Virus record (IMG/VR): IMGVR_UViG_3300045988_097776
DNA length: 64,000 bases
Reading direction: 5' to 3' (one strand)
Origin: a virus
Part shown: piece after piece, positions 1 through 64,000 of the stretch
Layout: the number at the start of each line of letters is the position of its first letter
How positions within the stretch are numbered: the stretch's first letter is position 1
The notes under the pieces: generated by a model
Told to the model about the DNA's origin: nothing
Databases searched by the model: none
The model's input: the letters and a program-made list of their open reading frames with translations, nothing else
Program-made: the position numbers and the translations under genes

Positions 1-254
1 ACAGTAGTATTTAGTGTGCCGTACCCTTTATATCCATCCATTGCGGTGAGATCGACATCACGGGCGATAGCCTTGATACCGGTATTTTTAAACCAAGACT
101 CAATAGTCTTCCGCGAACCACTCTCTTTATAGTTATTGGAGTCTCCAAAAACAGAATAAATTTCTACCTCAAGGGCAATCACGAAGGGATTACCATTAAT
201 TTCGTCAAGAACGAGGCACTTTACTCCATTTACAGTAATAGTTTCACCAATCAT
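1..254 (-). CDS. hypothetical protein, 5-prime part only (gene continues past window start)
   Basis: Minus-strand ATG at 252-254 with upstream AAGGAAG RBS; frame stays open to the window edge. Product begins MIGETITVNGVKCLVLDEINGNPF. Confidence 0.4.
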   Translation of the reverse strand, partial: MIGETITVNGVKCLVLDEINGNPFVIALEVEIYSVFGDSNNYKESGSRKTIESWFKNTGIKAIARDVDLTAMDGYKGYGTLNTT

Positions 255-270
255 GTTATTTCTTCCTTTC

Positions 271-456
271 TTAATTAGCAAATTCTTCAACCATGCGGGA
301 CAACATTTCAACTTCATCATCAGTTATATTTTCTAGGAAAATTCCATATTTGCGGCAGATCTTAGCTTGTAGGTCAAAGTCATCTTGCGCTTCTGGGGTT
401 TTAGCAAGTTCTCTTGCCGCTAACTCGAAGGAGCCTGTATAGATAAGAAATGACAT
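271..456 (-). CDS. hypothetical small protein
   Basis: ORF track, 61 aa. Same strand and tight spacing with its neighbours. Confidence 0.4.
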   Translation of the reverse strand: MSFLIYTGSFELAARELAKTPEAQDDFDLQAKICRKYGIFLENITDDEVEMLSRMVEEFAN

Positions 457-458
457 AT

Positions 459-896
459 TTATTTCCTCTTCTCTATAGAGTCGAATTCGTGAATTAGAAT
501 GGCTCCATCAGAGATCTTTTCTGCGCAAGTAATGTGTTTGATTTCATATTTACTTTCATCGGGGCAATAAATAATATGCCCACTTTTCAGCAAAGAAAGA
601 AAGTCACTTTGATAATAGATATTGCCTCCGTGCTCGTTGCAAACTTTGAGACAAATTTTATATCCTTTATCAACAGAGTAAAGTTCATCCACATCATTAT
701 TTACTTCGCATAGCCGCCAAGTCGGATCTCCATTATTTATACTAATTCCGAGAACCGGGATAGGACTATAAGTTTCTTGGATAGCAAAGAATTTAGCTCT
801 TTTGAGCTGATCAGTGTCAGAAAAATCGAGGAACTCACAAATTTTTACAGTAGAGTTCTTATATCCTTTTGTCTCAACTAGCTTACTAATCTCCAT
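459..896 (-). CDS. hypothetical protein
   Basis: ORF track, 145 aa. An AT-rich TATATTATATAAT promoter-like element and RBS lie just upstream at 897-940. Confidence 0.45.
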   Translation of the reverse strand: MEISKLVETKGYKNSTVKICEFLDFSDTDQLKRAKFFAIQETYSPIPVLGISINNGDPTWRLCEVNNDVDELYSVDKGYKICLKVCNEHGGNIYYQSDFLSLLKSGHIIYCPDESKYEIKHITCAEKISDGAILIHEFDSIEKRK

Positions 897-942
897 GACT
901 TTACTTCCTTTCTTACTTTCTATATATATTATATAATATTTT

Positions 943-985
943 TATAAAAAAATAAAGACTCCCTTAAAAGGGAGTCTTTATTTAC
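943..985. terminator. bidirectional rho-independent terminator
   Basis: Hairpin AAAGACTCCC-TTAAAA-GGGAGTCTTT with an A-run on one side and a T-run on the other. Confidence 0.6.
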
Positions 986-1305
986 TCAAGGCTAATGCCA
1001 TATCCATCTTGGATAAATGACCCTTCTGGAATATAGATATTATATTCTGTAGACCAAGAGCCAAACAAAACATTTAGGACGGGATTTTTAAAGCGGACAG
1101 TGTTTTCTGTTGCATATGGAGCGTCGGAAGTTTCTTGAATGTAAGTTTTATCTGCTTTAATAGACTTTGAAGTGATGCCTTTATCCGTTTGATATAGGAA
1201 CGAATAGCAAAGTCCATCTTCTGAACTAAAGTTATCACTTAGTGCGATAATATCATAGGTTGCGATAGTTTCTGCTGAATAGGTTTCGGGGGTTTGCACA
1301 TTCAA
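982..1305 (-). CDS. hypothetical protein
   Basis: ORF track, 107 aa. Confidence 0.4.
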   Translation of the reverse strand: MNVQTPETYSAETIATYDIIALSDNFSSEDGLCYSFLYQTDKGITSKSIKADKTYIQETSDAPYATENTVRFKNPVLNVLFGSWSTEYNIYIPEGSFIQDGYGISLE

Positions 1306-1455
1306 TGATGAATACGCATACTACGAGTGATAGAAATGTTAGAAATATAGAGCCAAACATGGAAAAGAGTGAGCATACTATATACTCGATAATGCTGTCA
1401 CAACCTGCGAGCAAAAAGATGAGCAGCATAATACAGAAAGCAATAGGTAGAATAA
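1253..1455 (-). CDS. small membrane protein (2 predicted TM helices)
   Basis: AAGGAGG RBS 9 nt before the ATG (cat at 1453-1455 on plus). Hydrophobic product MLPIILPIAFCIMLLIFLLAG... Confidence 0.45.
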
Positions 1456-1550
1456 TAGGTAGCATTACATTAACCTCCTTTATATATAAATATAATACCA
1501 TATAAAATATACAATTTCAAATGCGGGGGGCATACAACGAATCGTCATAA

Positions 1551-1673
1551 TTTCTCACGGATGCGGGAAAATTTTAGGCAAGAAAATTGCCAGTCCGCAG
1601 TTGTTATATTGTTTATTTTTTTAGAAAAAAGTTTAACAAATTTTAGGACAAAGCGGGAAAATTATGGTATAAT
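1551..1673 (+). promoter_or_regulatory. plus-strand promoter (TGgTATAAT extended -10 near 1664-1672) with two direct GCGGGAAAATT repeats; candidate operator for the RHH protein
   Basis: GATGCGGGAAAATTTTAGG at about 1558 and AAGCGGGAAAATTATGGTATAAT at about 1651, directly upstream of the RHH gene. Confidence 0.4.
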
Positions 1674-1703
1674 AAAAGTGAAATATAGTAGAGAGGTGAT
1701 AAT

Positions 1704-1847
1704 ATGAATTATTCGACTGTTTCTGTTAGATTAACAGAGGAAGAAAAAAAGACTTTAGAAGAGTTTGCGAAGGATAGAGATTTAACTATGTCGCAAGTAA
1801 TTAGAAAAGCAGTAAAAGAATATATAGAAAACCATTCAAACGACTAA
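1704..1847 (+). CDS. ribbon-helix-helix (CopG/Arc-like) transcriptional regulator, 47 aa
   Basis: Product MNYSTVSVRLTEEEKKTLEEFAKDRDLTMSQVIRKAV has the typical RHH beta-strand and helix pattern. RBS GAGAGGTG upstream. Confidence 0.6.
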   Translation: MNYSTVSVRLTEEEKKTLEEFAKDRDLTMSQVIRKAVKEYIENHSND

Positions 1848-1863
1848 AGGAGACGAAAACAAA

Positions 1864-2082
1864 ATGACTAATAATTATAAGGTTTTTACTTTGAAGTTAG
1901 CTAGAAAGCTATGTGAGTTGGGATTTAAGGTTGTTGGAACAGCACCAAATGCTTAGAAACCTTGGTTAAATGTTTATCTTTTTGAAGATACTTAGGAATT
2001 AAGAGAAGCGATTGAGAAATATAAGGGACAAAGTTCGCTATTGGAGGATGATTGCCATGGCAGACAAAAGAAGAAGTCCTAA
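1864..2082 (+). CDS. small conserved phage/plasmid protein (about 72 aa) with 2 in-frame TAG codons
   Basis: Product MTNNYKVFTLKLARKLCELGFKVVGTAPNA[Q]KPWLNVYLFEDT[Q]ELREAIEKYK. Its 3-prime end overlaps the rep gene start. Confidence 0.4.
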
Positions 2083-2446
2083 TTAGCGAACAGTAAGTCA
2101 TATTCATAAAGAGCCTTGTAATACTAATAATATATATGCTAGAATTAATAAGGATGCTTTATTTGCGGCGAGAAGAGAACTTAGTGATGGTGAGTTTTCT
2201 TTATGGATATTTTTTGCTAGTTAGTCAGAGAAGTTGACAGATTATGATTTTGGCCCTACTATTATTGAGAGGGAGTTGGGTATAAAGAAAGCTAAATATA
2301 CAAATGCAATAGAAGGATTGGTAGAAAAAGGGTATTTGATTCCTCTTGAGAAGAAGGGGTATTACGATTTTTACGAAGTTCCTAAAATTATTGACGAGGA
2401 TAAATATAATTATGTCGCTCCTAACGGAGAAAAATTTTCGTTTTAA
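2057..2446 (+). CDS. replication initiator / replisome organiser, RepA_N-like winged-helix, about 129 aa, 2 in-frame TAG
   Basis: GGAGG RBS 9 nt before ATG 2057. Product ...NIYARINKDALFAARRELSDGEFSLWIFFAS[Q]SEKLTDYDFGPTIIERELGIKKAKYTNAIEGLVEKGYLIP resembles Firmicutes plasmid/phage RepA N-terminal domains. An iteron array follows immediately. Confidence 0.55.
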
Positions 2447-2760
2447 TTTTCATGTATTTCTGAGAATACCATGAAATTTCATAGTATTGTGAGAAACCTA
2501 TGAAATCATGTATTTGTTGGAAAGCTATGAAAATTTCATAGTATTCTGACAATACTATGATTTTAATTGAAAGATTTATTTCATGGTATTCCAACAATAC
2601 TATGACATGGTTTTCTGACAATACCATGAAAGTAAATAAAAATCCATTTCATGGTATTCTGACAATACCATAAATATAACATATATAAGATAACAAAGAA
2701 AAGACAACGGCGACTTTTCATGTATTTGTGAGAAAGCGATGGATAGGGAGGATAACCATG
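2447..2760. repeat. iteron array: 8 copies of a 23-bp dyad CATGGTATT-CTGAC-AATACCATG (putative origin or Rep binding sites)
   Basis: Copies start at about 2451, 2479, 2508, 2537, 2582, 2607, 2650 and 2719. Each is an inverted repeat with a 5-nt spacer, and most are followed by AAA. Confidence 0.7.
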
Positions 2761-2907
2761 GAAGATTTTCAGAGGTGGGAGGATATTCAAGGAAGTATAG
2801 ATGGGACGATGGGAGCAAATGATTTAGAAAATCGAATTGAAAAGCTGGAAGAAGGTTTTAGAAAAATCGAATCAAAAATTAAAGGGAAAAGTCAAGAAGA
2901 AGAGTAA
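2758..2907 (+). CDS. small acidic coiled-coil protein, 49 aa
   Basis: ATG at 2758; product MEDFQRWEDIQGSIDGTMGANDLENRIEKLEEGFRKIESKIKGKSQEEE; stop TAA. Confidence 0.4.
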   Translation: MEDFQRWEDIQGSIDGTMGANDLENRIEKLEEGFRKIESKIKGKSQEEE

Positions 2908-3184
2908 TGGGTAGGGTAAGAGAGATTAATAGAGGTAGAGGAAAAGGGATTATTGAATCTATATGAGGATTCGAGTTAGATTACAAGCGAAGCCATAAGA
3001 AAGTGGATAGACTATAGGGAGAATATAAGTGAAATTGGAGAAAATTAGAAGAATAGTAGAGAAAATTGGAGAAATAGTAGAGTTGGGTGCCGATCGGGTC
3101 TAGGTACAACCATCACAACACTCGTCAAAACGATCGTAAACCTAGGCTTCCGCGATTCTTCTACTTCTTTCCTCTTGTTTAATA

Positions 3185-3222
3185 GCAATAAAAAAAGAGA
3201 GGTATCTCTACCTCTCTTTTAT
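3185..3222. terminator. rho-independent terminator
   Basis: GAGAGGTA-TCTC-TACCTCTC hairpin flanked by an A-run and a T-run. Confidence 0.6.
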
Positions 3223-3692
3223 CTAAGCCCTCTCAAGAACTTAGCTACCACATCTTCATCATTGTTGCTCTTGATGGAAACGGAGACCGATTCATTTCGC
3301 ATCTCCTGAATCGCCTTCTCAATTATCTTATCAAGCTCTTCCTCTGTCGCTGCAAGTGCATCATTGATATTATTCATCCCGACAATTCGGGCAGAAATAC
3401 GAGCAGTCTCAGTGATAGCCTCTGCATATTTATTGATAGTATCAGCATCCCACTCAGGGTGAGAAGGAGCATAAATAAGAACTGCAAGCTGTCCGATATG
3501 CTCTGCATCAAGATGCTCATCATCAACAGCATTTAGAAAGTCGCACTCAATTTCATCCAAAGCTTGCTGACGAGCCTTCCGAACCTGATTCTGCTTATTA
3601 AAGACATTTAGAGCATCAGTAAACTCCTTAGCAATATCGTCGAGAGACGCACCGCCATCAAGAGCACATTTAATCATATTAGTATAATCCAT
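3219..3692 (-). CDS. hypothetical protein, 157 aa
   Basis: ORF track. AT-rich promoter (TATAAT-like) plus AAGAGGAA RBS upstream at 3693-3760. Confidence 0.45.
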   Translation of the reverse strand: MDYTNMIKCALDGGASLDDIAKEFTDALNVFNKQNQVRKARQQALDEIECDFLNAVDDEHLDAEHIGQLAVLIYAPSHPEWDADTINKYAEAITETARISARIVGMNNINDALAATEEELDKIIEKAIQEMRNESVSVSIKSNNDEDVVAKFLRGLR

Positions 3693-3699
3693 GGAATAT

Positions 3700-4440
3700 A
3701 TTCCTCTTTTCTTTCCTTTTATATTTATATTATATAATATTATTTTATAAATTGCAACCGATCGGCCCTAGCTTAAAGATCTTTTATTCTAAAATAACTT
3801 CTCTGATTGAGGCATCGACTAGAAAATTCTTAGCTAGAGAATAAGTCTTTTTAATTGTATCTATAAAAGTATAGAAAGGGTGAACATCAAGAAGATTTGC
3901 TGAAAATGAGGCAAATTTTGCTAATTTTTAAGTAATTTTATTAGAAAAATGTGCGTTTTTGCTAGATTTTTAGAGAATTTTCGCTATATTAAGAGAAAAA
4001 CAAGAGGAAAAACCTGCGGACCGATCGGTTTACCTAGCTAAAAGTAGAATTTTCTAGCTATTTTTATTATAAAATCTCGTTATTCCGATCGGCGCCGCAG
4101 AAAAATCTCTCGCTGGTATTTGTTTTTCATAGCAACATCTTTGCTATTGTTAGCTGTATAGGGGATAATGTTAGTCTTATGAACACTTGACAATTTTAAA
4201 TTTTTTTATTATAAAAAATGGACGAGAAAGCCGCTATTGCTGGACCGATCGGGATAAGATAGAAAACCGATCGGGTTATAATATAATTTTGGGAGATTCT
4301 AGACTAAGTTGCGTTATGGCCAACTTGCTATGAAAATTTTGCGCTATGGTCCGATCGGGGAAATTCGGGCCGAGTCGCCCGCGACCGGCCCGCCCGCATA
4401 TTGGGATAAAAAAACCACCCCATTTCTGGGGTGGTTCTTG
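3700..4440. other. 740-bp AT-rich non-coding region with CCGATCGG palindromes and short direct repeats; candidate origin of replication or packaging/regulatory region
   Basis: CCGATCGG at 3758, 4021, 4085, 4245, 4267 and 4351, plus one at 3090 and a CGATCG at 3131. TTTTGCTAnnTTTTTA-like direct repeats at 3911-3990. No ORF on either strand. Confidence 0.5.
4400..4436 (-). terminator. rho-independent terminator (minus strand)
   Basis: CCACCCC-AGAAAT-GGGGTGG followed by TTTTTTT on the minus strand. Confidence 0.65.
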
Positions 4441-4790
4441 TTAGCTTAGAATAACCTGGTATGCCTTGCGGATAATGACTGTTACCATGCGCGGGGGCGT
4501 GTCACAGAGAAAGCGGTCGTTTCTGATAAAATGTCCAATTCCCATATTTTGCCATAAAGTCCGGTTCAAGTCCTCATATCGAGGGGTATTATACTTAGAT
4601 AACCGGATATACCAATCATAGGAAAAAGCACTATCCACAGGCATGGTATAGTCTTTTGCCCGTTTATAATTCCTTGTATGCTCGGCGGCCCGTCTTTCGA
4701 GGTCGTTTGTTGTGCCAATCTTGAGAATATAGCGTCCCTTTACGTCTACATAATGCCCGACGTATAGAAACTCCTTTTCCCGTGTCTGTG
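4441..4790 (-). CDS. GIY-YIG nuclease domain protein (start codon uncertain)
   Basis: The listed 67-aa ORF extends upstream in frame to ...EFLYVGHYVDVKGRYILKIGTTNDLERRAAEH..., which is the GIY-YIG signature. No obvious ATG/GTG/TTG start. Confidence 0.45.
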
Positions 4791-4847
4791 TGCTAACTAT
4801 GGAATACCTCTTTTCTGGTAGGGCTGGGGTAGGCCAGCCCTACCCCG

Positions 4848-5165
4848 TTATTTTTTCGGTTTACGCTTTTGTACAAGCGTTAACTCGAAACTATCCCCAC
4901 CGATAAAAAACGCAATTTGGCGTTCCTTGTTTGTTATGGCAAGGTCAACAATCGAGAATTGACTATTTTTTTCCAAAAAGTCCGCCAGCTCTGCGATTAT
5001 GCCGCCTTTAGTTGCGTTTGGCTTGCGTTGCCGTGGTGTAAATTTGTAGGCGGTAGGGGTTTTTCTTGTGCCAGCATGGGCGAATTTCTGCGCGATTTTC
5101 GCTTTATCGGGCGATAAATCGTATTGAGTTTTTTCACCAGCTTCCACCGCCTTGTCATAGGCCAA
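4848..5165 (-). CDS. hypothetical basic protein, 105 aa
   Basis: ORF track; GC-rich. Confidence 0.4.
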   Translation of the reverse strand: MAYDKAVEAGEKTQYDLSPDKAKIAQKFAHAGTRKTPTAYKFTPRQRKPNATKGGIIAELADFLEKNSQFSIVDLAITNKERQIAFFIGGDSFELTLVQKRKPKK

Positions 5166-5302
5166 TAGCTCCGCCTCCTCCTCTGGTGTCAGTTGGAGAG
5201 GCTTATATCTCGATAACCTCTCGGCGTCAGTGATACGGCTCGATATAGTCTCACCCCCTAAGATAGAGTAGGGCGGGGATTTTCGCCCCGCCCTATACGG
5301 GG

Positions 5303-5704
5303 TTACGCCATCTTAAAGAGAGACTTGCCCTTCTTCTCCTGACAGGTCACACGGCCGTCCAGCTTGAGCATCCGCACAAGGGCGGCGGCCTTCTGAGTGG
5401 AGAAAGCGGCCAGAGAGGGCACAGACTTGAAAATGTCGGTACAGGTCACGCCGTCGGTGTCATCGGGCAGGCCGGCCAGATACTCCATAATCTGCTCCTT
5501 CAGGCTCTCGTTCTCCTGCTGGGTCGGGGTCAGCTTCTTGTCACCGCCGGAGCTATTCTTCTTCCGCAACAGCTCCAGCTCATGGTCAATGACGGTCATG
5601 GCAATCTCCATGGTTGTGCCATGCTTCACCTCCTCACCAGCCAAGAGGGCCTTAATGTCCTCGAAACGCTGGGCCTTAGTGATACGGATTTTCTTCTCGC
5701 TCAT
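5303..5704 (-). CDS. hypothetical protein, 133 aa (GC-rich segment)
   Basis: ORF track; local GC content is well above the window average. Confidence 0.4.
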   Translation of the reverse strand: MSEKKIRITKAQRFEDIKALLAGEEVKHGTTMEIAMTVIDHELELLRKKNSSGGDKKLTPTQQENESLKEQIMEYLAGLPDDTDGVTCTDIFKSVPSLAAFSTQKAAALVRMLKLDGRVTCQEKKGKSLFKMA

Positions 5705-5744
5705 GGTAATACATCCTTTCTGGTTTTTAGGACTGTCCTTGTCC

Positions 5745-6060
5745 TTTGATTATATTGTACCACACTATCGGGAGTTTGTCAAGAGGTTTTTCAAACTTTT
5801 TTCAAGAGCTTTTGCCCTTTACTTGTTTGCCCTCTCTCGTTCCCCTTATAGTGTAACACACTTTGGAGAGTTTGTCAAGCCCTTTTTTATTCACTTTTCA
5901 AGGTTCCTTGCCTTGTTTTCTGTACTTATTATAGCACACTCACAAGGGCTTGTCAAGAGGTTTTTTGAAAGATTTTTGAAAGTTCGCTGTCGCTGTCTGC
6001 CGTTCGTCTCTCTCACTTTCTGTACTTATTGTACCACACCACAAAGCGGATTTCAATTGT
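5745..6060 (-). promoter_or_regulatory. array of 4 tandem near-consensus sigma70 promoters (TTGACA-17-TACAAT/TATAAT, some with TGn) reading leftward
   Basis: Minus strand: TTGACAaactcccgatagtgtggTACAAT at 5752-5780, TTGACAaactctccaaagtgtgTTACACT near 5850-5878, TTGACAagcccttgtgagtgtgcTATAAT near 5929-5956, and TTGAAAtccgctttgtggtgtggTACAAT at 6029-6057. Confidence 0.65.
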
Positions 6061-6096
6061 GAGATCCTCCAAAAGAACGTGATTTTGGGATAGGGT

Positions 6097-6120
6097 TTTT
6101 GTGCAAAATGTTGCACAAAA
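6097..6120. promoter_or_regulatory. perfect 24-bp palindrome TTTTGTGCAAAA-TG-TTGCACAAAA (operator-like) upstream of the promoter array
   Basis: The left half is the exact reverse complement of the right half. The TTGTGCAA motif recurs near other early promoters. Confidence 0.55.
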
Positions 6121-6159
6121 CGGAATCAAATTTTTTGTGCAACATTTACAAGGAAAAAA

Positions 6160-6200
6160 TCGGGTCGCGCCGCCCATGCGCGACCCGCCAAAATATAAAA
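6160..6200 (-). terminator. rho-independent terminator (minus strand)
   Basis: CGGGTCGCGC-ATGG-GCGGCGCGACCCG followed by a T-run on the minus strand. Confidence 0.6.
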
Positions 6201-6227
6201 CAAAAAAAGAAGGCCGAAGCCCTCTTT

Positions 6228-6512
6228 TTATCCGAAAAGGCAGTTATCTAAAAAGTCGAACAGGTGTTCATCCTCGGCGGGGATGGATACCAGTATATCC
6301 CCGTTTTCATCGGGTTCATCATGGCTCCATCCCATACGCTTGATGATTTCAAGCGCCGTGAAAACGGCATCGGGACAAAGGGAAGAAGTATATACAATTC
6401 TTGTTTGCATATTTAACCCTCTTTCTTTGAGTAGAACTGGTCGGCATAAAACTGCATTTCTTTCTGCGTTACCTTGGAAAGCATGGCCTTGATGGTAAAT
6501 ACATCTGGGCAC
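6228..6512 (-). CDS. hypothetical protein, 94 aa
   Basis: ORF track. Confidence 0.4.
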   Translation of the reverse strand: MPRCIYHQGHAFQGNAERNAVLCRPVLLKERGLNMQTRIVYTSSLCPDAVFTALEIIKRMGWSHDEPDENGDILVSIPAEDEHLFDFLDNCLFG

Positions 6513-6592
6513 GTCCGCTCAAGTAGGAAGCGAATAGCCTTATTCTTTAATCCCTGAAACATTTCTTATTTCTCCTTCTACCGGGCGGGGCA

Positions 6593-7417
6593 TTAAGCCC
6601 CGACCCGGATTGTCGGAATCTGCCGCAAACTTGCGGAAAGCTGACGCTGAAAATCTGTCATGGGCGGAAACTCCCGCTTGTTCTCATACAGGGCCTTTCT
6701 CATGGGCTTATGCTGGCGCATACAGTACCACATGATTTCCGCCTCAATCAGAACATCTTCCAGTCCCGTGTGGCTTTCCTCAAAATCAGTGTTGCCGGAG
6801 ATAAACCGCCACACGATTTCCGCAGTCTTGCGGGGAACGCCATTAGCCTGCACATACCCGTGTTCTTCACAGAATTTCTTATAGGTGGGCATCTGGCAAA
6901 TGACATCTTGCATCATTTTCATAATGTCCCAAATTTCCACGCTGTCAAATGGGAACCAATACCGGAATTTGGAACAAGTGACCCAACGCTGAGTGACCCG
7001 AAGGGCGTTATCATCGAAGCGGGCATTATATGCGGCGACCTCCTTAATGCCGTACCGCTCGATAGTGTCCAGCATGGCCTGACGGATTTCATAGGTAGTA
7101 GCCATCTTGCGACTGCCAGCCCGCAATTCCTCTACATACCGGGGGATTTTCCAGTTATAATAGGCCGTCCGCATTAAATCCCGCTCGTCATTGAAAATAT
7201 CCCGATTTACAAAACTTGCGGTTTCGTAAATATTGCCTTTGGTGTCTACGACCGCCCAGCCGCAGTCATATACCAAAACATTTGACATATCCATACGGAC
7301 GCGCTCTGGAGTAATAATTTCCCCATCTTCCCCAATTTCAGCGGGGACAGTCTCGGTTAATGTGTTGGCGGTTTCTGTATCAACCACCAGCACATAATGT
7401 CGGCGTTTATCAATCAT
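6593..7417 (-). CDS. DEDDh 3-prime to 5-prime exonuclease (DnaQ/RNase T-like)
   Basis: Exo I motif VLVVDTETANT, Exo II YNARFD and Exo III HTGLEDV. Length 274 aa. A consensus promoter (TTGACA-17-TATAAT) lies at 7452-7480. Confidence 0.6.
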   Translation of the reverse strand: MIDKRRHYVLVVDTETANTLTETVPAEIGEDGEIITPERVRMDMSNVLVYDCGWAVVDTKGNIYETASFVNRDIFNDERDLMRTAYYNWKIPRYVEELRAGSRKMATTYEIRQAMLDTIERYGIKEVAAYNARFDDNALRVTQRWVTCSKFRYWFPFDSVEIWDIMKMMQDVICQMPTYKKFCEEHGYVQANGVPRKTAEIVWRFISGNTDFEESHTGLEDVLIEAEIMWYCMRQHKPMRKALYENKREFPPMTDFQRQLSASLRQIPTIRVGA

Positions 7418-7590
7418 AATCTATCAAGTCCTTTCTTCTCTTGGTGGTATCATTATAGCACATTTAAGGCTTGGTGTCAAGAGGGATTTTATATTTTTTT
7501 TCTCCGTTGAAAAAGGCGTCGCGATAACCTCTCTCACAAAAGGGACTCTTTACCCTACTCTGGAGAACTTTTTCCTTTCCTCCTGACATG

Positions 7591-7720
7591 ATAATAATAC
7601 CATAGTTTCAGGATAATTGCAAGATGGCATTTTGCACAAGATTTCTGCTTGAAAATTGTGCAACATTACAACAGAAAAAAATGCGGCCCGCGGCGCTCAA
7701 GCGCGGGCCGCTGATTTTCT
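7591..7720 (-). promoter_or_regulatory. promoter-terminator cassette: TTGCAA-17-TATTAT promoter, TTGCACAA/TTGTGCAA dyad motifs and a GC-rich terminator hairpin
   Basis: About 75 bp are nearly identical to 9041-9120. Hairpin GCGGCCCGCGGCGCTCAAGCGCGGGCCGC. Confidence 0.55.
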
Positions 7721-7756
7721 TTATATAAAAAATTCTCCCATTTAGGGAGGATTTTT

Positions 7757-7993
7757 TTAAAACTCTAAAATTGGTGTTTCATCAGGCAGAGCATCTACGC
7801 TGGTGATGGAGATAGATTTATTGTAATCAGTGGAAATTCCTGTCACTCTCTCAATTTCTTTAGTGGCAATATCATACATAATATCGTTTGCAACTGAAGC
7901 CGGGCCTTTTCTATGAATATCGGCCAGCTGTTGGAAGATAGGATGATCGACCTCTAACTCACGCTGGATAGAAATTGAAATTTTAACTCTCAT
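7757..7993 (-). CDS. hypothetical protein, 78 aa
   Basis: ORF track. Confidence 0.4.
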   Translation of the reverse strand: MRVKISISIQRELEVDHPIFQQLADIHRKGPASVANDIMYDIATKEIERVTGISTDYNKSISITSVDALPDETPILEF

Positions 7994-8025
7994 ATAACTT
8001 TTCTTTCTATTGGGAACGCCTTAAA

Positions 8026-8174
8026 TGGCGTTCCCGATTTTGAAGCACTTGGCCGAAGGCGACCAAAGAGAACCGGCCTTGCGCTTGGCATCAGAACGGG
8101 CACGGTCAACATCCTTACCGACACCCACGAACACATGGCCCGCCGCAGTCTTAAAGTAGAAATTCATCATAGTA
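8026..8174 (-). CDS. hypothetical small GC-rich protein, about 49 aa
   Basis: Manual translation: MMNFYFKTAAGHVFVGVGKDVDRARSDAKRKAGSLWSPSAKCFKIGNAI. Confidence 0.35.
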
Positions 8175-8303
8175 AAGCTTCCTTTCTTTTATGAGGGTTA
8201 TCCCCTCTTGATGATTAAATTATACCACAATGCGGTGAGATTGTCAAGAACTTTTTTACGTATTTTCCAGATATGGGGCGGGGATTTCACCCGCCCCTTT
8301 TAT

Positions 8304-8768
8304 TTAGTCCAGATTGTTGATATATTCAATAATGTTTGTAGTTTGGGGGTCTACGGTATCCCCTAAATGCCAGCCGTTTCTAATTTTGCCGTTATCATCA
8401 AAGAGGATAAACGGCGGTTCATAGAAACTACGGAATACACATTTAGCTTTAGTTGTTCCATACGCCACACAATGGCATTTATGGGCCGGAAATTTATGCC
8501 TTGCAAGCCATTCCTTTTTGGCGGCTGTGACTGCTTTCTTATATTCAGGGGGGCTTTCAGGGGGCAACCATGTAATAACTCGAACCTCCCACCCGTTACT
8601 AATTGCGTTTAGAAGCGCATTTCGGAGGGCGTTCATATCCCACATGGGGGCGGCGTCTCGGAATGGGCTGGGGTCTCCATCGCGGAGTTTTTCAAGCCAG
8701 TTGGGGACTGCGTATAGATCTGCAATTGTCCCGTCCATATCAAAGCAGAGCATTTTTTTAGTTATCAT
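8304..8768 (-). CDS. HAD-superfamily phosphatase (5-prime nucleotidase / deoxyribonucleotidase-like)
   Basis: N-terminal CFDMDGTIAD (the DxDGT motif). Length 154 aa. Consensus promoter at 8791-8819. Confidence 0.55.
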   Translation of the reverse strand: MITKKMLCFDMDGTIADLYAVPNWLEKLRDGDPSPFRDAAPMWDMNALRNALLNAISNGWEVRVITWLPPESPPEYKKAVTAAKKEWLARHKFPAHKCHCVAYGTTKAKCVFRSFYEPPFILFDDNGKIRNGWHLGDTVDPQTTNIIEYINNLD

Positions 8769-8796
8769 ATATATAACCTCCTTTTGTTTTATTATA

Positions 8797-9021
8797 CTAC
8801 CTGTTGCCTATCTTGTCAACAAGTTTTTCAAAGAAATTTTTATGCCGATATACCTTATAAGGCATTGACGTATAATCCACATAAATTAGAGGGTCGCGCA
8901 AAAGAATAGCTTGCATATAGATCCCATAATTCTCTGGGGTGGTAGTACCACCAAATTGGCGGCGGTAGATTTCAGCCACAGTTAAACACTCATTAGGCCG
9001 AATAAACTTTGAAGGTTTCAT
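8797..9021 (-). CDS. hypothetical protein, 74 aa
   Basis: ORF track. Promoter TTGCAA-17-TATTAT at about 9041-9075, a duplicate of the 7600 cassette. Confidence 0.4.
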   Translation of the reverse strand: MKPSKFIRPNECLTVAEIYRRQFGGTTTPENYGIYMQAILLRDPLIYVDYTSMPYKVYRHKNFFEKLVDKIGNR

Positions 9022-9204
9022 TTAGTGTCCCTCCTTCTTTCTGTACTAATAATACCATAATTTAAGGATAATTGCAAGATGACATTTTGCACAAGATTTC
9101 AAGTCAAAAATTGTGCAGAACTTACAAACAAGAAAACTCGGCGCGCTGTGAGCGTCAGCGCGCCGTCGAAATTTTGGTATAAAAAAAGAGGGCCGAAGCC
9201 CTCT

Positions 9205-9684
9205 TTAATTTTCTGCAAATTGAGCTAGAAATTGCGCAGAAAGTCGAACCATATCATGCGCTGATTCTTTATCGTTTTTATAGCAAATAAAGCCGATTAC
9301 CTCACCTTCTGCAATAATAGGAGTAACAAACAACGATTTTCCCTTCCATTCAGTACCCCAATTACGAATATTGAACCATTCATCCGGGGTCTTTGACATT
9401 CCGAAGGGGCGAGGGCCGCACAAAAGACTTGAATTATCAAAAACCGATGCTAAAATGCCGTTAATGCTTAAAACTTTTTGAATATGTGCGGCCTGAGGAG
9501 CAAAAGAAGATAGTAGGGAATATTTCTTGAAAACCACCCCGCCATCTTCAATAAAGATTTCTAGCGGGTCGCCTTCCCGAATATTCATATTCCGACGAAT
9601 TTCCTTAGGAATTACTACCCGGCCGAGATCATCAATGCGCCGCACAATGCCAGTTACTTTCATTTTTTTTATTAGAGAGGGCAA
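9205..9684 (-). CDS. SpoVT/AbrB-family transcriptional regulator (swapped-hairpin N-domain plus GAF-like C-domain)
   Basis: N-terminus MKVTGIVRRIDDLGRVVIPKEIRRNMNIREGDPLEI is the AbrB/MazE/SpoVT signature. Length 159 aa. Terminator at 9170-9205. Confidence 0.7.
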   Translation of the reverse strand: MPSLIKKMKVTGIVRRIDDLGRVVIPKEIRRNMNIREGDPLEIFIEDGGVVFKKYSLLSSFAPQAAHIQKVLSINGILASVFDNSSLLCGPRPFGMSKTPDEWFNIRNWGTEWKGKSLFVTPIIAEGEVIGFICYKNDKESAHDMVRLSAQFLAQFAEN

Positions 9685-9714
9685 GGCTATTGCTTGCCCT
9701 CTCTACCTCCTTCC

Positions 9715-10110
9715 TTAAAACTCCTTGCGCAGTTCCTCAAGCATGGCTGTTAAGGTGTTCATATCTCCACCCATTTCCAATTTGACGCACATGAGCCGGG
9801 TCTGCTCGTTAATCCATGTGTTAATCTCTGCGATTTCATCATCCATTTTTTCCTTGGCCGGAGTATAAATGCCGCAAGTGCAGGTCTGGATGACATTCTC
9901 GCAATATCTGGAAGTCTTATAGCCCTTAGCCTGCATTTCCGCCTGGATAGTATCGCCCAGCTCATTGGCCGACTTGACGATAGCCTCCTTAAAAGCCTCC
10001 AGCGCGTCGAACTCTGGCTGATACCTCTCCCGGATAGCCGCCTCCTTACAGGCAGAAATCTTGCGAACCTCGTCACGAACATATTCTTCAATTCTCTTAG
10101 TAACACGCAT
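9715..10110 (-). CDS. hypothetical protein, 131 aa
   Basis: ORF track. Consensus promoter TTGACA-17-TATACT at 10176-10204 and terminator at 9680-9715. Confidence 0.45.
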   Translation of the reverse strand: MRVTKRIEEYVRDEVRKISACKEAAIRERYQPEFDALEAFKEAIVKSANELGDTIQAEMQAKGYKTSRYCENVIQTCTCGIYTPAKEKMDDEIAEINTWINEQTRLMCVKLEMGGDMNTLTAMLEELRKEF

Positions 10111-10344
10111 TTCTAAAAACTCCCTTTCTGTTTTAATTTGAGAGGTTTTACTCGTTTCCCCTCTTTACATTTAATAGTATAGCAGATTTCGGGAGAAGTG
10201 TCAATCGTCAAAATGCACAACATTTGCAAACATATTTTGTTGAAACTGCTAATCATAGAAAATTCGGATCGCGCCAACCCTGCGCGATCCGCCCAATATT
10301 ATGCAAATAAAAAAGAAGCTCCCGGAAAACCGGGAGCATTTCTT

Positions 10345-10584
10345 TTACATCATAGGGAAATCAATGCCAATTTCGTTAGCTCTGCGGTCAGCCTCTTCGT
10401 CGAAGACCGCCTTCAAAATAGTGGCCGCGTCATCGGGAGTACAGGTATCTTCACGCAGGAACTTCCCCAAAGACTGAACCAAAGCGGAGTCGGCCGAACT
10501 CCGGTCTATCAAACGCATTGCTGTATGAAGAGCAATCAGACTGTCCCTATCTTCCTCGGTCATCTTGGGCATCTTGATAGTCAT
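10345..10584 (-). CDS. hypothetical protein, 79 aa
   Basis: ORF track. Promoter TTGACA-17-TATAAT at 10635-10663. Terminator GCTCCCGG-AAAA-CCGGGAGC at 10318-10345. Confidence 0.45.
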   Translation of the reverse strand: MTIKMPKMTEEDRDSLIALHTAMRLIDRSSADSALVQSLGKFLREDTCTPDDAATILKAVFDEEADRRANEIGIDFPMM

Positions 10585-10838
10585 AACATACTTCCTTTCT
10601 GGTTTTATAGAGTTTTCCTTCTCTTGATGGTATTATTATATCATAAAGGGTTGGATTTGTCAACCCTTTATATCGGAGTATTTATAATATATCCAAACAT
10701 TATAATTTCGGCGGCGAAAAGTATAGCAAGCAGGAAATGGTTTTTTATTATAGCGGTCACATACTGGATAGTCAGGCAAATGGCAAGAACAATTATGATA
10801 AAAGTGGTCATGCTAGTTCCTCCTGCGGTAGAGAGGGA

Positions 10839-11078
10839 TTATACCCTCTCTACCTCGATAATTTCCATGTCGAAATTTTCCCAGCAGGCCCCAAGGAGCA
10901 TATCATGCCGCAGGTCGTTTTCGCTTTCGTAGTCCATATCTTCCAGAATGTCCTGCCAGTTATCGGGATTATATTGCTTTTTCAGCCAGTCCCAACCGGC
11001 GCCACGAGCCAGCCGCAGGTCATCAGATACACAGATAATATTCTCACGATTATCAGCCATAACCACATAGCTTTTCAT
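10839..11078 (-). CDS. hypothetical acidic protein, 79 aa
   Basis: ORF track. Promoter TTGACT-17-TATACT near 11121-11160. Confidence 0.4.
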   Translation of the reverse strand: MKSYVVMADNRENIICVSDDLRLARGAGWDWLKKQYNPDNWQDILEDMDYESENDLRHDMLLGACWENFDMEIIEVERV

Positions 11079-11324
11079 TTTCTTTTACTCCCTTTCTTGA
11101 GGGCTTTTGTTCTCCCCTCTTGATGGTTTAAGTATATCAGAATGAGAGAGAAAAGTCAAGCGATTTTGGGAAATTTCTTTCCGTCAATTTCACCAATAAA
11201 TCGAGCCAAAATTTGTGCAAATTACCTCTTGACAAAAAATTCCGGCCGCTGCGCTCATGCGCGGCCGGCTGAACAATATATTTTGAATTGGAAAAGAAAT
11301 TCCTCCCATTTTGGGAGGAAAATC

Positions 11325-11462
11325 TCAATCTACATATTCTCGATTTAAAACTTTTACAACCTCTTCAGGTTTACGTCGAGACCGGAAAAGAGCATCTTCA
11401 TAGGAATAACCAGAGATATTGTCGGTCGAGCCATTTTCAAGCAAAATCTCAAATTCATACAT
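11325..11462 (-). CDS. hypothetical small protein, about 45 aa (internal start of the listed ORF)
   Basis: A promoter -10 and TSS fall inside the listed ORF. AAGGAAG RBS before the internal ATG (MYEFEILLENG...). Confidence 0.3.
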   Translation of the reverse strand: MYEFEILLENGSTDNISGYSYEDALFRSRRKPEEVVKVLNREYVD

Positions 11463-11518
11463 ATCTCTCAACTTCCTTTCTTTTGATAACTTAATTTTAA
11501 CATAAGAATTTCGGGAAG

Positions 11519-11755
11519 TCAATCGGTACTTTCAACAATTTTCATTCCATTTGCTTGTATAATTCGCATAGCTTCTTCAAGAGAAGTATTGTCAACGGAG
11601 CCACAGTCGATACAAATATATTTTCTGCCATCCTTTACCATAGTAGTGAAATAATATTCTTGACCAGAAACAAGGCCCATCTACTCTCGTAGTCTTACGG
11701 GAATCATGATGCGCCCACTTGAATCCAATTTCCTTGAGAAAGTAGTTTCTTGCAT
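11519..11755 (-). CDS. AbrB/MazE-family DNA-binding protein, 78 aa, with 1 in-frame TAG
   Basis: Manual translation: MQETTFSRKLDSSGRIMIPVRLRE[Q]MGLVSGQEYYFTTMVKDGRKYICIDCGSVDNTSLEEAMRIIQANGMKIVESTD. The GRIMIP motif is the swapped-hairpin signature. Confidence 0.55.
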
Positions 11756-11843
11756 TTTGCTAAATAAATTCTAGTGACCTAGGTTCGTGCGAAAAACGAC
11801 TCCATCACGGGAATCGCCGATTTGTAACAATCGGAGGGAATAA

Positions 11844-11960
11844 TTACCACTCGCAAGGCATTTTCTGGCAGAACTGAGCCATAGGACAATTCTTACAAGA
11901 ATCCTAGTTCAAACAGAACTCCAGAATGACCGCAAGAGCTTTCAGCACTTCTAAGGTCAT
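11844..11960 (-). CDS. small Cys-rich protein, 38 aa, 1 in-frame TAG
   Basis: AAGGAG RBS. Product MTLEVLKALAVILEFCLN[Q]DSCKNCPMAQFCQKMPCEW. Confidence 0.35.
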
Positions 11961-12135
11961 TAGAAAACTCCTTTCTTTATTTTTCTATATATATTATAAA
12001 ATATTTTTTTAAAAAAAGCAAGGACTGACTTATGCCAGCTCCAGCCTCTGTAACCAGATAAGGTGATATTTCCCCAGTCTTGCCAAAACTGTTCCGTATC
12101 CCTTATTAGTCCAAACAGTGGAACCAATAGGATAT

Positions 12136-12387
12136 TCACGCGGAAGTCTCTCGATAGTCATTGATAATCCCCTTTTCTGTAAAGAATCCGACAAGATGTT
12201 CTGCTGCACTGGACTTATGCGGAGTTATCAACAACCACGCACCGCGAAGATTATCAATAGTCGATAAAGACCAGTCCGCGCCCATCTGACTAATTAAGCA
12301 CTCGAAACTTGCTCGATCCTCAAGAGAGTTAAACGAAACTACATATTTTCCCATGCGGAAATCGACCTCCATAGAATTTTTTATCAT
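12136..12387 (-). CDS. hypothetical protein, 83 aa; a coupled 43-aa ORF follows at 12004-12135
   Basis: ORF track. ATGA start/stop overlap at 12133-12138 suggests translational coupling with the downstream small ORF MTIERLPREYPIGSTVWTNKGYGTVLARLGKYHLIWLQRLELA. Confidence 0.4.
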   Translation of the reverse strand: MIKNSMEVDFRMGKYVVSFNSLEDRASFECLISQMGADWSLSTIDNLRGAWLLITPHKSSAAEHLVGFFTEKGIINDYRETSA

Positions 12388-12426
12388 GGGGAGTGGAAGT
12401 CATAGACCTCCACTCCCGCAGGTTTC

Positions 12427-12666
12427 TTATGCGTTAATGTAGATATTAACGCCACCTTCTTCTCTCATTTCAATCTCAGTCACCTGCTTCTTGAACAGGG
12501 CGCTGAGGTCATCGCCATAAAAGTCACCGCCGAGCTGGAGCTTCCATTCCTTGTCAAACCGGAAATGTGCGCCGGTATTGCTGTCGATTACCTGAATAGC
12601 CGCATCCTCTTCCAGACAGAAAGAGTATTGCCGGAACAAAATCACAACGTCTTTGAAGCACACCAT
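12427..12666 (-). CDS. hypothetical protein, 79 aa
   Basis: ORF track. Promoter TTGACA-17-TATATT at about 12705-12745. Confidence 0.4.
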   Translation of the reverse strand: MVCFKDVVILFRQYSFCLEEDAAIQVIDSNTGAHFRFDKEWKLQLGGDFYGDDLSALFKKQVTEIEMREEGGVNIYINA

Positions 12667-12922
12667 TTCTTTTACTTCCTTTCAAATTCTTTTTGTGGTC
12701 TGTCTCTCTGGACAAGTATAATATACCATACCCACAAAGGAATGTCAAGCGATTTCGGGAGAAAAATTCTCGGCAGATTGCACAAACTTTTGGCCATATA
12801 ATTGTTGAAACTGCCGAACAAACAAAAATTCGGGCCGCGGCGCACGCTGGCGGCCCGGCGAAAAGTCAATATGGGAAAGTGCACAAAAATATCCGGCAAT
12901 CTTTGTGTAGATTACCGGATAG

Positions 12923-13066
12923 AATATTAAAACATCACAGTAAAGAAGTTATACTCACTATGCTGTGGATTTGGATAGCTGTTATCTGCTACTATGTCAG
13001 CCCAGCTCAAAGCAATCCAGAGAAGGAGAGCGGCGCAAAGGCCGCCTCCTATATACCGTAGCACTC
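12923..13066 (-). CDS. small membrane protein, about 47 aa
   Basis: Manual translation: MRVLRYIGGGLCAALLLWIALSWADIVADNSYPNPQHSEYNFFTVMF. Start overlaps the stop of the upstream gene. Confidence 0.3.
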
Positions 13067-13453
13067 TCATACCGCAGGCTCCTTCCCCAGAAGGTCATAC
13101 CGTCCAGGGATTTCGGCATTAAGCCTATCCCATTCTTTGGCAGTTACCCTGTCATACTCATTATAATAGTTATCCCGAATGATATAAAGCTGTTCTGTGG
13201 TGTCCTTATCCAGAGCGGCCTTATACTCGTCAAGAGAGGCAGGACGAGTGTGAAGCTTGCTGTTGATATACCGTGCATTGATAAAGGCCCAATGTGGCAT
13301 GACGGCCTTAGAGATAGCATTAAAAGCGTCTAAGTCAAGGATGATACCATCATCCACAGCGGCCGCCTTCACATTCATGGAGTAACGGAGAACACGCACG
13401 AACTCAGGCTTATTAAAGGTGGGATTGGTGTAATACTTGATGAAGTTAGACAT
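13067..13453 (-). CDS. hypothetical protein, 128 aa
   Basis: ORF track; AAGGAT RBS. Confidence 0.45.
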   Translation of the reverse strand: MSNFIKYYTNPTFNKPEFVRVLRYSMNVKAAAVDDGIILDLDAFNAISKAVMPHWAFINARYINSKLHTRPASLDEYKAALDKDTTEQLYIIRDNYYNEYDRVTAKEWDRLNAEIPGRYDLLGKEPAV

Positions 13454-13508
13454 ATCTTTTATCCTTTCTCCCCGTATAGCCGTTAGGTCAGCTTCTTGTG
13501 GTATATGG

Positions 13509-13772
13509 TTACTTGATAGCTTCGCCGGTAGACAGGTCTACAATCCAATAGTCAGGATTGACAAGCTCATGGTCTACTCTCCATCTTGCGTGTGCAAAAG
13601 TAGACGGCTCATAGTATCGCATTTTGTCACCCACTAAAACCTGCAACTGATACCTCATAATACCGCCTTCTTTCTTTTGATTATTATAACCCTGCCTTGC
13701 CTTGGGTTTTGCAAGGCAGGGTTTATAAACTACTGCTGATTGAGTTCTTTTTGCTGGTCTTTCGTTGCCCAA
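13509..13772 (-). CDS. hypothetical protein, 87 aa
   Basis: ORF track. Confidence 0.35.
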   Translation of the reverse strand: MGNERPAKRTQSAVVYKPCLAKPKARQGYNNQKKEGGIMRYQLQVLVGDKMRYYEPSTFAHARWRVDHELVNPDYWIVDLSTGEAIK

Positions 13773-14170
13773 TCAAGAGAGGTTCTGACCGTCGGACGCT
13801 TGCGGTATTGCTCCGCCTCTGCCTTTGTGCCGCCTTTAGCTAAAGCGTAGGCTTTCCAGTCTATCGCTCCTTTAGCGGTAGTCTCTTTATAGACCACCGC
13901 ATGAGCGGCGCCCTTTATCTGGACTGTGCCGTACAGATAAGAGGTCTTATCCGTGGTCTTGAACTCTTTCCTCAAACGGGTGAAAAGCTCTTTCGCTTTG
14001 GCCTTGGCCGCTTTCTCTGCAACCTCTGCCGCCGCTACTGCTTGCTTAGCGGCTAGGTACTCCATGATGACCTTCCTATCATCATTGGCAAAATCAATCT
14101 TTTTCATACTCTTTTGACTCCCTTTCTTTTTGTGGTGTGATTCTCTTTTGTTCTGTCTGTATTGTATCAA
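13730..14170 (-). CDS. hypothetical protein, 146 aa (coiled-coil N-terminus; possibly a Gam-like nuclease inhibitor)
   Basis: ORF track. Consensus promoter TTGACA-17-TACAAT at about 14150-14200; a second TTGACA-17-TAAACT at about 14270-14300. Terminator at 13690-13730. Confidence 0.4.
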   Translation of the reverse strand: MIQYRQNKRESHHKKKGSQKSMKKIDFANDDRKVIMEYLAAKQAVAAAEVAEKAAKAKAKELFTRLRKEFKTTDKTSYLYGTVQIKGAAHAVVYKETTAKGAIDWKAYALAKGGTKAEAEQYRKRPTVRTSLDWATKDQQKELNQQ

Positions 14171-14592
14171 GTCTTTTAAGACTTGTCAATACTTTTTTTG
14201 AAAATTTTTAATTTTCAAGGTACATTGAGTTTTGCCCTGTCCTCTACTGGACAAGTCCAGTTTACACCCGTTTGCCCTGTTTGTCAATAGTTTTTTGAAA
14301 TTTCTTTCTCTCTCTTTTGCACAAAATAAACATTGTTCAACTGTGCAATTTGCATAAATCCTTTACGCGCGCGTATTCCTTTAGGGCGTGGCTTTTTACT
14401 TTCATACTTTAATGAGTGAAAGAGGCTGACTACACTTCAGCACTTTACCATGTGAAAGGGGAGGGTGTATTTTGGGAAAAACTGGAAATTTTTTCGCAAA
14501 TTTGTTCTGCCACGCCATTTCAAAATCTAAATCGTACTTTCAATCTCAATAACGAAAAAAAGATGAAAGGCTAAACTTTTAACCTTTCATCT

Positions 14593-14715
14593 TTTCTCCA
14601 CAACTAGGGCAAAAATTATATTCTCCTGCTTCATCATAGGTAACTAATAAATCGCCATCTTCCTTATAACACGAATGAGTGAATCCGCAATTTAAACACA
14701 AAGAATATAAGGCTC
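14593..14715 (-). CDS. small zinc-ribbon protein, about 40 aa (start uncertain)
   Basis: Product ...CLNCGFTHSCYKEDGDLLVTYDEAGEYNFCPSCGEKMKG contains CxxC...CxxC. A strong terminator hairpin follows on the minus strand at 14560-14600. Confidence 0.3.
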
Positions 14716-14759
14716 CATTCCCCTTAAATTTTATAATAAGCCATTTTCCATTCTATCCC

Positions 14760-15197
14760 TTAATGGTATAATTGATATTTTCTGCCAATCTTATCAATCT
14801 CCTCAGCTTCCATTGGCCTAAATCCAATACAAGTGAGAGTCCCTTCAGGACTCTCTTTTTCCAGCTCTGTCCTGCAAGCATCGTAAATCAAAAAGTAATC
14901 TTTATACTCCTCCATACCGAGCTCTTTAGCTGCTTCGACCGCCCGCAATAAATCATTCTTATTTTTCGCTCGACAAACAACTTTAGTTTCTGCTTCTATT
15001 ATCCAATTATGGTATAAATCTGTATCGAGACTTACATTCACATGATACATAATACCATCTCTTTCCCTAACTACTTCTTTGCTTCCCCAAAGTATTTTCT
15101 CTAAAAGAAAAGCAATAGAAGCATGGGAAACTTGTGCGGCCAGCTTACCTGGAGACATATTTAAATCTTTTCTAGCTATAATTAACTGTTTATACAT
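14760..15197 (-). CDS. peptidyl-tRNA hydrolase, PTH2 family
   Basis: IIARKDLNMSPGKLAAQVSHASIAF matches the PTH2 R-x-D-L-x-M-x-x-G-K-x-A-A-Q-x-x-H-A core. The C-terminal half aligns with the human PTRH2 fold (…KVV..A.....L......A...G…). Confidence 0.8.
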   Translation of the reverse strand: MYKQLIIARKDLNMSPGKLAAQVSHASIAFLLEKILWGSKEVVRERDGIMYHVNVSLDTDLYHNWIIEAETKVVCRAKNKNDLLRAVEAAKELGMEEYKDYFLIYDACRTELEKESPEGTLTCIGFRPMEAEEIDKIGRKYQLYH

Positions 15198-15946
15198 TCT
15201 TTACCTGCTTTCAAAAATGCCCTAAAATTCTGGGAGTTGCGGTCAGGAATTGCAAAATAAATATTTGGAATATTATAATTGCGGGCTGCGCCTATGAGCA
15301 AGGTTGCGACCGTATACGGATCTTGCATAAAAACTCCACAACCCCAGGCTCCCGCGATTAGATTTTCCACACCGTTTTCCTCAGCAATCTGATACATAAA
15401 GTGAATTCGATCTTCAAGAACTCTATCATTCTCGCTCTTACTCACACTCTGGTATCTATGCGCCGTTCGGAAATTCGGGGCCGCACAAGTTATAATATCT
15501 GCTTCCTTTTGTTTGTCATTGCGCTCGAATACTACGCTAGGAGAATACAGCGCTCTATTTAAATATAAAGCCTTATTTAATCTCTGTCGATTCCATGCGT
15601 AATACGTTTCATCAAAAGCAAGAAGGATAGGGTAAAGATTGGATTCATGACAAAGAGCCTCTTCCTGCGCGGGACTACCTCCTAGAAAAAATCCACCCGG
15701 GTTTTTATAACTGGCGTAGTTAAGAATTGCTGTTCTACCATTGTTAGATAAATTGAATAGGCAAGATACACTATCCATATCTGTTAGAGTAAAAGCTGGT
15801 TTCTGATTGCCGGATTCATGCTGTGTAAAAGAATCTGGACTATATACATATGTGCGCTCGATAGATAATTTAGTGTTTGCGGCAAGTCTAGTTTTAATAT
15901 CTTCATAATGCGCTCGTGCCTTGATTGCGCGCTCTTGTTTTGTCAT
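15182..15946 (-). CDS. macrodomain-fold poly(ADP-ribose) glycohydrolase-like protein (bacterial PARG/DUF2263 family)
   Basis: NPGGFFLGGSPAQEEALC matches the bacterial PARG signature G-G-x(6-8)-Q-E-E. Length 254 aa. AAAGGAGG RBS. Overlaps the PTH2 start, so the two probably form an operon. Confidence 0.55.
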   Translation of the reverse strand: MTKQERAIKARAHYEDIKTRLAANTKLSIERTYVYSPDSFTQHESGNQKPAFTLTDMDSVSCLFNLSNNGRTAILNYASYKNPGGFFLGGSPAQEEALCHESNLYPILLAFDETYYAWNRQRLNKALYLNRALYSPSVVFERNDKQKEADIITCAAPNFRTAHRYQSVSKSENDRVLEDRIHFMYQIAEENGVENLIAGAWGCGVFMQDPYTVATLLIGAARNYNIPNIYFAIPDRNSQNFRAFLKAGKECINS

Positions 15947-16145
15947 CGCGGCCTCCTTTTATAAAAATGCCGTTGGGCAAAATTAAATAATTGTCTTATT
16001 TTATTTTTCAAATAAAGTGTGTTGAGTTTTTAATTCCTCGATCTTCTACTTTAACTCTTTGTTTTCTTTTATTACTTTTGCATATTCGCATGAATCATCG
16101 CATCTAATTGGATCATACTATTGATGCAATCTAAGATAACAATAA

Positions 16146-16505
16146 TCAATGCATGGGTTCATATTTACACCCCTTTATTCTACAATCTAGTAAACACTGT
16201 CCTGTAGCTCCATCACAGGGAATTGCATCAGGGTAATCCTCAAAATAAGACGAAGCTAATAGGACTTCATACCCGAGTTCTCGCAATATTCTTTCTGCGA
16301 TATATCTATTCCTCAGCTTTACCCATTCTTCTCTATTTATTTTTGTTTCTCTGTATATTTCTCTGGATTTCTCCATATCTACTGTTATGCTGCCATCAAT
16401 ATTAGTCTTAAATGTTGAATCCTGTGTACGATAAAATTCTCGAAAAGGATTTTCAATATGAAGAACCTCTCTAGCATAATTATCAAAATCTTCTGAGAAT
16501 TTCAT
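16146..16505 (-). CDS. hypothetical protein, about 119 aa
   Basis: ORF track; the likely start ATG at 16503-16505 overlaps the FolD stop (TAATG). Confidence 0.4.
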   Translation of the reverse strand: MKFSEDFDNYAREVLHIENPFREFYRTQDSTFKTNIDGSITVDMEKSREIYRETKINREEWVKLRNRYIAERILRELGYEVLLASSYFEDYPDAIPCDGATGQCLLDCRIKGCKYEPMH

Positions 16506-17296
16506 TATCTTCGCGCCTGTTTCGCTAACTATAAGCAATTTTTCATCAACCCCAATCTAGTCAATAATCCCACCCCTCCGGGCACAGGAGTTGACCACAC
16601 TTCATTTCTCTTTGCAATATTTTCAAGTTCAACAAAATCGCCTTGAATAAAATTCGCCTAATTTCTACGAATACCAACATCAACAACAATAGCGTGAGGG
16701 CAAGCCTCTCTTGTCAAAGTAAAATCTCCAACTGCGGATACTACTAAATCTGCTATTCTTGCTAAATAAAGCTTCGCATTTACATTTGTTTTACTGTGAC
16801 AGATAGATACAGTCATATTTCTCGCCAACAACTCTTTCGCCATTGGCTTACCAACTATATTACTTCTACCTAATATTAAAGCACTTTTACCTTCATACTT
16901 AAAACCACAGTCATCAAGATAGTCTACTATTCCTCTTACCGTTGCCGGTAAAACAAGAGTAGAAGAAGTTAAACCGTCGCAGTCTTTTATCGTAGGAATT
17001 ACATCAATAGAAAAAGAACTCAATGAATCTCTTAGTGGCATTTGTGCTATAATACAATCAGTATCTATACTATTTATGTAATTATTTAAATCTGCGGGAG
17101 TCCAGTGTTCTGGAACTTTAATCACGCTTACTGGCCATCCTAATTCATTAAAGTCGTCTACTTTTTTCTATATATAAATCTAATTTCCGGCATCCCCGTT
17201 AGTTGCATCAATTATGGTCAATGATGGCTTGACATCGGACTGCCGCAATTCATCTTTCTATTGTTTAAAATATTCTTTTATGTTAATCTATTGCAT
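16505..17296 (-). CDS. folD: bifunctional methylenetetrahydrofolate dehydrogenase/cyclohydrolase FolD, 263 aa, 3 in-frame TAG
   Basis: The listed 155-aa ORF ends at a TAG. Reading through gives ...GRSNIVGKPMAKELL...VVDVGI...PVPGGVGLLT, the FolD C-domain. Upstream through two more TAGs gives the N-domain MQQINIKEYFKQQKDELRQSDVKPSLTIIDATNGDAGNQIYIQKK. Confidence 0.8.
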
Positions 17297-17621
17297 CTGG
17301 TTCTAGCCCCCATGGATCATCAGTATCATAATCAATCATATCATAGAATGATATTTTGTTATTAGGCGTTATTTCTAAAACCTAATGTGGGATACAACAT
17401 ATTTCATAATCAGAATCTCTATCTAAATTATATGAAGCATAAATATGCAAAGCCGTTGGTCTTGCATTATTGATATTTTGAACATCCCATAAGTCAACAG
17501 TGTTTTTATGTCCAAGTATGTCTGTTAGAACTTCTGGCTATACTGCTATGCTTATAATTAAAATGTTAAAGTAATACTATGCTCGTTTTGGTAATTCAGA
17601 ATAGGGCGTATCGAAAAACAT
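17283..17621 (-). CDS. hypothetical protein, 112 aa, 3 in-frame TAG; first gene of the leftward early transcript
   Basis: GGAGG RBS 10 nt before the ATG (cat at 17619-17621 on plus). Reading through TAG gives one ORF ending at TAA 17283-17285 and overlapping the folD start. Confidence 0.45.
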
Positions 17622-17736
17622 GATGGCGAAGCCTCCTATCTTATTTCTATAATTATATTATATCATTTTTAAATAAATTGGTCAAATTTTATTATTTATT
17701 TGTAAAGTTTTGTCAAATATAATAGGAGATGATAGA

Positions 17737-18450
17737 ATGAAGAAAACACATTGTATTTATATGCATAAAAACAAGATTAATGGGAAAATTTATGTTGGTC
17801 AAACATTTTAGGATAATCCTAATGCTAGATGGCAAAACGGGCATGGATATATAAAACAGCCAAAGTTTTTTTCAGATATTATAAAATACGGATGGATAAA
17901 TTTTGAACATATTATTTTAGAAGAAAACTTAACGCAATAGGAGGCGAATGAAAGAGAAAATTTTTGGATTCAATATTTTGATAGTTGTAAAAATGGGTAT
18001 AATACAATTTCAAAGAATAATAGATCAGAGGTATAGAAAAAAACAACAAATAGCCTTATTGTATGCTTAAATACAAATAAATCATATAAAACATTAAAAG
18101 AAGCGTCTTTGGATACCGGAGTTGATCCATCTGCAATTTCAAGATGTTATGGAGGATAGCGTAAAAGTGCAGGAATAATAAATGGTGTTCCTGGGTTTTG
18201 GATTTTAACAACATCGGATAAAAGCCTTATTAATAAAATAAAAAATAATTATAATGATGCTATAAGAAAGATAGTTTGTGTTGAGACTTCTAGAATTTTT
18301 AATTCTTTAGATGAGGTAATAGAATATTGTGGATTGCCAGTATCTTCTTCAAATAGAGCAAGATTAAAAAGTATTTTAAAATATAAGACAAATTCTTCTT
18401 TTGGGCGAGATAAAGAGTTAAATATAAAATTACATTGGAGTTATCTATAA
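17737..18450 (+). mobile_element. GIY-YIG homing endonuclease with two NUMOD-like HTH modules, 237 aa, 4 in-frame TAG
   Basis: N-terminus MKKTHCIYMHKNKINGKIYVGQTF[Q]DNPNARWQNGHGY (GIY...YIG...R...H...E). C-terminal repeats ...LKEASLDTGVDPSAISRCYGG[Q]RKSAGIINGVPGFWI... AGGAG RBS. Confidence 0.7.
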
Positions 18451-18521
18451 TTTGTAATAAGATTTGACAATCTAGTTTTTTTTTGTTATTATATGAGTAT
18501 AAAAAGGAGATGAACCAGTAT

Positions 18522-19568
18522 ATGATAAAATTAGACTATACGATTGAATCTCCCGAAGAGCGCAAGGCGCTTGTCGAAAAAATAATCGCAGAAAATCCTG
18601 ATTTAACTCCAGGTTATTTAGAAGTATTAGCAGATTATTTAGTTCTATGTATGGAGAAACAAGAGAAGAAAGAGAAGAACATATTGACTGATAACCGAAT
18701 GGCCACTGTCAATAAACGAGAATGTTCTTTTGAGGGACTCGCTTCATAGATGGAAAATGGCGAGGATGGCATTTATGGTTTAATGTCAGACAATAAAAAT
18801 GTTATATTTTAGCCAAAGATTTCTATTACACAAAAAGATTTAGATTCTATACCATGTTTAAAATAGTTGAGAGAAACCATTAATGCTTGGGAAGGTGCCT
18901 TGAAACGCGCCGCGGGAACGAAACAAGCTTATATGATGAAAAAAGCATTGATAGAAATGCGAAAAGATTAGTATATTATTAAATAGGCATATCAAAAGCC
19001 TATAGTTCCTTGTAAGCTAACAAGAAATACAAGAACACATATACCTCTTGATGATGAAAGTTATCTTAATGGATAGGAAGTAGTCGTTAAAGGTATTTCC
19101 TTAATGGATCCAAATGTAGTTTCTGCTATTTTATGCAATTATTCAAAATTAAAAGAAGATAGTTATGATTAGTTCGATGGGGATACGTGGTATCTAATTC
19201 AAGCGTTTGAAGAGATATGCGATAAAGCTCTTGAGGATTTTCCAATCTATTTACGAATTGTTGAGTTAAAGATTGATAAAAAGCAGAATAATGAGATATA
19301 GGAAATATTAAATGAAGAGTTCGGAAAAACATATAGCGTGGAATATATCTCCAGTTTATGGAGAAATAAAATTCCTAAATTGATAGCCGAAGCCGCCCTA
19401 GAGGATTTTTTATATTGGTAGTATAAAAACAGAAATTATCCAATGAAAAAATGTTCTAAGTGTGGGCAATTAAAGCCAGCTCATAATCAATTCTTTTCAA
19501 AAAATAAGACAAGTAAAGATAATTTATATAGTATTTGTAAGAAGTGTCGTAACAAGAAAAGAGGTTGA
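18522..19568 (+). CDS. putative late-gene transcription regulator (sigma-region-4-like HTH plus C-terminal zinc ribbon), about 348 aa, many TAG
   Basis: ...NEI[Q]EILNEEFGKTYSVEYISSLWRNKIPKLIAEAA resembles a sigma-70 region 4 HTH. C-terminus CSKCG...CKKCRNKKRG. The family assignment is tentative. Confidence 0.3.
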
Positions 19569-19573
19569 TTATA

Positions 19574-20746
19574 GTGAGTCATTATTGTAAAAAGTGTGGT
19601 AAAACTATGGATGATACATAGTTTTATACATCAAAGAATATAGAAAAATATCCTCCAGATGGAAAGATGGATATTTGTAAAAAGTGTCTTACTATGCACG
19701 TAGATAATTGGGATCCAGAAACTTATAAATGGATTTTATAGGAAATTGATGTTCCATATATCAAAGAAGAGTGGAATGGCTTATTGGAGAGGTATGGAAA
19801 AGATCCAAAGAAGGTTACTGGATTAACCATTATTGGACGCTATTTATCCAAAATGAAATTAAAACAATGGAATAAGTATACTTGGGCAGATACAGAGGCA
19901 CTAGAGAAGGATTCAACCGAGAAAAAAGTTCTTAATATGAAAGCTCAAGGATTTACAGAGGATGAAATTCAAGAGCAATTAGCTATTGATAGAACTCCAC
20001 CAAAACCGAAAGAATTGGAAGATGTTTAGGCTCCAGTTGGAACTCCAGAATATCAAGATCCAGAAGAGGAAGAAGACGACTTTAGTGATTAGCTAACAGA
20101 AGAAGATAAATTAATGCTTCGTCTTAAATGGGGTCGAGGCTATTCTTGGGAAGAAAGAGTAAGAATGGAGTAGCTCTATAAAGATATGATGAGTTCATAT
20201 GATATTTAGGGAGCTGGACATAAAGATACTCTTATTATGGTATGCAAGACTAGTTTAAAAGCAAATTAGTTAATTGATGCTGGAGATATTGATGGCTTTT
20301 AGAAAATGTAGAAGGCCTATGATAGCTTAATGAAAAGTGGAAAGTTCACTGCCGCCTAGAATAAAGGAGAATCCGGCGAATTTGTTGATTCTATTGGTGA
20401 GTTAGTAGCATTATGCGAGAAAGAAGGGTTTATTCCTAGATATTATACTGATGGGCCATAGGATAAAGTAGATAGAACTCTTTAGGATTTGTAGCAATAT
20501 ACGCATACTCTAGTTACAGAAGAAATGAATCTTGGTAATATGATTGAAGCTTCTTTGAGAGAAATCGTGAAAGATAAAGAGCGCGAAGCCAATATTGATG
20601 TTGAAGATAGTGATGAGGATGAAGATTTATTTAATTATGAACATCCAGAACTGACAGAAGAAGATTATCAAGAGTATGAGGATATGAAAGAATCTGAAAG
20701 AGATAAAGATGAAGAAATGTTAAATAGCATACTAAAGGAGGTTTAA
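19574..20746 (+). CDS. hypothetical acidic protein with N-terminal zinc ribbon, about 390 aa (possible packaging-associated protein or small terminase)
   Basis: Located immediately upstream of the large terminase. Starts CKKCGKTMDD...CKKC. Many TAG codons. No recognisable TerS motif. Confidence 0.3.
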
Positions 20747-20748
20747 TA

Positions 20749-22494
20749 ATGGCGCTAAAAGATTTATTAAACCTCTCGAACAATAATAAAAAAATTGGAC
20801 TCTCAGAAGAAAGAGTTCGAGCTATAATTCCAGTTGCAAGATAGTATGTAGCATTTTGGAGAGAGTATCCAGATATGTTTATTGATTTCTTGTAGACTGG
20901 TGGAGATGAAACTAGGAAAAAAGAAATTAACTTTTATTTTTACTAGAGAGTTTTCTTGCGGGCCGCCATGCGATATAAGTATGTATACATGGTATTCCCC
21001 CGTGCTTATTCTAAATCATTTCTTTCTGTAATGGTGCTTATGTGTAGATGTATTTTATATCCTGGATGTAAGTTATTCATTACTTCTGGGGGAAAAGAAC
21101 AAGCTGCGGGAATTGCTAAAGAAAAAGTCTAGGAAATATGTAATGCAATCCCTGCACTCCAAAGAGAAATTGATTGGAGACGAGGCAAGACGCAGGAAGG
21201 AAAAGATTATTGTAAATATATCTTCAAAAACGGTTCCTACTTTGATAACGTAGCAGCTAGAGAATCCTCTCGTGGTAAACGTAGACATGGAGGACTTATT
21301 GAGGAGTGTGTCGGCGTAGATGGAGATATTCTAAACGAAGTTTTAATTCCTTTGATGAACGTTGATAGAAGATGTTTAGATGGCTCTGTTCATGAAGAAG
21401 AAACACTTAATAAATCCTAGATTTATGTTACTACTGCGGGATGGAAGAATACGTTCCCCTACAATAAACTTATTACTCTCCTTGTGCGCATGATATTAGA
21501 ACCAGAAAAGAGTATTGTTATGGGCGGAACATGGAGAATTCCTGTGTTAGTAGGATTGCAATCCCGCAATTTCGTATAGGAACTAAAATAGGACGGTACT
21601 TTTAATGAAGCTTCATTCGATAGAGAGTATGAATCTAAGTGGAGTGGAACTGTTGAAGATGCTTTCTTTAATGGAGATGCTTTTGATAGAAGTAGAAAAC
21701 TCCTTTAGCCTGAATATGAATCGTCTGGAAGATCTTCTGCACAGGCTTATTATGTTCTTTCTGTTGATGTAGGTAGAAAGAAATGTCAATCTGTTGTTTG
21801 TGTCTTTAAGGTAACTCCTTAGTCACAAGGACCTGCTATAAAGTCTTTGGTAAATATATATACTATGGACGATGAACATTTTGAAGATTAGGCAATTAAG
21901 TTAAAGAGATTATATTATAATTATAAGGCTAAGATTATTGTAATCGACGGTAATGGCCTTGGCGCCGGATTGATGGATTATATGGTTAAACCTTAGATAG
22001 TACCTGATACCAATGAAGTTTTTCCTGACTTTGGTGTAGCTAATGATGAAGATGGTGAGTATAAGCGGTTTAGGACAGAAAACACAGAATATGATGCCAT
22101 CTATGAAATTAAGGCTAACGCTCCTATTAATACCGAGGCGCATAGTAATGTTTAGACACAATTAAGAGCGGGAAAACTTAGATTTTTGATTGATGAAAAA
22201 GTTGCAAGAAATAAATTGCTTGGTACTAAAAAAGGTTAGGCTATGAAACCAGAAGAACGGGCAGAATATTTAAAACCGTTCACTTTAACTTCTATATTAA
22301 GAGAAGAAATGCTGAATTTGCGAGAAGAAAATGAAGGCGTGAATATTATTTTGAAACAAGCAAATAAATCCGTGCCTAAAGATAAATTCTCTGCGCTTGA
22401 ATATGGGCTGTATTATATTAAATAGGAAGAAGATAGTAAACGCAAGCGTAAAAGTAGAAGATTTTCAGACTTTATGTTTATGAGCGAGGTGTGA
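20749..22494 (+). CDS. terL: terminase large subunit, about 581 aa, about 14 in-frame TAG
   Basis: AAGGAGG RBS. The read-through product carries ...FYFY[Q]RVFLRAAMRYKYVYMVFPRAYSKSFLSVMVLM... and ...IVIDGNGLGAGLMDY..., typical of PBSX/Terminase_6-type large terminases. Sits upstream of the portal. Confidence 0.6.
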
Positions 22495-22496
22495 GT

Positions 22497-22853
22497 ATGA
22501 AAGCTAGTCGTGGAGAAATTAAAATTCATGAAATACTAGAGCAAAATGGCATAAACTTTAAAGAAGAGTATGAATTTCCTGGGTTAAAAGCGCCAAGCGG
22601 TAGACCACTTCGTTTTGATTTTGCTGTTTTTGATGATGATGGAAATCTTGATTTTTTAATTGAATATCAAGGAAAATAGCACTATTAGGCTGTAAGTAAA
22701 TTTGGTGGAAATAGAGGGTTATATCAATAGAAATATAATGATAATCAAAAGCGTAGATTTTGTGCCTTAAAAGGAATTACGCTTATAGAAGTTCCCTATA
22801 CCGAGGAAAATATCATCTCTTATGATTACTTAATGAGCAAGGCTGGATACTGA
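22497..22853 (+). mobile_element. small PD-(D/E)XK / Vsr-like endonuclease (free-standing homing-endonuclease-like gene between terminase and portal), about 118 aa
   Basis: Product MKASRGEIKIHEILEQNGINFKEEYEF...LRFDFAVFDDDGNLDFLIEYQGK[Q]HY...; family assignment tentative. The intergenic insertion site is typical of homing-endonuclease genes. Confidence 0.35.
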
Positions 22854-22870
22854 ATCCGGGAGGTGATATT

Positions 22871-24499
22871 TTGTTAAAGAGTAGACAAGAAAGTATTAGA
22901 GCCAAAGGTTTTGATTTATTAAATCAAGACGTTACTCGCTATTAGCAGCAAGAGGAAGAAGATGACTTAGATTATAAGAGCATTGATTATGCTAAGATGC
23001 GGGTGGGGCTTCGCTCGGTAGATGATGCGCTTATTAATCTAGGTACATATAAGAAAATAAATAGAAATTATGGAGATAAGAAGTTCGTATTAAATGCTAT
23101 TTATAAGCATGATTATAGAACTCTAAGAGAAATCTCTAATTATTTCTATGAAAGTAGCGGTATATATTACAGATTATGTAAATACCTAGCTTTCTTATAC
23201 AGATTTGATTGGTATATAACCCCATATACCGTAAGCGCGCAGAAAGATAAGGAGAAGTTATTAAAAGACTTTTCTAAAGTATTGCTTTATCTTGATAAAT
23301 CTAATATAAAGAGAATGTTTGGTAATATATCATTAGATATCATCAAAGAAGGGGCATATTATGGTATAATTGTTGACTTCGGAGATAGGTTTGCCATTTA
23401 GAAGCTACCTGCTTCATATTGTCGCAATAGATATTTCCAAGGCCCTAATCCTATTGTTGAATTAAATCTTGAGTTTTTTGATGTTTATTTCCCAAACCCA
23501 CAGTATAAGGTTCAGATATTAAAGATTTTTCCTCAAGATATATAGAAGGCTTATATTCTTTATAAGTAGGGGAAATTAAAGGGAGATTACCCGGGGAGTA
23601 CAACTGTTTGGTATCCTCTAGATCCTAGTGTTTCAGTTAAGTTTAGCTTAAACGATAATGAATTTCCCTTTCTTGCGGGAGTTATTCCTTCTATTATTGA
23701 TTTGGATTAGGCGCAAGAATTGGATCGTCAAAAAACAATGTAGCAACTATTGAAAATCATCATTTAGAAGTTGCCTCTTGATAAGAATGGTGATTTAATT
23801 TTTGACGTTGATGAAGCCAGAGATATTCATAATAACGCAGTTGCAATGCTTAAAAGAGCTATTGGAGTAGATGTATTGACAACTTTTGCGGATATTGAAA
23901 AAATTGATACAAAAGACAATAACTCCAATACAACAACCGACGATTTGGAAAAGGTTGAACGTACAGTTTACAACAATTCAGGTGTAACTCATAATTTGTT
24001 TAATGCCGATGGAAATATTGCTGTAACAAATTCTATATTGACTGATGAATCTAGCGTTAGAGATATACCTCTCATGTTTACAGAATTACTAAATAGAGTG
24101 GTAGAAAAATTCAATCGCAAGAATCATTATGAATTTAGAGCTGAGATGTTAGAAACAACATAGTTTAATTATAAAGAATTATCAAAGTTGTATAAAGAAC
24201 ACGCTCAGTTAGGATATTCTAAGATGTTGCCACAAATCGCTTTAGGGCATTCTCAATCAAGCATTTTAGCTACATTAACGTTTGAGAATGAAGTATTGAA
24301 CTTGGCGGAGATTATGATTCCTCCTATGAGTTCTAATACCAGAAGCGGAAAAGATTTGGGTAATAATAATTAGTCATCTAATACTAATTCTTAGAATAAA
24401 TAGACAAGTTCAACTAACAATAATGGAGCCGGAAGGCCAAAGAAGGAAGATGGCGAAAAGTCTGATAAGACAATAGCTAATCAAGAAAGTTCGTCATAA
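22871..24499 (+). CDS. portal protein, about 542 aa, many TAG
   Basis: Size and position after the large terminase; TTG start with GGGAGGTGA RBS. The three listed ORFs (22997, 23771, 24188) share its frame and join across TAGs. Confidence 0.5.
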
Positions 24500-24513
24500 A
24501 GGAGGGATTGAAC

Positions 24514-25767
24514 TTGCATATTAGTGTTCCTATTTTAAACACAATGGAATATATTTAGAACACTTAGATTTCTCCTCTAGTTAGCAAAGGCGTTTGTAAA
24601 GTTTGTTATGTCGGGCAACAGCCAAACCGCAATCATACAGTGATTACTAAGGAAGTAGCTGTAGAGATGGGGCGTAAATTGCCGGGAAGTCCTATTGTTG
24701 GCTATTTTAATCAAGAGACAAAGGATTTTGAAGGTCACAATAGAGCGATTGATATTAAAGACGGCAAGTTTGCTATTGTTGATGTAACAAGACCTTATGG
24801 ATTTGTTCCAGATAACGCTAATGTATGGTTTTAGAAGTTCAATGATGAAGGTGTAGAAAGAGAATATCTAGTTACTGATGTATATATTTGGACTGGTGTT
24901 TATCCAGAATCTAAGAGAATTTTAGAAAATGGAAACAACCATTCTATGGAATTAAATGAAAAAAATCAGTCAGGATTTTGGACAAAAGATGAAAAAACAA
25001 ATGAAAGAATCTTTATCTACAATGAAGCATTGATTGAGAAATTATGTGTTCTCGGAGAAAATGTTGAGCCTTGTTTCGAGGGAGCTCAATTTAGTTCTCA
25101 ATTTTCTTTAGAGGGTAATCAAGAGTTTTAGAAACTTAAAACTATGGTATACTCTATGATGGATCAATTAAAAGAAACTTTTAATAAAGGAGGCTCTCAA
25201 GAACCTATGGATAATGAGAATAAAGCACTTACCGAATTCGAGAAAAATAATCCTAATCCAGAGGATAAAAACAAGGAGAAAGAAAATTCTTCTGGAACTC
25301 CTGCCCCTGAGAAAGAGGGAAAAGAGGATAAGGATAAGAAAGGCAAGTATAATCTCGAAGATGTAACTGAATATACAGAGTTGCTTGCTAAATTTAATGA
25401 ATTAGAGAGTAAATATTCTGCTCTTGAGCAAGAGAAGAATACTCTAGATACCGAAGTTGCTGAATTGAAAGAGTTTAAGCTCAAAGCTGAACGTCAAAAT
25501 AAGCAACAAATGATTGATAGTTTCTATATGCTTAGCGATGATGATAAGAAAGACGTCGTGGAGCATATTGACACTTATTCTTTAGATGATATTGAAGCTA
25601 AGTTATCTATTCTTTGTGTTAGAAATAAGGTAAACTTTAACCTTGAGGATAAACATGAAGAGGATGATAAGACCCCAAAAGGACTTTTCAATTTGGAGCA
25701 TCCAGAGACAGATAATGTTCCTGATTGGGTAAAAGCAATTCGTGAGACTGCTAAGAGCAGTATTTAA
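24514..25767 (+). CDS. prohead protease/scaffold fusion candidate (N-terminal globular domain plus C-terminal coiled-coil scaffold), about 417 aa
   Basis: The listed ORFs 24640 and 25144 are in one frame joined by TAGs. The C-terminal half is a Glu/Lys-rich coiled coil (EFKLKAERQNKQQM...), typical of scaffolds. The gene lies just upstream of the capsid genes. Confidence 0.45.
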
Positions 25768-25780
25768 GGAGGATTAAAGA

Positions 25781-26470
25781 ATGGCTAAGAGTTCTAAAAG
25801 ATTAGGTAATGCTACTTTTGTCCAATATGGATATGGTCAAGTAGAACCAAACCATCTTTCCGCTCCAAGAAATGGTCAGGTATATGCCCAGCTTCCTGCT
25901 GCTAGCACAATCACCCTTCTTGAGAATGGTCAATTCGTAAAGTATGACTATGCTAAGGGTGTATGTGATTTTAGCACAGAGGCTACTTCTGGTGCTTGGA
26001 TGATGGTATTCAATGAGGTAAAAATTTATAGAGATCGTGAGACTGATGCCGATTTTGCTATGATTAAAGATAACTATAACGCTCGTGTTTATAGCCCAAT
26101 CGGACAGACCGTTTCTACACTCGCTACCATTAATGACTATACTGGTGAAGCTGTACGTGAAGGTAGTAACGTAGCATATAAAAAGAATATGGAAACATTT
26201 ACTTATCCAGCTTTGATGCCAGAAGGAACTAAAATGGTTCCACGTGTAATTAAGATTAGTATTGGTGATATTTGGACAACTAATACTATTAAGGCTGATG
26301 CCGGTTCACTTGCTGTTGGAGATCGTTTAAAGATTGGTACTGATGGTTATTTAACCGAGGATACTGAATCTTCTGCTAAGGGTGGAGATTTAGATCCTAT
26401 CTTTACAGTAGTAAAAGTATACACCATGCCCGATCTTCAACCCGGTGTAAAAGTACAGCGTGTAGGTTAA
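25781..26470 (+). CDS. capsid-associated protein (decoration or minor capsid protein), 229 aa, no TAG
   Basis: Lies between the scaffold and the major capsid gene. Ends with TAA and contains no TAG. Confidence 0.35.
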   Translation: MAKSSKRLGNATFVQYGYGQVEPNHLSAPRNGQVYAQLPAASTITLLENGQFVKYDYAKGVCDFSTEATSGAWMMVFNEVKIYRDRETDADFAMIKDNYNARVYSPIGQTVSTLATINDYTGEAVREGSNVAYKKNMETFTYPALMPEGTKMVPRVIKISIGDIWTTNTIKADAGSLAVGDRLKIGTDGYLTEDTESSAKGGDLDPIFTVVKVYTMPDLQPGVKVQRVG

Positions 26471-26489
26471 TTGGAAGGAGTGAAGAAGA

Positions 26490-27542
26490 ATGTTAGATAA
26501 AGCTAATTTACTTAGTTTAATGAAGACTGTCGCCAATGCAAATCCTTCTGGTACCTATAGCTATCAAGGAGAATCCTTTAGCTACGACGCTTTGAACACC
26601 ACTTTGCGCAATGAGTTAAATGAGCTTGTTGGCACAGATGAACTTTATAGAGAAAATAAACATACTCTATTCTCTTTAATTGAGCAAACTATGGATGAAG
26701 TTGTTCCTAATCGTTTACTCAATTCTTATGGCAATTTTGCCGAGATTAGAACTTTCGGACAGGGAGATAAACCTGTATTTACTCGTAGAACTGGACTTAC
26801 CCGTGCTAAGCAATTCATCACTCGTGTGGGACTTGCTGGCGTATACGAGACCTTTAAGCTCGGTTCTGAGAGCTTCGAAGTTGGTACAAGTGCTATCGGC
26901 GGAGCTGCTCGTATCGGATTCGAGGAGTTCCTCGACGGAAGAGTAAACTTCGCAGAACTTACTCAGATTGTAACTGAGGGTATGCAAGAGCTTATTTATA
27001 GAGAGATTGCTCAAGCTCTTATGGGTTCTATTAATCAGCTTCCCGCGGCAAACCGTTGTGCCGTTGCTGGTTTTGATGAAGCTACTATGGATTATCTTGT
27101 AAATACTGCTAGTGCTTATGGTCAGCCCACTATTTACTGTACTCGTGAGTTTGCAGTAAAGATGATTCCAGACAACGAGGCTTGGATTTCTGATAACATG
27201 AGAGATCAGTATTGGGGAACTGGATACCTTGCTAACTACAAGGGAACTAGAGTGGTAATTCTACCTCAAACCCTTGAGGATGAGACTAACTCTAGAAAGA
27301 TGATTGACCCTGGTTATGCTTGGGTTATCCCCGGTGGAGCAGATACTCGTCCTGTTAAAGTTGCTTTTGAGGGTACTACTCACGTGCGCGAGCGCGATGA
27401 TAACGACGACTGGTCTCGTGATATTCAGGTTTACCGCAAGGTCGGAGTTGGCGTAATGATGGCAAATAACATTTTCTCTTACGTTGATACTGAACTTCAA
27501 GGTGAGCTTGATAATACTAACCCAAATCCAAATAATGGTTAA
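26490..27542 (+). CDS. major capsid protein, 350 aa, no TAG
   Basis: Size, position after the scaffold, a strong terminator directly downstream, and complete absence of TAG codons (highly expressed). Confidence 0.55.
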   Translation: MLDKANLLSLMKTVANANPSGTYSYQGESFSYDALNTTLRNELNELVGTDELYRENKHTLFSLIEQTMDEVVPNRLLNSYGNFAEIRTFGQGDKPVFTRRTGLTRAKQFITRVGLAGVYETFKLGSESFEVGTSAIGGAARIGFEEFLDGRVNFAELTQIVTEGMQELIYREIAQALMGSINQLPAANRCAVAGFDEATMDYLVNTASAYGQPTIYCTREFAVKMIPDNEAWISDNMRDQYWGTGYLANYKGTRVVILPQTLEDETNSRKMIDPGYAWVIPGGADTRPVKVAFEGTTHVRERDDNDDWSRDIQVYRKVGVGVMMANNIFSYVDTELQGELDNTNPNPNNG

Positions 27543-27544
27543 TT

Positions 27545-27580
27545 AAAAGGGGATAGGGAAATATCCCTATCCCCTTTATT
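27545..27580 (+). terminator. rho-independent terminator after the capsid gene
   Basis: AGGGGATAGGGA-AAT-ATCCCTATCCCCT followed by a T-run. Confidence 0.7.
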
Positions 27581-27603
27581 TATTGAGAAAAAGGAGATAT
27601 AAT

Positions 27604-28140
27604 ATGAAAGATAAGTGTATTGTTTATAATAAAAGTGCGGGCCGCGCGGTATATAAACTGCCTGAGCTTGGTGTACGTCGTATGTTCTATCCAGGTGAGC
27701 ATAAAGAGATTAGTGTATCTGAGCTTGAAAAGTTGGTTCAAACACCCGGAGGCCGCAAGCTGATTTATAATTATCTATTAATTGATGATAAAGAAATTAT
27801 TGAATATCTTATTAATGGGAAAGTTGAACCAGAATATTGGTTAAAAGAGAAAGATATTGATTCGTGGATGCAGTCATGCTCTTTGGATGAATTCAAGGAT
27901 GCTCTTGATTTTGCCCCTGATGGGACAAAAGATTTGATTAAGGCTCACGCGGTTTCTCTTCCTTTGAATGATATTTCAAAGCGAGATGCGATAGAAAAAC
28001 AATTAGGTTTTAACGTTACTAAAGCGTTGGAATTAACCGCGGACGAAGGAAAAAATTCTAAAAATGAGGTTAAGCCTGTTAGAAGAGCATCGGTTGCAAG
28101 TGATGATACTCCAAAGCGTAGAGTAACTATATCCGAGTAA
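27604..28140 (+). CDS. hypothetical structural protein, about 178 aa
   Basis: AAAAGGAG RBS plus ATG at 27604; no TAG codons. Confidence 0.4.
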   Translation: MKDKCIVYNKSAGRAVYKLPELGVRRMFYPGEHKEISVSELEKLVQTPGGRKLIYNYLLIDDKEIIEYLINGKVEPEYWLKEKDIDSWMQSCSLDEFKDALDFAPDGTKDLIKAHAVSLPLNDISKRDAIEKQLGFNVTKALELTADEGKNSKNEVKPVRRASVASDDTPKRRVTISE

Positions 28141-28159
28141 GATAAGGGAGGTTATAGCC

Positions 28160-28696
28160 ATGGATAATAAGTATCCAATTTAGGGCGATCCTACCCTTTT
28201 TGAAGAAGTGTACGATAGATTTTTTGGTAAAATTACTGATGATATGTATATGGAATGGACTAAGGAAGATACCGAGAAAGATTTGTATAATATTTTAATG
28301 GATGCGCTCCCAGGGTTTGAATTTCCTAGATTTCCATTATATAGTTTTACCAATGTTGAGATAGCTAGTGAAGAGACTGGGACGGTTGCTGTTCCAGCCT
28401 TTTCCGCACATTTAACAACTGAAGAAATAAACATTCTTGCATTATTGATGTATAATACTTGGTTATAGCGTTAGGTAGCATCAATAGAGTAGACGAGAAT
28501 GAAATATTCTGGTACAGATTTTAAAATGACTTCTTAGGCTAATCATTTAGCAAAATTGATAGAGCTAAAGAAGGAAGCTGAGCGTCAAAGCCACCATATG
28601 CAACGTCTTTATAAAAGAAGAAAACTAATTGATAATGAAGGGTCTTATAAGTCGAATTGGTCTACTCTTAGAGAAACGAGTGTTTTTGATGGATAA
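28160..28696 (+). CDS. head-tail connector / adaptor protein candidate, about 178 aa
   Basis: Position in the head-to-tail joining block; 3 in-frame TAG. Confidence 0.35.
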
Positions 28697-28976
28697 ATAT
28701 GAAATTGATTTTCCATTAGATACTAGAGAGCAAGACTTAAAGAGGCTAATCAATTAGTTATGGAAGTTAATACCAATGAAGGAAAACGATGAAGACTGGA
28801 TAAATCATTTAAATACTATGATAGAGGAAATTAGTGGTTTGGTTAGGATATATAAAGATAAAGTCGAAGGTCTTATCTTATTATCTAAATTAGAAGGTTT
28901 AACTTCAAGTGTATGTAAAGAAGATTTTATGATTTATCGAAAAACAGTCTTTAGATGTATAGATTTATTGGCATAG
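28689..28976 (+). CDS. head-tail joining protein candidate, 95 aa
   Basis: ATG overlaps the upstream stop; 1 in-frame TAG. Confidence 0.3.
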
Positions 28977-28986
28977 GTAATAAAAG

Positions 28987-29979
28987 ATGACGAATCTTGA
29001 ATTAATGAGGAAAAGACTCGAGTGGCAAGGCGGCGTTCGGCAAGAAGATAGAATGATAAAGGATAAATGGCGCACTCTTCAAAAAGCGTTATAGTATTCT
29101 TATCAAAGTTGTTCAGTTTAGATGGTACAAAAATCATCTTAGGTATTAGATGCATCTTTAGATGCTATTGATAATGAAATGGGTATTTATCCTATATATA
29201 GAGCGCTTATTAATCCCGATAAAGTAAAACAAGATTATGATGATAAGATAATTTCAATAGATCATATGGCAAAATATGAACCGGGAGATGTCTTTGAGTG
29301 GAAAAGAACTGGGACTTATTGGATTATCTATTTAGAAGAAATAACCGAGGATGCTTACTTTAGAGGAGAAATAAGACGTTGTAGATATAAGATTAAATTT
29401 AAAGATTAGGATGGAAAATGGTGTGAAACATGGGCGGCAATTAGAGGGCCAGTTGAAACTTAGATAGAATCTATTCAGAAAAATCAAGAGAGATTAGATA
29501 AACCTAATTTAAGTTTAAATATCCTCATGCCAAGAAATGAGAAAACAATTCATGCTTTTGATAGATATAAAGAATTTCTATTTGCGGGACGGTGCTGGAA
29601 AGTCTAGGCTCCAGACGATATTAGCATGAGAAATGTTATTGAAGTCAATGCAGAAGAGGACTATATCAATAGAGATACAGACGATATTGAGAATAGTATG
29701 AAAGATGGATTAGTTTTTGAGCCTGTTGATCCTACTCCAGAAAGTGGAATATTAGGTGAAACTTTCATTAAGCCCTTAATAAAAGAGACTTATTCTGTTG
29801 AAGAACCTAATGGAACTTGGTCAATACTAGAAAAAGATTTCCCTGTAACTTTATGTCCGAATGGAAATAAAGCAGTAGATTTAGTATGGAATAAATCTAC
29901 TCATGGTCAATTCACTCTAATATGGGAAAAAGAAAATATTACGCTAGAAAAAGTTATTGTGGTAGAGTCTTTGTTCTAA
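28987..29979 (+). CDS. head-tail joining / neck protein candidate, about 330 aa (may be two genes)
   Basis: The listed ORFs 29179 and 29626 share a frame and join across TAGs. Confidence 0.3.
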
Positions 29980-29991
29980 GGGGTGAAATTA

Positions 29992-30528
29992 ATGAAAAAG
30001 AATACCTATGAATATCCTAAATCTAGTTTATTGGGAATTTAGAAAGACGCTTCATTGATTATGGAGAGGATACTTTCTAATTAGAATGTTTTAAAGTTAT
30101 TAGCTTATAATACTAGAGATTGGAAAAGTAAACCTGCGGTTACCGGAGATATGATAAAGGAAATGATTGAAACATAGCAAATTTCTCCTGTGCCTAAAAT
30201 TAAAGTAGATAGGCCAGAAAAATCATATTTGCGATTAATTTATGGTACGATGGTTAGAAATTCTACTAATCCTGAATATAGAGATAATACCTTTGGAATA
30301 GATATTATATGTCATTATGATAATTGGGATTTAGGAGATTATGATTTGCGTCCTTATAGGATAGCCGGAGAGATAGATTCAATGTTGGATAAAACTCATT
30401 TAACTGGGATAGGAGAACTTGAATTTGTATCCGCTGTTCCGTATATTTATGATGAAGAGTTTGCCGGTTTGTCTCTTACCTATCTTGCAATTCGTGGTAA
30501 TGAGGATAAGGTAAATCCACTTGTCTGA
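29992..30528 (+). CDS. tail-associated protein, about 178 aa
   Basis: ATG at 29992; joins the listed ORF 30190 across TAGs. Confidence 0.3.
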
Positions 30529-30544
30529 TTATAGATTAGCTTTA

Positions 30545-31270
30545 ATGGCTGGGATTGATATTCCCATTCCTGAATTACAACTTATTATTCATGTTCCCAC
30601 CATTAAAGAAATAGCTCTTATAGGCGAGACAAAATTTTTTATGGCAGTTCAATATCTTTGTTTAGACAAAGAATCATTAATATAGGACGAAATTCTTTCA
30701 TCATCCTTAACTAATTTTCAAGTATTGATGAAGGTGTTAGAACAATCTTAGGATAAGGATAAGAAAGATGCAATTATCATGCTTCTTACGTTATTATTTC
30801 CTGACTATATACCACTATTTACGAGAAATTCTATTATTTTAACAAAATAGAATGAAAAGCAACCTATTTTGATAGATGATAATAACTTTGATATTTTCCA
30901 AGATACATTAAAAGAGGTCTTATGTGTAAATAGCATATTTCAAGGTAATAATGTTATCTATAATCCTGCGAATGATAGAGCAAAAGAAATAGCAGAGAAG
31001 TTAATGCGGGGACGTCGTAAAGTAGCGGAAATAAAGAATAAGGGAAATAATGAAAGTGTTTTAACACGTTATGTATCTATCCTAACAGTTGGATCTTAGA
31101 CAATGAGCTTGGAGGATTGCCTTAATCTCAATATGTTTTAGATATTTGACTTGATGGAAAGATATAATGCATTTATTGAATGGGATGTTGATCTGCGGAT
31201 TCATCTTGCAGGCGGCAAACCGGATAAACCAGTTGAATCATGGATGCGAGATATACATCCTAAAAATTAA
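30545..31270 (+). CDS. tail completion / terminator protein candidate, about 241 aa
   Basis: Joins the listed ORF 30869 and runs through TAGs to TAA 31268. Immediately precedes the major tail gene. Confidence 0.3.
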
Positions 31271-31284
31271 GGAGGAATTAGCTC

Positions 31285-32679
31285 ATGCGTTTTGGTATTC
31301 GTGAGATTTGCGATGTAGTGCTTCGTGCGAAGAGTTATCAAACCCTTGGTAATCGTAAGTTCTACAAAAATGAACCAGTTTTATATTTCGACACTTTAAG
31401 AACCTCTACTCTTGAGGGTGCTGCAACAACAGTATATGCGCAGGGCGGACGTGGATATTCTAGATTGATTGCTTGGGAAGGTGAGCGTACTCTAACCTTT
31501 ACAATGGAAGATGCTCTACTCTCTCCAGAAAGCTTCTCTATTCTTTCTGGTGCTGGCCTACTTGATGCAACAAAAGAAGCTCCTATCTATGTTCACCAGA
31601 CTTCTCAGATTGAAGTTGAGACTGCCAATACTATTATTGTTCCAGACAAGGCTTGCTGGAATGGATTTACTGACCATGATAATGAAATGTATCATCGTTC
31701 TGCCGACATCTTTGTGATGGTTTTAGGTGATGATGGTCAGGTTAATGCCGAGCCTTGTATTCCTGTTTCTGTAAGTTACACAGAAGATGGCAAAACAACT
31801 TTAACTTGTTATTCTCATGCGGGTGTACTTCCTGCGGGAACCATTGTTTTAGTTGACTACTATGTAAAACGTACCGGTGGAGCACAAATGATTGAAATTA
31901 CTGCTGATAAGTTTGGTGGTAACTATTATCTTGAGGCTTCAACTCTATTCCGTCGTGAGAGCGATGGCGTGGATATGCCTGCTGAATTTATCATTCCTAA
32001 CTGTAAAGTTCAGAGTAACTTCACATTCAGCATGGCAGCTAACGGAGATCCTTCTACCTTCACCTTTACAATGGATGCTTTCCCTGATTACACCAAGTTC
32101 GACCAAACCCATAAGGTATTGGCTGCAATTCAAGTAATTACTGATGAAAGCGGCGAGACCGAGGAAACTCGTGAGCCATGTTCTGAGAATGTAGGCACTT
32201 ATGAGAGCGAAGCTGCTGATGTGACTGTAAGTTTCGTATCTAATAGTGCTACAGCCGCAGAGCTTGATGTTACCGGTAATGTAACAGGAAAAGCTTATGA
32301 TACTGAGGCCTATGGCGATACTATCGCAGAAGCTGCTCAGATCAGCCTACAAATTCCAGTAGAGAGCGATAGCACCCAATATAATGTGGTAACTACAAAC
32401 CCAGCTTATGAGAAATACTTCTCTACAGACCCAAGAATTGAAGGTAATACAAAGACTCAAACCGTTAGTGGCGAAGAGTTGGCTCAAGGATTGCTTGTAA
32501 TTCTTACCAGCGAAGATCAGGCAACTCCTATTACCGCAAAGATTAATAAGATTAATGGTGATTTTGAAAAGAGTTATACCATTAACAACAAACTTAGCTT
32601 TGCTACATCTACCGCAGCAAAAGCTAAGACTAGCATTCGCAATAAGTTAGTCTCTGTCACCGAGGATGACGGAATTTAA
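31285..32679 (+). CDS. major tail protein (tube, or possibly sheath), 464 aa, no TAG
   Basis: GGAGG RBS. Large TAG-free gene followed by a strong terminator, located upstream of the chaperone and tape measure. Confidence 0.5.
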   Translation: MRFGIREICDVVLRAKSYQTLGNRKFYKNEPVLYFDTLRTSTLEGAATTVYAQGGRGYSRLIAWEGERTLTFTMEDALLSPESFSILSGAGLLDATKEAPIYVHQTSQIEVETANTIIVPDKACWNGFTDHDNEMYHRSADIFVMVLGDDGQVNAEPCIPVSVSYTEDGKTTLTCYSHAGVLPAGTIVLVDYYVKRTGGAQMIEITADKFGGNYYLEASTLFRRESDGVDMPAEFIIPNCKVQSNFTFSMAANGDPSTFTFTMDAFPDYTKFDQTHKVLAAIQVITDESGETEETREPCSENVGTYESEAADVTVSFVSNSATAAELDVTGNVTGKAYDTEAYGDTIAEAAQISLQIPVESDSTQYNVVTTNPAYEKYFSTDPRIEGNTKTQTVSGEELAQGLLVILTSEDQATPITAKINKINGDFEKSYTINNKLSFATSTAAKAKTSIRNKLVSVTEDDGI

Positions 32680-32685
32680 TCTAAA

Positions 32686-32722
32686 GGGAGGACTTAATGT
32701 CCTCCCTTTTTCTTTTTATAAG
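32686..32722 (+). terminator. rho-independent terminator
   Basis: AGGGAGGAC-TTAAT-GTCCTCCCT followed by TTTTCTTTTT. Confidence 0.7.
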
Positions 32723-32736
32723 GAGTAATTGGAGTT

Positions 32737-34173
32737 ATGGATATTGATATTTATGATTATGTTTAGCGTTGGTCTATTAACTATATTGTATATCACAGTA
32801 GCCATTTGAGAGAATATGGCGACGTAGAATCAGCGAATACCTTATTCAGCGCATAGTATCAATAGGCAGTAAATAAAGCATAGACCGCGGGAATTGAGGC
32901 TTAGATCTCCTCAATTCAAGAATAGATGCAGCTAAAAGCGCCTTCCGCAGCCAGTGGATTAAAGATTCTAAGTGATCTAGAGATAGGAACCCTATTAGAC
33001 TCTACTCTTGATTAGATTGCCGCCGGTATTAATGAGGGTATTGAATTAGCTGGTGGATAGGTAGATTTTGAAAACTATAATACTATATTGCAATAGGTTG
33101 GAAGCTTTAATAACTTGTTATCAACTGGTACACCGGAAATATAGAGAGTGAATGATTTCTTTAGGTTACTTATATCAGCTTTAACGAAAGCGAATATGAT
33201 AAATGTTAATGTTCTTGATGCTTTAACATAGATTGGAAGATAGCTAATAGGAACTAGCTTTTAGATAGATTAGGCATAGCAAAGTTATGTTATGGCTGTT
33301 GGCAAAGGAGATATAAATATCGCAAAAGATGTAATAGATTCTTTAAACAGGGCTGTTACTCGTTTAAGTGAATAGGGATCAGTAAACTCTCGTTCTTTTG
33401 CTAATACTATTGCTTATATATTTAGAAGGGTTATTGGAAATTAGATTAGTTAGGCGATAGTTGCAGAGGGTATATCAATAGGAGTTAATACCGCGGATAG
33501 TATATTAGATAAGGTAATCGCGCAATCTGGTGGAAAATTGCGATGGGTTGATAAAGGATAGAATAATGTCTCTAAGTCTAAAGGTACTACAAATATATTT
33601 AATAATGATACCTTTAGTTTGCAAGTAACCAAGGGCAATCAGACTTTTAATATAGAGATAGGGACAAATGTAAATGCAAGATGGCAAAATAAGAAAATGT
33701 CTTAGAATAAAATTTCTGCTTCTTCAAGTATGAATGTTGGAGAATATTTTTCTGGTTAGCCAGAGAAGTATCTTGCTTATAATATGATTGCTCATAGATA
33801 TACTGGAGCTGATTTTGAAGAATCGTTTAATAATATACGGGCTTCTGTTGCAGCGTCCTTCTTTAATTAGTGGATTCAGTCTAGTGAGTTTAGTTCATAG
33901 AAGGGTCATTTAGGATAGTTTATTATAGTTAATGGTAGAGTATTTTCAATCTAGCGAATTATTAATAATATCTGTGATGATATTGTTAGAAATAGTGCTC
34001 ATGAAGTGGTTTCTATTGGTGGAGAAGGCGCTCTGGGTAATAAGTGGTATGGCAATTCTGGAGCAAACATATTAGATGCAATCACCCGTAGTAATATAGT
34101 CAATGGAGTTATAAATAAATTAACTATTGCAGCAACTTTAAATAATAATATACTATCTAAATACGCATATTAA
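32737..34173 (+). CDS. structural protein of unknown function, 478 aa, with about 30 in-frame TAG codons (over 6 percent of codons)
   Basis: GGAG RBS plus ATG at 32737. One frame stays open to TAA 34171 when TAG is read as a sense codon. The product is globular-looking (…IGTNVNARW[Q]NKKMS[Q]NKISASSSMNVGEYFSG[Q]PEKYLAYNMIAHRYTGADFEESF…). Its neighbours have zero TAG. Confidence 0.5.
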
Positions 34174-34236
34174 ACTTGACAATAGTTAATTTTTCTAGTA
34201 TAATAAAAATATAAATGAGATAAAGGAGATTTTACA

Positions 34237-34767
34237 ATGACTTTTAAAGATTTGGGGCTTGAGCCTAAAGTTAAATATACAGAAGTAAAGGTTGGAGCAG
34301 ATAAGATTTTGTCTGTGGCTAATTATCTTCCTATTGCTGATAAAACAAATCTTATTATGTTTGTCACTGATTTATCAATAGATGAGGCAACTGGCTGTTT
34401 TAGTCCAGTTAGAGTGGAGACCTATTTTGCTATTGCTATATGCAGATGGTATGGCGGAATTACTTTTGAGCCAGAAGATGTGCATGAAAATATCGCAAAA
34501 ACCTATGACACTCTTGAGACAAACGGTGTAATTGATGCAATTCGTGATATTATTCCGGTGGAGGAACTATCTTTTATTGAGGATTTAGTTAAGGATACTA
34601 TAAGCGATATTTCAAGATATAATAGTTCTGCGGCCGGCATTATTCAGATGATGAATAAAAATGCTTCTGGTCTTGATACATATATTACTGATATGCTAGA
34701 AAAGATTAAGAATGGTGAAAATCTTGAAACACTATCAGTAATTAAAGATGTGGTTGGAAAAGATTAA
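34237..34767 (+). CDS. tail assembly chaperone candidate, 176 aa, no TAG
   Basis: Acidic protein immediately upstream of the tape measure. Confidence 0.45.
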   Translation: MTFKDLGLEPKVKYTEVKVGADKILSVANYLPIADKTNLIMFVTDLSIDEATGCFSPVRVETYFAIAICRWYGGITFEPEDVHENIAKTYDTLETNGVIDAIRDIIPVEELSFIEDLVKDTISDISRYNSSAAGIIQMMNKNASGLDTYITDMLEKIKNGENLETLSVIKDVVGKD

Positions 34768-34802
34768 TAAATCTAATAAAATTTACAAATTAGATAGAGA
34801 AT

Positions 34803-34838
34803 TAAAAGGCTCTTGAGAAGATATAATTCTCAAGAGCC
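34803..34838 (+). terminator. rho-independent terminator
   Basis: AGGCTCTTGAGA-AGATATAAT-TCTCAAGAGCCT followed by a T-rich stretch. Confidence 0.6.
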
Positions 34839-34877
34839 TTATTTGTTTTATCGTAGAGATAAAGGAGGAAAAGGACT

Positions 34878-37800
34878 GTGGCTAATAAAAGATTAAACTA
34901 TTAGATTGGGTTTACCGCTGACGCGAGTCAGCTAAAAACCTCTGTTAATGAAGTTATAAATAGTTTATAGAAATTAGGCAATTAGCCATCTATTTCTAGT
35001 GAACTTCAGTAGGCATCTTTGGCGGCCCTTGAATTGAGCCGTAATCTTTAGATGGCTACTAATGGAAATTCAGGTAAGTTAGATTTGACTGCTTTTAATG
35101 ATAGTTTAGTAAAAAGCGGAAAGACTTTAACAGACTATTATAATCAACTAAGCAAACTGGGAATTTAGGGGCAAGAAACATTCTTAAATCTTTCTCAGGC
35201 TATTATGGCGGCGGAAACTCCGTTAATCAGAACTAATAAGTTAATGTCTGATTTGTGGATTACAATGAAAAATACGGTTCGTTGGTAGATTACAGCAAGC
35301 ACTTTATAGGGTTTTATTGGCTCTTTAGAGACAGCTTATGGTTATGCAAAAGATTTAAATGAATCTCTGACAAACATTCGTATAGTTACTGAAAATTCTG
35401 CCGAGGATATGGCTGTTTTTGCTAAGTAGGCTAACGAAGCAGCTAAGGCATTGAGTACAACTACAGTAGATTATACTGACGCAGCTCTGATTTACTATCA
35501 GTAGGGCCTTACTGAGTAGGAAGTTTTAGATAGAACTGAAACTACTATAAAAATGGCAAACGCCGCGGGTGTTAGCGCTTAGACTGCATCTGACTAGTTA
35601 ACTGCGGTATGGAATAACTTCTATGATGGAAGTAAAAGTCTTGAGTATTATGCAGACGTCATGGTGCGCTTAGGTGCAGATACTGCATCAAGCTCTGATG
35701 AAATTTCAGAAGGTATCTAGCAGTTTGCCGCAGTTGCAGAGACGGTAGGTTTGAGTTATGAGTATGCCGCGTCTGCGCTTGCTACTGTTACTGCTACAAC
35801 TCGTGAATCTGCGAATACTGTAGGTACTGCATTTAGAACATTATTTGCACGTATTCAGGGCTTAAATCTTGGAGAAACACTTGATGATGGAACTACTCTA
35901 AATAAATATTCTTAGGCTCTTGATAAAGTTGGAATTAACATCTTTGACGTTAATGGAGAAATCAAGACTATGGATACTTTATTAGATGAAATGGGAGAGA
36001 AATGGGAAACTCTATCTAATGATCAATAGATTGCATTAGCACAGACTGTAGCTGGAGTACGTCAATATACTCGTCTTATTGCTCTTATGGATAACTGGGA
36101 TTTCTTCTAGGAAAATTTGGAGAGTTCTTATGGAGCAGAAGGATCTCTACAAGAACAAGCAGATATTTATGCTGAATCTTGGGAGGCGGCAAGAGATAGA
36201 GTAAGAGCATCCGCGGAAGATATTTATGATAGTTTAATAAATCCTGATTTTTATATTGGGGTAGATGATGTTCTTAGTCCTATTTTAAGTACAACTGCTG
36301 ATATTATTGATGGTTTAGGCGGAATGTCTGGCGTTTTAGCAACAACTGCTTTACTGATGAATAAGGCTTTTGGTGATAAGATTGCGCAAGGAATGAGAGA
36401 TATTGCTTCTAATCTTGGTATTATCGGATAGAGAGAAAAGGATAGAGCGCAAACTTTGAGAACTGAAGCCGCATAGATGGCTGATATTATCGCGAAATCC
36501 GCACTTGATAATACTATTTAGGGATAGATGGTAAATACTCAAGCTTAGATTGTTTAGCTTGAAGGAGAAGCGTCCGCTGCGGCCACACAACTATCTGAGC
36601 GCTAGGCTGGTATTTTACAACAAGATTTAGATAGAGTAAAGGTTTTATAGACATAGGTTAATTTAATTGGGTAGTAGGTTAGCAAATCAGATGAACTTAT
36701 TACAGCTTATACAAATAGTTTGTCTGAGCGTTTAGTTCCCAATAAAAAATGGAAGGATAATCTACTATCGGCGCTTGTGTTAGAAGATGAAAATAAATTT
36801 TCTTTTTATGAGGACATAGAAACAGAAATTCTCTATAGTTCAAAGACAAATTAGCAAGCCCTTTAGAGTTTAATTGACAAATTAAAAGTGGCGAGCGTAA
36901 GTCTTTCTAAGTTTTAGCAAGTATAGAAATTAGTTGGTTCTGGAACCAATGAAATCTCTCAAGAAACTATTAATTTAGTAAGAAGCCTAAATCTTTTTGA
37001 AGGTGCTCAAGATGCAACAAATTAGGAGATAATAGAATATCTTACTACCTCTTAGTAGTTTTAGGAAGCATTAAAGGGGGCAGAATCAGACGTTGCTGCA
37101 TTAAATAGAGTTATTACTTCTTTAGGTGATGGTTCTGTTAAATTTAAAAATGATCTAAGTGGTCTTGTAGCAGCTTTTAAGAATAATGAAATTAGTGTTG
37201 AGGCTTTTAGATAGGGATTAGAATTATTACAGTAGAAAACAAAAGAAATTAGTGAGGGGTTAAAGAATAACAGATATGCTACTTTAGACTGGGCTGAGAC
37301 ATTGGTTAAAGTAGGAACCACTTTATCGCAAGTTACAATGGGAATGACAAGTATTAATTCCATGTTCTCTACTTTTACAAATTCTGTGAAAGAGGGAGAG
37401 TTTACTGTTGAAGATTTTACAGTTATTCTTACTAACTTTGGAATGTTATTACCAACAATCTCTACCTTGTTTAAAAAGCAGGCATTACAAAATAGTTTAA
37501 CTGCAATATCGTATTTAACAGTTGGAGCTTCAGCTAAAACTGCGGCTGCTGGTATTACTACTGTTGGTGCGGCTATCTCAACTGCTTTACCACTTATTGG
37601 GTTAATCACTTTGGGAGTAACCTTACTTGTTAATGTTATTTCTCTCATTATTGTTACGGAAGAAGAGGCTAGAGAAAAAATATCTAGTGCTACCTAGGCT
37701 TATGAGGATTAGAAATCTGCATTAGAATCTTTAAATTCTGAATTATAGACAACGAAAGATAGAATAGAAGAATTAAATAATTAGGATTCTTTAAGTATAG

Positions 37801-40800
37801 TCGAACAAGAAGAATTAGAAAAACTTAAATAGGCAGAATCTTCTTTGTAGAGATAGGTTGAGTTACAAGAGAAGTTAACAGAAGAAGCGCAAAAAGCCTA
37901 GGCAAAAACTATCGAAGAGAATTATGATAAATCTACTAAGAGTTTGGCAGGAGGACCAGATTTAACCTAGTGGAGAAGTTGGAATGAATACAATGGAGAC
38001 TAGGACTGGTTTAAAGAGTTAGAATAGAGCATGGATTTAAATGATCCAAATGCTCAATTTGTACTTGAATAGAATAGATATACTTATAAAGATTAGTACG
38101 TAGATGCAGACACTTGGTTTAATAGTATTACTTAGGGCCTTGATAAAAATTCTGATGCCTATCGTGATTACTTAGTAGAGTATCAAGATTGGGTTACTCA
38201 AAATGAATAGATTACGGCACAGTGGGTAACTGACAATTCTGAAGCTATATAGCAAGCAGAAGATGATTATGCTGCATATATTAAATCTGTTACTGACGGG
38301 GTTATTGAGTATAATCCAGAAATGATAGCTTCAATGCAGGAGCAGTTATCTCTTATTCGTAAAAATCTTTATGGCAGTCAAAGTGAATATGAAGAGGTTA
38401 TATTAAAACCAATTTTAGATAACCAATCAGTTAAATAGATTTCTACTTAGCTTTATAGCACTTTGGCTAGTAGTGATATTAGTGCAGCCTCTGGTTTGAT
38501 AACAGAATCCATTAAAAATGAATTAATGTTAGCTGGAGTCAGCGTAGATGAGTTTTTAACTTTTGTAGATAGCAGAGTAGATGAAGCAAAGGAAAAAGTA
38601 GAAAGTAAATTTAGTGATTTTGATTTTGATTCTCTATCAAATGAGGATTGGGAAATCCTTATGGATGTCAATATAGATAATTTTGATGCGGTTGAAGAAT
38701 TATAGGAATTTTTAGATAATTATAAAATTAATGAAATAAATATAAATGTAAAGGGAATAGACGACTTAAAATCTATATTGGAAGAATTAAATAATAGTTA
38801 GAGTGCTCTTGAATCTGCCTTATAGTCATATAAGGATCAAGAAGGCTATCTAACCATGGATCAAGTTCAAGAACTCATTAATGCAGATGAAAGATATGCT
38901 TAGTATATTGTTAAAGTTGGAGATGCGTATAAACTAACAAATTAGTCTCTTTAGACATTTTTAGATTCTGAACGACAAGAAGAGCAAATTCTTGATGCTA
39001 CAATAGAATCTATGAAAGAAAAATATGGGGTAAATACTGATTATCTCTAGAATTATATTAATATGTGGGATGAATTAGTATCGCGAGCCAGTGATTCAAA
39101 TGCAATAAATGATTATACGTTTACAAGTGAAACTGATGTAGAATTGTTTAAAGAGAGAACATAGGCCCTTAGTGATAATGCGAAAGCGTATCAGGAGGGG
39201 GCAATATCTGCCCAAGAATATTTTGATACGATTAATAAAAGATTAAGTAATATAAATGCAGGCTTTCATAGATTAAACGAAGAAATTGACGATAATATAG
39301 AAGAAACTGATTTATATGAAGCTACTTTGGTCGCTGCAACCGGGTCTATAGGGGATGGACTGATAGATTTAAATAAAAAGTTTAAATCTGGAACCATCAA
39401 TATGGATGATTACTATGAGGGAACAATCGCTGCCACGAAAGCATTAATTACGGCTTAGTCTAAATTAAATTAGAATATTACAAAAAATACAGACGGAGTT
39501 TGGGAACTCAGAGATGGAGTAGATCAAACTACAATTTCTGAGGAAGAATATGCCAGAACCATGTCTGATATATCTAATTTAAATACTTGGGAAAAACAAG
39601 TGAGCGATGCCCAAGACATGATGGGAATTGTAAATAGTTTAGTAGATAATTACGATTACTTATTAAACTATGCTGATAGCTTTGGAGCGATAGATTTTAC
39701 CATTGATAATAATTTCGATACTACTGCGACAGAATTTTAGGCAATGGTATCAAGTATTGGACAATAGCTCGTAGGACTAGAATAGACTAATAACGAATCT
39801 TATAAAAGGATTCTCTAGGGTGTTCTTGATTAGGGAATAACGCTAGCAAATGGACTAGATACAAGCGCCGATGCTTTAATGCAAGCAATGTCCACTGATG
39901 CTAGTATCGCTGGAGCCGTTATTAATTCTACTATGTCCGAGAGTGCTAATACAATTAGCTCAACTTCATAGGCGGCTGGGGCTGTTCTAACAGCACTAGG
40001 AGATTTAATTTCTAATTTTGAATATGATTTAGGTTTTACTCCATATGTAAAATCATGGGGAAAATTATAGATAGATGATTGGCTAGCTGGCAAAGCGGAT
40101 CTTCCTTTTGAGCTTCCCACTCTAGGATTAAAAATTTCCGGCGAGGGCGGAGATGCTATTGGTAATTTTACTAATGCTCTAAAAGAAGCTGGTTCATATT
40201 TATCTTCTTAGGGTACGGGATCTGGATAGAATGGTATTTTTGATTATGGTTAGGAGCCATTTGCATTTGATCCTGATGGAGCATTAGATCCGAATAGAAT
40301 AGCAACAGACAATATTAGAAATAAAGATTCTGGCGGAGATAACGAAGGTACAAAATATGATGCCGAAGATGAAAAAACTCTTGAAGATATAGAAGATAGA
40401 TACCATGAAATAACTCGTGAGATTGAGAATTAGAATAATTTATTAGATGATATTGGTAATAATATAGATAGAGCATATGGAGCGAAGAAATTATAGGCTT
40501 ATTAGAAAGAGCTTCAAGAGTTAGAAAAACAGCAAGCTAATTATAATAAGATGCTTGATGAGGCTGAGACCTATCTTGAGAAAGATAGATCAGACCTTCA
40601 AGGATTATTCAACAATTCTCTTACTTTTGATGAAAATGGAGAAATTGAAGGTTATCAAGACGTTCTTCAATCTATTGTTGATGATTATAATAATAACTTC
40701 TTAACCGATTACAACGCTTTCTTATTAATGTTTAGCAGTCTTACTAAAGATGAATAGGAGGCTAGATAGGCAGAATATGATAGTTGGCAATTACAAAAAG

Positions 40801-43577
40801 AAGTTGCTGATGAATTATTCTAGGCTCGTTAGGACGCTTTAGCTCAATATGAAGAAACTCTTGACAAGATTCAAGATGTAAAAGATGAGCAAGAAGAGCT
40901 AGAAAGAAATATTGCAGATAATAGATTAAATTAGATTGAATATAAACTTGAAGTTGCGATAGATATAAAAGATGCTAAAGATGCGGTTAATGAGCTAACA
41001 AGACAAATAGCAGAATCTTTTGGTGATGAGCTAACTCATGGAATGGAAGTCGCTCGTATTGATAAAAACAGTATGAACGAGAACATTGAAATCATCAAGA
41101 GCTATGAAGAAGCCCTTAAAAGTTATCAGGAAGAATTAGCTAATGCCACAGATGCGACTAATATTGATGAGATTGTAAGTAAGTTATCTGACTTACAAGG
41201 TAAAATGATTTCTACCGCAGAGGCTTTGCTTGATTGGGTAGAAGGTCTTGAAGAAATGCTACCAGATGCATTAGATGCCGCGTCAGAAAGATTTGCAGCT
41301 TTTACTGATTAGCTTGACCATAATGAATCCGTTCTAGGACTTATCAAAGAACTATATGCTCTTTAGGGAGTTACATATAAGACTGAGGAAGGATTTGAGT
41401 AGCTTCAGGAAGTAAGCGAAGAAACTATGAAGGCTCAGGTCGCCAATGCGCAGCTAAATAAACAATGGTACGATGGAATCCGTCAAGAACTATTGGAAGC
41501 TCAAGCTGCACTAGACGCATTAGGCGGAGATGAAACGGATCCTGCATATGATGGTTTAAAAGCTAATAGAGATGCTCTACTAGAAGAATTTAATGAAGCA
41601 CAAGAGGCTATGTTAAGTTCCGCGCAAGCTGCTATGGAGACTGCTTAGGAGATGTATACTCAAGCTATTGAAAGAGCAGTATATGAATTTGGATAGGCTG
41701 TTTCTGGTGGAGTAGGATTAGATCTACTACAAGACAAATTCGATCATTATATCGAACAAGAGGATAGATATTTAGATAAAGTAAATGAAGCGTATGAGGT
41801 ATCTTCTTGGTATAATAAACTACAACAGGATATTGATAAGGCTACTAACTCTAAGATGAAAGATTAGTTAAAATAGCTACAAGAGGAAATTGATATACGT
41901 AGAGAGAACAATACCTTATCTGAATACGATTTAGAAATTCTCGAAGCTAAGTATAATGTTCTTTAGGCTTAGATGGCACTTGAAGATGCTCAAAATGCGA
42001 AAAATCAACTTAGACTAGTGAGAGATAGTCAAGGTAACTGGAATTATCAATACACCGCAGATGCGAGCCAGATAGCTGACGCAGAATAGAATTTGCTTGA
42101 TGCGGAGAATGAGTGGTATAATATAGCAAAGCAGTAGGTAGAGGATGTTACAGGAGAGATTATTTCTACTTGGCAAGAATGTCAAGATAAGATAAAAGAA
42201 ATCTATTCTGATATGACCTTGACTGATGAAGAAAGATCTGCCCGCGCGCAAGAAATCTATTCTTATTATACGCAGAAGGTTAAGGACCTAGAGAACGAAA
42301 AATAGATCGCTATTAAGGATATGACCGAAGCCGGCAATAAAGCTTTAATTGATATGGCTATTGTTGCGGGAGACGAGGTAAGTGACCTAACTGGAATTAC
42401 AAGTCAAGAAATTCAAGATATTATAGCTAACTCTGGCTCTAGCATTATTGATTTGTTACTATCAGATAACGAGTAGATTCAAGATATAGTAGGAAGTAAT
42501 ACAAAACTTATTGACCTATTTGATAACGTATTTGCGAAAGACTTAGCGAATATGACCGCTAATGCCGGCAACTTTGAAGAGTTTTTATCTAATGCAATGG
42601 ATGAAGCTAGCGGAGCGATGGAGGATTATCAAACTACTGTTTCTGGAGTAGCCGATTAGACTGGAACAAGTCTCGATGATTTAAAAGATTATATCGACGA
42701 TGTTTCAACTTCTACTGATTTGTGCTCTGAGGCTGGATCAAATGCCGTTACTTAGATGTTAGAATAGATAAGCACTATTCAAGATTTAAGTCAAGAGTAT
42801 TTAGATATGGCCGATTCAGTCAGAGAATATATAAGAGCGCTTGAAGAAGCCGCTAGAGCTGCTGGTAGCACAATAGAAAGTGCAGGAAGTATAGATAAAG
42901 ATGACTTACCTTCTTCTGATTCAAGTCAATCTTCTGATACTGATAAAGGTAACTCAGGTAATAGTGGTAGTGGATCTTCCAGTAGTGGAACTGGAGGAGG
43001 TAATGGAATCCCCGAAGTAGGAGATGAAGTTATTTATACTGGTGGAACTTACTATCATGATTCTTATGGCACTGATCCTGCTGGTAGACGCGGTCCAGGT
43101 AAAAAGGTTAGAATAACAAACATAGCTAAGGGTAGACCTTATCCAATCCATGTACAGTCCAATAATTCCGCTTATGGATGGCTAAAAGAAAGTTAGATAA
43201 GTGGCTTCGATACTGGAGGATATACTGGAGAATTTGATAATGCTAAATTAGCTTTCTTACATGAAAAAGAGTTAGTTTTAAATCAAGAGGATACGAAAAA
43301 TATCTTGGCGGCGGTCTCTGCTATGAGAGCCTTTGGACCTAGTTTTATAGCCTCTATTGAGAAAACTCTTGACGGGAACGCACTATCTATTTCTAGTATT
43401 ATGGCATCTAGATTGGGAACTAATACCTAGATTGCGCCGACAGATAATGTGGTTTAGCCAAATATAAATATTGAACGAGTTGAATTCCCCAATGCGACAT
43501 CTTCTGATGAAATTCAAGATGCTATTCGTAGTTTGGCGGATGATGCTACTCAATGGGCGAATAGAAGAAAAGAATAA
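34878..43577 (+). CDS. tail tape measure protein, about 2899 aa, many tens of in-frame TAG
   Basis: All listed ORF fragments in this span (36117, 37302, 38463, 40551, 41043, 41427, 42807) are in frame 0 and join across TAGs. It carries TMP motifs (…SEGI[Q]QFAAVAETVGLSYEYAASALATVTATTRESANTVGTAFRTLFARIQGL…, …[Q]TVAGVR[Q]YTRLIALMDNWD…) and the canonical C-terminus …SGFDTGGYTGEFDNAKLAFLHEKELVLN[Q]EDT…. Confidence 0.85.
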
Positions 43578-43628
43578 TAGGGGAGAAAATCTCCCCTATT
43601 ATTCCCTATGAGTAAAAGGAGGAAGAAT

Positions 43629-46600
43629 ATGAATACAGCTTCTGAATCTATCTTTTAGACAATAGATATTCTTGTTGATAAAGCACTATCAAAATTAACT
43701 TATGATAAAACTGTTTCAGCAGAGATTAATAGTATAGTTAATTTGGATACTGGAGAATATAAAGTTAAATATTCTGGTAATATAGTATCTGCTTTTTCCG
43801 ATGATGTAAAGAAACAATATAAAGTGGGAGATACCGTATACGTTACCATACCTCAAGACGATTTGTCAGCAAGGAAAAGAATAGTATGTAAAACAAGTGA
43901 ATAGTCGCTATCATATGGAGAGATGTTGTCCCTATCCAATTCAATAATAGAGAAAAGTCCAACCTTTGATACTATGTATGAATATGATAAGAGTGCGGAA
44001 AGGGGCGTTGTAGCTGGAGCACCTGCCGATAGTGATCTAAGTCAATAGATTATTTATGATGGTGCTGAAGAGGGTTATCATGGATTATTCCAACAATACG
44101 CAAACAATAATGAACTTATTAGAATCAAGGCTTCTTTCTTGACCACCTTCCACTGTGAGCATACAAAAGGAAATTATGGTTTAGATATATAGTTTTTCAC
44201 AAAAAGTGGAGATATAGTTTCTTACAAACTAGATCTAAGCTCTTTTAATGGAGATCCATATCGCTTTTAGGTCTATAGCCCGCAATCTGTAGTCATAAAA
44301 ACTCAAAAGAATTATTTAACTGGACTTAAACAGATTAAATTATTTGAAGAAAACTTTGTCTATGATCGTTATGTAGAATCTGGTGTAGTTACAGATAAAG
44401 AGAATAGAACTGTACCTAATATTTTTGTAAAGGATATAGAGATTCAGTTTGTTGAATAGAAAGATTTAACTGATAATTTATATTACTTAGATATATCAAC
44501 CCCGCGAGGAAACTCATTCACTAACGAGATCTCTTCTCTTGATTTGGTTGGTAGATTGATTTATTAGGGCGATAATATTATGGACGAAGAAACCTGTGAA
44601 TGTAAATGGTTTGAGAGGGATGTAAGCGTTTTACTAGGGAGCGATTTGTATGACAAAAATGCTGGGGTAGGATGGGCTCCCGTCACAGCGTCCGAGAGCA
44701 ATACGCTGACACTTAATGCTGAATAGGTTGAGTATCAAAAGTAGTATAAATTGATCGTTGTATATAATGATAGCGTGACATTAAGCGCAGAAACAACGAT
44801 TTATAACTTAACAAGTGACTATAGTTTTGAGTTAGATCAAACTACGGTTGGTGAAGATATTATCATTCAAATTTAGAACAATGTAGATGATACTGTTTTA
44901 ATTGGAGATTGGTATATGCTTTATCCAGATGGAAGTTATACCGCAGTAGGGTTAAAACAAAATTCTATCACTGTAACTAATTTACTGCTATATTCTTCTG
45001 TTACTTTTGTTTGCGGCGTTTATAATAAAGAGCATAGCTAGATTATTTGTGTATTAGAACATCTTGTCACAAATAGTTCTTCCGAGGAAGATGTTACAAT
45101 CACTTATAATGGAGAAGATACCTTTAGATATGATGCAAACGGAGATATAACAATAGAAGATGCTGAGAAGGAACGAACTCTTTAGGTTGTTTTAACTTGG
45201 AAAGATGGAGTTGGAACTTCTTATAAGGTTGAATGGATTGGCCCAGATGGGAAAAATATCACTAATTCAAGATATAATCCTAGTGAATCTATGATAGAAA
45301 ATCTTTGGGTTGACAATAGCAATATTTTACATTATACTATTAAATAGAAGTATAAAGTTAATTTTAATAATAATACTATCTTAGTTCGTATAGTTACTAT
45401 GGATGAATAGAGATACTCTTTCTAGAAAGAGATTTTATTCTTAAAAGATGGAGATTAGGGTACTAATGGTACGACCTATGTTACTGCAATTCGTCCTTTT
45501 GATGAAAATACTGGTCTAAAACTTTCTGGCCTGGTTCCTCTTATCTATAGGGATAACTCATGGCAAAATACTTTACCTTTAAGATGTTACGTATATAAAG
45601 ATGGAGAGTTAATTAACGACAATGGAAACTATACATTGACCTATAAATGGACAGGGGTTAATGTTAATATTGGGGATAGCACCTTGGATGACCGCAAGAT
45701 AATTAGTGGAGATAATCAACTGGTATCTACTCCCATTGGCGGTTATGTGAAAGTACAAGTTACTATTAATGATAATAAGAATAATAGAACTTATGATATT
45801 TATAGTAATTATCCTATTGATGTCGCTGTTAATTTTTCTGATCAAGAAATAGAGAGTATTGATATTAGCTCTATTCCTTCTTATATTAAATATACTGCTT
45901 CTGGAGTAAATCCCTAGTTCTATAGTAATAATATTGAATTTATTGTCAACGAAGTTGATTAGAGCAAGAATATTACTTCTATTATAGAAGAAATACTAAC
46001 AATAGAAGAATAGGATGGTCTTTACTATTTGGAACCAGCTTCTAGCTTTATCTTTGAAGATAATAGCATCGCATTATTAAAGTGTGAGTATGAAGGGAAA
46101 TATATTTATCATCCAATCATCTTGTATCTTGACACCTATGGAAATGAATTAATCAATGGGTGGGATGGTACATAGCTTGAAATTGATGAAGAAAATGGTC
46201 AGTATATTTTGGCACCATAGATAGGCGCAGGAGAAAAAGATAGCTTTAATCGTTTTACTGGTGTAGTAATGGGGAAAGATAGTGTCTAGTCTAAAATTGG
46301 TTTGTATGGATATAAAGCAGGAGTTAATACCTTTGGTCTAATGGAAGATGGTACAGCCTTCTTTGGATCCAAAACTGGTGGTGGGTAGATTATTATTGAT
46401 GGTACCTCTGCCGAAATTTATGGAGGAGGAAATTCTTCTGGTGAAGGTGGAGACGCATCCAATGGAATGACTATTACACTAGCAGATCTTAAAGCTGATG
46501 GCTCTACAGAGGCTATTAAAATCGGTGGCGGTGTTTTCACAGTAAAGTATAATGGTACTGTAAATGCGGCCAATGCTGAAATTTCAGGAACTATTTATGC

Positions 46601-47549
46601 TTCTTCCGGCAAGATAGGTGGTACAAAAACTGGGTCTAATGGTTGGACTATTGAAACCAATAGACTGTATAGCGGTTCTGGTTCAACAAGAGTCGAATTG
46701 AATAGCCAGTCGCCTACTAATACATCTACACCTACAAATAATAATGATTTTGCTATGTGGGCTGGTAGTGCAACTGCTTCAAGCGCTAAGTTTTCTGTCT
46801 CTAAAGGTGGATTAATTACTGCTAAATAGGGAAATATTGGAGGATGGATTCTTTCTTCTAATAAACTTACTAGCGATAATTACAGAACCGGTATAGCAAG
46901 TTCAGGAACTTATCGTTTCTGGGTTGGAGCTAGTTCTAGCAGCACAGCAGATAGACCTGTTTTCTCTGGTTCTTCTTATTTTTATGTTGCCAGTTCAGGT
47001 GAGATGTAGTGTAAAAATGCAACGATTAATGGCTCTATTTATGCAGACGATGGCGAAATCGGCGGGTGGACTATTAGTCCAAGTAGAATCTCTGGAGGCG
47101 GAACCACTCTATATTCAAATGGTAGGATTGTATGTGAGGATTTTGAATCTGATAACGTAGATATTAGTGGAGATATTAATGCGACTACTTTAACCTGTGA
47201 TAATGGCGAAATCGGCGGGTGGACTATTAGTGAAGATGGATTAGAGAATGGTACTACAAGATTGTTTAACGGCTTAGTATAGACAGAATAGGTGCAAATA
47301 TATTATAATGATCATGGTCGCTGGAATACTTATCTTGGATTTTTAGGATATGTACCAGGTAGAGATGATGATGGTGTTACTGACAATATTGGTATTAGGA
47401 CACTTGATTAGGGATAGAGTATTATTCTTTAGTCTGCAAGAAATATAGCTTTAAATGCTGAGGGAGCAGGTATCTGGGTAAATGCAGAAAATTTCAACAT
47501 GAATGTACCAAAATCTGGATAGAAAGGTATTTATGCCTAGTTTGCATAA
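43629..47549 (+). CDS. large tail/baseplate structural protein, about 1300 aa
   Basis: One frame stays open from ATG 43629 to TAA 47547 when read through TAGs. The C-terminal part carries repeated G-x-I-G-G-W-x-I motifs typical of phage distal-tail or fiber proteins. Confidence 0.45.
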
Positions 47550-47562
47550 GGAGTGATTATAT

Positions 47563-48303
47563 ATGGGTTCTGTAACCTTACACTCTCCCTCTTATTCTAG
47601 TGTTGGATAGAGATATGCTTCAATAAGTTGTACTGCGGTAGGATGGGTATATCCAAGCGATTCTGGAACAACCACAACCGGAGATAGTAAAAATGGTTCT
47701 AGAACTACTATCTCTTATAGTAATACAGTATGGAGTTGGAGTTTTAGTGATGGAGGAACTTCTAGCTCTAAAGAACCAACTCATACCTTTACTGGTTTAA
47801 CTGCGGGCAGGGCAAATACGGTAAGAGGGACGTTGAGTGCTAGATGCACAAAAACCACTACTGTAACTAGATGGTCCACTCATAGACAAGAGGTTGGAAA
47901 AGACGAAAATGGAAAACCAATTTATGAAGATGTAACAACAACAACTGGTCCAACTACATCTAGAACAACAGTTAGCTTAGGTTCTGCATCAGATAGTGTA
48001 ACTGTATATACGCAACCAACTGGTTTTTCTTTTGGATGCAGTCCGGGGGATTATATAGCGGATTATGCCACCGCAGCTAACTGGAATGAATTAGCTGATT
48101 AGGTTGGTAAATATAAAAGTTGGCGCAGTCAATCAAGTTAGTATTCTTCATATGATTATTTGAAAGTTTCAAGTGGAGATTGGATAACCGCAAGCATTTA
48201 TAATTCTATGGCATCTGCCTGCGGGACTTCAAAAGTTACTGCGGATAAAACTTTGATTAGCGCTGCATTATTTGAAGCACTAGCTGACGCAGTTTCGCCA
48301 TAA
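47563..48303 (+). CDS. tail-associated Thr/Ser-rich protein, about 246 aa
   Basis: TAAGGAG RBS; 3 in-frame TAG. Confidence 0.35.
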
Positions 48304-48323
48304 GAGAAAAAGGAGTTTTAATT

Positions 48324-48695
48324 ATGAAAATGTCAAACAAAGATATTTTAGAAATAACCGAGGGATTAAGCAGTATAGTTCAAGATCGATCATGCCTTCC
48401 CGCGAGTGTGTCATATTCGGTAATAAGAAATTTTAAAATTCTTTCTTCTATTGCTGAGGATATTTATAATGAACGTAAGAAAATTATTGAAAGATATGGA
48501 GAACAGGTAGACGATATTACTTATTCAATCCCAGAGGAGAAAAGAGATGCGGCGAATAAAGAACTAAATGATTTACTGGCTGTAAATACTAGCGTTCCAT
48601 TAGCTACCTTTTCTATTGATATTTTGTAGGGGTATGATATTCCTTTAAAGGTTATGAATATTCTATACTTTATGGTGGAGGCTGACGAGGAATAA
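48324..48695 (+). CDS. hypothetical protein, about 123 aa
   Basis: The listed ORF continues through one TAG to TAA, which lies inside the terminator hairpin GGCTGACGAG-GAATAAAA-CTCGTCAGCC at 48671-48710. Confidence 0.35.
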
Positions 48696-48780
48696 AACTC
48701 GTCAGCCTTTTGGCCAATTATCTTTATTAATGATATAAGATTTTTTAAATATCTTAGATGAGAAAAAGGAGGCGTTAACT

Positions 48781-51573
48781 ATGCCAATTAGTATTTACCC
48801 ACCTACTTTGTAGAGTACATAGCCAGCGTTTCTAGCCAGCGTAAATGTATATCAAATCTATTTTACCTTACAGTCAATTACATCTTTTAATGATATAGGA
48901 CATATATAGGTAAGAATAGTGCGTTAGTCGAATAATAAAAGCATTGTTAATACAAATCAATACCCAGATGGAACAATCTATAAAGCGCCTTCCGCTATTG
49001 GCTCTCTGGGCAATTAGTATTTTGTATCAATCAATAAAAATGAATTGTTCGAATCTTGGTAGCCAGGGTATTTATATAAAGTGCAGATGCGCTTTGGAAT
49101 TAATCCTATGTATACCTCGGTAGATGAATTTGCAACATGGAAACAATAGCAAATAGATGAAGGAGCTTTCTCTGAATGGTCTACTGTAATGGTAATTAAA
49201 GCGATAGATACTCCGACTATTATTATAGAAAACGACGAGGCAAAGCGAGAAGATGTTATATCTACAGAACGAGTAGAAGCAACTTTAACACCGCTATTTA
49301 TTGGCAGTTACAAGATTGAATCTAGTAGTAATGAATTATTGGATAAATATAAATTTGATTTATACAAAGGTTCTTCGTAGGATCTCAGTGATTTAATCGA
49401 AAGCTCTGGGTGGATCTAGCATAATGGCTCTATTAATAATACAGATACTCATAGATTTAAAACAGTATTAACTAATAGTGAAGATTATACTGTTGTGTAC
49501 TCTATTATTACCGTCAATGGTTATGAGGGAGAGTCTGATTAGTATAATTTTTCTGTTAGTCGAACTTATCTAGGTGATTTAGAAGGAGTATCTATAAGAG
49601 TTGAAGATAGCGATATATATTGCAAAGAGAATGGTTGTATAAAGATTTTTTGCACAGCAAAAGATGGATTAAGTGGAAGTTATGTAATAACTAGAAGTTC
49701 AGAGAAAGATAATTATTAGATATGGGAAGATTTGAAGTATCTTAAATTTTCTAATTAGGTTTTGAACGATTCACTAATCTATACCGATTTTATTATTGAA
49801 AGCGGAATTAGATACAAATACGCTATATAGCAAGAGAACTCCGCAGGATTGCGGACTTCCTAGGTATATGAAACCTCTAACCAAGGTCGTAGTGTTGATT
49901 TTGAGCACAGCTATATTTATAGAGATGGAGTATAGTTAAAACTATCACTCAATCAAACCTTATCCAGCTTTAAACATACCACTTTAAGAAGTAAATAGGA
50001 TACTTTAGGAGATAAATACCCTCATTTAATTTAGAATGGTAATGCTTACTATGCAGAATTTCCTATTTCTGGTTTGATTAGTTTTTAGATGGATGAATAT
50101 TAGACATTCTTCTCTCTAGATGATGATGGCCTTTATTATAATGGCAAACTTGCAATCCCAGAAGATAAGTTTACTATCAAAAATGTGGTTAGAGGAAAAT
50201 GTCAAGAGAGATAGACAACTCATTCAGAAGTCTCAACTAATGAGAGTAAATTATCTATTTCAACTGATTTAACAGATGATAATGTTTTCATTGAAAGAGC
50301 TTTTAGAGAAAAGGTAGAAGAATTTTTAAATGATTTTAACTATAAATTATTTAAGTCTCCAACCGAAGGGAATATAGTTATAGGCTTGCTTAATATTTCT
50401 TTGACTCCGAATAATACGGTCGGCCGCATGCTCTATTCTTTTTCTGCTACGGCATATGAAGTATTAGAGAACACCATAGAAAATTTAAATGAAGTTAATA
50501 TAATTGATATTGGTGAATTTGAGAGTTTAGCAAGCGAAGATAGAATAAATTCCTTTGGGCAGATAAGCGGAATTTATGGTCGAAATATAGACTTATACGC
50601 AAAGATAAGAGAATAGGAAGAGGTTAGCATAGGTGGAGGGTATAAACTAAACTTAGTTTAGGTTACTGATATCCTAGTTGAACAATACCCAAAGATAGAT
50701 CTAACCGCGTAGCTACTAGAATTAGAAGCTCTTAGAGCGGAAGCCGCAGGTAATGAAGAAGATACTTCTGAGTATGATAGATAGATTGAGGAATGTGAAA
50801 ATTTAATTCTTGCTCTTAATGGGCCTGAATCTGCGACTATTGAAATTAATGTTAATGGTTCAAGGATCTTAGTTGCACCAGGTAGAATGTATCATTTAAG
50901 TGAGAATGTTAATTCTCTATCTCTATCTGCATCAACAGTTCCTATTATTGTGAATTATGTTTGTCAGTTAAATTAGGTTGAAGATGTTTCAGTGGGAGTT
51001 GTTTCTGCTATTGAGGCTTCTCGTATTTGGGGTTAGATTTCTGGAATATTTACAGGAACAGATGGTGTTTTAAAGTTTTATAACTATGATTATAAGAATA
51101 GTGACACATATCGCATATTTAGTAATGTTCCTGCGAATATAGAAAAATTTCTAGTTAGGGATAAACAAGGAGATATTATTGTTGATAATACGACTTTTAA
51201 TCTATATAAAACGGTAAATATCTACGAGATAATAAAAGAAGAGACACAAAAGCAAGTTGAGCTTATATATAATACACACTTTGAATTAAGTAGCGATGGA
51301 CAGCTAACAGACGGAGAGATTTATTACACTTTTAGTGATATTACTTTGTTCGATATAGAAGCAGACGAAGGAACTACTATTCTTCTTAGCTCAAATGCTG
51401 ATGGAAGTAATCCTATTACTGTAAAAATCGGTCCCACAGGGAGATATACACTTAACCCATTGGATAATATGATTAAATATATCGCTCTAGAAAGCGCTCA
51501 ATTCTGTGTAATAAACTATAAGTGTTTAACAAATCAAATGCGTATGAAGGTGGAATAGTATTATGTTTGATTA
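48781..51573 (+). CDS. baseplate/tail structural protein, about 930 aa
   Basis: AAAGGAGG RBS. The listed fragments 49189, 50386 and 51346 are in its frame; about 45 in-frame TAG. Confidence 0.4.
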
Positions 51574-53467
51574 TTTAAACGATATGGAATTTCTTACTGC
51601 CCTTGATAAGTTAAACATTAAAACCCATTATGCGAAAATTATTTTGCTTTCTTTCGATGAAAAACCTATTAGAGAGATACAAGGTCGCATAACAGCAGGA
51701 AGTTTAAGTGTTAATGGTTCATCTTCAGTGCGCAGAACAATTAGTTTAACTATGCTAGCCGATGGAAATAATAGCGATATAGAGAATATAGATAACGAGA
51801 TTTCGATAAACAAAAAGGTTAAAGTGTTTGTTGGATATAATAACCCCTTAAGATCTTATTCTAGTTATGGAGATATAATTTGGTTTCCTTGCGGACTATT
51901 TGTCTTGTCTAATGCATCAATAGCAAGATCGACTTCTGGATGGACAATTTCTATAAATGGAAAAGATAAGATGTGTTTATTAGATGGAACTGCGGGAGGT
52001 ACCTTTCCAGGTTCTATTACCCTCCATGAAAGTTACATATAGAAGAATGATGGAGATATAGAGATTGTATATCCGACCATATTCCAGATTATATATGAAG
52101 CGGTAAACCACTGGGGAGGGGAAGCTATAGAGAATATAATTATTACAGATATAGAGGAAACCTGTAAAATGTTGGTTAAGTATATTGGTGACAAACCAGT
52201 ATATTTTAGTAATAATTATGAGAGTATGGATTTCTCTCCCAGCTCAGACTTCCCGCATATGGTAAGCTATGGATAGGATGCTGGATATAAAGAAACAGAA
52301 TTTACATATCCCGGTGAATTGATTTTAGATGCTGGTGATACTGTAACTGCATTACTAGATAAGATAGTGGATGTTCTTGGAAATTTTGAATATTTCTATG
52401 ATATAAACGGTCGTTTTATCTTTTAGGAGATAAAGAACTATCTTAATACTGGAAGCCCTTTAACTGAACTTACGCCAGCAAACTATGTAAAGAGTTATAA
52501 TAATGCTAAATTCTTATATTCTTTAACCGAGCTTGATACCACGACTGCGATAACCCGCAGTCCAAAGTTTGATAATATTAAAAATGATTTTTATGTTTGG
52601 GGTAAAAGAAAAACTACATCTGATGTAGAAGTGGACATTAGATACCATTTAGCTATTGATACCAAACCTATTATAGATTTGGCTGGGTATTATATGTGGG
52701 CTATTAGTGATAAAGAAACTGGACTAATAGTAAGATATGATTTTAATAATATAGCTAGTGATTACTCTGTATCTGGATATGAAACAAAATTAATCGGGTC
52801 TCCATGTGATGAGTGGCGAGAAGAGCTGTACCGTAGAGCATTAAATGCGCAGGTAACTAATAGCGTATATGATAACTACTATGATTCCGAATTAATCGCG
52901 GAATGGCGTAATTTATATGATCCATTGAATGAGAAATGGGATGAATACGATCATTGGAACCCTGATGTTTTTAACAATCCAGAAAATTTGAACTATTGGT
53001 TAGATTTTATAGATACGGGTTCAGAGATGGGAAAATATTCAATAAATGAAATAGGCAGAAGGACTAAAGTGGTTAATGGTTCTGATATAACTTCCGTATA
53101 TAATATGGAAGCCCCTGATATTATTTTTATTGAAGGACTTGATTAGGACTTGATAGCAGAATATCGAGGGATAGGTTAGAGATTTTTTGTTCTTACTTCT
53201 GAATACTATGATTTATTTTCAATAAGCTCTACTAATGCGAGTTGTTTTGATAAGATTAGAGAAATGTTGTATTAGAATTTAAATTATAATACAACCATAT
53301 CTATTACTTGCTTACCAAAGTATTATATGGAGCCAAATAATATTCTCTATATTGAAGATAAAGATAGCGGCATTAGTGGAAATTACTAGATAACTCAGTT
53401 TACTTTGCCTCTTGCTTATAATGGAACTATGAGCATTACTGCAACGGAAGTATTAACGAGAGTATAA
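51563..53467 (+). CDS. baseplate/tail structural protein, about 634 aa
   Basis: Joins the listed ORFs 51563 and 52631 across TAGs. Confidence 0.4.
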
Positions 53468-53483
53468 GGAGGAGTAGGAGATA

Positions 53484-54074
53484 ATGCCAACTGTTGGTCA
53501 AGTATATTATAATGTAATAGATAATAACAGTGGTAGCTACGTCTCTAGTGGGTAGAATATATTTAGTGATATTATTGCCTAGGTAGGAGCCTCTCAATTT
53601 AATAAAGTTGGGGTATAGGCTCCTGCCGGCACAAAAATAGTTATGAATGAATCAAAGACTATTATGGTTGGTAGAACTGGAATATATGAACTAGATGATG
53701 ACATAGCTATTACTAATATGTATTTTATTAGACCTAGAAAGTATGAAAAAGATGAAGAAGCCTCCTAGTAGGCGATTGAGTAGGGAACTGAAGGAATGTA
53801 GGCTGCGGATAAAAAACGAGCAGACGATTTGGAACAATTTTATAAAGAAAATCCAGTTATGCCAGACCCGGATACAGATCCAGAGGGATATAGAGCTTAC
53901 TGGGATTCATATAATAATATTTAGACTACCTATATAGAGGCTTATTAGACAGCATTAAGTTTGTATAATTAGGGTGTAAACGGTATATATGTGTTACCCA
54001 ATCCTGATAATATTGATGCTCCAGAGAACTATTAGGATTTGTATAATGTTATTATTGATTTTATCTATGTATAA
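53484..54074 (+). CDS. tail structural protein, about 196 aa
   Basis: AAGGAGG RBS; several TAG. Confidence 0.3.
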
Positions 54075-54088
54075 GGAGGTGTCAAACT

Positions 54089-55999
54089 ATGGAAAGTTTC
54101 TATGGAGGACCTAAAGGTAGAGATTTTGATATTAAGGAAATCTTTACTAGCAAATATTAGATGGATAGAGATTTATCAAAGGGTTGGACATCTTCTATCT
54201 TCCCAGGTGATCTCGTTGTTGTATCATATGGTTTGCCAAGCGATACAAACTATGATATTTATAAGAATGAAGATTTATAGAATTATGGGAAAAGCTATAA
54301 CTCTACTCTTTGGCAAAAATGTTATAATGATAAAGATGGAAGCGGATCTGCGGGCGGCCTATACTATAAGATGATAGCTTCCATGACTGGTAATACACCA
54401 AGAATTAGCTTAAATGACACAGAAGTCTTGGATGCAGATGAAGATCCAAACGTGGTTTGGGATAATACCGATCTAGATAGACTTTGGCTTACTTTTCAGT
54501 TACCATAGAGTTAGAATATCTAGTTAGGAGAGACTACTATTCTGGATTGTAATGAACTTCCAGAAGCGTCTTTAGACACGACCGATATAAATAATCCTAG
54601 CTTAAAGTTGTCCTTACCGCAATCTTAGGTAATTAATACTGCATTAGTAGAATTATTAGATGTAGGTGAAAATCCAAGAGTATCTTTAGAAGTTTCAGGA
54701 GATTATTCTATCAACAAACCGGCAATTAAGTTTTATCTACCTGTATCTTAGTCATTATAGGAAGGTATTACTACAACTTTAGATGCTAATGAAAAACCTA
54801 GATTTGAAATAAATTTTGATGATATAAACAATCCAATTATTAATTTCTTCTTGCCTCAAAGTTAGGTGATGGGAGATCCAGAAACTACGGTAGTGGGACC
54901 CGAGGAGAATCCATCTGTAGTAATGGATGATTCGAATATTAATGCGCCAGTATTGAAATTTAGTTTACCAGAAGCGGTTAAATTTTACTATGGCGAGTTA
55001 CTAGGCGAGAGAACAGAAGGAACTTACGAAGAAACTAATGATTCTTTTGTGGATTATAATGTTGGTGATTATTACATTAATGCACCAACCGGTTTTATTT
55101 ATAAAGTAATCAATAAAACTGGAACCACTTGTACTTTTTAGTATATAGCTTGTATTTAGTCTCCTCTTCCTACTATAGAAGTTACAGAATTAAAGCCATA
55201 TACAGATAAAGGTTCTGAGTTTGAGCCGACAATTCCTACGGTTACAAGGGAGTTTACTAACGAAGAACAAACTGCCTGGAAGCTAGTTTTTGGGCTGCCA
55301 TCCGCGGTTAAATACACTACTTCATTTGCTTTTGTTGGAATTGACGAAACTGGCTCTGTATCCAATGAAATTACAGCAGATGACACTATAAATATTGATT
55401 TTAAGATTCCTAGAGGATCAAAATTATACTCTGGAACTTAGATTTCTGATTCAACAACATCTACTGTTATTGAGGGTGCGAAAGCTGGAGATTTATATTT
55501 AAATACAGAAACCGGAGATATATATGAATTAAATTCTTCTGGTATATGGGAGAAAAATTCCGGCAATTTAAAAGGCCCTGTTGGCGAGGCTCTTAATATC
55601 GTTAAGAGCTACACAATAAATGAGACAGACACGCTAAAAGATTCTTTATAGAATGGTGTAGATTATATTGAAGAAAACTATGATGGAGAAATTAGCGCGT
55701 AGGATATTTTCTCTATTACGTGGGTAGAATATGAAACTAACCAAGAAACTTCTTACTGGTATTATAAAGCCGCAGATGGAGTGTGGGGAAGAGTCTAGCT
55801 AACCGGAGGTATTGCTAACCTTATTGATAATGATTATAATAATGAAGATGGTGGAGAGGTAACAAATAAAACTTATAGCGTTCATTATATCAACACTTTA
55901 ATCGGTGGAGCTATTACAAATAAAGATAGATAGACATATTCTGCCGAATAGATAGAAGAGTTGTTATCTTGGGGAAGTTTTAGTGATTTAATACCTTAA
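54089..55999 (+). CDS. tail fiber / receptor-binding protein with tandem repeats of about 40 aa, about 636 aa
   Basis: Repeated units …NNPSLKLSLP[Q]S[Q]…, …NKPAIKFYLPVS[Q]…, …NNPIINFFLP[Q]S[Q]…, …NAPVLKFSLPEA… AAGGAGG RBS. Confidence 0.4.
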
Positions 56000-56032
56000 T
56001 TTATATTTAGAGAGTATAAAGGAGGGCCTAAA

Positions 56033-56815
56033 ATGGCTTTATTTAAGATTTTTCGAGGACCAGAAGATAATTTGAATAGTGTACCTCTTCATGAAGGATA
56101 CGCTTATTTCACAGAAGATAAAGGAAATCTCTTTATTGATATTAGTAATGAAGAAGGTGGGCGTTTGCAGGTAAATGCCTATGCTGCTCAAGTTCTAAAG
56201 AATGATATTACTGAGATTGATATTGATGATATTTTTCTTAAAAATATGACTGCCACTGTAGCTCAGGGCGGAACTGGACATAATAGTCTAACTGTAAATG
56301 CTTTATTAATTGGTAATGGAACTAATGCGGTAAAGATGGTTGAAATTGAGGCTGGTTAGGTTGTTATCGGAAATAGCGAGAATGGTGTAACAGGATTGCA
56401 AGGAACTGGCGCTTTATTTGCCGCTACAGCTGGCGCTCCGCAATTTGGAACGCTTCCAATTTCAGTTGGTGGAACTGGGGCAATTAATGCAGCAGGGGCG
56501 AGAACTAATTTAGATGTGTATAGCAAATTGGAAACAGATAACTAGATTAGTGGAAGTACTACGGCAGCTTATCCAGCAACTCTTTCTGCATCAGGTTGGG
56601 TATTAAATGAAGATATGTATACATATACTTATTCCAATACTTCTTTAACTTGCGGAAAAGCAGGTAATGTGCCACCTATTATTAGTTATACTTCTAATCT
56701 TGAAGAGTATAGTAAAATTGATCACGCTGATGCATCAGTTGGGGTTGGAATTACCTTTTATACAAAAGAAAAACCAACAAATGATATTGCTATTATTATC
56801 ATTGATGTAAAATAA
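56033..56815 (+). CDS. tail fiber protein, about 260 aa
   Basis: …TVAQGGTGHNSLTVNALLIGNG… and …LPISVGGTGAINAAGARTNLDVY… match the widespread phage tail-fiber GGTGA…AAGAR…NLG motif. Last gene of the plus-strand late operon. Confidence 0.6.
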
Positions 56816-56862
56816 AAAAAATGGGGAGAACCTTGAAATTAAGGTTCTCCCCATTTTTTTTT
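56811..56862. terminator. bidirectional rho-independent terminator separating convergent transcription units
   Basis: A9-GGGGAGAACCTT-GAAATT-AAGGTTCTCCCC-T9. Confidence 0.75.
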
Positions 56863-57319
56863 ATTTCTCGCAAGGAGGTTTACTATATAAATGATAATGC
56901 GGTTTTTCTTCTCCAAACCATTTCCATCTTAGGTAGTCGTCTAATACTATTGCCAAAAGGCTTAAAAAGAACCAGGCGATAGAGAATGGTAAACAAATCT
57001 ACCCCATAAAATTCAATGGAACGTGAGAATAATCCCAAATACCTAAGCCTAGTTTTACATTTAATACTAGACCAAAGATTAATTCTAAAGCAGTTATGAT
57101 TAAAGAGCCTTTTACTCCTTGAGTAAGAATAGATTCTTCCCAAAGAACGTTCTCATTCATTAGTCCTATTAATAAAAAGCATAAGCCGCCCAATAAGAAC
57201 ATAGACCAATGACAAGTTCCAAAGCTGATAAAAGTTTTATAGAGGAACTCTATACCGTAATATAGAGTTCCTCCAACTGCAAATAGAATTATATTTTTAC
57301 TCACTGTCGGTATCTTCAT
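56861..57319 (-). CDS. integral membrane protein (about 4 TM), 152 aa, 1 in-frame TAG
   Basis: Listed ORF 56999-57319 continues through a TAG to TAA 56861. Hydrophobic segments FAVGGTLYYGIEFLY, MFLLGGLCFLLIGLM, IITALELIFGLVLNV and FSIAWFFLSLLAIVL. Confidence 0.5.
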
Positions 57320-57959
57320 AGTTTAATTCAATAGCTTTTAATTTATCTATTGAATCAGCTTCGAATATCTAAGTTTTATATTCTTGCATTAAATGATATT
57401 TGGGATATACCACATTTGAAATAGCTAAACTTAGAGCGGATAATTGCTCTAAACTCCATGGCACACATTCTTCGTGTCGAGCGTGCCACTCAAGCGTAGG
57501 ATTTTCTACTTCAGCCGCGAGAGCGACTTGATATTGATTGAGATTTAAGCTAATCTCAGACTGGTCCTCCTACGTAATTCCATATTCTTTTCCATCAACC
57601 CAAGTTAGTGGGTGGGTAGCAAGATACTCTGCGAATAGTTTCTTGTTTTCCTCTTGTTTGTCATACTTTGCCTAATCTAAATCAGAAGTGAATGTTCCAT
57701 CTTCTTGATTATATATTGAATAATTAGGAGTAACATCTGATGGAATTGTTTCTATCTCTAATACTTTTACAGCATTAGATTGATTTAATACATCGGCTTT
57801 AATTAGAGTATAATGTGTATCTCCATTTGAGCCGATAACCCCAGTTCCCTCTTCTTCCTCGCAGGCAACGACAATACCATTTGAGGATTGCAGTTTAATG
57901 TAACGTGCTTCTGAAAGAATATCAACTACTACATTCTCTCTATTTAATAGAATATACAT
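57297..57959 (-). CDS. DUF4376-like protein (tail-fiber assembly/chaperone-like), about 220 aa, 4 in-frame TAG
   Basis: The listed 95-aa ORF continues through TAGs (…ATHPLTWVDGKEYGIT[Q]ED[Q]SEISLNLN[Q]Y…). Family assignment is from memory and tentative. Confidence 0.3.
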
Positions 57960-58135
57960 TACTTTATTTCAACTCCTTTAAATAATGAACGAAAATAATT
58001 GTCCATATCTTGAATTATATAAAAACAAGTTCCTTTAGAAATATGTGCCCTCCAACCTTGATAGGATTTCTAAATTTCATCTGTTGAAATTTTACCCTCT
58101 AACCATAGCGCTTGCATTTTCTTTAACTTTCTGCG

Positions 58136-59176
58136 CTAATGAGCCACTTTCTTTTTAAAAGGAATTTGTATTATATGATTAGTGTCTGTGAGATAAAAGT
58201 TCCACTTTAAGTATTTTAATGGAGCGTGACGTTTGCCGTCCGCATGAATAGGAGAGATTCTAGTAATAGTAGTCTTTTTCTTATTCATCTTTAATCCTTG
58301 CTTATTTAAGCGAACTTCTATTCTCTTTTCACATTCGGCTAAGTATTGACTGTCATTGTGGAATAAATATAAATCATCCATATAACGACCATAATACTTA
58401 ATATGTAACTCTTCTTTGATGAAGTGGTCAATTTCGTTCAATGCTAGCAATGCGAATAATTGTGATGTTTGACTTCCTAATCCAAGACTTTTATTATCAT
58501 ATTCATAGTATTTGCGGCCAGGCTTAAAATTAGTGGTACTAATTCTCGTGTATTTGTGCCGTTTACTAATATAATAATCTTTTCCTGGTATGGGAGAGGA
58601 ATCTTTTGTTAGCTTAAAAGAAAATGTATCTATTAAATAACAGCATAGTTGATAAATTCTTTTATCTTTTATCAAACGTTTAGCCGCTTTCTTTAAAGAT
58701 TTATGGTCAATAGAATCAAAATATTTTTGAATATCAATTCTTAACCCATAAAAATCTTTTCCTAATCCATATTCTCTATGAGCTTGTTGAAGATGTTTCT
58801 TTACTCTTTTTAAAGCAAAGTCTATTCCTTTTCCTCTTAAAGTAGCACAATTATCGTAGATAAATCTAGGAGTTAATTCTGGTAATAAAACTTGTTCACA
58901 TAACGCATTTTGTACCAGTCTGTCGTTGATATGACACGCTCTTATATCTCTTGGTTTGCCTCGTTCGATTATCGAAAAACAACTAAACACAAGCTATTCG
59001 TATTCACACGCTCGCAGATCAGCTTCTGTTTTTAAAATTGTTTCTATCCTATTCTCTTCAAAATTAATTGTACTATCTTTCCATCGAACGTTTCGGCATA
59101 CCTTATAAGACGCATCATACATAGTGTCAAAACTACAAAAACGCTCGAAAGTAGTATCTTGATTTATTTCAGACAT
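58136..59176 (-). CDS. diversity-generating retroelement (DGR) reverse transcriptase, 346 aa, 1 in-frame TAG
   Basis: The two listed ORFs (59176-58994 and 58990-58136) are one frame joined by TAG 58994-58996. RT motifs FDSIDH and YMDD (GRYMDDLYLF). The DGR-specific motif LGLGSQTSQ (I/LGxxxSQ) replaces the group-II-intron QGxxxSP. AAGGAG RBS 6 nt before the ATG. Confidence 0.85.
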
Positions 59177-59485
59177 ACTTTCTCCTTATCATGTAGCTAT
59201 AGTAGTAGCTACTCGAGCTCCACGTCTACAGTCTTACTTTATCCACTTTTTCAGTGAAATGGTTAAGTTCTCCTTAGATGAAAAGGCAGATCTACCTATA
59301 GTATATTATTCGATAGTTGTAGAGCAAAGCTCTTTAATGGTCTCTCAATCTCTTCCCCACATAGTGAGTGCAATCCAGAGTAAACCTTAATTAGATGGAT
59401 AATAATATACTCCGGGGTACTATTTAGGCGTTGCTCGTTTGCGCTGCTCCGCAGCTTAACTCGCAACATGATAGCTCCATCTAAT
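59177..59485 (-). ncRNA. DGR spacer region between TR and the RT (expected to be transcribed with TR as the TR-Sp template/primer RNA)
   Basis: About 310-nt non-coding interval between TR and the RT start. Its role is inferred from DGR architecture, not from the sequence. Confidence 0.4.
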
Positions 59486-59585
59486 CCGGCGCGAGCCCGT
59501 TGCTGTTGTTGTAGTTGTTGTTGTTCGCAGATCCATCGTTGTTGACATTGCAAACGTTGTTCGAGTTGTTGTAGTTACGGGACCG
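59486..59585 (-). repeat. DGR template repeat (TR), 100 bp
   Basis: Identical to 60209-60308 except at 17 positions, all of which are adenines on the minus (coding) strand of this copy. Reads as AAC-rich codons (RSRNYNNSNNVCNVNNDGSANNNNYNNSNGLAP). Confidence 0.9.
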
Positions 59586-59615
59586 AAAGATACAGAACTT
59601 AACCGCAGAAAAATA

Positions 59616-60110
59616 TTATCGACCTCTCCTATGGGTTTTAGGAGCCGAATATCTATGCTCGACTATAAGTTTATCTCTATTTTTTCTATCTTGGATTGAT
59701 TCTTTTACTTTCTTAGTCAATCTAGCTAGATGTTCAAAAGATCTTCTTTTCTTTTTGCTGTTCTGAGCATACTAATAAATACATAGGTCGATTTGTCGAA
59801 ATATACTATCACAATATTCAATCGCTCTATTGTGATATTCATTTCTTTTTGTAAGGGTTTCTTTATCTTTTAAGTTTATCCTACACGCCTCATAACAGCA
59901 AGCGTGTATACCCTTTCCGCATTTAATTATATCGTACCCGAACGCTTGAAGAGGTTGACCCTCTCCAAGCAGTCCAGGTTTGCAGATTTGTTTTCCATCC
60001 TTATCAAATTCTCTAGGACGAGTTAAGACTAAAATGTAGCCAACCAATTCACGGGCTTTATAAAGACAGTCTTGTTTTGATAGGTGTCTATCCTTTACTT
60101 TTACAGACAT
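59616..60110 (-). CDS. avd: accessory variability determinant (Avd)-like protein, about 164 aa, 1 in-frame TAG
   Basis: Small basic protein in the canonical Avd position between VR and TR. GAGGGA RBS. The sequence does not look obviously like the classic four-helix-bundle family, so the call is positional. Confidence 0.45.
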
Positions 60111-60191
60111 TTAAAATTTCCCTCACTTGAATATATAATTTTTTTATTGGACAATTTAACCTTAACTGTCCCGAATTGTTATTTTGCTGTA

Positions 60192-61949
60192 TTATCCAAT
60201 GACGAAAGCCGGCGCGAGCCCGTAGCTGGTGCCGTAGGGGTTGGAGTTCGCAGATCCACCGGTGTCGACAAAGCAAACGTGGTTCGAGTGGCTGTAGTAA
60301 CGGGACCGTTCCCAATACCACATCGTTGAATTCGTCAACGAACCATTGGCGTTCATCTGGTATTTAACTCTAGTAGAGTTGCTTGTATAGTAACTATAGG
60401 CCGTCTAACTTCCTCCAACAGTCCACTCCTAATAAGAACTAGCATAGCCGCTAGAGCTAGTAAATCCCATCTCACATTCAGAAGGTAGCCAACATTTTGC
60501 AGTTGTTTGAACATCCGCAGTATTATTCTAATTACCATTACTAGCAGAACTTGTCTTCTTAGTAACAGATTTAATAGAAGCGGTTGCGCTACATCTATTA
60601 CCAAAATCATTGCACAAGGATTGAGCGGTTGAACCATTCCATAACGCGTTACTACCAAATGATGTACTGTTAGGTAAAGTTCCCGCAGTCTGGAAAGTTA
60701 ATGTTCCAGTTCCATCCTAATCAGCACCAATACAAATCATTGTAGCAGCATTTCCCCCGAGGACCGCAGAAGAAAGACTTACGAGTTTCTTCTTGCCTAC
60801 ACAATTTTTTCGCTCTCCAGATGACGCTTTAGCAGCCCATGTTTTTAATCCAGCCCACCATTTAGCATCACCAACAGTAGTTTCAGAACCCCACTCCCAA
60901 TAGCTAGCTGTTACAGTAACAGTCTTATTTCCTGGGGCTATATAGTTGGTTCCCTCTGCGACTTTAATAGTAATAGTAGTAGAAGAAATAGCCGTACTGC
61001 CATCACCTTTAATTGTAAGAACATTTCCACTTAAAGACAAAGTTAAACCAGAAACGCTAGTTGGACTATAACTAATAGCTCCATCTCCAGAACGAGTAAT
61101 GGTAACCTTTACACCGGCACTATAGTTATCTCCATCAAGAGCTACAGAAGTCGGATTTACTGTTAAACTTCCAGCAGCTTTATTAATAGTCCAATTTACA
61201 TCAAGATTTGATGTAGTTCCATCGGCCCATCTATAATTACTATTTAGTGTGAAAGTAGCAGTATAGGTTCCAGCGTTAGTCGCGGAAGTTGTCCCGCCAA
61301 TCGTCATATAAGTGGTATTAAAGTTATTCCAATAGGAAGCACCACTTACTGATTGGCTACTACCAGTATAGGTAAGATTATTCTTCCATGTTGGTTTCGG
61401 CACCGATTTTCTTTCAACAGTAACATTGAAAGAAGCAGACTGAGTTACTCCATTTTCTGTGTAAGAAACAGTAATTTTCTAGGTGCCAACCGCAGTTAAT
61501 GACGTTGGAGAGCAACTATACCCGGTAACCGCGGATGATGTACTATCAGAATAACTTGCTGTAACTACCATTCCTGTTGTTTGGAGAGTGTCTCCATATT
61601 CATAAGTTGTCTTAGTTGGGTTAGTAGTAACCTAAATACTAAGAAGTTTATGAATAACAGTAATGTCTTGAGTGGTCTAACAAGTTTCTCCTAATTCAGA
61701 GTAAGTAATTGTTACTTTAGTAACCCCATCAGTTAAAGGGTTTGGAGTAACTTGATACCCAGTTACTTCTGCTGTTGTTACAATAACGCCGTCCATGCCG
61801 TAAGATGCGGTGACTACCATTCCCGCGGGATTAAAAGTATCACCAGCAAGATAGCTCGTTTTAGTAGGGGGAGTGGTTACTTCAATTTTTACAAGAGAAA
61901 GAGAACCTCCACCTTTTCCACCCTATTCAGCTAAAATACATTTAGGCAA
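60192..61949 (-). CDS. DGR target protein: N-terminal tandem bacterial Ig-like domains plus C-terminal C-type-lectin/FGE-fold variable domain, about 585 aa, about 8 in-frame TAG
   Basis: TTG start with AGGAGGT RBS at 61949. Listed ORF 60717-61403 is in frame and joins through TAGs to …AKCWLPSECEMGFTSSSGYASSY[Q]EWTVGGS[Q]TAYSYYTSNSTRVKY[Q]MNANGSLTNSTMWYWERSRYYSHSNHVCFVDTGGSANSNPYGTSYGLAPAFVIG, then TAA 60192. VR covers the last 35 codons. Confidence 0.8.
60209..60308 (-). repeat. DGR variable repeat (VR), 100 bp, at the 3-prime end of the target gene
   Basis: 17 of 35 TR adenine positions are substituted (to C, G or T) and there are 0 of 65 differences at non-adenine positions. GC-rich IMH-like 3-prime end GGGCTCGCGCCGG. 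Confidence 0.9.
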
Positions 61950-62274
61950 ATTATTTACCTCCTTCTATCTAGCTATTGTTTCAAACAAATCTAAACTACT
62001 AGATAGAAGGTCGAGGATGGAAGCGATCTTCGCTCCAGTCTTTTAGAAAGCCATAAACAATTTCCGAGAAAAAGTACACTTTTTAACAGGAAAAATACTT
62101 TTTCTTCCTAGATAACAAAAAATTGGGAAAAGGGTAAGAAACCCTTTTCCCAAAAGTGAGTATCTTACTCTTTTCAAATATACTTGAAAAAGAGTATAGA
62201 TTGATTATATATGTTTGACCAAGTTCAGTAAAGTGTACTTTTTCAAAAGTTTTAGATGAAAGGAGAATTATGCT

Positions 62275-63264
62275 ATGAATTGTATTTTATAGGGTTAGAT
62301 TAAAGGAGCAAATAAGGAGTTATCTAACCTAAGCAACTACCAAAAAACTCTCCGCAACATCGGTGGGCGACCGAACCGGAACCTTCTGGACAACTGGTAC
62401 TTCGTGGGCGGCGGCTCCCAGCAGGTCGGTGGCCAGTTCCCCATTAACCAGAGGGGGGAGACGAGCCATGCCGGTTCAGGGGGATTCATAGACAGATGGA
62501 AGCTGAGTGGGGAAGGCACTGCAATCCTGGGCAGCGATGGAATCACTTTAACTGCTACAACAGGGAATCTGGAATTTATTCAATTTTTGGGCATTCCAAA
62601 TGACCGTCTATTGGGAGAAACAGTTTGCCTCTCTGGACTGGTTGATGGAGACCTGCTATCGATGTCCACGTCTGCCCCGGAAGAAAAACCGAGTGCGTGG
62701 ACAAATATCATAAACATTATCAAACCGTTTGGATTTGTCCAGTTTAATTATGACAATACGGCGGACAGGTTTTTTTGTAGCGCTATCGTCTCGGCAGGCA
62801 ACAGCGTACTCCTGCAAGCATCTAAGCTGGAGCTTGGCTCCACCCAAACCCTCGCTTACCAGGACGAGGAGAGTAATTGGAAGCTCTTTGAGACGCCGGA
62901 TTATGCCGGGGAGCTGGCTCGGTGCCAGAGGTATCTACTGGTTTTGCCTGGATTCAACACATTGTTTTCAAATATTGGGGTTGGTTCGTTCTTTTCGGAA
63001 ACAGAGGCGGAAATCACAATACCAACACCTACTACGATGCGGATTATGCCGACATGCGCATCCACAGGGAATTGGCTTCTGAGAGGCGGTGGGCAACTTA
63101 TAAATGTAGAAGCGAGTGCATCAAATTTCTTCGTCCAGCAGATGTCCTCAAACGCAGTGAGCATGATAATCAACGGATTGTCTGGGTGCCCAGCAAATCA
63201 AGCTACCCAGCTCTTACGAAGTAATAACAGCACGGCCAAGATTACACTTTCCGCCGAACTATAA
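62275..63264 (+). CDS. tail fiber / receptor-binding-like protein, about 329 aa; GC-rich compared with the rest of the window
   Basis: AGGAG RBS plus ATG at 62275. N-terminus MNCIL[Q]G[Q]IKGANKELSNLSNYQKTLRNIGGRPNRNLLDNWYFVGGGSQQ resembles fiber-tip and receptor-binding domains. GC content rises sharply from about 62330 to about 63470. Confidence 0.4.
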
Positions 63265-63276
63265 GAGGTGACCACC

Positions 63277-63954
63277 ATGGACTACACACTCGAACCATAC
63301 ATCGTCTATGTTCAGACAGACGAGCAAGGCCGCATTACCGCCGTCAATAGCTCCGCCTTTGTCTCCACCGACTGGGGCACGGAGATTGACAGCGGATTTG
63401 GCGATAAATATTACCATGCTTAGGGTAACTATTTTCCAGAGTCTATCTATATCAACGATGGAATTCCCCGATACAAGCTAGTGGACGGCTAGGCGATGGA
63501 ACGCACGGAGGAAGAAATAGAGCAAGATAGACTCCCAAATATAAAACTATTAAAAGAAAAGCAAATCTCTAGTTATTGTAATAAAGCTATAATAGAAGGA
63601 ATGGATATTACCACTTCAAAGGGAATAGAACATTTCTCTTTACAAGAAACAGACTAGATTAACTTAACAACAGCATTGGCAGCTGTTTAGTAGGGAGCTT
63701 CTGTTTATCCTTATCATGCGGATAAAAGCCTTTGTCGTATGTTTACAGCAGAGGAAATTAAGAATATTTCTCAATCTGTCATATAGCATAAACTCTATCA
63801 TACAACTTTATGTAATCATTTATTAACTTGGATTAGACGCTCTACATCAAGAGAAGAGATAGAAAATATCTCTTATTCAGCGGAAAACTTACCAGACGAT
63901 CTGGCTCAAAATATGCTATCTATATTATCCCAAGAACAATCTTATTCTTTATAA
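63277..63954 (+). CDS. DUF4376-like tail-fiber chaperone candidate, about 225 aa
   Basis: Follows the receptor-binding-like gene by 12 bp. Reads through about 8 TAG to TAA 63952. The first 190 nt are GC-rich and the rest is AT-rich. Confidence 0.3.

Positions 63955-64000: not shown

What the first reader, a model, noticed from the sequence alone, without database searches (positions are those of the whole stretch)
1551..2910. Plasmid-like replication module (RHH regulator, RepA_N-like initiator with TAG codons, eight 23-bp iterons) embedded in the opposite orientation within the early region
The early region is otherwise read leftward, but this plus-strand cassette encodes a CopG/Arc-type RHH protein, a small conserved protein, and a winged-helix RepA_N/replisome-organiser-like protein. 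Direct GCGGGAAAATT repeats lie in the promoter of the RHH gene. Eight regularly spaced copies of the dyad CATGGTATT-CTGAC-AATACCATG begin directly after the rep stop. This is the classic theta-plasmid arrangement of rep followed by iterons. It suggests that the element can replicate as a plasmid (a phage-plasmid lifestyle), or that it uses a plasmid-type origin for phage replication.
Basis: partly seen in the sequence, partly recalled or inferred. Interest (0 to 1): 0.7.

Follow-up and report, generated by a model that had tools for sequence, protein, structure and literature searches.

The report
Phage iteron origin with mini-initiator
A large gut phage that reads the stop codon TAG as glutamine carries a small rightward operon (regulator, small partner protein, 129-residue DNA-binding initiator-like protein) followed by eight palindromic binding sites. 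This is most likely the phage's replication origin, an ordinary kind of element in an unusually stripped-down, recoded form.

Summary
On the + strand, between leftward early genes, lie an RHH gene (1704-1847), a DUF5659 gene (1864-2082, 2 TAG), a winged-helix gene (2057-2446, 2 TAG), eight 23-bp dyads (2451-2741) and a 49-codon ORF. The dyads occur nowhere else in the 64 kb (0.15 expected by chance). Their spacing is irregular (24-69 bp), not regular.

The winged-helix protein matches no initiator family on its own. However, 604 distant relatives exist. 69 of 104 aligned relatives hit PHROG "replication initiation protein" families. The AlphaFold model (pLDDT 89) is closest to primosomal DnaB, the RepA_N N-terminal domain and the DnaD N-terminal domain.

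In six lineages checked, the relatives carry their own lineage-specific dyad iterons, inside or beside the gene. Five have DUF5659 directly upstream; a sixth has an unrecognised small ORF there. In a ~20-kb temperate phage the pair sits in the replication-module slot.

Most likely this is an iteron origin with a minimal initiator. RepA_N membership is not shown by sequence. A phage-plasmid lifestyle is unsupported: no par or integrase genes were seen, but only part of the genome was examined. TAG makes up 40% of Gln-type codons in the cassette, 0% in neighbouring early genes and 51% in late genes.

The parts
1645..1673 (+). Promoter-like site of the cassette: AGGACA, 17-nt spacer, TATAAT preceded by TG (extended -10)
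   Evidence: 10 of 12 matches, TG present. The core is invariant in L002, L003 and L005. Function is inferred.
1563..1573 (+). GCGGGAAAATT, copy 1 (conserved in relatives)
1653..1663 (+). GCGGGAAAATT, copy 2, inside the promoter spacer. It is not conserved: GCAGAAAAATT in L002, ACCGGAAAATT in L003.
1638..1650 (+). AAATTTTAGGACA, candidate RHH operator overlapping the -35. A second copy, AAATTTTAGGCA, lies at 1569-1580. L003 and L005 carry four extra inverted copies (TGTCCAAAATTTTCTAA) upstream.
   Evidence: (family D19). Binding is inferred, not tested.
1704..1847 (+). Ribbon-helix-helix protein, 47 aa, no TAG codon in the window
   Evidence: Pfam DUF6290 2.2e-11 and RHH_1 1e-8. PHROG CopG/Arc-like repressors.
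1864..2082 (+). DUF5659 protein, 72 aa, TAG codons at 1954-1956 and 1993-1995. It overlaps the next gene by 26 nt.
   Evidence: Pfam DUF5659 1.1e-6. A DUF5659 gene sits directly upstream of the winged-helix homologue in L007, L008, L019/L020 and L021/L022.
2057..2446 (+). Winged-helix initiator-like protein, 129 aa, TAG codons at 2084-2086 (Gln10) and 2222-2224 (Gln56). It has a DNA-binding domain and a short tail ending in F-S-F, with no C-terminal domain.
2447..2741 (.). Array of eight 23-bp dyad iterons, consensus (TTT)CATGGTATT-CTGAC-AATACCATG(AAA)
   Evidence: The array is 84.7% identical to L003/L005, like the coding genes (82-84%), whereas the flanks are only 9-52% alignable.
2451..2473 (.). 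Iteron R1: CATGTATTTCTGAGAATACCATG
2480..2502 (.). Iteron R2: CATAGTATTGTGAGAAACCTATG
2507..2529 (.). Iteron R3: CATGTATTTGTTGGAAAGCTATG
2537..2559 (.). Iteron R4: CATAGTATTCTGACAATACTATG
2582..2604 (.). Iteron R5: CATGGTATTCCAACAATACTATG. It abuts R6 at 24-bp spacing. The same abutting pair is seen in L006.
2606..2628 (.). Iteron R6: CATGGTTTTCTGACAATACCATG
2650..2672 (.). Iteron R7: CATGGTATTCTGACAATACCATA
2661..2700 (.). Least stable 40-mer near the array (nearest-neighbour dG -41.5, about the 99th percentile of the window). It lies between R7 and R8 and is a candidate unwinding element.
   Evidence: The sequence is largely invariant in relatives. The role is inferred.
2719..2741 (.). Iteron R8: CATGTATTTGTGAGAAAGCGATG, just upstream of the ribosome-binding site of the next ORF
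2758..2907 (+). 49-aa ORF with a strong Shine-Dalgarno sequence and no family match. It is poorly conserved in L003 and L005.

Best explanation
This is an iteron-type replication origin of the phage together with its origin-binding protein.

Proposed mechanism:
1. A sigma-70-type promoter (1645-1673) drives an operon of four genes: RHH, DUF5659, the winged-helix protein and a small ORF.
2. The RHH protein probably autoregulates the promoter.
3. The 129-residue winged-helix protein has a fold like the N-terminal domains of DnaD and RepA_N. It probably binds as dimers to the eight 23-bp dyads that start 4 nt after its stop codon.
4. The loaded array probably opens the adjacent AT-rich stretch (about 2661-2700) and recruits a helicase or primosome. 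Recruitment could go through the conserved DUF5659 partner and/or the short C-terminal F-x-F tail, because the protein has no C-terminal effector domain.
5. Both DUF5659 and the initiator need TAG read as Gln, so full-length proteins appear only when suppression is active.

Shown here: the anatomy, the family relationships, the fold, the co-occurrence of gene and iterons across lineages, and the TAG usage.

Inferred: DNA binding, origin function, the recruitment route and the timing.
For: (1) Eight dyads cluster in 290 bp and occur nowhere else in 64 kb, against 0.15 expected.

(2) A phmmer search finds 604 relatives that share residues ~5-115 at their N-terminus. Of 104 aligned relatives:
- 69 match phrog_270 'replication initiation protein';
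- 45 match phrog_186 'DnaD-like helicase loader';
- 34 match phrog_428;
- 33 match phrog_678 'O-like';
- 54 match Pfam HTH_36.

The top viral match is a 'RepA-like replication initiator'.

(4) Each relative examined has its own dyad repeats inside or next to the gene:
- L006: CATGTACCTCTGAGAGGATTATG, about 8 copies;
- L007: CCCTTATTACTAAAAGTAATAAG, 6 copies every 23 bp;
- L008;
- L019: with AT-rich 9-mers;
- L021: AAAAGTGGGAAAAACCCACTTTC, 3 copies.
These fit the semi-palindromic, poly-A-centred iterons described for RepA_N replicons (PMC7145576).

(5) In a ~20-kb temperate siphophage, DUF5659 and the winged-helix gene lie between the lysogeny and terminase modules. No helicase or primase is present there.

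(6) The non-coding array is as conserved as the coding sequence, while the neighbouring sequence is not.

(7) Substitutions between relatives create A-C mismatches in the dyads. Selection is therefore on half-sites, not on hairpins.
Against: - The window protein alone gives only sub-threshold matches: HTH_36 17.3 bits against a cut-off of 25, and phrog_270 E=0.04.
- The protein lacks the C-terminal domain that known initiators use to recruit helicases.
- Spacing of the sites is irregular.
- There is no DnaA box nearby.
- No helicase, primase or polymerase was found in the window or in the flanks examined.
- The PHROG labels are annotations, not experiments.
- The AT-rich tract is modest for a genome that is 66% A+T.
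Confidence: 0.65

Rival explanations
1. Transcriptional switch. The winged-helix protein is a repressor or activator. The eight dyads are operators that control read-through into the downstream ORF, or the collision with the convergent leftward genes. No role in replication.
For: - The generic winged-helix fold is shared with MarR, GntR and Fur regulators (7 of 104 relatives match MarR_2).
- The protein is a DNA-binding domain only.
- The last site abuts the ribosome-binding site of ORF 2758-2907.
- Some units contain a -35-like CTGACA.
Against: - Eight sites at one locus, and none at any other promoter in 64 kb.
- In relatives the repeats lie inside the coding linker, followed by AT-rich 9-mers. 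That arrangement is pointless for an operator but typical of an origin inside a rep gene.
- The PHROG initiator families hit by relatives.
- The replication-module position in L021.
- The presence of the family in integrative mobile elements.
Confidence: 0.15
2. Plasmid-prophage replicon. The biochemistry is the same, but the module maintains the phage as a low-copy plasmid in lysogens. The downstream iterons would act in copy control, like incA of P1.
For: - An RHH gene followed by an initiator operon resembles plasmid copG-rep operons. The L006 RHH gives a weak RepB-RCR_reg hit.
- The fold is close to a plasmid RepA_N N-terminal domain.
- No integrase was seen in the sequence scanned.
- Placing the iterons after the rep gene recalls P1 incA (established knowledge).
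Against: - No ParA/ParB/ParM/TubZ-type gene or Walker-A ParA-like ORF is present in the window.
- The initiator needs TAG suppression, which is unexpected for a gene that must work in a standard-code lysogen.
- Relatives with the module are integrating phages or islands, or ordinary phage genomes.
- Tens of kb of the genome were not examined, so absence is not proven.
Confidence: 0.12
3. Partition centromere. The dyad array is a centromere-like site bound by a small winged-helix (TubR-like) or RHH (ParR/ParG-like) adaptor.
For: Centromeres of type II and type III systems are arrays of short repeats bound by small RHH or winged-helix proteins (established knowledge). Both protein types are encoded in the cassette.
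Against: - No motor NTPase gene lies next to the cassette or anywhere in the window.
- In relatives the repeats lie inside the winged-helix gene, with no RHH nearby.
- Relatives match initiator families, not TubR or ParR.
Confidence: 0.04
4. Structured nucleic acid. The palindromes act as RNA or single-stranded DNA hairpins, for example as processing sites, attenuators or a single-strand origin.
For: Each unit can form a 9-12-bp stem with a 5-nt loop.
Against: - Substitutions between the window and L003/L005 are not compensatory. Examples are R5 and R6, where A4 is opposite C20.
- No T-run follows the stems.
- There is no Rfam match.
- Units in relatives differ in sequence but keep the half-site architecture together with the protein.
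Confidence: 0.02

Closest known systems
RepA_N plasmid and satellite initiators (pSK41/pTZ2162 RepA; Vibrio PLE RepA)
   Same: - The iterons are semi-palindromic and lie in or beside the gene. In relatives they converge on a poly-A tract, as described for RepA_N (PMC7145576).
- Relatives are linked to recombinases in chromosomal islands, as noted for RepA_N in PMC7145576.
   Different: - There is no Pfam RepA_N match in the window protein or in 104 relatives.
- The profile-profile probability is only 13%.
- The window protein has no C-terminal domain.
- The iterons lie after the stop codon and centre on CTGAC, not poly-A.
- A conserved DUF5659 partner gene is present.
Lambda O and replisome organisers of Firmicute phages (e.g. 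SPP1 G38P), from established knowledge
   Same: - An N-terminal winged-helix domain binds dyad-symmetric iterons that are embedded in, or adjacent to, its own gene, next to an AT-rich segment.
- Relatives hit PHROGs labelled 'O-like' and 'replication initiation protein'.
   Different: - There is no C-terminal domain for a helicase loader.
- No P/G39P-like loader or helicase gene follows.
- Pfam Phage_rep_O and Phage_rep_org_N are not matched.
N-terminal domains of primosomal DnaD and DnaB of Bacillota
   Different: The DnaD N-terminal domain does not bind DNA sequence-specifically (PMC7145576). The protein here is paired with a specific repeat array.
copG-repB type operons of small plasmids (RHH copy-control repressor upstream of the initiator), from established knowledge
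   Same: The RHH gene comes first in the operon, ahead of the initiator gene.
   Different: The initiator is a winged-helix iteron binder, not a rolling-circle nuclease. RHH binding sites were not demonstrated.

Membership tests
RepA_N (Pfam PF06970) | Sequence match to the RepA_N N-terminal domain model | tested here: not met
   No RepA_N hit for the window protein at E<=1, nor for any of 104 relatives at E<=0.01.
RepA_N (Pfam PF06970) | Profile-profile homology to bona fide RepA_N N-terminal domains | tested here: inconclusive
   hhalign of A4 against a 28-sequence RepA_N profile built from pSK41 RepA homologues gives probability 13% and E=0.0022. The 79 aligned columns are in the equivalent topology. 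Against the single pSK41 RepA sequence, E=0.18.
RepA_N (Pfam PF06970) | DnaD-NTD-like winged-helix fold | tested here: met
   [not shown]
RepA_N (Pfam PF06970) | Variable, host-specific C-terminal domain | tested here: not met
   The protein is 129 aa. The homology domain covers residues ~5-115, and only a 15-residue tail follows.
RepA_N (Pfam PF06970) | Semi-palindromic iterons within or next to the rep gene | tested here: met
   Eight dyads start 4 nt after the stop codon. Relatives have in-gene dyads centred on poly-A.
Rep_3 iteron initiators (Pfam PF01051) | Sequence match to the Rep_3 model | tested here: not met
   [not shown]
HTH_36 (Pfam PF13730) | Score above the gathering cut-off | tested here: inconclusive
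   The window protein scores 17.3 bits against a cut-off of 25. 54 of 104 relatives match at E<=0.01, best 8.7e-10.
Phage replication initiators (PHROG 270/428/678) and DnaD-like helicase loader (PHROG 186) | Significant profile match | tested here: inconclusive
   The window protein gives E=0.04 and 0.08. Among relatives, 69, 34, 33 and 45 of 104 match, best 1.5e-11.
Ribbon-helix-helix CopG/Arc regulators | Pfam RHH_1 or DUF6290 above the cut-off | tested here: met
   DUF6290 44.2 bits (cut-off 27); RHH_1 35.2 bits (cut-off 20.5).
DUF5659 | Pfam score above the cut-off | tested here: met
   28.9 bits against a cut-off of 23.6, with TAG read as Gln.
Iteron-type origin (generic) | Initiator binds the repeats and replication starts there | not testable with these tools
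   Needs EMSA or footprinting, and origin mapping.
Iteron-type origin (generic) | Adjacent AT-rich unwinding element | tested here: inconclusive
   2661-2700 has dG -41.5, about the 99th percentile of the window, but other intergenic tracts are less stable. Relatives show AT-rich 9-mer repeats after their iterons.
Phage-plasmid | Partition system (ParA/ParB, ParM/ParR or TubZ/TubR) | tested here: not met
   None was recognised in the early-region and flank ORFs scanned, about 20 of them. There is no ParA-type Walker-A ORF in the window. Only part of the genome was seen.
Phage-plasmid | Circular episome without host flanks and without an integrase | not testable with these tools
   The IMG/VR contigs are 96-164 kb and could not be read in full. 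Walking reached only tRNA arrays.

The most novel reading that the evidence does not exclude
The origin is gated by the genetic-code switch. The RHH regulator is readable in the standard code in this window. The initiator (TAG at the family-invariant Gln10) and its DUF5659 partner yield only short truncated peptides (9 and 30 residues) until the phage's TAG suppression is active. Firing of this origin would therefore be coupled to the switch from the standard to the recoded translation state, either as a late or second replication mode or as a lock against replication in a standard-code, lysogen-like state.

In addition, the minimal initiator may recruit the replisome through an SSB-tail-like aromatic C-terminus. 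About a quarter of the listed relatives end in Phe, as F-x-F or D-L-P-F.
Probability: 0.2. Interest if true: 0.65.

Novelty: new variant of a known kind. Interest (0 to 1): 0.4.

Why it matters
- It gives a concrete, testable origin and initiator for a lineage of large, uncultured, TAG-recoded gut phages whose replication is unknown.
- It links DUF5659, which no paper in the searched library mentions, to a widespread phage replication module.
- It defines a large, uncharacterised initiator family with a RepA_N-like architecture: an N-terminal winged helix, iterons in or beside the gene, and a variable tail.
- The cassette's late-gene-like TAG use inside a TAG-free early region is a clean case for asking whether recoding times DNA replication.
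- Otherwise the element is an ordinary kind of thing: an iteron origin.

Tried and rejected
- blastn of 1400-3300 and tblastn of the protein against INPHARED phages gave no match. tblastn against PLSDB plasmids gave only insignificant Nostoc HTH hits.
- Rfam and tRNA scans of the window found nothing.
- A sequence search of the PDB with the family profile returned only chance winged-helix hits. DUF5659 against the PDB gave nothing.
- The first AF2 run, with 3 sequences, was unusable (pLDDT 51). It was redone with 104 sequences.
- There are no DnaA boxes near the array.
- Walking along the IMG/VR contigs to find polymerase, par or integrase genes reached only tRNA arrays, and the stored stretches ended.
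- Cluster look-ups gave no source names for relatives.
- My early impression that the array is more conserved than the coding sequence was wrong. It is equal.
- A toxin-antitoxin reading of RHH plus DUF5659 was rejected, because DUF5659 pairs with the winged-helix gene even where no RHH gene was called next to the module (L008).
- The hairpin reading was rejected because substitutions are non-compensatory.
- GC skew follows transcription direction and does not inform on the origin.
Full report
CONTEXT

The window is part of a large phage with about 34% G+C. Its rightward block, 17.7-56.8 kb, gives long ORFs only if TAG is read through. Total length of ORFs of at least 100 codons rises from 34 kb to 82 kb, and one ORF of 2905 codons contains 103 TAG codons.

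Close relatives are IMG/VR contigs of 96-164 kb. The large terminase is 44-51% identical to those of large Enterococcus and Geobacillus siphophages and of phage Phass-1. This points to a Bacillota host. Phass-1 is a described TAG-recoded, tRNA-rich phage (PMC10607447).

THE OBSERVATION

Genes to the left (271-1501) and right (3219-17600) of the cassette are on the - strand. The + strand cassette contains, in order:
- A promoter-like site, AGGACA-17-TGgTATAAT, at 1645-1673.
- An RHH gene, 1704-1847 (DUF6290 and RHH_1 above cut-off).
- A DUF5659 gene, 1864-2082, with two TAG codons.
- A 129-codon gene, 2057-2446, with two TAG codons. It overlaps the DUF5659 gene by 26 nt.
- Eight 23-bp dyads at 2451, 2480, 2507, 2537, 2582, 2606, 2650 and 2719.
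- A 49-codon ORF, 2758-2907.

A degenerate 23-mer with up to 2 mismatches hits only these eight places in 64 kb, against 0.15 expected. Spacing is 29, 27, 30, 45, 24, 44 and 69 bp, so the repeats are not regular.

The 11-mer GCGGGAAAATT is present twice. Its second copy is mutated even in a 99%-identical relative, so it is not a convincing operator. A better candidate is AAATTTTAGG(A)CA, which overlaps the -35. L003 and L005 carry four extra inverted copies of it upstream.

TAG MEANS GLN

- Codon 10 of the winged-helix gene is TAG. The same position is a nearly invariant Gln in the family, encoded as CAG in L006.
- Codon 56 is TAG in the window but a standard Gln codon in L003.
- The RHH gene of L003 has TAG where the window has CAA.

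Share of TAG among TAG+CAA+CAG codons:

| Gene class | TAG / total | Share |
|---|---|---|
| 20 leftward early genes | 0 / 73 | 0% |
| Cassette | 4 / 10 | 40% |
| 15 late genes | 262 / 514 | 51% |

With 4 TAG among 83 codons in the early and cassette classes combined, the chance that all four fall in the cassette's ten is 210/1,837,620 = 1.1e-4. This is my arithmetic on the counts. The cassette is therefore a recoded island in a standard-code early region. Borges et al. report that replication genes are 'variably' recoded in such phages (10.1101/2021.08.26.457843), so this is notable but not unprecedented.

WHAT THE 129-RESIDUE PROTEIN IS

Alone it gives only sub-threshold hits: HTH_36 E=0.004, phrog_270 'replication initiation protein' E=0.04, and phrog_186 'DnaD-like helicase loader' E=0.08. 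The word-indexed search found only five close relatives.

An exhaustive phmmer search found 604 relatives. Homology is confined to residues ~5-115, at the N-terminus of proteins of 100-380 aa. Among 104 aligned relatives:
- 54 match HTH_36, and none matches RepA_N, Rep_3 or Phage_rep_O.
- 69, 45, 34 and 33 match PHROGs 270, 186, 428 and 678 respectively. These are all labelled replication initiator, O-like or DnaD-like.

I ran a direct test of RepA_N homology. I built a RepA_N N-terminal-domain profile from pSK41 RepA homologues and compared it with the family profile. The result was probability 13% and E=0.0022 over 79 topologically equivalent columns. The protein is therefore RepA_N-like in fold and architecture, but membership is not established.

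THE REPEATS BELONG TO THE PROTEIN

Every relative I could read carries its own dyad repeats in or beside the gene.
- L006 (49% identical protein): the same cassette order, with an unrecognised small ORF in the DUF5659 position, and about eight units of CATGTACCTCTGAGAGGATTATG that begin inside the 3' end of the gene. The outer CATG and the central CTGAG are kept, and the inner half-site has changed.
- L007: six units of CCCTTATTACTAAAAGTAATAAG every 23 bp, inside the linker-coding part of the gene, followed by AT-rich 9-mer repeats.
- L008: three to four units in the linker.
- L019, a 132-kb pig-gut phage: five to six units of CCTTACCATAAAAAATGATAAGG plus AT-rich 9-mers.
- L021: three units of AAAAGTGGGAAAAACCCACTTTC at 23-bp spacing.

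These are the 'semi-palindromic direct repeats converging on a poly-A tract' described for RepA_N origins (PMC7145576).

Between the window and ~80%-identical relatives the non-coding array is 84.7% identical. This equals the coding genes (82-84%). The following ORF and spacer are only 39-52% alignable. Substitutions are not compensatory within dyads, which argues for protein half-sites rather than hairpins.

CONTEXT OF RELATIVES

- DUF5659 lies directly upstream in L007, L008, L019/L020 and L021/L022.
- An RHH-like gene precedes the pair in L006 and L021.
- In L021, a ~20-kb temperate siphophage, the order is: integrase, repressor-like gene, RHH, DUF5659, winged-helix gene, small ORFs, terminase. 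That position is the canonical replication slot, and no helicase or primase is present there.
- Other relatives sit in integrative islands. One lies between two integrases, next to a UvrD plus OLD/TOPRIM pair. Another lies with a resolvase, ArdC and a Tn916-type integrase.

MECHANISM

Best explanation, confidence about 0.65: an iteron origin with a minimal initiator.
- Shown: the anatomy, family, fold, gene-iteron linkage and TAG usage.
- Inferred: dimers bind the dyads; the array opens the low-stability tract 2661-2700; and DUF5659 and/or the C-terminal tail recruit a helicase or primosome.
- About a quarter of the listed family members end in Phe, as F-x-F or as an SSB-like D-L-P-F. This is a lead, not a result.
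- Weaknesses: there is no C-terminal domain, the spacing is irregular, there are no DnaA boxes, and no replisome genes were seen in the window or flanks.

RIVALS

- A pure transcriptional switch: 0.15.
- A plasmid-prophage replicon: 0.12.
- A partition centromere: 0.04.
- Hairpins: 0.02.

For the phage-plasmid idea I found no partition gene, integrase or ParA-type Walker-A ORF in the sequence examined. However, tens of kb of the genome remain unread (about 40 kb on my coordinate estimate for one 114-kb relative contig). Walking along the relatives reached only a large tRNA array.

VERDICT

It is a variant of a known kind of system: a RepA_N / lambda-O-like architecture reduced to the DNA-binding domain, with the iterons just outside the gene, a conserved DUF5659 partner and dependence on TAG read-through. 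Interest is moderate, 0.4.

Noticed in passing
window 3090-4358: The palindrome CCGATCGG occurs 7 times, all in this 1.3-kb, largely ORF-free stretch right of the cassette, against 0.23 expected. All 8 CGATCG sites of the window lie here. The cluster is conserved in position in L001-L005 and in the distant L006 (4 copies). Function unknown.
   Followed up: partly
window 17677-56815 (+ strand): The late block is readable only with TAG as a sense codon. One ORF of 2905 codons has 103 TAG codons. The four ORFs at 25781-28140 (which I take to include the major capsid gene), the putative tail gene 31285-32679 and ORF 34237-34767 have none.
   Followed up: partly
window 57959-61820 (- strand): A diversity-generating-retroelement-like set: reverse transcriptase 57959-59176 (RVT_1 1.3e-16), a 164-aa possible Avd at 59616-60110 (no Pfam hit), and a 542-aa repeat-rich candidate target at 60192-61820. 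The template and variable repeats were not looked for.
   Followed up: partly
window 4000-16000: A higher-GC block (0.40-0.46 against ~0.34) of TAG-free leftward genes, with repeated ~70-140-bp intergenic elements (about 4361-4443, 6156-6227, 7590-7696, 9047-9211). The genes include two AbrB/MazE-type proteins, a DnaQ-like exonuclease, PTH2 (14760-15197) and a microbial-type PARG (15182-15946).
   Followed up: partly
window 4361-4394: Relative to L001-L005 the window lacks about 890 bp. That segment holds two small leftward genes in L001 and lies between copies of a ~34-bp (up to ~80-bp) repeat, so this looks like a deletion between direct repeats.
   Followed up: no
window 16505-17329 (- strand): A FolD-like methylenetetrahydrofolate dehydrogenase/cyclohydrolase gene with 7 in-frame TAG codons. 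Together with the adjacent leftward ORF 17283-17621 (3 TAG), it is the main TAG-containing leftward gene I tabulated in an otherwise largely TAG-free leftward block; three small leftward ORFs there (11519-11755, 13655-14107, 14579-14881) carry one TAG each.
   Followed up: partly
window 982-1501 (- strand): Two ORFs (1253-1501 and 982-1305) correspond to one 172-aa membrane protein in L002. This indicates a frameshift or indel near 1290-1305 in the window.
   Followed up: no
L009-L015 (relatives, ~10-20 kb left of the cassette): An array of 23-27 tRNA genes, and in one relative a tmRNA, interspersed with GIY-YIG endonuclease genes and transcribed like the early genes. No CTA-anticodon suppressor was found in the parts read. 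The window itself has no tRNA.
   Followed up: partly
L003/L005 about 9440-9545: Four direct repeats, TGTCCAAAATTTTCTAA, are inserted upstream of the RHH promoter. They are absent from the window. They are inverted copies of the AAATTTTAGGACA motif at the promoter and are likely RHH operators.
   Followed up: no
L016/L017 7001-11470: A 289-aa relative of the winged-helix protein sits in a chromosomal island between two integrase genes, next to a UvrD-helicase plus OLD/TOPRIM ATPase pair (Gabija-like defence genes).
   Followed up: no
family of P0001-P0153: About a quarter of the listed family members end in Phe. Many end in F-x-F and six end in (D/E/P)-L-P-F, resembling the SSB C-terminal tip. 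Linker peptides are repetitive because iterons are embedded in the coding sequence.
   Followed up: partly
L002 4853-6025: The left flank of the closest relative encodes an adenylosuccinate-synthetase-like protein, an RNA-ligase-like protein, a MoxR-type ATPase and a vWA protein. These are absent from L003-L005 at that position. Identifications are by eye or PHROG only.
   Followed up: no

Follow-up and report, generated by a model that had tools for sequence, protein, structure and literature searches.

What is the function of an 8-bp palindrome, CCGATCGG, that stands in seven identical copies at one place in a phage genome? The stretch of DNA analysed here (the window, 64 kb) comes from a human-gut phage of Firmicutes with a genome of ~147 kb, in which TAG is read as sense. 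The terminase is of the SPbeta type (TerL gene at 20749..22494). The phage lineage is widespread, uncultivated and previously undescribed. The first-pass annotation of the window offered four functions for the palindromes: a lytic origin of replication, an array bound by a phage regulator, a pac site, or a region controlled by methylation or in a SeqA-like manner. The binding array is the best supported of these options, because the exact palindromes are islands in DNA that is about 50% diverged, the sites are placed at predicted promoters, and sites have been gained and lost between clades. The analysis covered 64 kb of one genome and pieces of ~20 kb from its relatives.

The sites are real, exact and clustered. 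As annotated, CCGATCGG occurs at 3090, 3758, 4021, 4085, 4245, 4267 and 4351 and nowhere else in the 64 kb. In the enrichment test that the annotation had proposed, 0.23 copies were expected and seven were reached in none of 100 shuffled sequences. All copies are found within positions 3090-4358 (1.27 kb), and by simple arithmetic the probability of seven random sites all landing in 1.27 kb of 64 kb is ~4e-10. When one mismatch is allowed, just two more sites appear (15463 and 26096), both within coding sequence. The resulting total is near expectation (9 observed vs 7.1 expected), so the copies are exact and are not surrounded by a halo of degenerate ones. The spacings in the window (668, 263, 64, 160, 22 and 84 bp) are irregular and differ from those in other clades; with an 8-bp repeat spaced in this way, a CRISPR array and tandem-repeat periodicity are both absent. 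A genome-wide iterated palindrome or restriction-site signature was not seen either, since 7 of 7 copies in the 64 kb belong to one locus. Equal frequency of the motif elsewhere had been named as the observation that would speak against a localised array; in the window and the ~20-kb relative loci CCGATCGG is essentially confined to the array locus.

The surroundings of the sites largely agree with the earlier description. The extra CGATCG at 3131 is present, and all eight CGATCG hexamers of the window lie inside 3091-4357. GATC is contained in every CCGATCGG site; it is rarer than expected across the window (109 observed vs 243 expected), and nine are retained in the array despite this depletion. 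The direct repeat TTTTGCTA..TTTTTA was also found (3916-3939 and 3957-3980, 75% identical). The longer form GGACCGATCGG, said to occur three times, was counted twice (4018, 4242), and the TAGCTA repeats show no enrichment (34 observed vs 30.6 expected). The region had been called non-coding and AT-rich, and each term fits a part of it. The gap 3693-4440 (748 bp), which is the largest non-coding gap, has six of the sites, but site 1 (3090) is outside it, separated by a minus-strand gene for a 157-aa protein (the embedded gene). AT-richness is limited to 3628-4020 (72-76% AT), and towards its right end the gap is rich in GC.

The features of the locus are collected in Table 1. All promoters were predicted from sequence. 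The element at 4187..4215 is not listed by the promoter scan, as its -10 hexamer ends in A.

Table 1. Sites, predicted regulatory elements and neighbouring genes of the array (window coordinates)
Feature	Position	Strand	Remarks
TAG-containing gene converging on the array	2012..2446	+	weak winged-helix (HTH_36) match; a second but weak candidate for binder or initiator
Purine-rich tandem repeat, 2 x 21 nt	3038..3079		just upstream of S1
S1, core CCGATCGG site	3090..3097		in a conserved ~75-nt block past the embedded-gene terminator
S1', degenerate second copy	3131..3136		ACGATCGT in the window; other clades have CCGATCGT or CCGAGATCGC
Perfect 13-nt inverted repeat, left arm TTTCCTCTTGTTT	3168..3180		partner at 3998-4010
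Intrinsic terminator of the embedded gene	3193..3220	-	hairpin usable for either strand
Embedded gene, 157-aa protein	3219..3692	-	S1 and S2 on either side
Predicted embedded-gene promoter, TTGCAA-17-TATAAT	3729..3757	-	-10 region invariant across clades
S2, core site	3758..3765		adjoins the -35 box
AT-rich spacer with TTTTGCTA..TTTTTA direct repeat	3916..3980		
Same 13-nt inverted repeat, right arm AAACAAGAGGAAA	3998..4010		
CTGCGG-A-CCGATCGG	4014..4028		core site S3 (4021-4028) with YGCGG flank motif
CCGATCGG-CG-CCGCAG	4085..4100		core site S4 (4085-4092) with inverted YGCGG flank motif; S4 invariant in all clades
Promoter-like TTGACA-17-TATAAA	4187..4215	+	read by eye; kept only in clades A and B
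S5, clade-specific site	4245..4252		CTGATCGG in the 99%-identical relative L001/L144
Promoter-like TAGAAA-16-TATAAT	4260..4287	+	spacer contains S6 (4267-4274)
Weak promoter-like TTGGCC-16-TAGAAT	4296..4323	-	downstream of S7 on the minus strand
AAAATTT box, invariant	4333..4339		at the place of TTGCACAA/TTGTGCAA boxes in other early intergenic modules
S7, core site	4351..4358		7-8 nt from the GC hairpin
GC-rich hairpin CGGGCCG(A+12 nt)CGGCCCG	4366..4392	-	one copy per genome
Leftward early-operon terminator, ACCACCCC/GGGGTGGT + T-run	4408..4440	-	read by eye
Conserved basic neighbour, ~137 aa, non-ATG start	4851..5261	-	family of ~1,700 proteins
w5303, candidate binder, 133 aa	5303..5704	-	N-terminal helices and C-terminal winged helix

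The array spans the end of the leftward early operon, and winged-helix proteins are encoded on either side of it. The cluster of sites brackets the embedded gene and overlaps or flanks several other predicted promoters. The S1'/S1 module, on the minus strand, is the mirror of the S3/S4 module on the plus strand. In the tandem repeat beside S1 both the unit and the copy number change fast, and (GAGAAATA)n, (GGCGT)n or 18-19-nt units are found in other clades. The GC-rich hairpin is the last in the early-operon series of GC hairpins with a U-tract, and gene cassettes have been inserted or lost beside it. S7 occupies the place where, in the sibling modules of the operon, an inverted TTGCACAA...TTGTGCAA pair precedes the promoter. 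Two TAG-containing genes converge on the array.

The sites are also conserved. The array is kept in ~85 related sequences from at least seven clades, typically with 5-7 exact copies. Loci were also fetched via the neighbouring exonuclease-like protein (76-98% identity) and were thus chosen without selecting on the motif. Among these, 22 of 23 carry 3-7 copies at the homologous place; the sole exception is a sequence that ends at the hairpin. The seventh clade, found through the w5303 protein, has seven copies. In 11 clade representatives the array region is 48-64% identical to the window, and the only invariant blocks of at least 6 nt are S1, S4, the embedded-gene -10, AAAATTT and the outer stem of the hairpin. 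Five core sites (S1, S2, S3, S4 and S7) are at conserved positions. S5 and S6 vary among clades in number and position through gain and loss, and one-mismatch intermediates (CTGATCGG, CCGATCAG, CCGAGCGG) are found among the relatives. The conservation of S7 in the metagenome loci was partly imposed by the search probe; S7 is independently present in loci retrieved through proteins and is missing in L128/L129 and L243. L243 was set aside as a counter-example, since this contig stops ~200 nt beyond the hairpin and is uninformative on the other sites. In the ~20-kb relative loci, L128/L129 has one extra copy of CCGATCGG, and the remaining extra copies lie in a PARG-like gene. The clade B copies outside the array are incidental, being inside the PARG-like coding sequence.

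A megablast search of the array region against GenBank phages gave zero matches, and a literature search for CCGATCGG returned only primers and unrelated matches. An unrelated gut phage family with the standard code (family 2), from the same samples, also uses CCGATCGG. Unbiased sampling of family 2 relatives via a neighbouring protein yielded nothing beyond the locus itself. A terminal repeat considered for contig 3300033463_000022 was rejected, as its end-to-end similarity consists of mere 127-155-nt repeated intergenic modules.

The sites are positioned against predicted promoters. Relative to the predicted embedded-gene promoter, S2 is centred at -39.5 in the window; clades B and D have it at -40.5, and clades C, E, F and G at -59.5 to -61.5. 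The two positions are about two helical turns apart, as expected of a DNA-bound factor that needs to face RNA polymerase, and they represent essentially two independent configurations only. S4 and S7 are found at +25.5 and +34.5 after predicted consensus promoters with an extended -10. In clades D and F, predicted consensus promoters would direct minus-strand transcription across the sites; in clade E they would do so on the plus strand. No predicted promoter is consistently associated with S1 or S3. CCGATCGG is exact in contexts as unlike as a -35 edge, a promoter spacer, positions after promoters, inverted-repeat arms and, in clade E, a hairpin loop.

No activator should be needed at the predicted embedded-gene promoter, as its -35 and -10 boxes are already good. 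The 157-aa product of the gene is acidic (pI 4.45) and fast-evolving, with 21-39% identity between clades, and searches of Pfam, PHROG, PDB-profile and PADLOC gave zero matches for it. That this protein might be an anti-defence factor is pure conjecture.

Co-occurrence across clades singles out neither of the two winged-helix candidates (5303..5704 and 2012..2446) as the binder. The w5303 protein is conserved in every array-bearing clade and is also found in one relative without CCGATCGG. Its residue Gln104 is near-invariant. An argument from the recognition helix, based on the Q104S and R111N changes in a phage with GCCCGGGC, was weakened, as clade G has Ser104 and yet carries CCGATCGG. The GCCCGGGC copies occupy GC-hairpin positions and not S-site positions. 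The w5303 protein could equally read the family-wide TTGTGCAA boxes. The fold of the conserved basic neighbour was not recognised. The AbrB/SpoVT-like protein (9205..9684) was discarded as binder, since its gene is missing in several array-bearing clades. The embedded-gene product is an unlikely binder too, being acidic and matching no known fold family.

As their most likely function, the CCGATCGG copies would all be recognised by the same sequence-specific, two-fold-symmetric DNA-binding protein, within the control region where the early operon ends, although we place this reading at somewhat below an even chance. From the pattern of the sites we infer that a protein binds; its identity, and repression as against activation, are likewise matters of inference. 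The putative reader would be, for example, a dimeric winged-helix or ribbon-helix-helix protein. Such a regulator would sit on S2 at the edge of the embedded-gene promoter and on the sites in or just downstream of neighbouring promoters. Molecules on S1...S2, S3/S4, S5/S6 and S7 may cooperate via DNA looping. The control region would then be switched as a unit, with, for example, immediate-early transcription throttled or shut off. Against operators, 8 bp with zero degeneracy is unusual for such elements, the spacing of the sites is irregular, and w5303 is present in one relative without CCGATCGG. In addition, the family 2 terminator stem and the U-tract at S4/S3 in clades A and B point to a possible RNA role.

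The palindromes may alternatively be initiator sites around an AT-rich melting stretch, in an origin or a partition/handcuffing locus. The array does offer several (5-7) identical sites in the largest non-coding gap, at one locus per genome, and the S2-S3 stretch is AT-rich with direct repeats. Iteron arrays flank repA in P1- and F-type replicons, and the inverted two-module layout around a gene recalls these. The winged-helix genes to either side, which show weak similarity to HTH_36 and 'replication helicase' families, and the exonuclease-like gene nearby point in the same direction. However, the initiator-type matches are all below family thresholds (HTH_36 E=0.0045, phrog_775 E=0.0037), there are no DnaA boxes inside the array, and the spacing (22 to 668 bp, clade-dependent) lacks helical phasing of the iteron type. 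The AT content of 3628-4020 ranks among the highest ~6% in the window, but the extreme is at ~17.5-17.6 kb, and the cumulative GC-skew minimum is also at ~17.5 kb, away from the array. Nor does an origin call for sites that overlap predicted promoter elements, as some do here. The lytic origin of the first-pass annotation thus keeps a place as an unlikely explanation for which nothing specific speaks; in it, nearby promoters would supply transcriptional activation and a neighbouring winged-helix protein would be the initiator. Somewhat less probable again is a function at the RNA level, with the copies forming the arms of hairpins in early transcripts that would act as terminators, attenuators or RNase III-type processing sites. 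The 8-mer is self-complementary, so any pair of copies on the same transcript makes an 8-bp GC-rich helix, whichever strand is transcribed, and exact conservation would result if each copy had to match several different partners. Neighbouring pairs are present (S6/S5, S4/S3, S1'/S1). In family 2 phages two copies make a 9-bp terminator stem with a U-run (-17 to -21 kcal/mol) ~25 nt after TATAAT. On the minus strand of clades A and B, CUGCGG-CG-S4...S3-U-CCGCAG is followed by GUUUUUCC and resembles the GC hairpin and U-tract modules of the early operon. Strong promoters are predicted to read through the sites in clades D and F (minus strand) and E (plus strand), and in clade E a covarying hairpin (CCCAG/TTGGG vs CCTAG/TTAGG) directly after a consensus promoter has S4 in its loop. 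This local hairpin is nevertheless the sole compensatory pair. An ordinary stem would drift by compensatory change like the other GC hairpins of the operon, whereas CCGATCGG is fixed. Neither S2 nor S7 has a partner close by, and S2 is upstream of its own promoter. The hairpin and U-tract pattern is absent at S1, S2 and S7 and at S4/S3 of clade D, where no U-tract follows S3. The S1 block reaches -3.3 kcal/mol in alifold with zero covariation; neither of its strands gives a consensus fold, and a structured or tRNA-like RNA was rejected there. A covarying long hairpin at S3/S4, first seen by eye, was also dropped, as flank pairing is 3.56 bp within sequences vs 3.53 bp across clades. Rfam gave no match at the gathering score in the window and chance-level matches only in 2800-4600 at permissive thresholds. 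A tRNA search, which included a possible suppressor tRNA in this TAG-recoded phage, found none.

The remaining alternatives are less probable still. CCGATCGG, being self-complementary, reads identically on both strands, and it could be a dual-use element of the recoded lineage that serves as a double-stranded DNA site and in copy-to-copy RNA pairing and times the switch from TAG-free early to TAG-containing expression, or else the site of a host factor shared with unrelated gut phages; we consider this pair of ideas improbable. Opposite strands are driven from consensus promoters in different clades, and unrelated gut phages use CCGATCGG as a terminator stem. It is very doubtful that the GATC/CGATCG core is a methyltransferase target with SeqA- or Dam-like readout, or is recognised by a host factor that other gut phages also use. 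The more than two-fold depletion of GATC across the window, against which the array retains its nine, the restriction of every CGATCG of the window to the array, and the presence of the same 8-mer in the unrelated family from the same samples would fit such readers. The conserved unit is, however, the full 8-mer rather than GATC or CGATCG, and no methyltransferase was detected among the ~35 window proteins scanned. The least probable of all is a pac or cos region, with the palindromes as small-terminase-subunit sites and the invariant GC hairpin as the cleavage region. P1 pac has seven TGATCA/G elements within ~160 bp inside the pacase gene that act via Dam methylation, and the seven short GATC-containing palindromes at one locus recall these. 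The invariant GC-rich element is also present once per genome, with gain and loss of cassettes directly beside it, and several metagenomic contigs break within the array. Unlike the P1 elements, the CCGATCGG sites extend over 1.27 kb, enclose a gene and are far from the terminase genes, the TerL gene being ~16 kb away and separated from the array by the early operon. Contigs break at scattered positions, full-length contigs begin at various places, and the GC hairpin is one of a series of hairpins that resemble terminators. The pac site put forward in the first pass is accordingly set aside as unlikely, given the 1.3-kb span and the distance from the terminase gene.

For the preferred reading, an array of regulator sites, several known systems are informative. 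In the Bacillus phage SPbeta, the SPBRE operators (15 bp, at ~10 promoters genome-wide) are bound by the master repressor MrpR (YopR), which has a tyrosine-recombinase fold (PMC10516654). The array shares with this system a short motif repeated in non-coding DNA, here at predicted promoters, of a large Firmicutes siphovirus with an SPbeta-type terminase, the dedicated phage regulator as reader being putative here. It differs in that SPBRE is longer and dispersed, whereas CCGATCGG is an exact 8-bp palindrome at one 1.3-kb locus. By analogy, SPBRE may serve as a precedent for a repeated operator in the same broad phage group. MetJ metboxes are tandem 8-bp palindromes, directly adjacent and degenerate, that are bound by a symmetric dimer with cooperation between copies, and lambda OL/OR is a multi-operator system with looping. 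The palindromic 8-bp unit in several copies that overlap or abut predicted promoters is similar to both; unlike metboxes, the CCGATCGG sites are 22-668 bp apart and never degenerate, and there is no sequence relation. Aca-type autoregulation acts on acr promoters with inverted-repeat operators. A very strong predicted early promoter, a small acidic fast-evolving protein and palindromic sites at the promoter are present here as well, but there is no aca-like gene in the same operon and the sites reach far past that promoter. T4-type phages have PeSL cassettes (early promoter + stem-loop) between early genes. The early operon here is likewise punctuated by a terminator-like hairpin, a conserved box and an early promoter, and cassettes turn over beside S7; this likeness concerns the setting of the array only, as CCGATCGG sites occur solely in and beyond the last module. 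HIP1 of cyanobacteria (GCGATCGC), an 8-bp palindrome over-represented genome-wide, including in genes, has the same CGATCG core, but CCGATCGG is confined to one locus.

The array is an ordinary kind of element in a previously undescribed phage lineage, and if it is simply an operator array, this is ordinary biology in a new phage. It marks the control region of a common uncultivated human-gut phage lineage, present in dozens of metagenomes, that uses TAG as sense in its late genes. CCGATCGG together with the adjacent invariant hairpin is a specific probe for this lineage in sequence data. An exact 8-bp site in 5-7 copies is an unusually clean experimental handle on the regulator. The regulator would in turn reveal how early transcription is controlled in phages that change genetic code mid-infection, and it might also show how a fast-evolving, perhaps anti-defence, early protein is controlled.

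Exactly seven copies of CCGATCGG occur in the 64-kb window (sites S1-S7, at 3090, 3758, 4021, 4085, 4245, 4267 and 4351), as counted in the first-pass annotation. The mean over dinucleotide-preserving shuffles is 0.23 copies, and no shuffle out of 100 contained seven. By arithmetic, the chance of seven random sites all falling inside 1.27 kb of 64 kb is about 4e-10. With one mismatch allowed, only two further copies appear, each in coding sequence (nine in the window, 7.1 expected); the array therefore has no halo of degenerate copies. The reported extra CGATCG at 3131 (S1', a degenerate copy) is present, and the window's eight CGATCG hexamers are all confined to 3091-4357. GATC is depleted more than two-fold window-wide (109 observed, 243 expected), so the nine array GATCs were retained against the trend of the genome. 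The general scarcity of GATC hints at pressure exerted by a host restriction system specific for GATC. Other details of the early description need correction: the longer form GGACCGATCGG occurs twice instead of three times, and TAGCTA, described as repeated, is not enriched. The AT-rich non-coding region said to hold all seven sites is a real ORF-free gap (3693-4440, 748 bp), but it contains six, with S1 beyond an embedded 157-aa gene; only 3628-4020 is AT-rich, and the gap's right end is GC-rich.

The array is real and conserved. A set of 23 IMG/VR loci was collected through the exonuclease-like neighbour (6593..7417; 76-98% protein identity) without using the motif for selection. Those reaching the region carry three to seven CCGATCGG copies at the homologous place, with one exception, which ends at the hairpin. 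The localisation claimed for the window extends to relatives: almost no CCGATCGG lies outside the array in the ~20 kb of their loci. The rare extra copies, inside a PARG-like gene, were dismissed as incidental. A probe made of S7 and the adjacent hairpin added about 60 related loci, and a seventh clade, reached through a protein homologue alone, has the hairpin and seven copies. Across the clades bearing the array (A-G, the window being in A), S1, S2, S3, S4 and S7 keep their positions relative to one another; the count and location of S5 and S6 differ, and single-mismatch intermediates occur. Eleven clade representatives share only 48-64% identity with the window over this stretch. Their only invariant blocks of at least 6 nt are S1, S4, the embedded gene's -10 box, the AAAATTT box and both arms of the GC hairpin's outer stem, and in alignments the 8-mers form islands within diverged flanks.

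Coordinates of features in the window (locus elements in order along the minus strand, the direction of early transcription)
Feature	Coordinates	Strand	Remarks
Operon terminator	4440-4408	-	First element
GC hairpin	4392-4366	-	Followed by S7, then AAAATTT box
Weak promoter	4323-4296	-	After AAAATTT box; S6 and S5 next
S4, 56-nt spacer, S3			After S5; pair flanked by inverted YGCGG/CCGCR motif
AT-rich stretch with direct repeats			Between S3 and S2
Promoter TTGCAA-17-TATAAT	3757-3729	-	Directly after S2
Embedded 157-aa gene	3692-3219	-	After this promoter
Terminator of embedded gene	3220-3193	-	Then S1', S1 and fast-evolving tandem repeats
Intergenic modules	~6007-6227, 7534-7754, 8980-9200, 11106-11326, 12671-12891, 14210-14430	-	
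DnaQ-like exonuclease	6593..7417	-	phrog_20187
PTH2 peptidyl-tRNA hydrolase	14760..15197	-	E=1.9e-23
Microbial-type poly(ADP-ribose) glycohydrolase	15182..15946	-	E=8e-27
FolD-like protein	16505..17335	-	7 TAG codons; identified by eye
GIY-YIG endonuclease-like gene	17710..18450	+	Identified by eye
TAG read as sense codon	17600-57000	+	From ORF lengths
TAG read as sense codon	56800-62000	-	From ORF lengths
TAG read as sense codon	1500-2900	+	From ORF lengths
Retroelement reverse transcriptase	57959..59176	-	YMDD motif by eye
Retroelement template repeat	59483-59585		
Retroelement variable repeat	60206-60308		
Retroelement target gene	60192..61988	-	598 aa

A perfect 13-nt inverted repeat (3168-3180 / 3998-4010), together with adjacent similarity, shows that the S1'/S1 and S3/S4 modules are inverted copies of each other around the gene. 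The purine-rich tandem repeats upstream of S1 (3038-3079, and homologous positions in relative loci L122-L234) vary among close relatives in both the unit and the number of copies; certain clades have an 18-nt unit that yields a TTGATT-17-TAAAAT promoter, which would put S1 at +9 to +16. At the other end, the 99%-identical relative L001 has a ~900-bp two-gene cassette inserted directly after the GC hairpin (4405-5299, versus window ~4385-4394), flanked by direct repeats that are short and GC-rich (GACCGGCCCGCC / GGACCGCCCGC). Across clades, the sequence behind this hairpin takes at least five different forms, which makes it a cassette-exchange hotspot.

The leftward early operon (minus strand, 17.3 to 4.4 kb) is made up of small genes essentially without in-frame TAG. 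Upstream of the array it contains at least five intergenic modules of common plan: a terminator, a GC hairpin with U-tract (its sequence module-specific), TTGCACAA...TTGTGCAA in inverted arrangement, and an extended -10 promoter. This series ends with the hairpin beside S7, and S7 takes the place of the TTGCACAA box. With nine copies, TTGCACAA is the commonest 8-mer of the 18-kb early region; it is also the top word in the distant relatives L263, L264 and L243, and is probably a second, family-wide operator. The contig containing L263 and L264 (IMGVR_UViG_3300033463_000022, 147,056 bp) lacks CCGATCGG entirely and has 16 copies of another palindrome, (C)GCCCGGGC(G), each copy in its early operon having a variable terminator-like hairpin on one side and a TTTGTGCAA box with promoter on the other. 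By position these copies correspond to the GC hairpins in the window's modules and not to the S sites, and the palindrome was therefore not counted as evidence for a swap of operator specificity.

Standard-code ORFs in the window are abnormally short. With TAG as stop, 34 ORFs reach at least 150 aa (maximum 465 aa), versus 60 with TAG as sense (maximum 2,904 aa), the long genes lying on the plus strand at 17.6-57 kb; no suppressor tRNA was found in the window. The large terminase shares about 50% identity with its counterparts in large SPbeta-like siphoviruses of Firmicutes (Enterococcus EF1 and H1, Geobacillus E3, Brevibacillus Sundance YonF), and an AbrB/SpoVT-type protein is a second pointer to Firmicutes. 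The relatives come almost throughout from human-gut metagenomes, many as contigs of 143-149 kb, and two were binned into MAGs (Eubacterium, Oscillospiraceae). No nucleotide match was found among GenBank phages. The window also carries a diversity-generating retroelement, with a reverse transcriptase, a template repeat of 103 nt and, at the target gene's 3' end, a variable repeat; nearly all mismatches between the repeats are at template adenines.

Several proteins were considered as binders. The AbrB/SpoVT-like protein was rejected, being missing from several array-bearing clades. The embedded 157-aa protein is acidic (pI 4.45), fast-evolving and without known match, and looks more like a regulated product than a regulator. 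The winged-helix protein w5303 (5303..5704, minus strand) is kept beside the array in all clades; its high-confidence model (pLDDT 89) has helices followed by a winged helix, and its best PDB hits, weak by E-value, are nearly all DNA-binding domains of the winged-helix type. However, the contig without CCGATCGG encodes a homologue at 50% identity, two divergent paralogues of the protein being present there, and a Ser104 variant occurs alongside a full array. The TTGTGCAA boxes found throughout the family would be an equally plausible target of the protein. Its neighbour w4848 (4851..5261, minus strand) has no recognisable fold. It is a basic protein with ~1,700 homologues, conserved to a high degree (77-88% identity between clades), and evidently starts at a codon other than ATG, GTG or TTG, some 30 residues before the mechanical ORF start. 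Sub-threshold winged-helix and replication-type hints came from a TAG-containing gene that converges on S1.

Judged from sequence, the likeliest reading, which we hold tentatively at somewhat under even chances, is that the array groups binding sites for a protein within the region that controls the phage's early genes. Among the four options of the first-pass annotation, a binding array agrees with sites that are exact, conserved and placed at predicted promoters. The same 8-mer lies against a -35 box (S2), within a promoter spacer (S6), in arms of inverted repeats, at +34.5 after a predicted perfect consensus promoter on the minus strand (S7, clades D and F), and at +25.5 after another on the plus strand, where a covarying hairpin has the site in its loop (S4, clade E). 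Relative to the embedded gene's predicted promoter, S2 is centred at -39.5 (A), -40.5 (B, D), -59.5 (F), -60.5 (C), -61.5 (E) and about -61.5 (G); the values form two groups, separated by about two turns of the helix. For the S1 block neither strand yields a consensus fold, and no Rfam match was found. The S3/S4 flanks pair above chance but equally across clades (3.56 bp within a sequence, 3.53 bp across clades, 1.75 in shuffled controls), as expected of a shared inverted sequence motif and not of a co-evolving helix. A symmetric protein on double-stranded DNA would fit these contexts better than a structural RNA. An RNA-level role is nevertheless kept alive by a U-tract after the S4/S3 inverted repeat (minus strand, clades A and B) and by an unrelated standard-code, low-GC gut phage family (L025, L033, L041, L073, L105, L106), where a 9-bp stem built from two CCGATCGG copies precedes a U-run, a textbook terminator (ggtgCCGATCGGg...CCGATCGGcttttt, -17 to -21 kcal/mol, about 25 nt after TATAAT). 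The left flank of that terminator is similar to that of S1 in the window.

A pac site is unlikely, since the array spans 1.3 kb, encloses a gene and lies ~16 kb from the terminase. Methylation control, another of the four options, would be a reading of low probability. The repeats, the AT-rich stretch and the nearby winged-helix genes would suit a replication origin but are generic; site spacing is irregular and variable, there are no DnaA boxes, and the window's AT and skew extremes lie at ~17.5 kb, away from the array. For the protein-binding reading, the closest functional analogue is the repeated SPBRE operators of SPbeta, read by MrpR (PMC10516654). Unlike SPBRE, CCGATCGG is shorter, exact, palindromic and clustered, and the array is therefore not a member of that system. 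It offers a clean experimental handle on an uncultivated, code-switching lineage of gut phages.

Follow-up and report, generated by a model that had tools for sequence, protein, structure and literature searches.

Genes and predicted promoters of the leftward module

The window, the whole 64,000-nucleotide stretch of viral DNA that was analysed, carries a putative early module on its minus strand, in which ~12 predicted promoter-to-terminator units of 1-4 genes each can be drawn, comprising ~22-23 genes in all (Table 1). The initial annotation had described this organisation as mono-cistronic, which is overstated, as only four or five of the units hold a single gene. The pairing of each promoter with a terminator is only roughly true, as several promoters (10663, 8819 and 11522) directly follow a gene without one. 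Similarly, the GC-rich hairpin and T-run said to follow most genes are enriched (29 terminator-like hairpins in 4300-14400, compared to 10.9 +/- 3.1 expected), but the ends at 5295, 8297 and 4848 have a hairpin without a T-run.

Table 1 Features in and around the leftward module; promoters and terminators are predictions, and positions are those of the window
Feature	Position	Strand	Details
Putative early module	4300-14360	-	small leftward genes, mostly orphan, readable in standard code
P14287	14259-14287	-	TTGACA-17-TAAACT, 10/12; tandem pair, upstream member, before unit 1
P14189	14161-14189	-	TTGACA-17-TACAAT + TG, 11/12; four genes 14107-12927
P12748	12720-12748	-	TTGACA-17-TATATT + TG, 11/12; three genes 12666-12030
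P11522	11494-11522	-	TTGACT-17-TAAAAT + TG; 45-aa gene 11462-11325
P11159	11131-11159	-	TTGACT-17-TATACT + TG, 10/12; genes 11078-10839, 10811-10668
P10663	10635-10663	-	TTGACA-17-TATAAT + TG, 12/12; gene 10584-10345
P10204	10176-10204	-	TTGACA-17-TATACT + TG, 11/12; gene 10110-9715, SpoVT/AbrB-like gene 9663-9205
P9077	9049-9077	-	TTGCAA-17-TATTAT + TG, 9/12; gene 9021-8797
P8819	8791-8819	-	12/12, without TG; HAD-type nucleotidase-like gene 8768-8304
P8247	8219-8247	-	12/12 + TG; genes 8170-8021, 7993-7757
P7622	7594-7622	-	TTGCAA-17-TATTAT + TG; tandem pair, upstream member
P7480	7452-7480	-	12/12 + TG; DnaQ-like exonuclease gene 7417-6593 and two small genes
Promoter stack (four)	5754-6056	-	all read into E21
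Stack member	6056-6028	-	TTGAAA/TACAAT, 10/12
Stack member	5956-5928	-	12/12
Stack member	5878-5850	-	TTGACA/TACACT, 10/12
Stack member	5782-5754	-	TTGACA/TACAAT, 11/12
E21, 133 aa	5303-5704	-	conserved orphan behind the stack; predicted C-terminal winged-helix fold
AT-richer island	11519-11998	-	inside the module; AT-rich promoter motif 11998-11982 and two genes
Cys-rich ORF, 38 aa	11960-11844	-	island; one in-frame TAG
AbrB/MazE-like gene	11755-11519	-	island; one in-frame TAG
Sigma70-like promoter and gene	18464-19568	+	promoter 18464-18492, gene 18522-19568; 9 in-frame TAG codons
Intrinsic terminator	12890-12921	-	gene-proximal, after four-gene unit; dG -19
Terminator	12005-12045	-	after three-gene unit
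Terminator	11300-11320	-	after gene 11462-11325
Terminator	10318-10337	-	after gene 10584-10345
Terminator	9185-9206	-	after SpoVT-like gene
Terminator	7735-7749	-	after gene 7993-7757
Terminator	6204-6229	-	after gene 6410-6228
GC hairpin a	12817-12857	-	with T-run; cassette start
GC hairpin b	11228-11268	-	GC-rich terminator hairpin
GC hairpin c	10251-10291	-	indel junction versus L023 at 5' edge
GC hairpin d	9125-9165	-	GC-rich terminator hairpin
GC hairpin e	7670-7710	-	gene-replacement junction versus L023 at 5' edge
GC hairpin f	6147-6187	-	GC-rich terminator hairpin
GC hairpin g	4360-4397	-	far end of module
Inverted repeat	14317-14348		TTGCACAA-N16-TTGTGCAA type; upstream of P14287; candidate operator
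Inverted repeat	12778-12809		TTCAACAA...TTGTGCAA; upstream of P12748
Inverted repeat	11189-11220		degenerate; upstream of P11159; read from sequence
Inverted repeat	10213-10244		end 9 nt before P10204 -35
Inverted repeat	9087-9118		end 9 nt before P9077 -35
Inverted repeat	7632-7663		exact; end 9 nt before P7622 -35
Inverted repeat	6111-6142		exact; upstream of promoter stack

The minus strand of 5700-14400 contains 19 sigma70-type sites matching at 10/12 or better, 12 of them with TG, compared to 1.26 and 0.07 expected from 300 dinucleotide-preserving shuffles of that strand. At 11/12 or better there are nine (0.08 expected) and at a perfect 12/12 five (0.003 expected), while the plus strand of the same interval holds no site at 10/12 or better. 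The intergenic promoter sites number 16; the spacer is 17 bp in every one, TG is present in 14, and an ORF with a strong Shine-Dalgarno of the GAAAGGAAG/AAGGAGG type begins 16-59 nt downstream. All 14 sites listed in the initial annotation were recovered on the minus strand, at or a few bases from where it placed them, including its stack of four within 5745-6060. Two intergenic sites, 11522-11494 and 7622-7594, were absent from it.

We found the array conserved across 23 related IMG/VR contigs, and likewise in phAss-1, a published phage that is the nearest annotated relative (its major capsid protein is 51% identical). Sites at 11/12 or better number 7-21 on the gene strand of the 23 related loci versus 0-5 on the other, and 46 versus 4 in phAss-1, where 26 are perfect. 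At the exonuclease-gene promoter P7480, the -35, TG and -10 are kept in the 23 relatives while the spacer and flanks diverge, and a stack of 3-4 promoters lies upstream of the E21 ortholog in 14 of 14 relatives examined. The consensus pooled from 245 distinct sites displays an A-tract, the -17 T of TRTG and an A at +1, none of which played a part in selecting the sites. The excess over chance, the strand specificity, the nearby ORF with its Shine-Dalgarno and the conserved position support the earlier proposal that leftward early genes are driven via host RNA polymerase, and the intergenic sites are very probably real host primary-sigma promoters.

A phage sigma factor or modified polymerase might instead recognise these promoters, or they might act mainly as high-affinity sinks titrating host polymerase off host genes. 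They are unusually near consensus and stacked 3-4 deep, which would bind polymerase very tightly, and the window does encode a protein assigned to a PHROG family annotated as sigma factor (gene 18522-19568). However, no sigma domain was found in that gene by a Pfam search, and its nine in-frame TAG codons would make the product impossible before suppression; the hexamers, 17-bp spacing and TRTG are the exact housekeeping consensus. As to a sink, every intergenic site is followed by a Shine-Dalgarno and an ORF at the proper distance, so that productive expression is the simpler reading. We consider recognition by phage machinery, or titration, highly improbable and retain host-polymerase expression.

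Homologs of E21, the gene behind the stack, number at least 200, and a Pfam domain occurs in none of them. Its AlphaFold2 model has a pLDDT of 90, and Foldseek gave hits, weak at E-values of 3e-3 to 3e-2, to PerR, ArsR, Z-alpha and F-93. The model indicates a small winged-helix protein with the winged helix at the C-terminus.

Code usage, composition and the AT-rich motif

The phage reads TAG as glutamine. ORFs of 200 aa or longer rise from 14 to 37 once TAG is read as sense, late genes contain 24 TAG per 1000 codons, TAG makes up 51% of their Gln codons, and TAG and Gln codons interchange at aligned positions of orthologs. The early module has no in-frame TAG in 2052 codons, a figure that is partly by construction, the ORFs having been called in the standard code. 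These standard-code ORFs, however, occupy the stretches from promoter to terminator. The module is also distinct in composition, with GC of ~0.45 versus ~0.33 in the remaining window and GC3 of 0.515 versus 0.259 in late genes. That genes behind the promoters are readable in the standard code fits expression ahead of any code switch. Sigma70-like sites at 17685, 17710 and 18464 also precede TAG-containing genes, so promoter type and code usage do not correspond one-to-one.

The initial annotation had also proposed a second promoter class, AT-rich and without a -35. In two of the four window copies a -35-like hexamer does stand 17 bp away (TTGCAA at 3757, TTGACC at 17685), and in phAss-1 and related loci the AT-rich 17-mer TATAATATATATAGAAA belongs to perfect TTGACA-17-TATAAT promoters, as their -10 and initial transcribed sequence. 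We accordingly rejected the motif as a class of its own. The copies at 11998-11982 and near 17650 precede genes with in-frame TAG, and the timing of those genes may be set by translation rather than transcription. In orthologs of the two island genes one TAG is retained, and the Gln-aligned position differs.

A repeated regulatory cassette

Seven units open with a repeated cassette consisting, in order, of a GC-rich terminator hairpin, a 32-bp inverted repeat (TTGCACAA-N16-TTGTGCAA) and the promoter. A covariance model of the hairpin found 91 copies, all on the gene strand, and covariation is strong: positions are 94% paired across copies, falling to 30-43% when partners are slid, and double-change cells number 134 versus 46 in shuffles. 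Comparison with the nearest relative, L023, revealed that three of four gene-sized indels in this one pair adjoin GC hairpins and carry whole genes; at hairpin g, L023 has an extra 890-bp unit between two GC hairpins. In L001 and L002 the cassette at 12664-12916 has an 87% identical counterpart, whereas the genes downstream of it are missing there.

Gene content varies widely among the relatives, and this, together with the elevated GC and GC3 and the promoter and terminator of each unit, could suggest that the block consists of horizontally acquired "morons", foreign host-like units in an AT-rich phage, expressed constitutively or from a prophage with no programmed early class. Two proteins are indeed assigned to PHROG families whose category is "moron, auxiliary metabolic gene and host takeover". 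Against acquisition, a single homologous cassette in one orientation runs across the units, which points to spread inside the lineage and not to independently captured units. phAss-1 shows this split too, its GC-rich genes standing behind consensus promoters along the entire 80-kb replication and tRNA arm, a core phage function; E18, E21, E22, E3 and E4 are core members kept in all relatives examined; and the window showed neither an integrase nor any lysogeny gene. An origin as morons thus seems unlikely to us.

Proposed early module and its relation to known systems

We favor, at a probability of about 0.8, the reading that a large tailed phage with TAG as a glutamine codon carries its early module, of the host-takeover type, in this region. 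Against this reading, searches of PHROGs and Pfam matched no early protein to a characterised host-takeover protein. The host of this uncultured gut phage is probably among gut Clostridia: Clostridia are the predicted host of phAss-1 (PMC10607447), and the SpoVT-like gene has bacterial homologs in Oscillospirales metagenome-assembled genomes. After DNA entry, unmodified host RNA polymerase with its primary sigma would recognise ~16 near-consensus promoters, each with an A-rich tract upstream of TTGACA, then a 17-bp spacer and TRTG-TATAAT, with +1 being an A, and would transcribe ~12 short units, each of 1-4 small genes. With strong ribosome-binding sites, codon usage like that of the host and no in-frame TAG, these genes would be translatable before a phage amber suppressor is available. 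Intrinsic terminators, often in tandem pairs, would insulate each unit, the second being the conserved GC-rich hairpin that opens the cassette, and recombination between cassette copies would exchange whole gene units among related phages. The most conserved unit is the one with 3-4 stacked promoters before the small, predicted winged-helix protein.

As in code 15 phages and phAss-1 (Phassvirus, PMC10607447), which has the same one-strand promoter array, the late genes read TAG as Gln. For such stop-codon-recoded phages, the model of Borges et al. proposes that standard-code-compatible genes come first (bioRxiv 10.1101/2021.08.26.457843); the word "promoter" is absent from that work and from the phAss-1 paper (PMC10607447). 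It is from sequence only that we connect host-type consensus promoters with GC-rich composition and TAG-free genes. Near-consensus host promoters stacked ~80-120 bp apart where early transcription starts, a design giving very high polymerase affinity, resemble those of T7 and T5. The T7 early promoters A1, A2 and A3 are tandem and strong, and the early promoters of T5 are strong too. However, here the stack reads into a single small gene, for a predicted winged-helix protein, inside the module and not, as far as is known, at the genome end, and the host would be Gram-positive.

Temperate Bacillus phage SPbeta carries SPBRE operator repeats, a 15-bp motif bound by the recombinase-fold repressor MrpR (PMC10516654). 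As in SPbeta, a large Firmicute siphovirus, a short conserved element recurs here in many intergenic promoter regions, and by analogy the 32-bp inverted repeat, a candidate operator, may be a functional analog of SPBRE, although it is longer and no MrpR-like gene was seen here. The host-takeover module of Bacillus phage SPO1 comprises 24 small genes in the terminal redundancy (PMC10531801). The module described here likewise gathers some two dozen small genes, most of them orphans, in a large phage of a probable Firmicute host. Stewart et al. (1998) reportedly described early transcription of the SPO1 module from primary-sigma promoters of the host, as many short terminator-ended operons, features that are predicted here. 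SPO1 differs in its standard code and hmU DNA, and PHROGs and Pfam searches of the early proteins gave no homology to known phage families.

The PeSL (promoter-early stem-loop) cassettes of T4-type phages (Arbiol et al. 2010, PMC2839356; Comeau et al. 2014, PMC4122927) are likewise small repeated units, in which a GC-rich stem-loop terminator accompanies an early promoter of sigma70-like consensus and an AT-rich upstream tract. Both cassettes cluster in a hyperplastic stretch of orphan genes, and in both, gene-sized indels between close relatives have junctions at cassettes. In contrast to PeSLs, the cassette described here lies in a phage that is not a T4-type myovirus, with a probable Firmicute rather than Gram-negative host, and lacks sequence homology to them; its stem-loop stands ~60-110 bp upstream of the promoter, which in PeSLs contains or overlaps it, and the 32-bp inverted repeat, missing from PeSLs, is placed between the two. 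The promoter array is of a known kind, the ordinary early-gene design of large lytic phages, built here from a repeated and apparently reshuffled regulatory cassette.

Predicted host-type promoters of the early module

The initial annotation described about fourteen near-perfect sigma70 promoters ahead of the small leftward genes of the early module, and every listed site was recovered on the minus strand, within a few bases of its first assignment, by a consensus scan and by a second scan. Five of them are perfect TTGACA-17-TATAAT sequences (5956-5928, 7480-7452, 8247-8219, 8819-8791 and 10663-10635), four match at 11 of 12 positions, four at 10, and one, which carries the TG, at 9 (9077-9049). 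Two further intergenic sites were found on the same strand (11522-11494 and 7622-7594). Using 300 dinucleotide-preserving shuffles of the minus strand of 5700-14400 as the null, we observed 19 sites with at least 10 of 12 matches (1.26 expected), 12 such sites with TG (0.07), nine with at least 11 matches (0.08) and five with all 12 (0.003). The enrichment amounts to 15-fold at 10 or more matches and to more than 100-fold at 11 or more. The plus strand of 5700-14400 contains no site with at least 10 of 12 matches.

All 16 intergenic sites, with 9-12 of 12 matches, have the TTGACA-like and TATAAT-like hexamers 17 ± 1 bp apart that characterize primary-sigma promoters; the spacer is 17 bp in each, and the extended -10 TG is present in 14/16. 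The TRTG and the A-rich UP-like tract of strong Gram-positive promoters were likewise found, and the sites are suitably oriented and spaced, with leaders of 16-59 nt reaching ORFs that have Shine-Dalgarno sequences. In a consensus pooled from 245 distinct sites, T-g-T-G stands ahead of TATAAT. Four further features played no part in selecting the sites: the region from about -40 to -60 holds A-tracts, position -17 is the T of the Gram-positive TRTG motif, the predicted +1 is an A, and the leader is rich in purines. Judged from its sequence, this promoter type points to a Firmicute host. Hairpins in the 5' leaders were considered as mRNA stabilizers and set aside, because only some leaders fold (dG 0 to -11). 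An Rfam scan of the window gave no family at gathering score, and the short RNAs predicted to arise between the stacked promoters thus have no match among known RNAs. Upstream of the late genes, no convincing common promoter motif was found.

The exonuclease of the early module is encoded, at 76-98% identity, in 23 IMG/VR loci, which carry 7-21 sites with at least 11 of 12 matches on the gene strand vs 0-5 on the opposite strand. In the promoter of the exonuclease gene, the relatives differ in spacer and flanks but have kept TTGACA, TG and TATAAT/TATACT. A stack of three to four promoters precedes the ortholog of E21 (the gene at 5303-5704) in 14/14 relatives examined; in the more distant group, it is made up of three perfect promoters at intervals of 112 and 122 bp. 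A megablast search of 5000-15000 against GenBank phages returned no match, and relatives surfaced only by protein-level search. The closest annotated phage is phAss-1 (OQ749652), whose major capsid protein is 51% identical. It is a 136-kb gut phage using code 15, in which TAG is read as Gln; it encodes three amber-suppressor tRNAs, and its host is predicted to belong to the Clostridia (PMC10607447). We counted 46 sites with at least 11 of 12 matches on one strand of phAss-1 (26 of them perfect) vs 4 on the other, extending across its GC-rich replication and tRNA arm. The bacterial homologs of the SpoVT-like gene of the window come from metagenome-assembled genomes of Oscillospirales and other Clostridia, which lends weak support to the same host range as that of phAss-1.

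Predicted transcription units and terminators, and a repeated cassette

A mono-cistronic organization had been proposed for the early genes. We read about 12 predicted transcription units on the minus strand, which are indeed short but include operons of up to four genes, so that a strict rule of one gene per promoter was given up.

Transcription units of the early module, all on the minus strand; promoters (P) are named by their 5' coordinate
Promoter	Genes	End of unit
P14287 + P14189	four	terminator 12921 + GC hairpin 12857
P12748	three	terminator 12039
AT-rich promoter	two TAG-containing genes, 11960-11519	no end seen ahead of P11522
P11522	one	terminator 11320 + hairpin 11268
P11159	two	no terminator; P10663 directly after
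P10663	one	terminator 10337 + hairpin 10291
P10204	two, including SpoVT/AbrB-like regulator	terminator 9206 + hairpin 9165
P9077	one	no terminator; P8819 within 3' end of gene
P8819	one, HAD-type nucleotidase-like	GC hairpin 8297 without T-run
P8247	two	terminator 7749 + hairpin 7710
P7622 + P7480	DnaQ-like exonuclease + two small genes	terminator 6229 + hairpin 6187
four stacked promoters, 6056-5754	E21, then E22	GC hairpins without T-run after each (5295, 4848)

The further claim that most genes are followed by a terminator was borne out in part. Terminator-like hairpins are enriched in 4300-14400 (29 vs 10.9 ± 3.1 expected), and about 14 sites on the minus strand combine a GC-rich stem-loop with a T-run (dG -10 to -26 kcal/mol), but at three gene ends the hairpin has no T-run. 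With a covariance model of the GC hairpin, we retrieved 91 copies from 19 sources, each of them on the gene strand. Within this family, 94% of cells are paired, double changes occur in 7/10 pairs, and compensatory cells number 134 vs 46 in shuffles, while slid controls pair at 30-43%. This covariation marks the GC hairpin as a selected structure, and its form with a T-run is most simply read as a putative intrinsic terminator. A second hairpin family, GGGCGGGG-loop-CCCCGCCC, occurs at three gene ends (5269-5297, 6583-6609 and 8275-8302), where the gene strand shows no T-run. One copy, at 8275-8297, carries a T-run on the opposite strand and may thus stop antisense transcription.

Seven units open with a homologous cassette, in which a hairpin, an inverted repeat and a promoter follow one another in that order. 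The hairpin is GC-rich, with a 10-bp stem followed by a T-run. The 32-bp inverted repeat, TTGCACAA-N16-TTGTGCAA, has fixed spacing and a variable centre, and the -35 of the promoter begins 9, ~29 or ~50 nt beyond it. Homologous copies of the cassette number 6-7 in the window and 3-7 per related locus, and cassettes take up roughly 3% of the sequence. Conservation of the inverted repeat extends to phAss-1, and in several copies its centre lies near -61.

A presence/absence matrix showed that the gene content of the early block is strongly variable among relatives, with many genes confined to the closest of them. The gene at 8304-8768 has been translocated, and in most relatives it is found beyond the opposite end of the exonuclease gene. 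A single genome pair was compared in detail, the window and its nearest relative, L023; of four gene-sized differences, three lie directly against GC hairpins. L023 contains an extra 890-bp unit between two hairpins, corresponding to window position ~4397; the gene at 7757-7993 is swapped there for an unrelated membrane-protein gene, with the junction exactly at hairpin 7710; and an extra AbrB-type gene is inserted at hairpin 10294. Furthermore, cassette 12664-12916 is 87% identical to its counterparts in L001 and L002, two related loci where the genes behind the cassette are absent. Indel junctions at cassettes are behaviour reported for the promoter-early stem-loop (PeSL) cassettes of T4-type phages (PMC2839356). 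The additional AbrB/SpoVT-type gene of L023, at 6740-7130, stands at a cassette junction that has no such gene in the window, and several paralogous AbrB-fold regulators therefore circulate in these early modules.

Genetic code, composition and the AT-rich promoters

The phage reads TAG as a sense codon for Gln. Stop-to-stop frames of at least 200 aa number 14 under the standard code vs 37 with TAG read through, the latter including proteins of 2899 aa (103 in-frame TAG) and 1306 aa (32). TAG aligns with Gln codons of orthologs and makes up 51% of Gln-type codons in late genes. In contrast, in-frame TAG is absent from 2052 codons of the early block, for which the late-gene rate predicts ~50, and TAG serves as a genuine stop in two of its genes. 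The in-frame TAG of conserved late genes, aligned with Gln, and the TAG-free block together make this a code-15 phage with an early block readable in the standard code. The leftward block marked by the promoters, at ~4.3-14.3 kb, also differs in composition, with a GC content of 0.43-0.47 vs ~0.33-0.35 elsewhere in the window and a GC3 of 0.515 vs 0.259 in late genes. phAss-1 has the same composition gradient (GC 0.35 in the late arm vs 0.50 in the early and replication arm). TAG-rich late genes lie within 18500-56000 (+), with up to 103 in-frame TAG per gene. TAG-free, GC-richer genes are also found among those for structural proteins of the highly expressed type, including the major capsid gene (26490-27542), 31285-32679 and 25781-26470. 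A tRNA scan of the window detected no tRNA, suppressors included, and no tmRNA.

The initial annotation had set apart a second, possibly later, promoter class consisting of AT-rich -10-like elements with no -35, a distinction that we do not uphold. The four sites share the 17-mer TATAATATATATAGAAA, exactly at 933-917 and 11998-11982 and as variants at 3734-3718 and near 17650, and in two of the four a -35-like hexamer lies 17 bp away (TTGCAA at 3757; TTGACC at 17685). In phAss-1 and related loci, the same 17-mer forms the -10 and initial transcribed sequence of perfect TTGACA promoters, indicating that the AT-rich sites are a subtype of the same promoter family. The copy at 11998 precedes genes for a 38-aa Cys-rich peptide and an AbrB/MazE-like protein, each with one in-frame TAG. 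In these two very small, conserved genes (11519-11960, minus strand) of an otherwise TAG-free block, and in their orthologs in loci L001-L023, the single TAG falls on Gln-aligned codons that differ between lineages: 19 or 32 in the Cys-rich peptide, and 25, 32 or 40 for the AbrB-like protein; the lineage L007 lacks it. The gene at 18522-19568, which has nine TAG codons, lies behind a sigma70-like promoter and belongs to a PHROG family annotated as sigma factor; we did not retain that assignment, as it comes from the PHROG annotation only, with no Pfam sigma domain. The timing of these TAG-containing genes may be set by translation, through suppressor supply, rather than by promoter class.

The more novel element of the array is the conserved 32-bp inverted repeat together with the embedded, TAG-containing AbrB-like gene. 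We consider it unlikely that the cassette represents a new kind of regulated mobile early unit that couples the transcription program to the code switch. Under such a scheme, the inverted repeat would act as an operator, and the AbrB-family gene, with its single in-frame TAG, would be translatable only after the amber suppressor builds up; its product, on binding the operators, would switch off the early promoters or change their programme. The repeat might alternatively be bound by a host factor or by the heavily promoted E21. The latter, of 133 aa, has at least 200 homologs, none annotated. Its AlphaFold2 model (pLDDT 90) has a C-terminal winged-helix domain, for which Foldseek returned PerR, ArsR, Z-alpha and SSV1 F-93, agreeing in fold class with weak scores (E 3e-3 to 3e-2), making E21 a candidate DNA-binding protein by its predicted fold. 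As a binder of the inverted repeat, E21 was rejected: phAss-1 carries the repeat, yet no E21 homolog could be detected in it, which leaves the link unsupported.

Encoded proteins and comparison with known early regions

Most early products are orphans, and because Pfam and PHROGs searches were mostly empty, no specific host-takeover function can be assigned to them. The last early gene, 4444-4830 (-), has a weak Pfam match (E 1.4e-4) to the T5orf172 domain, which is related to GIY-YIG. The palindrome CCGATCGG occurs seven times in 3090-4358 vs 0.23 expected, with 6/7 copies in an AT-rich non-coding stretch of ~650 bp just past the end of the module; these copies may mark an origin of replication or a group of operators. 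Just upstream of the module, an operon at 14760-17125 (-) encodes a PTH2 peptidyl-tRNA hydrolase (14760-15197), a microbial-type PARG, or ADP-ribose glycohydrolase (15182-15946), and a FolD-like dehydrogenase/cyclohydrolase (16505-17125). The PARG and PTH2 proteins could counter host defence or translation stress. A reverse transcriptase gene at 57959-59176 (-) (Pfam RVT_1, YMDD motif) adjoins AAC-rich repeats and genes for Ig-like/lectin-like proteins (59263-61949 (-) and 62275-63264 (+)), and the locus looks like a diversity-generating retroelement targeting tail or receptor-binding proteins.

Strong early promoters of host type, arrayed together with terminators, are a textbook feature of phages, known from T4, T5, T7 and SPO1. 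The core finding is therefore expected, and the array in the window would function like those of these phages. The cluster of small early genes behind host-sigma promoters resembles the host-takeover module of SPO1, but no protein match to SPO1 gp37-60 was found in PHROGs or Pfam. The comparable modules of SPO1 and T5 lie in terminal repeats. The early block is a defined place to hunt for host-takeover or anti-defence proteins, and its predicted promoters and terminators offer strong parts, ready for use in gut Clostridia.

In a proposed scheme, recoded phages begin by expressing genes readable in the standard code (bioRxiv 10.1101/2021.08.26.457843), and the coincidence of host-consensus promoters with a GC-rich, TAG-free block is an expected corollary of this published model. 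The papers on phAss-1 and on the recoding model of code-15 phages make no mention of promoters (PMC10607447; bioRxiv 10.1101/2021.08.26.457843), so that the coincidence seems unreported. With host-consensus promoters, host-like GC3 and the lack of TAG in one block, the code-switch model gains independent support at the level of sequence.

The cassettes resemble PeSLs in recurring as composites that join a strong early promoter to a stem-loop terminator, in lying in a hyperplastic, orphan-rich block and, for the window and L023, in forming the junctions of indels and replacements. However, the stem-loop of T4-type PeSLs lies within or overlaps the promoter, whereas the hairpin in the window lies 60-110 bp upstream of it, with the inverted repeat in between. 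Given this different layout and no homology to T4 PeSLs, the cassette is PeSL-like in its working and not a member of that family. PeSL-like shuffling by promoter-terminator cassettes is found beyond the T4-type phages of Gram-negative bacteria, which suggests a convergent genome architecture in orphan-gene regions.

Follow-up and report, generated by a model that had tools for sequence, protein, structure and literature searches.

An 8-base motif, TTGTGCAA or its reverse complement TTGCACAA, stands in paired sites before a subset of the early promoters in an uncultivated gut phage in which TAG, a stop codon, is translated into an amino acid. The box is a real, widely conserved regulatory site, and we put the probability that its copies are half-sites of a protein-binding operator at roughly 85%. 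The boxes would define a new regulon, whose binder we name as a candidate: the reader of the boxes is probably either a winged-helix protein of the phage that an initial annotation of this DNA had missed or a host factor.

Results

Boxes are confined to intergenic DNA of the early region

The window, by which we mean the whole 64,000-nt stretch of DNA analysed, contains 10 exact boxes in either orientation (starts at 6099, 6111, 6135, 7632, 7656, 9087, 11213, 12778, 14317 and 60610) against 1.8-2.0 expected, a number reached by 0 of 100 shuffles. Nine of the ten lie within 6099-14324 (P ~9e-8 from length alone), and all nine are intergenic though the early region is 69% coding (P = 2.4e-5). 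From base composition alone, 0.13 copies are expected in the intergenic part of the early region (3.56 kb); the tenth copy, at 60610, is within coding sequence and resembles a chance match, and one-mismatch variants are not enriched over the whole window (58 vs 54 expected). The earlier proposal of operator-like sites tied to leftward early promoters is supported by this intergenic placement, by dyad symmetry, by boxes that stay invariant while the spacer between them varies, and by discrete distances to the -35 element.

Boxes form dyads within a repeated terminator-promoter cassette

On the gene (minus) strand the core unit is the inverted pair TTGCACAA-N16-TTGTGCAA, which, counting variants, occurs in all seven cassettes of the window. 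Each belongs to a module of ~130 bp that opens with a GC hairpin terminator (27 nt, followed by a T-run); 18-21 nt separate this from the distal box and 16 nt the distal from the proximal box, after which comes a sigma-A-type promoter.

14341..14357, no strand: tight pseudo-palindrome CTGTGCAA-T-TTGCATAA with a single mismatch in each arm; outermost operator, where the leftward early region begins; the inner arm (14341-14348) doubles as distal box of the first dyad
14317..14324, minus: exact proximal box, whose start is 24 bp from that of 14341-14348; downstream, after 29 bp, comes the -35 of promoter 14287-14259
14161..14287, minus: two tandem sigma-A-type promoters, TTGACA-17-TAAACT (14287-14259) and TTGACA-17-TACAAT (14189-14161)
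12879..12886, minus: one-mismatch box TTGTGCAC (gene strand), past the gene's own terminator (12890-12921), overlapping the T-run, upstream of the cassette hairpin
12824..12857, minus: cassette hairpin (27 nt, 12831-12857) and T-run, an intrinsic terminator on the gene strand
12802..12809, minus: variant distal box TTCAACAA
12778..12785, minus: exact proximal box, cassette 12780
12720..12760, minus: TCCCGAAA (12753-12760), then promoter TTGACA-17-TATATT (12748-12720); box to -35, 29 bp
11494..11538, minus: variant box TTGTTGAA (11531-11538), 8-bp gap, promoter TTGACT-17-TAAAAT (11522-11494)
11242..11268, minus: hairpin terminator, cassette 11215
11189..11220, minus: dyad of exact distal box (11213-11220) and degenerate proximal box TTGGTGAA (11189-11196), 24 bp apart
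11131..11159, minus: promoter TTGACT-17-TATACT, 29 bp past the proximal box
10265..10291, minus: hairpin terminator, cassette 10215
10213..10245, minus: dyad of variant distal box TTCAACAA (10238-10245) and proximal box TTGTGCAT (10213-10220)
10176..10204, minus: promoter TTGACA-17-TATACT with TCCCGAAA (10187-10194) in its spacer; box to -35, 8 bp
9139..9165, minus: hairpin terminator, cassette 9100
9049..9118, minus: dyad of distal box CTGCACAA (9111-9118) and exact proximal box (9087-9094), 9-bp gap, promoter TTGCAA-17-TATTAT (9077-9049)
7683..7711, minus: hairpin terminator, cassette 7640
7594..7663, minus: exact dyad TTGCACAA-N16-TTGTGCAA (7656-7663, 7632-7639), 9-bp gap, promoter TTGCAA-17-TATTAT (7622-7594); closely duplicates cassette 9100
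6161..6187, minus: hairpin terminator, cassette 6100
6099..6142, no strand: densest operator, three exact boxes: distal (6135-6142), 16 nt, then palindrome TTGTGCAA-N4-TTGCACAA (6099-6118)
5754..6056, minus: four strong promoters in tandem (6056, 5956, 5878, 5782), separated by ORF-free DNA and with short conserved leaders, that lead into gene 5303-5704

This inventory revises several individual sites of the initial annotation. The 24-bp palindrome at 6097-6120, described there as perfect, consists of two perfect 10-bp arms (TTTTGTGCAA / TTGCACAAAA) flanking AATG, a centre that lacks self-complementarity, which leaves 22 of its 24 positions symmetric. The supposed single site at 14341 is one arm of the tight pseudo-palindrome, exactly 24 bp from the 14317 box, and TTGTTGAAACTGC (10238 and 12802), read there as a separate shared element, occupies the distal-box position 24-25 bp from the proximal box and is the variant that reads TTCAACAA on the gene strand. 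The sites placed at 11212 and 12777 are exact boxes, with true starts at 11213 and 12778, while those at 10213, 9111 and 14341 prove to be one-mismatch copies (TTGTGCAT, TTGTGCAG and CTGTGCAA). A position at or just upstream of the -35, claimed for all sites, holds in three cassettes (gap 8-9 bp) and fails in three others (29 bp) and in one (54 bp).

Two kinds of box spacing dominate, 24/23 bp in the dyad and 9 bp in the tight palindrome. The latter, 17 bp long with inverted boxes 1 nt apart, is the commonest form in relatives and is also that of 14341-14357, whose orthologues read TTGTGCAAaCTGCACAA and TTGTGCAAcTTGCACAG in L003 and L023; a 20-bp form with the boxes 4 nt apart occurs at 6099-6118. 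Some boxes lie beyond the cassette frame as well, following terminators or within gene 3' ends. The one-mismatch copy at 12879..12886 is replaced by an exact box in L009-group relatives, and the TTGTTGAA box, within the 3' end of an AbrB-like gene and followed by TCCCGAAA (11509-11516) in the promoter spacer, corresponds to an exact TTGTGCAA in L007. The TCCCGAAA element is strictly oriented, 26 bp past the proximal box. The cassette hairpin, 94% paired and with compensatory changes in 7 of 10 pairs, is by this pattern a selected structure, and the layout shows a module that both insulates and drives a subset of the short early operons in this TAG-recoded, Firmicutes-type phage.

Boxes persist across divergent phages

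Each of 23 related phage contigs carries between 6 and 15 exact boxes in a locus no longer than 21 kb, and in a comparison of 11 orthologous cassettes the boxes do not vary, whereas the 16-nt spacer between them does. Gene content between the cassettes is highly variable among these relatives; the cassettes themselves persist. In phAss-1, a published TAG-recoded phage whose proteins are only 31-44% identical to those of the window phage, 9 of 11 boxes genome-wide lie in the early end with the same geometry, and boxes recur in many further phage contigs, including phages that lack detectable DNA similarity.

Distances from the proximal box to the -35 fall into discrete classes of 8-9, 18-19, 29-30, 41 and 63 bp. 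The classes are about one helical turn apart (51 contexts at 8-9 bp, 14 at 18-19 and 9 at 29-30), although these statistics overstate independence because orthologous or paralogous copies account for many of the contexts counted; a 33-bp class (7 contexts) and the 54-bp case in the window are out of helical phase.

Discussion

Candidate binders of the boxes

Five genes of the window bear on the identity of the binder.

5303..5704, minus: 133-aa protein with a C-terminal winged helix-turn-helix, leading phage-encoded candidate binder
4848..5165, minus: 105-aa basic protein, co-transcribed with 5303-5704 and conserved in phAss-1 too
11519..11752, minus: small AbrB-like gene with an in-frame TAG, proposed as binder by the initial annotation, disfavoured as a universal one
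9205..9663, minus: SpoVT-like gene with AbrB N-domain and GAF-like C-domain, likewise proposed earlier, patchy among relatives
7757..7993, minus: 78-aa protein, probably the "RHH" protein of the initial annotation, which gave no coordinates; matched to it by an N-terminal strand-helix pattern

We tentatively favour the phage's own winged-helix protein, at a little short of an even chance, on the strength of its predicted fold and its distribution. Its model (AF2 pLDDT 87.6) matches in Foldseek the DNA-binding domains of PerR/Fur, ArsR, MarR and Z-alpha, and among 32 family members with a mean identity of 25% the most conserved residues include Gln104 (numbered in the window protein), at the start of the predicted recognition helix, in a motif T-Q-K-x-S/A-x-L. 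The family occurs in every checkable box-bearing clade, namely the window clade (all 23 relatives), phAss-1 (in the early region) and the dyad-bearing phage loci, where it is found in 8 of the 10 richest in boxes among 120, and AbrB-like proteins match in only 2 of those 10. It thus follows the boxes from genome to genome far more closely than the binders proposed earlier. Part of this association comes from synteny, since the loci were fetched around dyads. In L173, L222, L266 and L274 the dyads lie immediately upstream of family members, and in the window the four tandem promoters of the gene stand directly behind the densest operator (6099-6142), which suggests that 5303-5704 may be autoregulated. 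One contig, L028, encodes a 35%-identical member yet has no boxes. No family member was found near the chromosomal Clostridia promoters that carry the dyad, so the winged-helix model leaves the enrichment there unexplained.

That enrichment points to the alternative of a conserved, uncharacterised Clostridia transcription factor whose sites have been wired into phage early promoters, as phi29 and Nf have done with Spo0A boxes, and it means that the regulon need not belong to one phage DNA-binding protein, as had been supposed. A scan for exact dyads with one genome per species returned at least 120 loci, and 92 of the 120 listed are from Clostridia (Oscillospiraceae, Acutalibacteraceae, Ruminococcaceae, Lachnospiraceae and others), a taxon share that is uncalibrated. 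The dyad lies at the chromosomal promoter of a family of 37-44-aa proteins at least 11 times, in at least 10 of 11 cases with a gap of 5 or 6 nt (6 in nine) before a -35/-10 pair spaced by 16-18 bp and matching TTGACA/TATAAT to varying degrees; it also lies upstream of an aminotransferase/TetR divergon at least six times, and of peptide-binding proteins, ECF sigma factors and GPH transporters at least four times each. The context of L089 is chromosomal (SpoIIIAA, alpha-galactosidase), the predicted host of phAss-1 belongs to Clostridia/Eubacteriales (PMC10607447), as a host factor would have it, and the invariance of the box across phages with such divergent proteins is also in its favour. We nevertheless regard this reading as unlikely, though a serious competitor. 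Many of the host matches are orthologous copies, the 6-bp gap to the -35 in hosts vs 8-9 bp in phages places the dyad on another helical face, and two of the adjacent families are TetR regulators, which suggests that part of the host sites may serve unrelated proteins as local operators. Moreover, neither an autoregulated factor gene nor a conserved neighbour was found, and extra boxes are equally enriched in non-Clostridia loci. Were a host factor the binder, phage early transcription would be gated by host physiology.

The AbrB/SpoVT-like and RHH-like proteins are improbable binders. All 23 close relatives do have the small AbrB-like gene, both AbrB-like genes sit in operons with box-bearing promoters, and the distant box-bearing contigs L025 and L027 encode AbrB-domain proteins. 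Against this, the SpoVT-like gene occurs in only 14 of 23 relatives, AbrB-like matches are as sparse among the box-richest phage loci as noted above, and phAss-1, searched over its complete 136 kb genome in six frames with TAG as Gln, has 9 early-region boxes and no AbrB/SpoVT-like ORF (HMM E > 0.7). The paired TGGNA motif of B. subtilis AbrB/Abh (PMC3025583) is unlike the box, and the AbrB N-domain is nearly identical in Bacilli, which contribute one match (Rossellomorea vietnamensis) to the 120 dyad matches listed. The RHH-like protein, which matched nothing in Pfam or PHROG searches, is excluded, as it has no homologue in any of the 23 box-bearing relatives, including L023, which is 96-99% identical.

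Other explanations of the boxes

The boxes might instead lack any binding role and be passengers of a duplicated terminator-promoter module that serves modular gene shuffling, kept alike by descent and recombination in the manner of the PeSL cassettes of T4-type phages, composite repeats of terminator and promoter that have been linked to indels (PMC2839356, PMC4122927). Homology among the cassettes is clear, 7640 and 9100 being near duplicates, and they outlast the genes between them; yet orthologous cassettes keep their boxes invariant while flanks and spacer diverge, and boxes persist in non-cassette contexts, in other arrangements and in phages beyond detectable DNA similarity. We consider passengers very improbable, and a role in shuffling is compatible with an operator role. 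Sites of a known Firmicutes regulator, either Spo0A (TGTCGAA) or the CRP/FNR/Rex type (TGTGA-N6-TCACA), are more improbable still. TGTGCAA differs from the 0A box at only two central bases, and a variant box, TGTTGAA, is identical to an imperfect 0A box protected by Spo0A in phage Nf (PMC2731898). The dominant box, however, has the C and G of the 0A box swapped, and canonical 0A boxes (TGNCGAA) show no enrichment in the early region, which holds 3 of the 25 in the window. The tight palindrome does take the form TTGTG...CACAA. CRP/FNR/Rex sites have 8 bases between TGTG and CACA, and the phage palindromes have 7 or 10. The dyad is, furthermore, almost absent from Bacilli among the 120 matches listed, though Bacilli share regulators of the Spo0A and CRP/FNR/Rex types.

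Scarcely credible is a nucleic-acid structure, whether the inverted pair folds, in RNA or DNA, into a hairpin with an 8-bp stem and a 16-nt loop, or GC hairpin and boxes together serve a phage RNA polymerase as a hairpin promoter, as in N4. In cassettes 7640 and 6100 the two boxes are indeed exact reverse complements of each other, and a conserved hairpin lies 18-21 nt upstream of the pair. Cassettes 10215, 12780 and 11215, however, have a TTCAACAA distal or TTGGTGAA proximal box without compensating change, and the pair, lying between terminator and -35, should be poorly transcribed. The invariant gene-strand T-run marks the GC hairpin as a terminator, the promoters are of near-consensus sigma-A type, the 2,841-aa ORF is a tape-measure protein (PF10145) rather than a virion RNA polymerase, and Rfam gave no matching family.

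A model for control of early transcription

Returning to the operator reading, we propose that a dimeric regulator would occupy both boxes on one helix face relative to RNA polymerase and modulate the box-bearing promoters, most probably by shut-off or feedback after the first minutes of infection, in a way reminiscent of phi29 p4 or a Cro-type repressor. Helical phasing, which the box-to--35 gaps display, is, however, more typical of activators than of repressors. Promoters associated with boxes match the consensus at 9-11 of 12 positions, and five early promoters that lack boxes match it at 12 of 12; these box-less promoters would escape control by the regulator.

Operator boxes in the early region of a TAG-recoded phage

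The window comes from a phage that reads TAG as a sense codon, because long ORFs appear only under this reading: 37 ORFs of at least 200 aa open when TAG is sense versus 14 under the standard code, and the long ORFs of both 17600-56800 (+) and 57300-62050 (-) need recoding. Neither a tRNA scan nor an Rfam scan of the window found anything, so a suppressor tRNA, if there is one, has to be encoded beyond these 64 kb. Identities of 44-50% link the large terminase with its counterparts in Enterococcus phages EF1 and H1, Geobacillus virus E3 and phAss-1, a human-gut phage that reads TAG as glutamine and has a predicted host in Clostridia/Eubacteriales (PMC10607447). The region carrying the motif (about 4.4-16 kb) has a GC content of 41-46% versus 33-35% in the structural region elsewhere, a contrast also present in phAss-1 (0.50 versus 0.36-0.45), and megablast of this region against cultured phages gave no match. 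Its genes are small, lie on the minus strand and almost lack in-frame TAG, and it is rich in TTGACA-17-TATAAT promoters and intrinsic terminators; since recoded codons generally concentrate in late genes (PMC10607447), these properties together lead us to infer that it is the early region.

The 8-mer TTGTGCAA, hereafter the box, occurs 10 times on either strand of the window, compared with 1.8-2.0 copies expected from dinucleotide-preserving shuffles, none of which (0/100) reached this count. Nine copies fall within 6099-14324, and all nine are intergenic in an interval that is 69% coding; for the 3.56 kb of early-region DNA between genes, 0.13 copies would be expected from base composition. 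The tenth copy, at 60610, is intragenic. Because one-mismatch variants show no excess over background across the window, the signal is specific to the exact word. The motif reported in the initial annotation is thus real and intergenic, not a compositional artefact, and its site coordinates were accurate to within 1 bp. Three details needed revision: in the "perfect 24-bp palindrome" only the two 10-bp arms are perfect, and the AATG between them lacks symmetry; the site at 14341, described as single, is one half of a tight pseudo-palindrome; and TTGTTGAAACTGC, described as a separate shared element, is a variant of the distal box. K-mer counts in four early regions put the box, in each of them, with the most frequent 8-mers once low-complexity words are set aside. 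It is the top 8-mer in the related contig L007, and in the other regions it shares its rank with the -35 word CTTGACAA, the leader word TACAGAAA and sometimes unrelated words. Searching the literature for the 8-mer yielded nothing beyond primers and unrelated sequences.

A terminator-operator-promoter module

Read on the gene strand, each cassette follows the gene's own terminator with a 27-nt hairpin and T-run, 18-21 nt, a distal box in inverted orientation (TTGCACAA), 16 nt, the proximal box TTGTGCAA and a promoter. Six hairpin-bearing cassettes and seven box/promoter units in all lie within 8 kb. None of the seven lacks the 24-bp dyad of distal and proximal box, which is there in the first unit (14348-14341 with 14324-14317) and in those with variant boxes (10238, 11189, 12802) as well. 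In some places the outer box also forms a tight palindrome:

Tight palindromes formed by the outer box
6099-6118: palindrome with a 4-nt centre
14341-14357: palindrome with a 1-nt centre
Related contigs L007 and L009: TTGTGCAAaTTGCACAA, palindrome with a 1-nt centre

The cassette hairpin has the consensus CGGnnCGC-N7-GCGnnCCG followed by the T-run. Across 25 copies, 94% of cells are paired and 7 of 10 pairs have changed on both sides; none of 500 shuffles paired as well, no slid register came close, and an invariant TTT directly follows the stem on the transcribed strand. Judged by this pattern of changes, the hairpin is under selection as a structure, and it reads as an intrinsic terminator insulating the promoter. 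The "TGACGAA-like" bases after the proximal box might represent a further, degenerate copy of the box or a site resembling the 0A box. Another motif, TCCCGAAA, is strand-biased (50 copies on the gene strand versus 10 on the opposite strand) and keeps constant distances to the proximal box, +26 in most cases and otherwise -8, -11 or +59; these offsets hold both inside the promoter spacer and upstream of the -35.

Copies of TCCCGAAA in the window, also present in relatives
10187-10194 (-)
11509-11516 (-)
12753-12760 (-)

We compared the window with 23 IMG/VR contigs of 11.8-164 kb (16 longer than 80 kb), chosen by a neighbouring 274-aa protein at 76-98% identity, in which loci of up to 21 kb carry 6-15 exact boxes each. 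In an alignment of 11 orthologous cassettes, the boxes, hairpin scaffold, T-run and promoter hexamers are invariant or nearly so, while the 16-nt spacer between the boxes varies. The boxes also persist at much greater distance. Between phAss-1 and the window, only two early proteins are detectably shared, DNA similarity is absent and protein identity reaches only 31-44%; the complete 136-kb genome of phAss-1 holds 11 boxes, nine of them in the last 10 kb, with the same layout of box, 8-9 nt and -35. A scan of IMG/VR for the exact dyad yielded 120 loci, 45 of which contain at least four boxes.

Two other accounts of the boxes are contradicted by the sequences. If the two boxes acted as the arms of an RNA hairpin, changes in one would be expected to be matched in the other, yet the variant boxes of the cassettes at 10215, 12780 and 11215 break pairing without compensation, and there is no Rfam hit. 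If the boxes were mere passengers of a duplicated cassette, they would not show the footprint of invariant boxes around a variable spacer, nor would they also occur outside cassettes. Based on sequence comparison, we regard the boxes as a genuine, conserved operator system that is part of a terminator-operator-promoter module in the early region of this group of TAG-recoded gut phages. The system is of a familiar kind and introduces no new type of mechanism; the motif, the module and the candidate winged-helix family described below are, as far as our searches could show, undescribed.

Promoter geometry and two classes of early promoter

The distance from the proximal box to the -35 of the best promoter falls into discrete classes, clustering at 8-9, 18-19 and 29-30 bp, as fixed operator geometry would have it; in the window the gaps are 8, 9, 9, 29, 29, 29 and 54 bp.

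Gap between proximal box and -35 (91 distinct contexts, not evolutionarily independent)
8-9 bp: 51 contexts
18-19 bp: 14 contexts
29-30 bp: 9 contexts
33 bp: 7 contexts
41 bp: 2 contexts
54 bp: 2 contexts
63 bp: 3 contexts
1 bp: 3 contexts

Because most of these classes differ by about one helical turn, with the 33-bp and 54-bp classes out of step, the spacing suggests that a box-bound protein would have to face RNA polymerase. Box-bearing promoters match the consensus at 9-11 of 12 positions, whereas the box-less internal promoters at 10663, 8819, 8247, 7480 and 5956 match at all 12, a difference that points to two classes of early promoter, of which one alone would be under box control.

The AbrB-like, SpoVT-like and RHH-like proteins as proposed binders

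The initial annotation proposed that the boxes are bound by one of two AbrB/SpoVT-like proteins or by a ribbon-helix-helix (RHH) protein. The RHH-like protein (7757-7993) is excluded, since no homologue exists in any of the 23 relatives, and the SpoVT-like protein (9205-9663) is found in only 14 of them. The small AbrB-like gene (11519-11752) is present in all 23, but its family comprises 43 clusters that all fall within this clade; phAss-1 has 11 boxes and no AbrB-like ORF, and an AbrB-like match is limited to two of the ten phage loci richest in boxes. AbrB proteins are pleiotropic regulators that bind promoter regions, and the window phage does encode two proteins with the swapped-hairpin N-domain. 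The known determinants of Bacillus subtilis AbrB/Abh, however, are TGGNA pairs joined by A/T (PMC3025583), unlike TTGTGCAA. Among the 120 host loci listed in the bacterial scan described below, two contain AbrB-like ORFs and none of these lies downstream of a dyad, which speaks against AbrB autoregulation in hosts; one apparently bacterial AbrB match, P0132, proved on follow-up to be prophage-borne.

The AbrB-like gene (-) has features of its own. It carries in-frame TAG at three codon positions in three lineages (the window and related contigs L001, L003, L009, L013 and L023), has none in L007 and L020, and is preceded by no visible Shine-Dalgarno sequence. Very few other genes of the early region, which otherwise uses the standard code, need TAG read-through. 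Because these TAG codons sit at lineage-specific positions, the protein would be complete only once TAG is read as glutamine; as a further, less likely layer, part of early-gene control might be tied to the code switch. The upstream segment 11753-11960 (-) is conserved and recognizable even in 60%-identical relatives. Within it lie a small hairpin and an ORF of 38 codons that includes an in-frame TAG; the segment possibly serves as a leader or regulatory RNA.

A winged-helix protein as candidate reader of the boxes

The gene at 5303-5704 encodes a protein with no Pfam or PHROG match, and because a PDB sequence search with it gave no hit, its fold had to be predicted. The high-confidence AlphaFold2 model (pLDDT 87.6) combines a helical N-terminal hairpin with a C-terminal winged helix at residues 60-132, comprising helix 60-77, a bridge strand near 86, helices 88-94, 96-100 and 103-115 and a two-strand wing at 119-132, so that the modelled order of elements is the H1-strand-H2-H3-hairpin wing of that fold. 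Foldseek matched it with a probability of about 1.0 to the DNA-binding domains of PerR/Fur, ArsR, MarR and Z-alpha (rmsd 1.8-2.7 Å over about 68 residues, at E-values of only 3e-3 to 3e-2).

This family occurs in the phAss-1 early region (profile search, E = 2.6e-5). Of the ten loci with most boxes among the 120 from phages, eight encode it, frequently with two to three copies, and dyads lie directly upstream of its members in several very different phages. Across 32 members with a mean identity of 25%, the most conserved residues include Gln104 (window numbering) in the motif TQKxSxL, which would open the predicted recognition helix; an invariant DNA word would demand such a conserved helix. 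In the window, the gene is preceded by four strong promoters in tandem and by the operator with the highest density of boxes (three exact copies), a layout typical of an abundant, autoregulated early regulator. Co-occurrence, operator adjacency and the conserved recognition helix give indirect support to this protein as candidate reader of the TTGTGCAA boxes; the co-occurrence is partly synteny because the loci were fetched around dyads.

The four near-consensus promoters occupy 5750-6060 (-), with no ORFs between them and a short leader after each. The leader GACGAACGGCAGACAGCGACAGCG is conserved in relatives, and the stack could possibly produce small RNAs or drive very high expression of gene 5303-5704. 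The box-rich IMG/VR loci L222, L260, L266, L274 and L203 often encode two or three winged-helix paralogues that are very different outside the recognition helix.

Identical dyads in gut Clostridia

We scanned one genome per bacterial and archaeal species for the exact dyad and obtained at least 120 loci, a count inflated by orthologous loci. Among the 120 matches listed, 92 are in Clostridia, mainly Oscillospiraceae, Acutalibacteraceae, Ruminococcaceae and Lachnospiraceae, and one is in Bacilli; another match, L112, comes from a relative of the phage that was mis-binned. Among these matches, the gene most often seen beside the dyad, in Clostridia genomes, encodes a protein of 37-44 aa (11 times: L035, L057, L073, L083, L089, L100, L115, L117, L119, L120 and L122), which has no Pfam family and no conserved synteny around it. 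At 10 or more of these 11 loci, a gap of 5 or 6 nt (6 in nine) separates the dyad from TTGAC and a -10 hexamer at 16-18 bp, in -35/-10 pairs that fit the consensus to varying degrees. Also among the matches listed, the dyad occurs six times in an aminotransferase/TetR divergon, where outer half-sites TTTGTAG and CTACAAA extend the symmetry, four times each at peptide-binding proteins, ECF sigma factors and GPH transporters, and three times at MsmK-like ATPases.

Because chromosomal dyads recur and no member of the winged-helix family was found in these loci, a host protein with box specificity probably exists; apart from local TetR genes, no regulator gene recurs beside the dyads in the host loci listed. 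Such a protein may read the phage boxes, or the phage may imitate it. The gap to the -35, however, is 6 bp in hosts versus 8-9 bp in the phage, some host dyads may be sites of local TetR regulators, and the excess of additional boxes was the same in non-Clostridia as in Clostridia loci. We consider it rather unlikely that phage boxes and host dyads are read by one specificity, with a Clostridia-wide regulator gating the early programme of TAG-recoded phages or the winged-helix family mimicking that regulator. Were mimicry to operate, the early genes of the phage and, during takeover, a captured host regulon would both come under the phage protein.

The Ruminococcus bromii ATCC 27255 locus L128 has seven boxes in 8 kb, two of which precede near-identical repeats of about 100 nt (708, 1153) that overlap antisense-looking ORFs; the repeats might represent copies of an RNA gene or of a mobile unit controlled in the same way.

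Relation to known systems

Several described regulators fit the boxes poorly. Spo0A boxes are not enriched in the early region (3 of 25 TGNCGAA and 1 of 4 TGTCGAA copies), and the spacing comparison with CRP/FNR-type sites suggested in the initial annotation gave no agreement with these or with Rex sites, as the tight palindromes have N7 (relatives, 14341-14357) or N10 (6099-6118) rather than TGTG-N8-CACA. A virion RNA polymerase acting at N4-type hairpin promoters was likewise rejected: the giant ORF (2,841 aa) encodes a tape-measure protein, the window holds no virion polymerase gene, and the hairpins have T-runs. A 7-1-7 layout is typical of Fur-family boxes, and the tight palindrome TGTGCAA-N-TTGCACA has this layout. 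The phage protein differs from the Fur/PerR, MarR and ArsR families in that it resembles none of them in sequence, lacks a domain for binding metal or ligand and has a helical hairpin as its N-terminal half. The boxes here, moreover, mostly occur as pairs spaced by 24 bp and not as a single compact palindrome.

The early promoters of the Bacillus phages phi29 and Nf, which carry protein p4 sites and host Spo0A 0A boxes (PMC2731898), resemble this system in placing short specific sites upstream of the -35 of sigma-A early promoters in lytic Firmicutes phages, in pairing sites and mixing perfect with imperfect copies, in letting position relative to the promoter decide the effect, and in having a phage protein or a host regulator as reader. 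They differ in motif (TTGTGCAA here, not TGTCGAA or the p4 repeat) and spacing (24 bp here); our phages have at least seven copies per genome, each in a terminator-operator-promoter module, and a candidate winged-helix binder unrelated to p4, in a system known from sequence alone. The promoter-early stem-loop (PeSL) cassettes of T4-type phages (PMC2839356, PMC4122927) likewise repeat units of terminator stem-loop and early promoter between small, variable early ORFs, with gene content between units differing among close relatives, scored here as gene presence or absence. Since the genes between our cassettes are patchy among relatives, a similar gene-shuffling role alongside the operator role is plausible, although these cassettes add a conserved dyad operator and an oriented TCCCGAAA and belong to a phage with a Gram-positive-type host and sigma-A promoters.

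To our knowledge, the "code 15" TAG-recoded gut phages related to phAss-1 are represented by metagenomes only, and the timing of their transcription is undescribed. Our analysis provides a cis-element with its promoter geometry, a map of regulated and unregulated early promoters, a purifiable candidate regulator from a new winged-helix family, and a connection, open to testing, with promoters of Clostridia that abound in the gut, among them Ruminococcus, Faecalibacterium and Oscillospiraceae. Should it be confirmed, the motif could serve to recognise early regions in contigs of such phages and assist host prediction, and the early-to-late switch of stop-codon-recoded phages would become open to experiment.

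Additional features of the window

The segments 14760-15946 (-) and 16505-17329 (-) cover the opening of the early region, with genes for a microbial-type PARG-like macrodomain protein and a PTH2 peptidyl-tRNA hydrolase, and an adjoining FolD homologue with seven in-frame TAG codons. Between the PTH2 gene and the first operator, the non-coding segment 14360-14750 is conserved in relatives and holds direct repeats CCTCTTTCAC-N4-TAAAGT and a CGCGCGCG tract; it is possibly an origin, a packaging site or an RNA gene. At the far end, 57959-62042 (-) contains a diversity-generating retroelement:

Components of the retroelement
57959-59176 (-): reverse transcriptase (RVT_1, E = 8e-17)
59483-59585 and 60206-60308 (-): template/variable repeat pair of 103 nt, 83% identical
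59616-60110 (-): accessory ORF, 164 aa
60192-61820 (-): target gene with Big_3 and DUF6273
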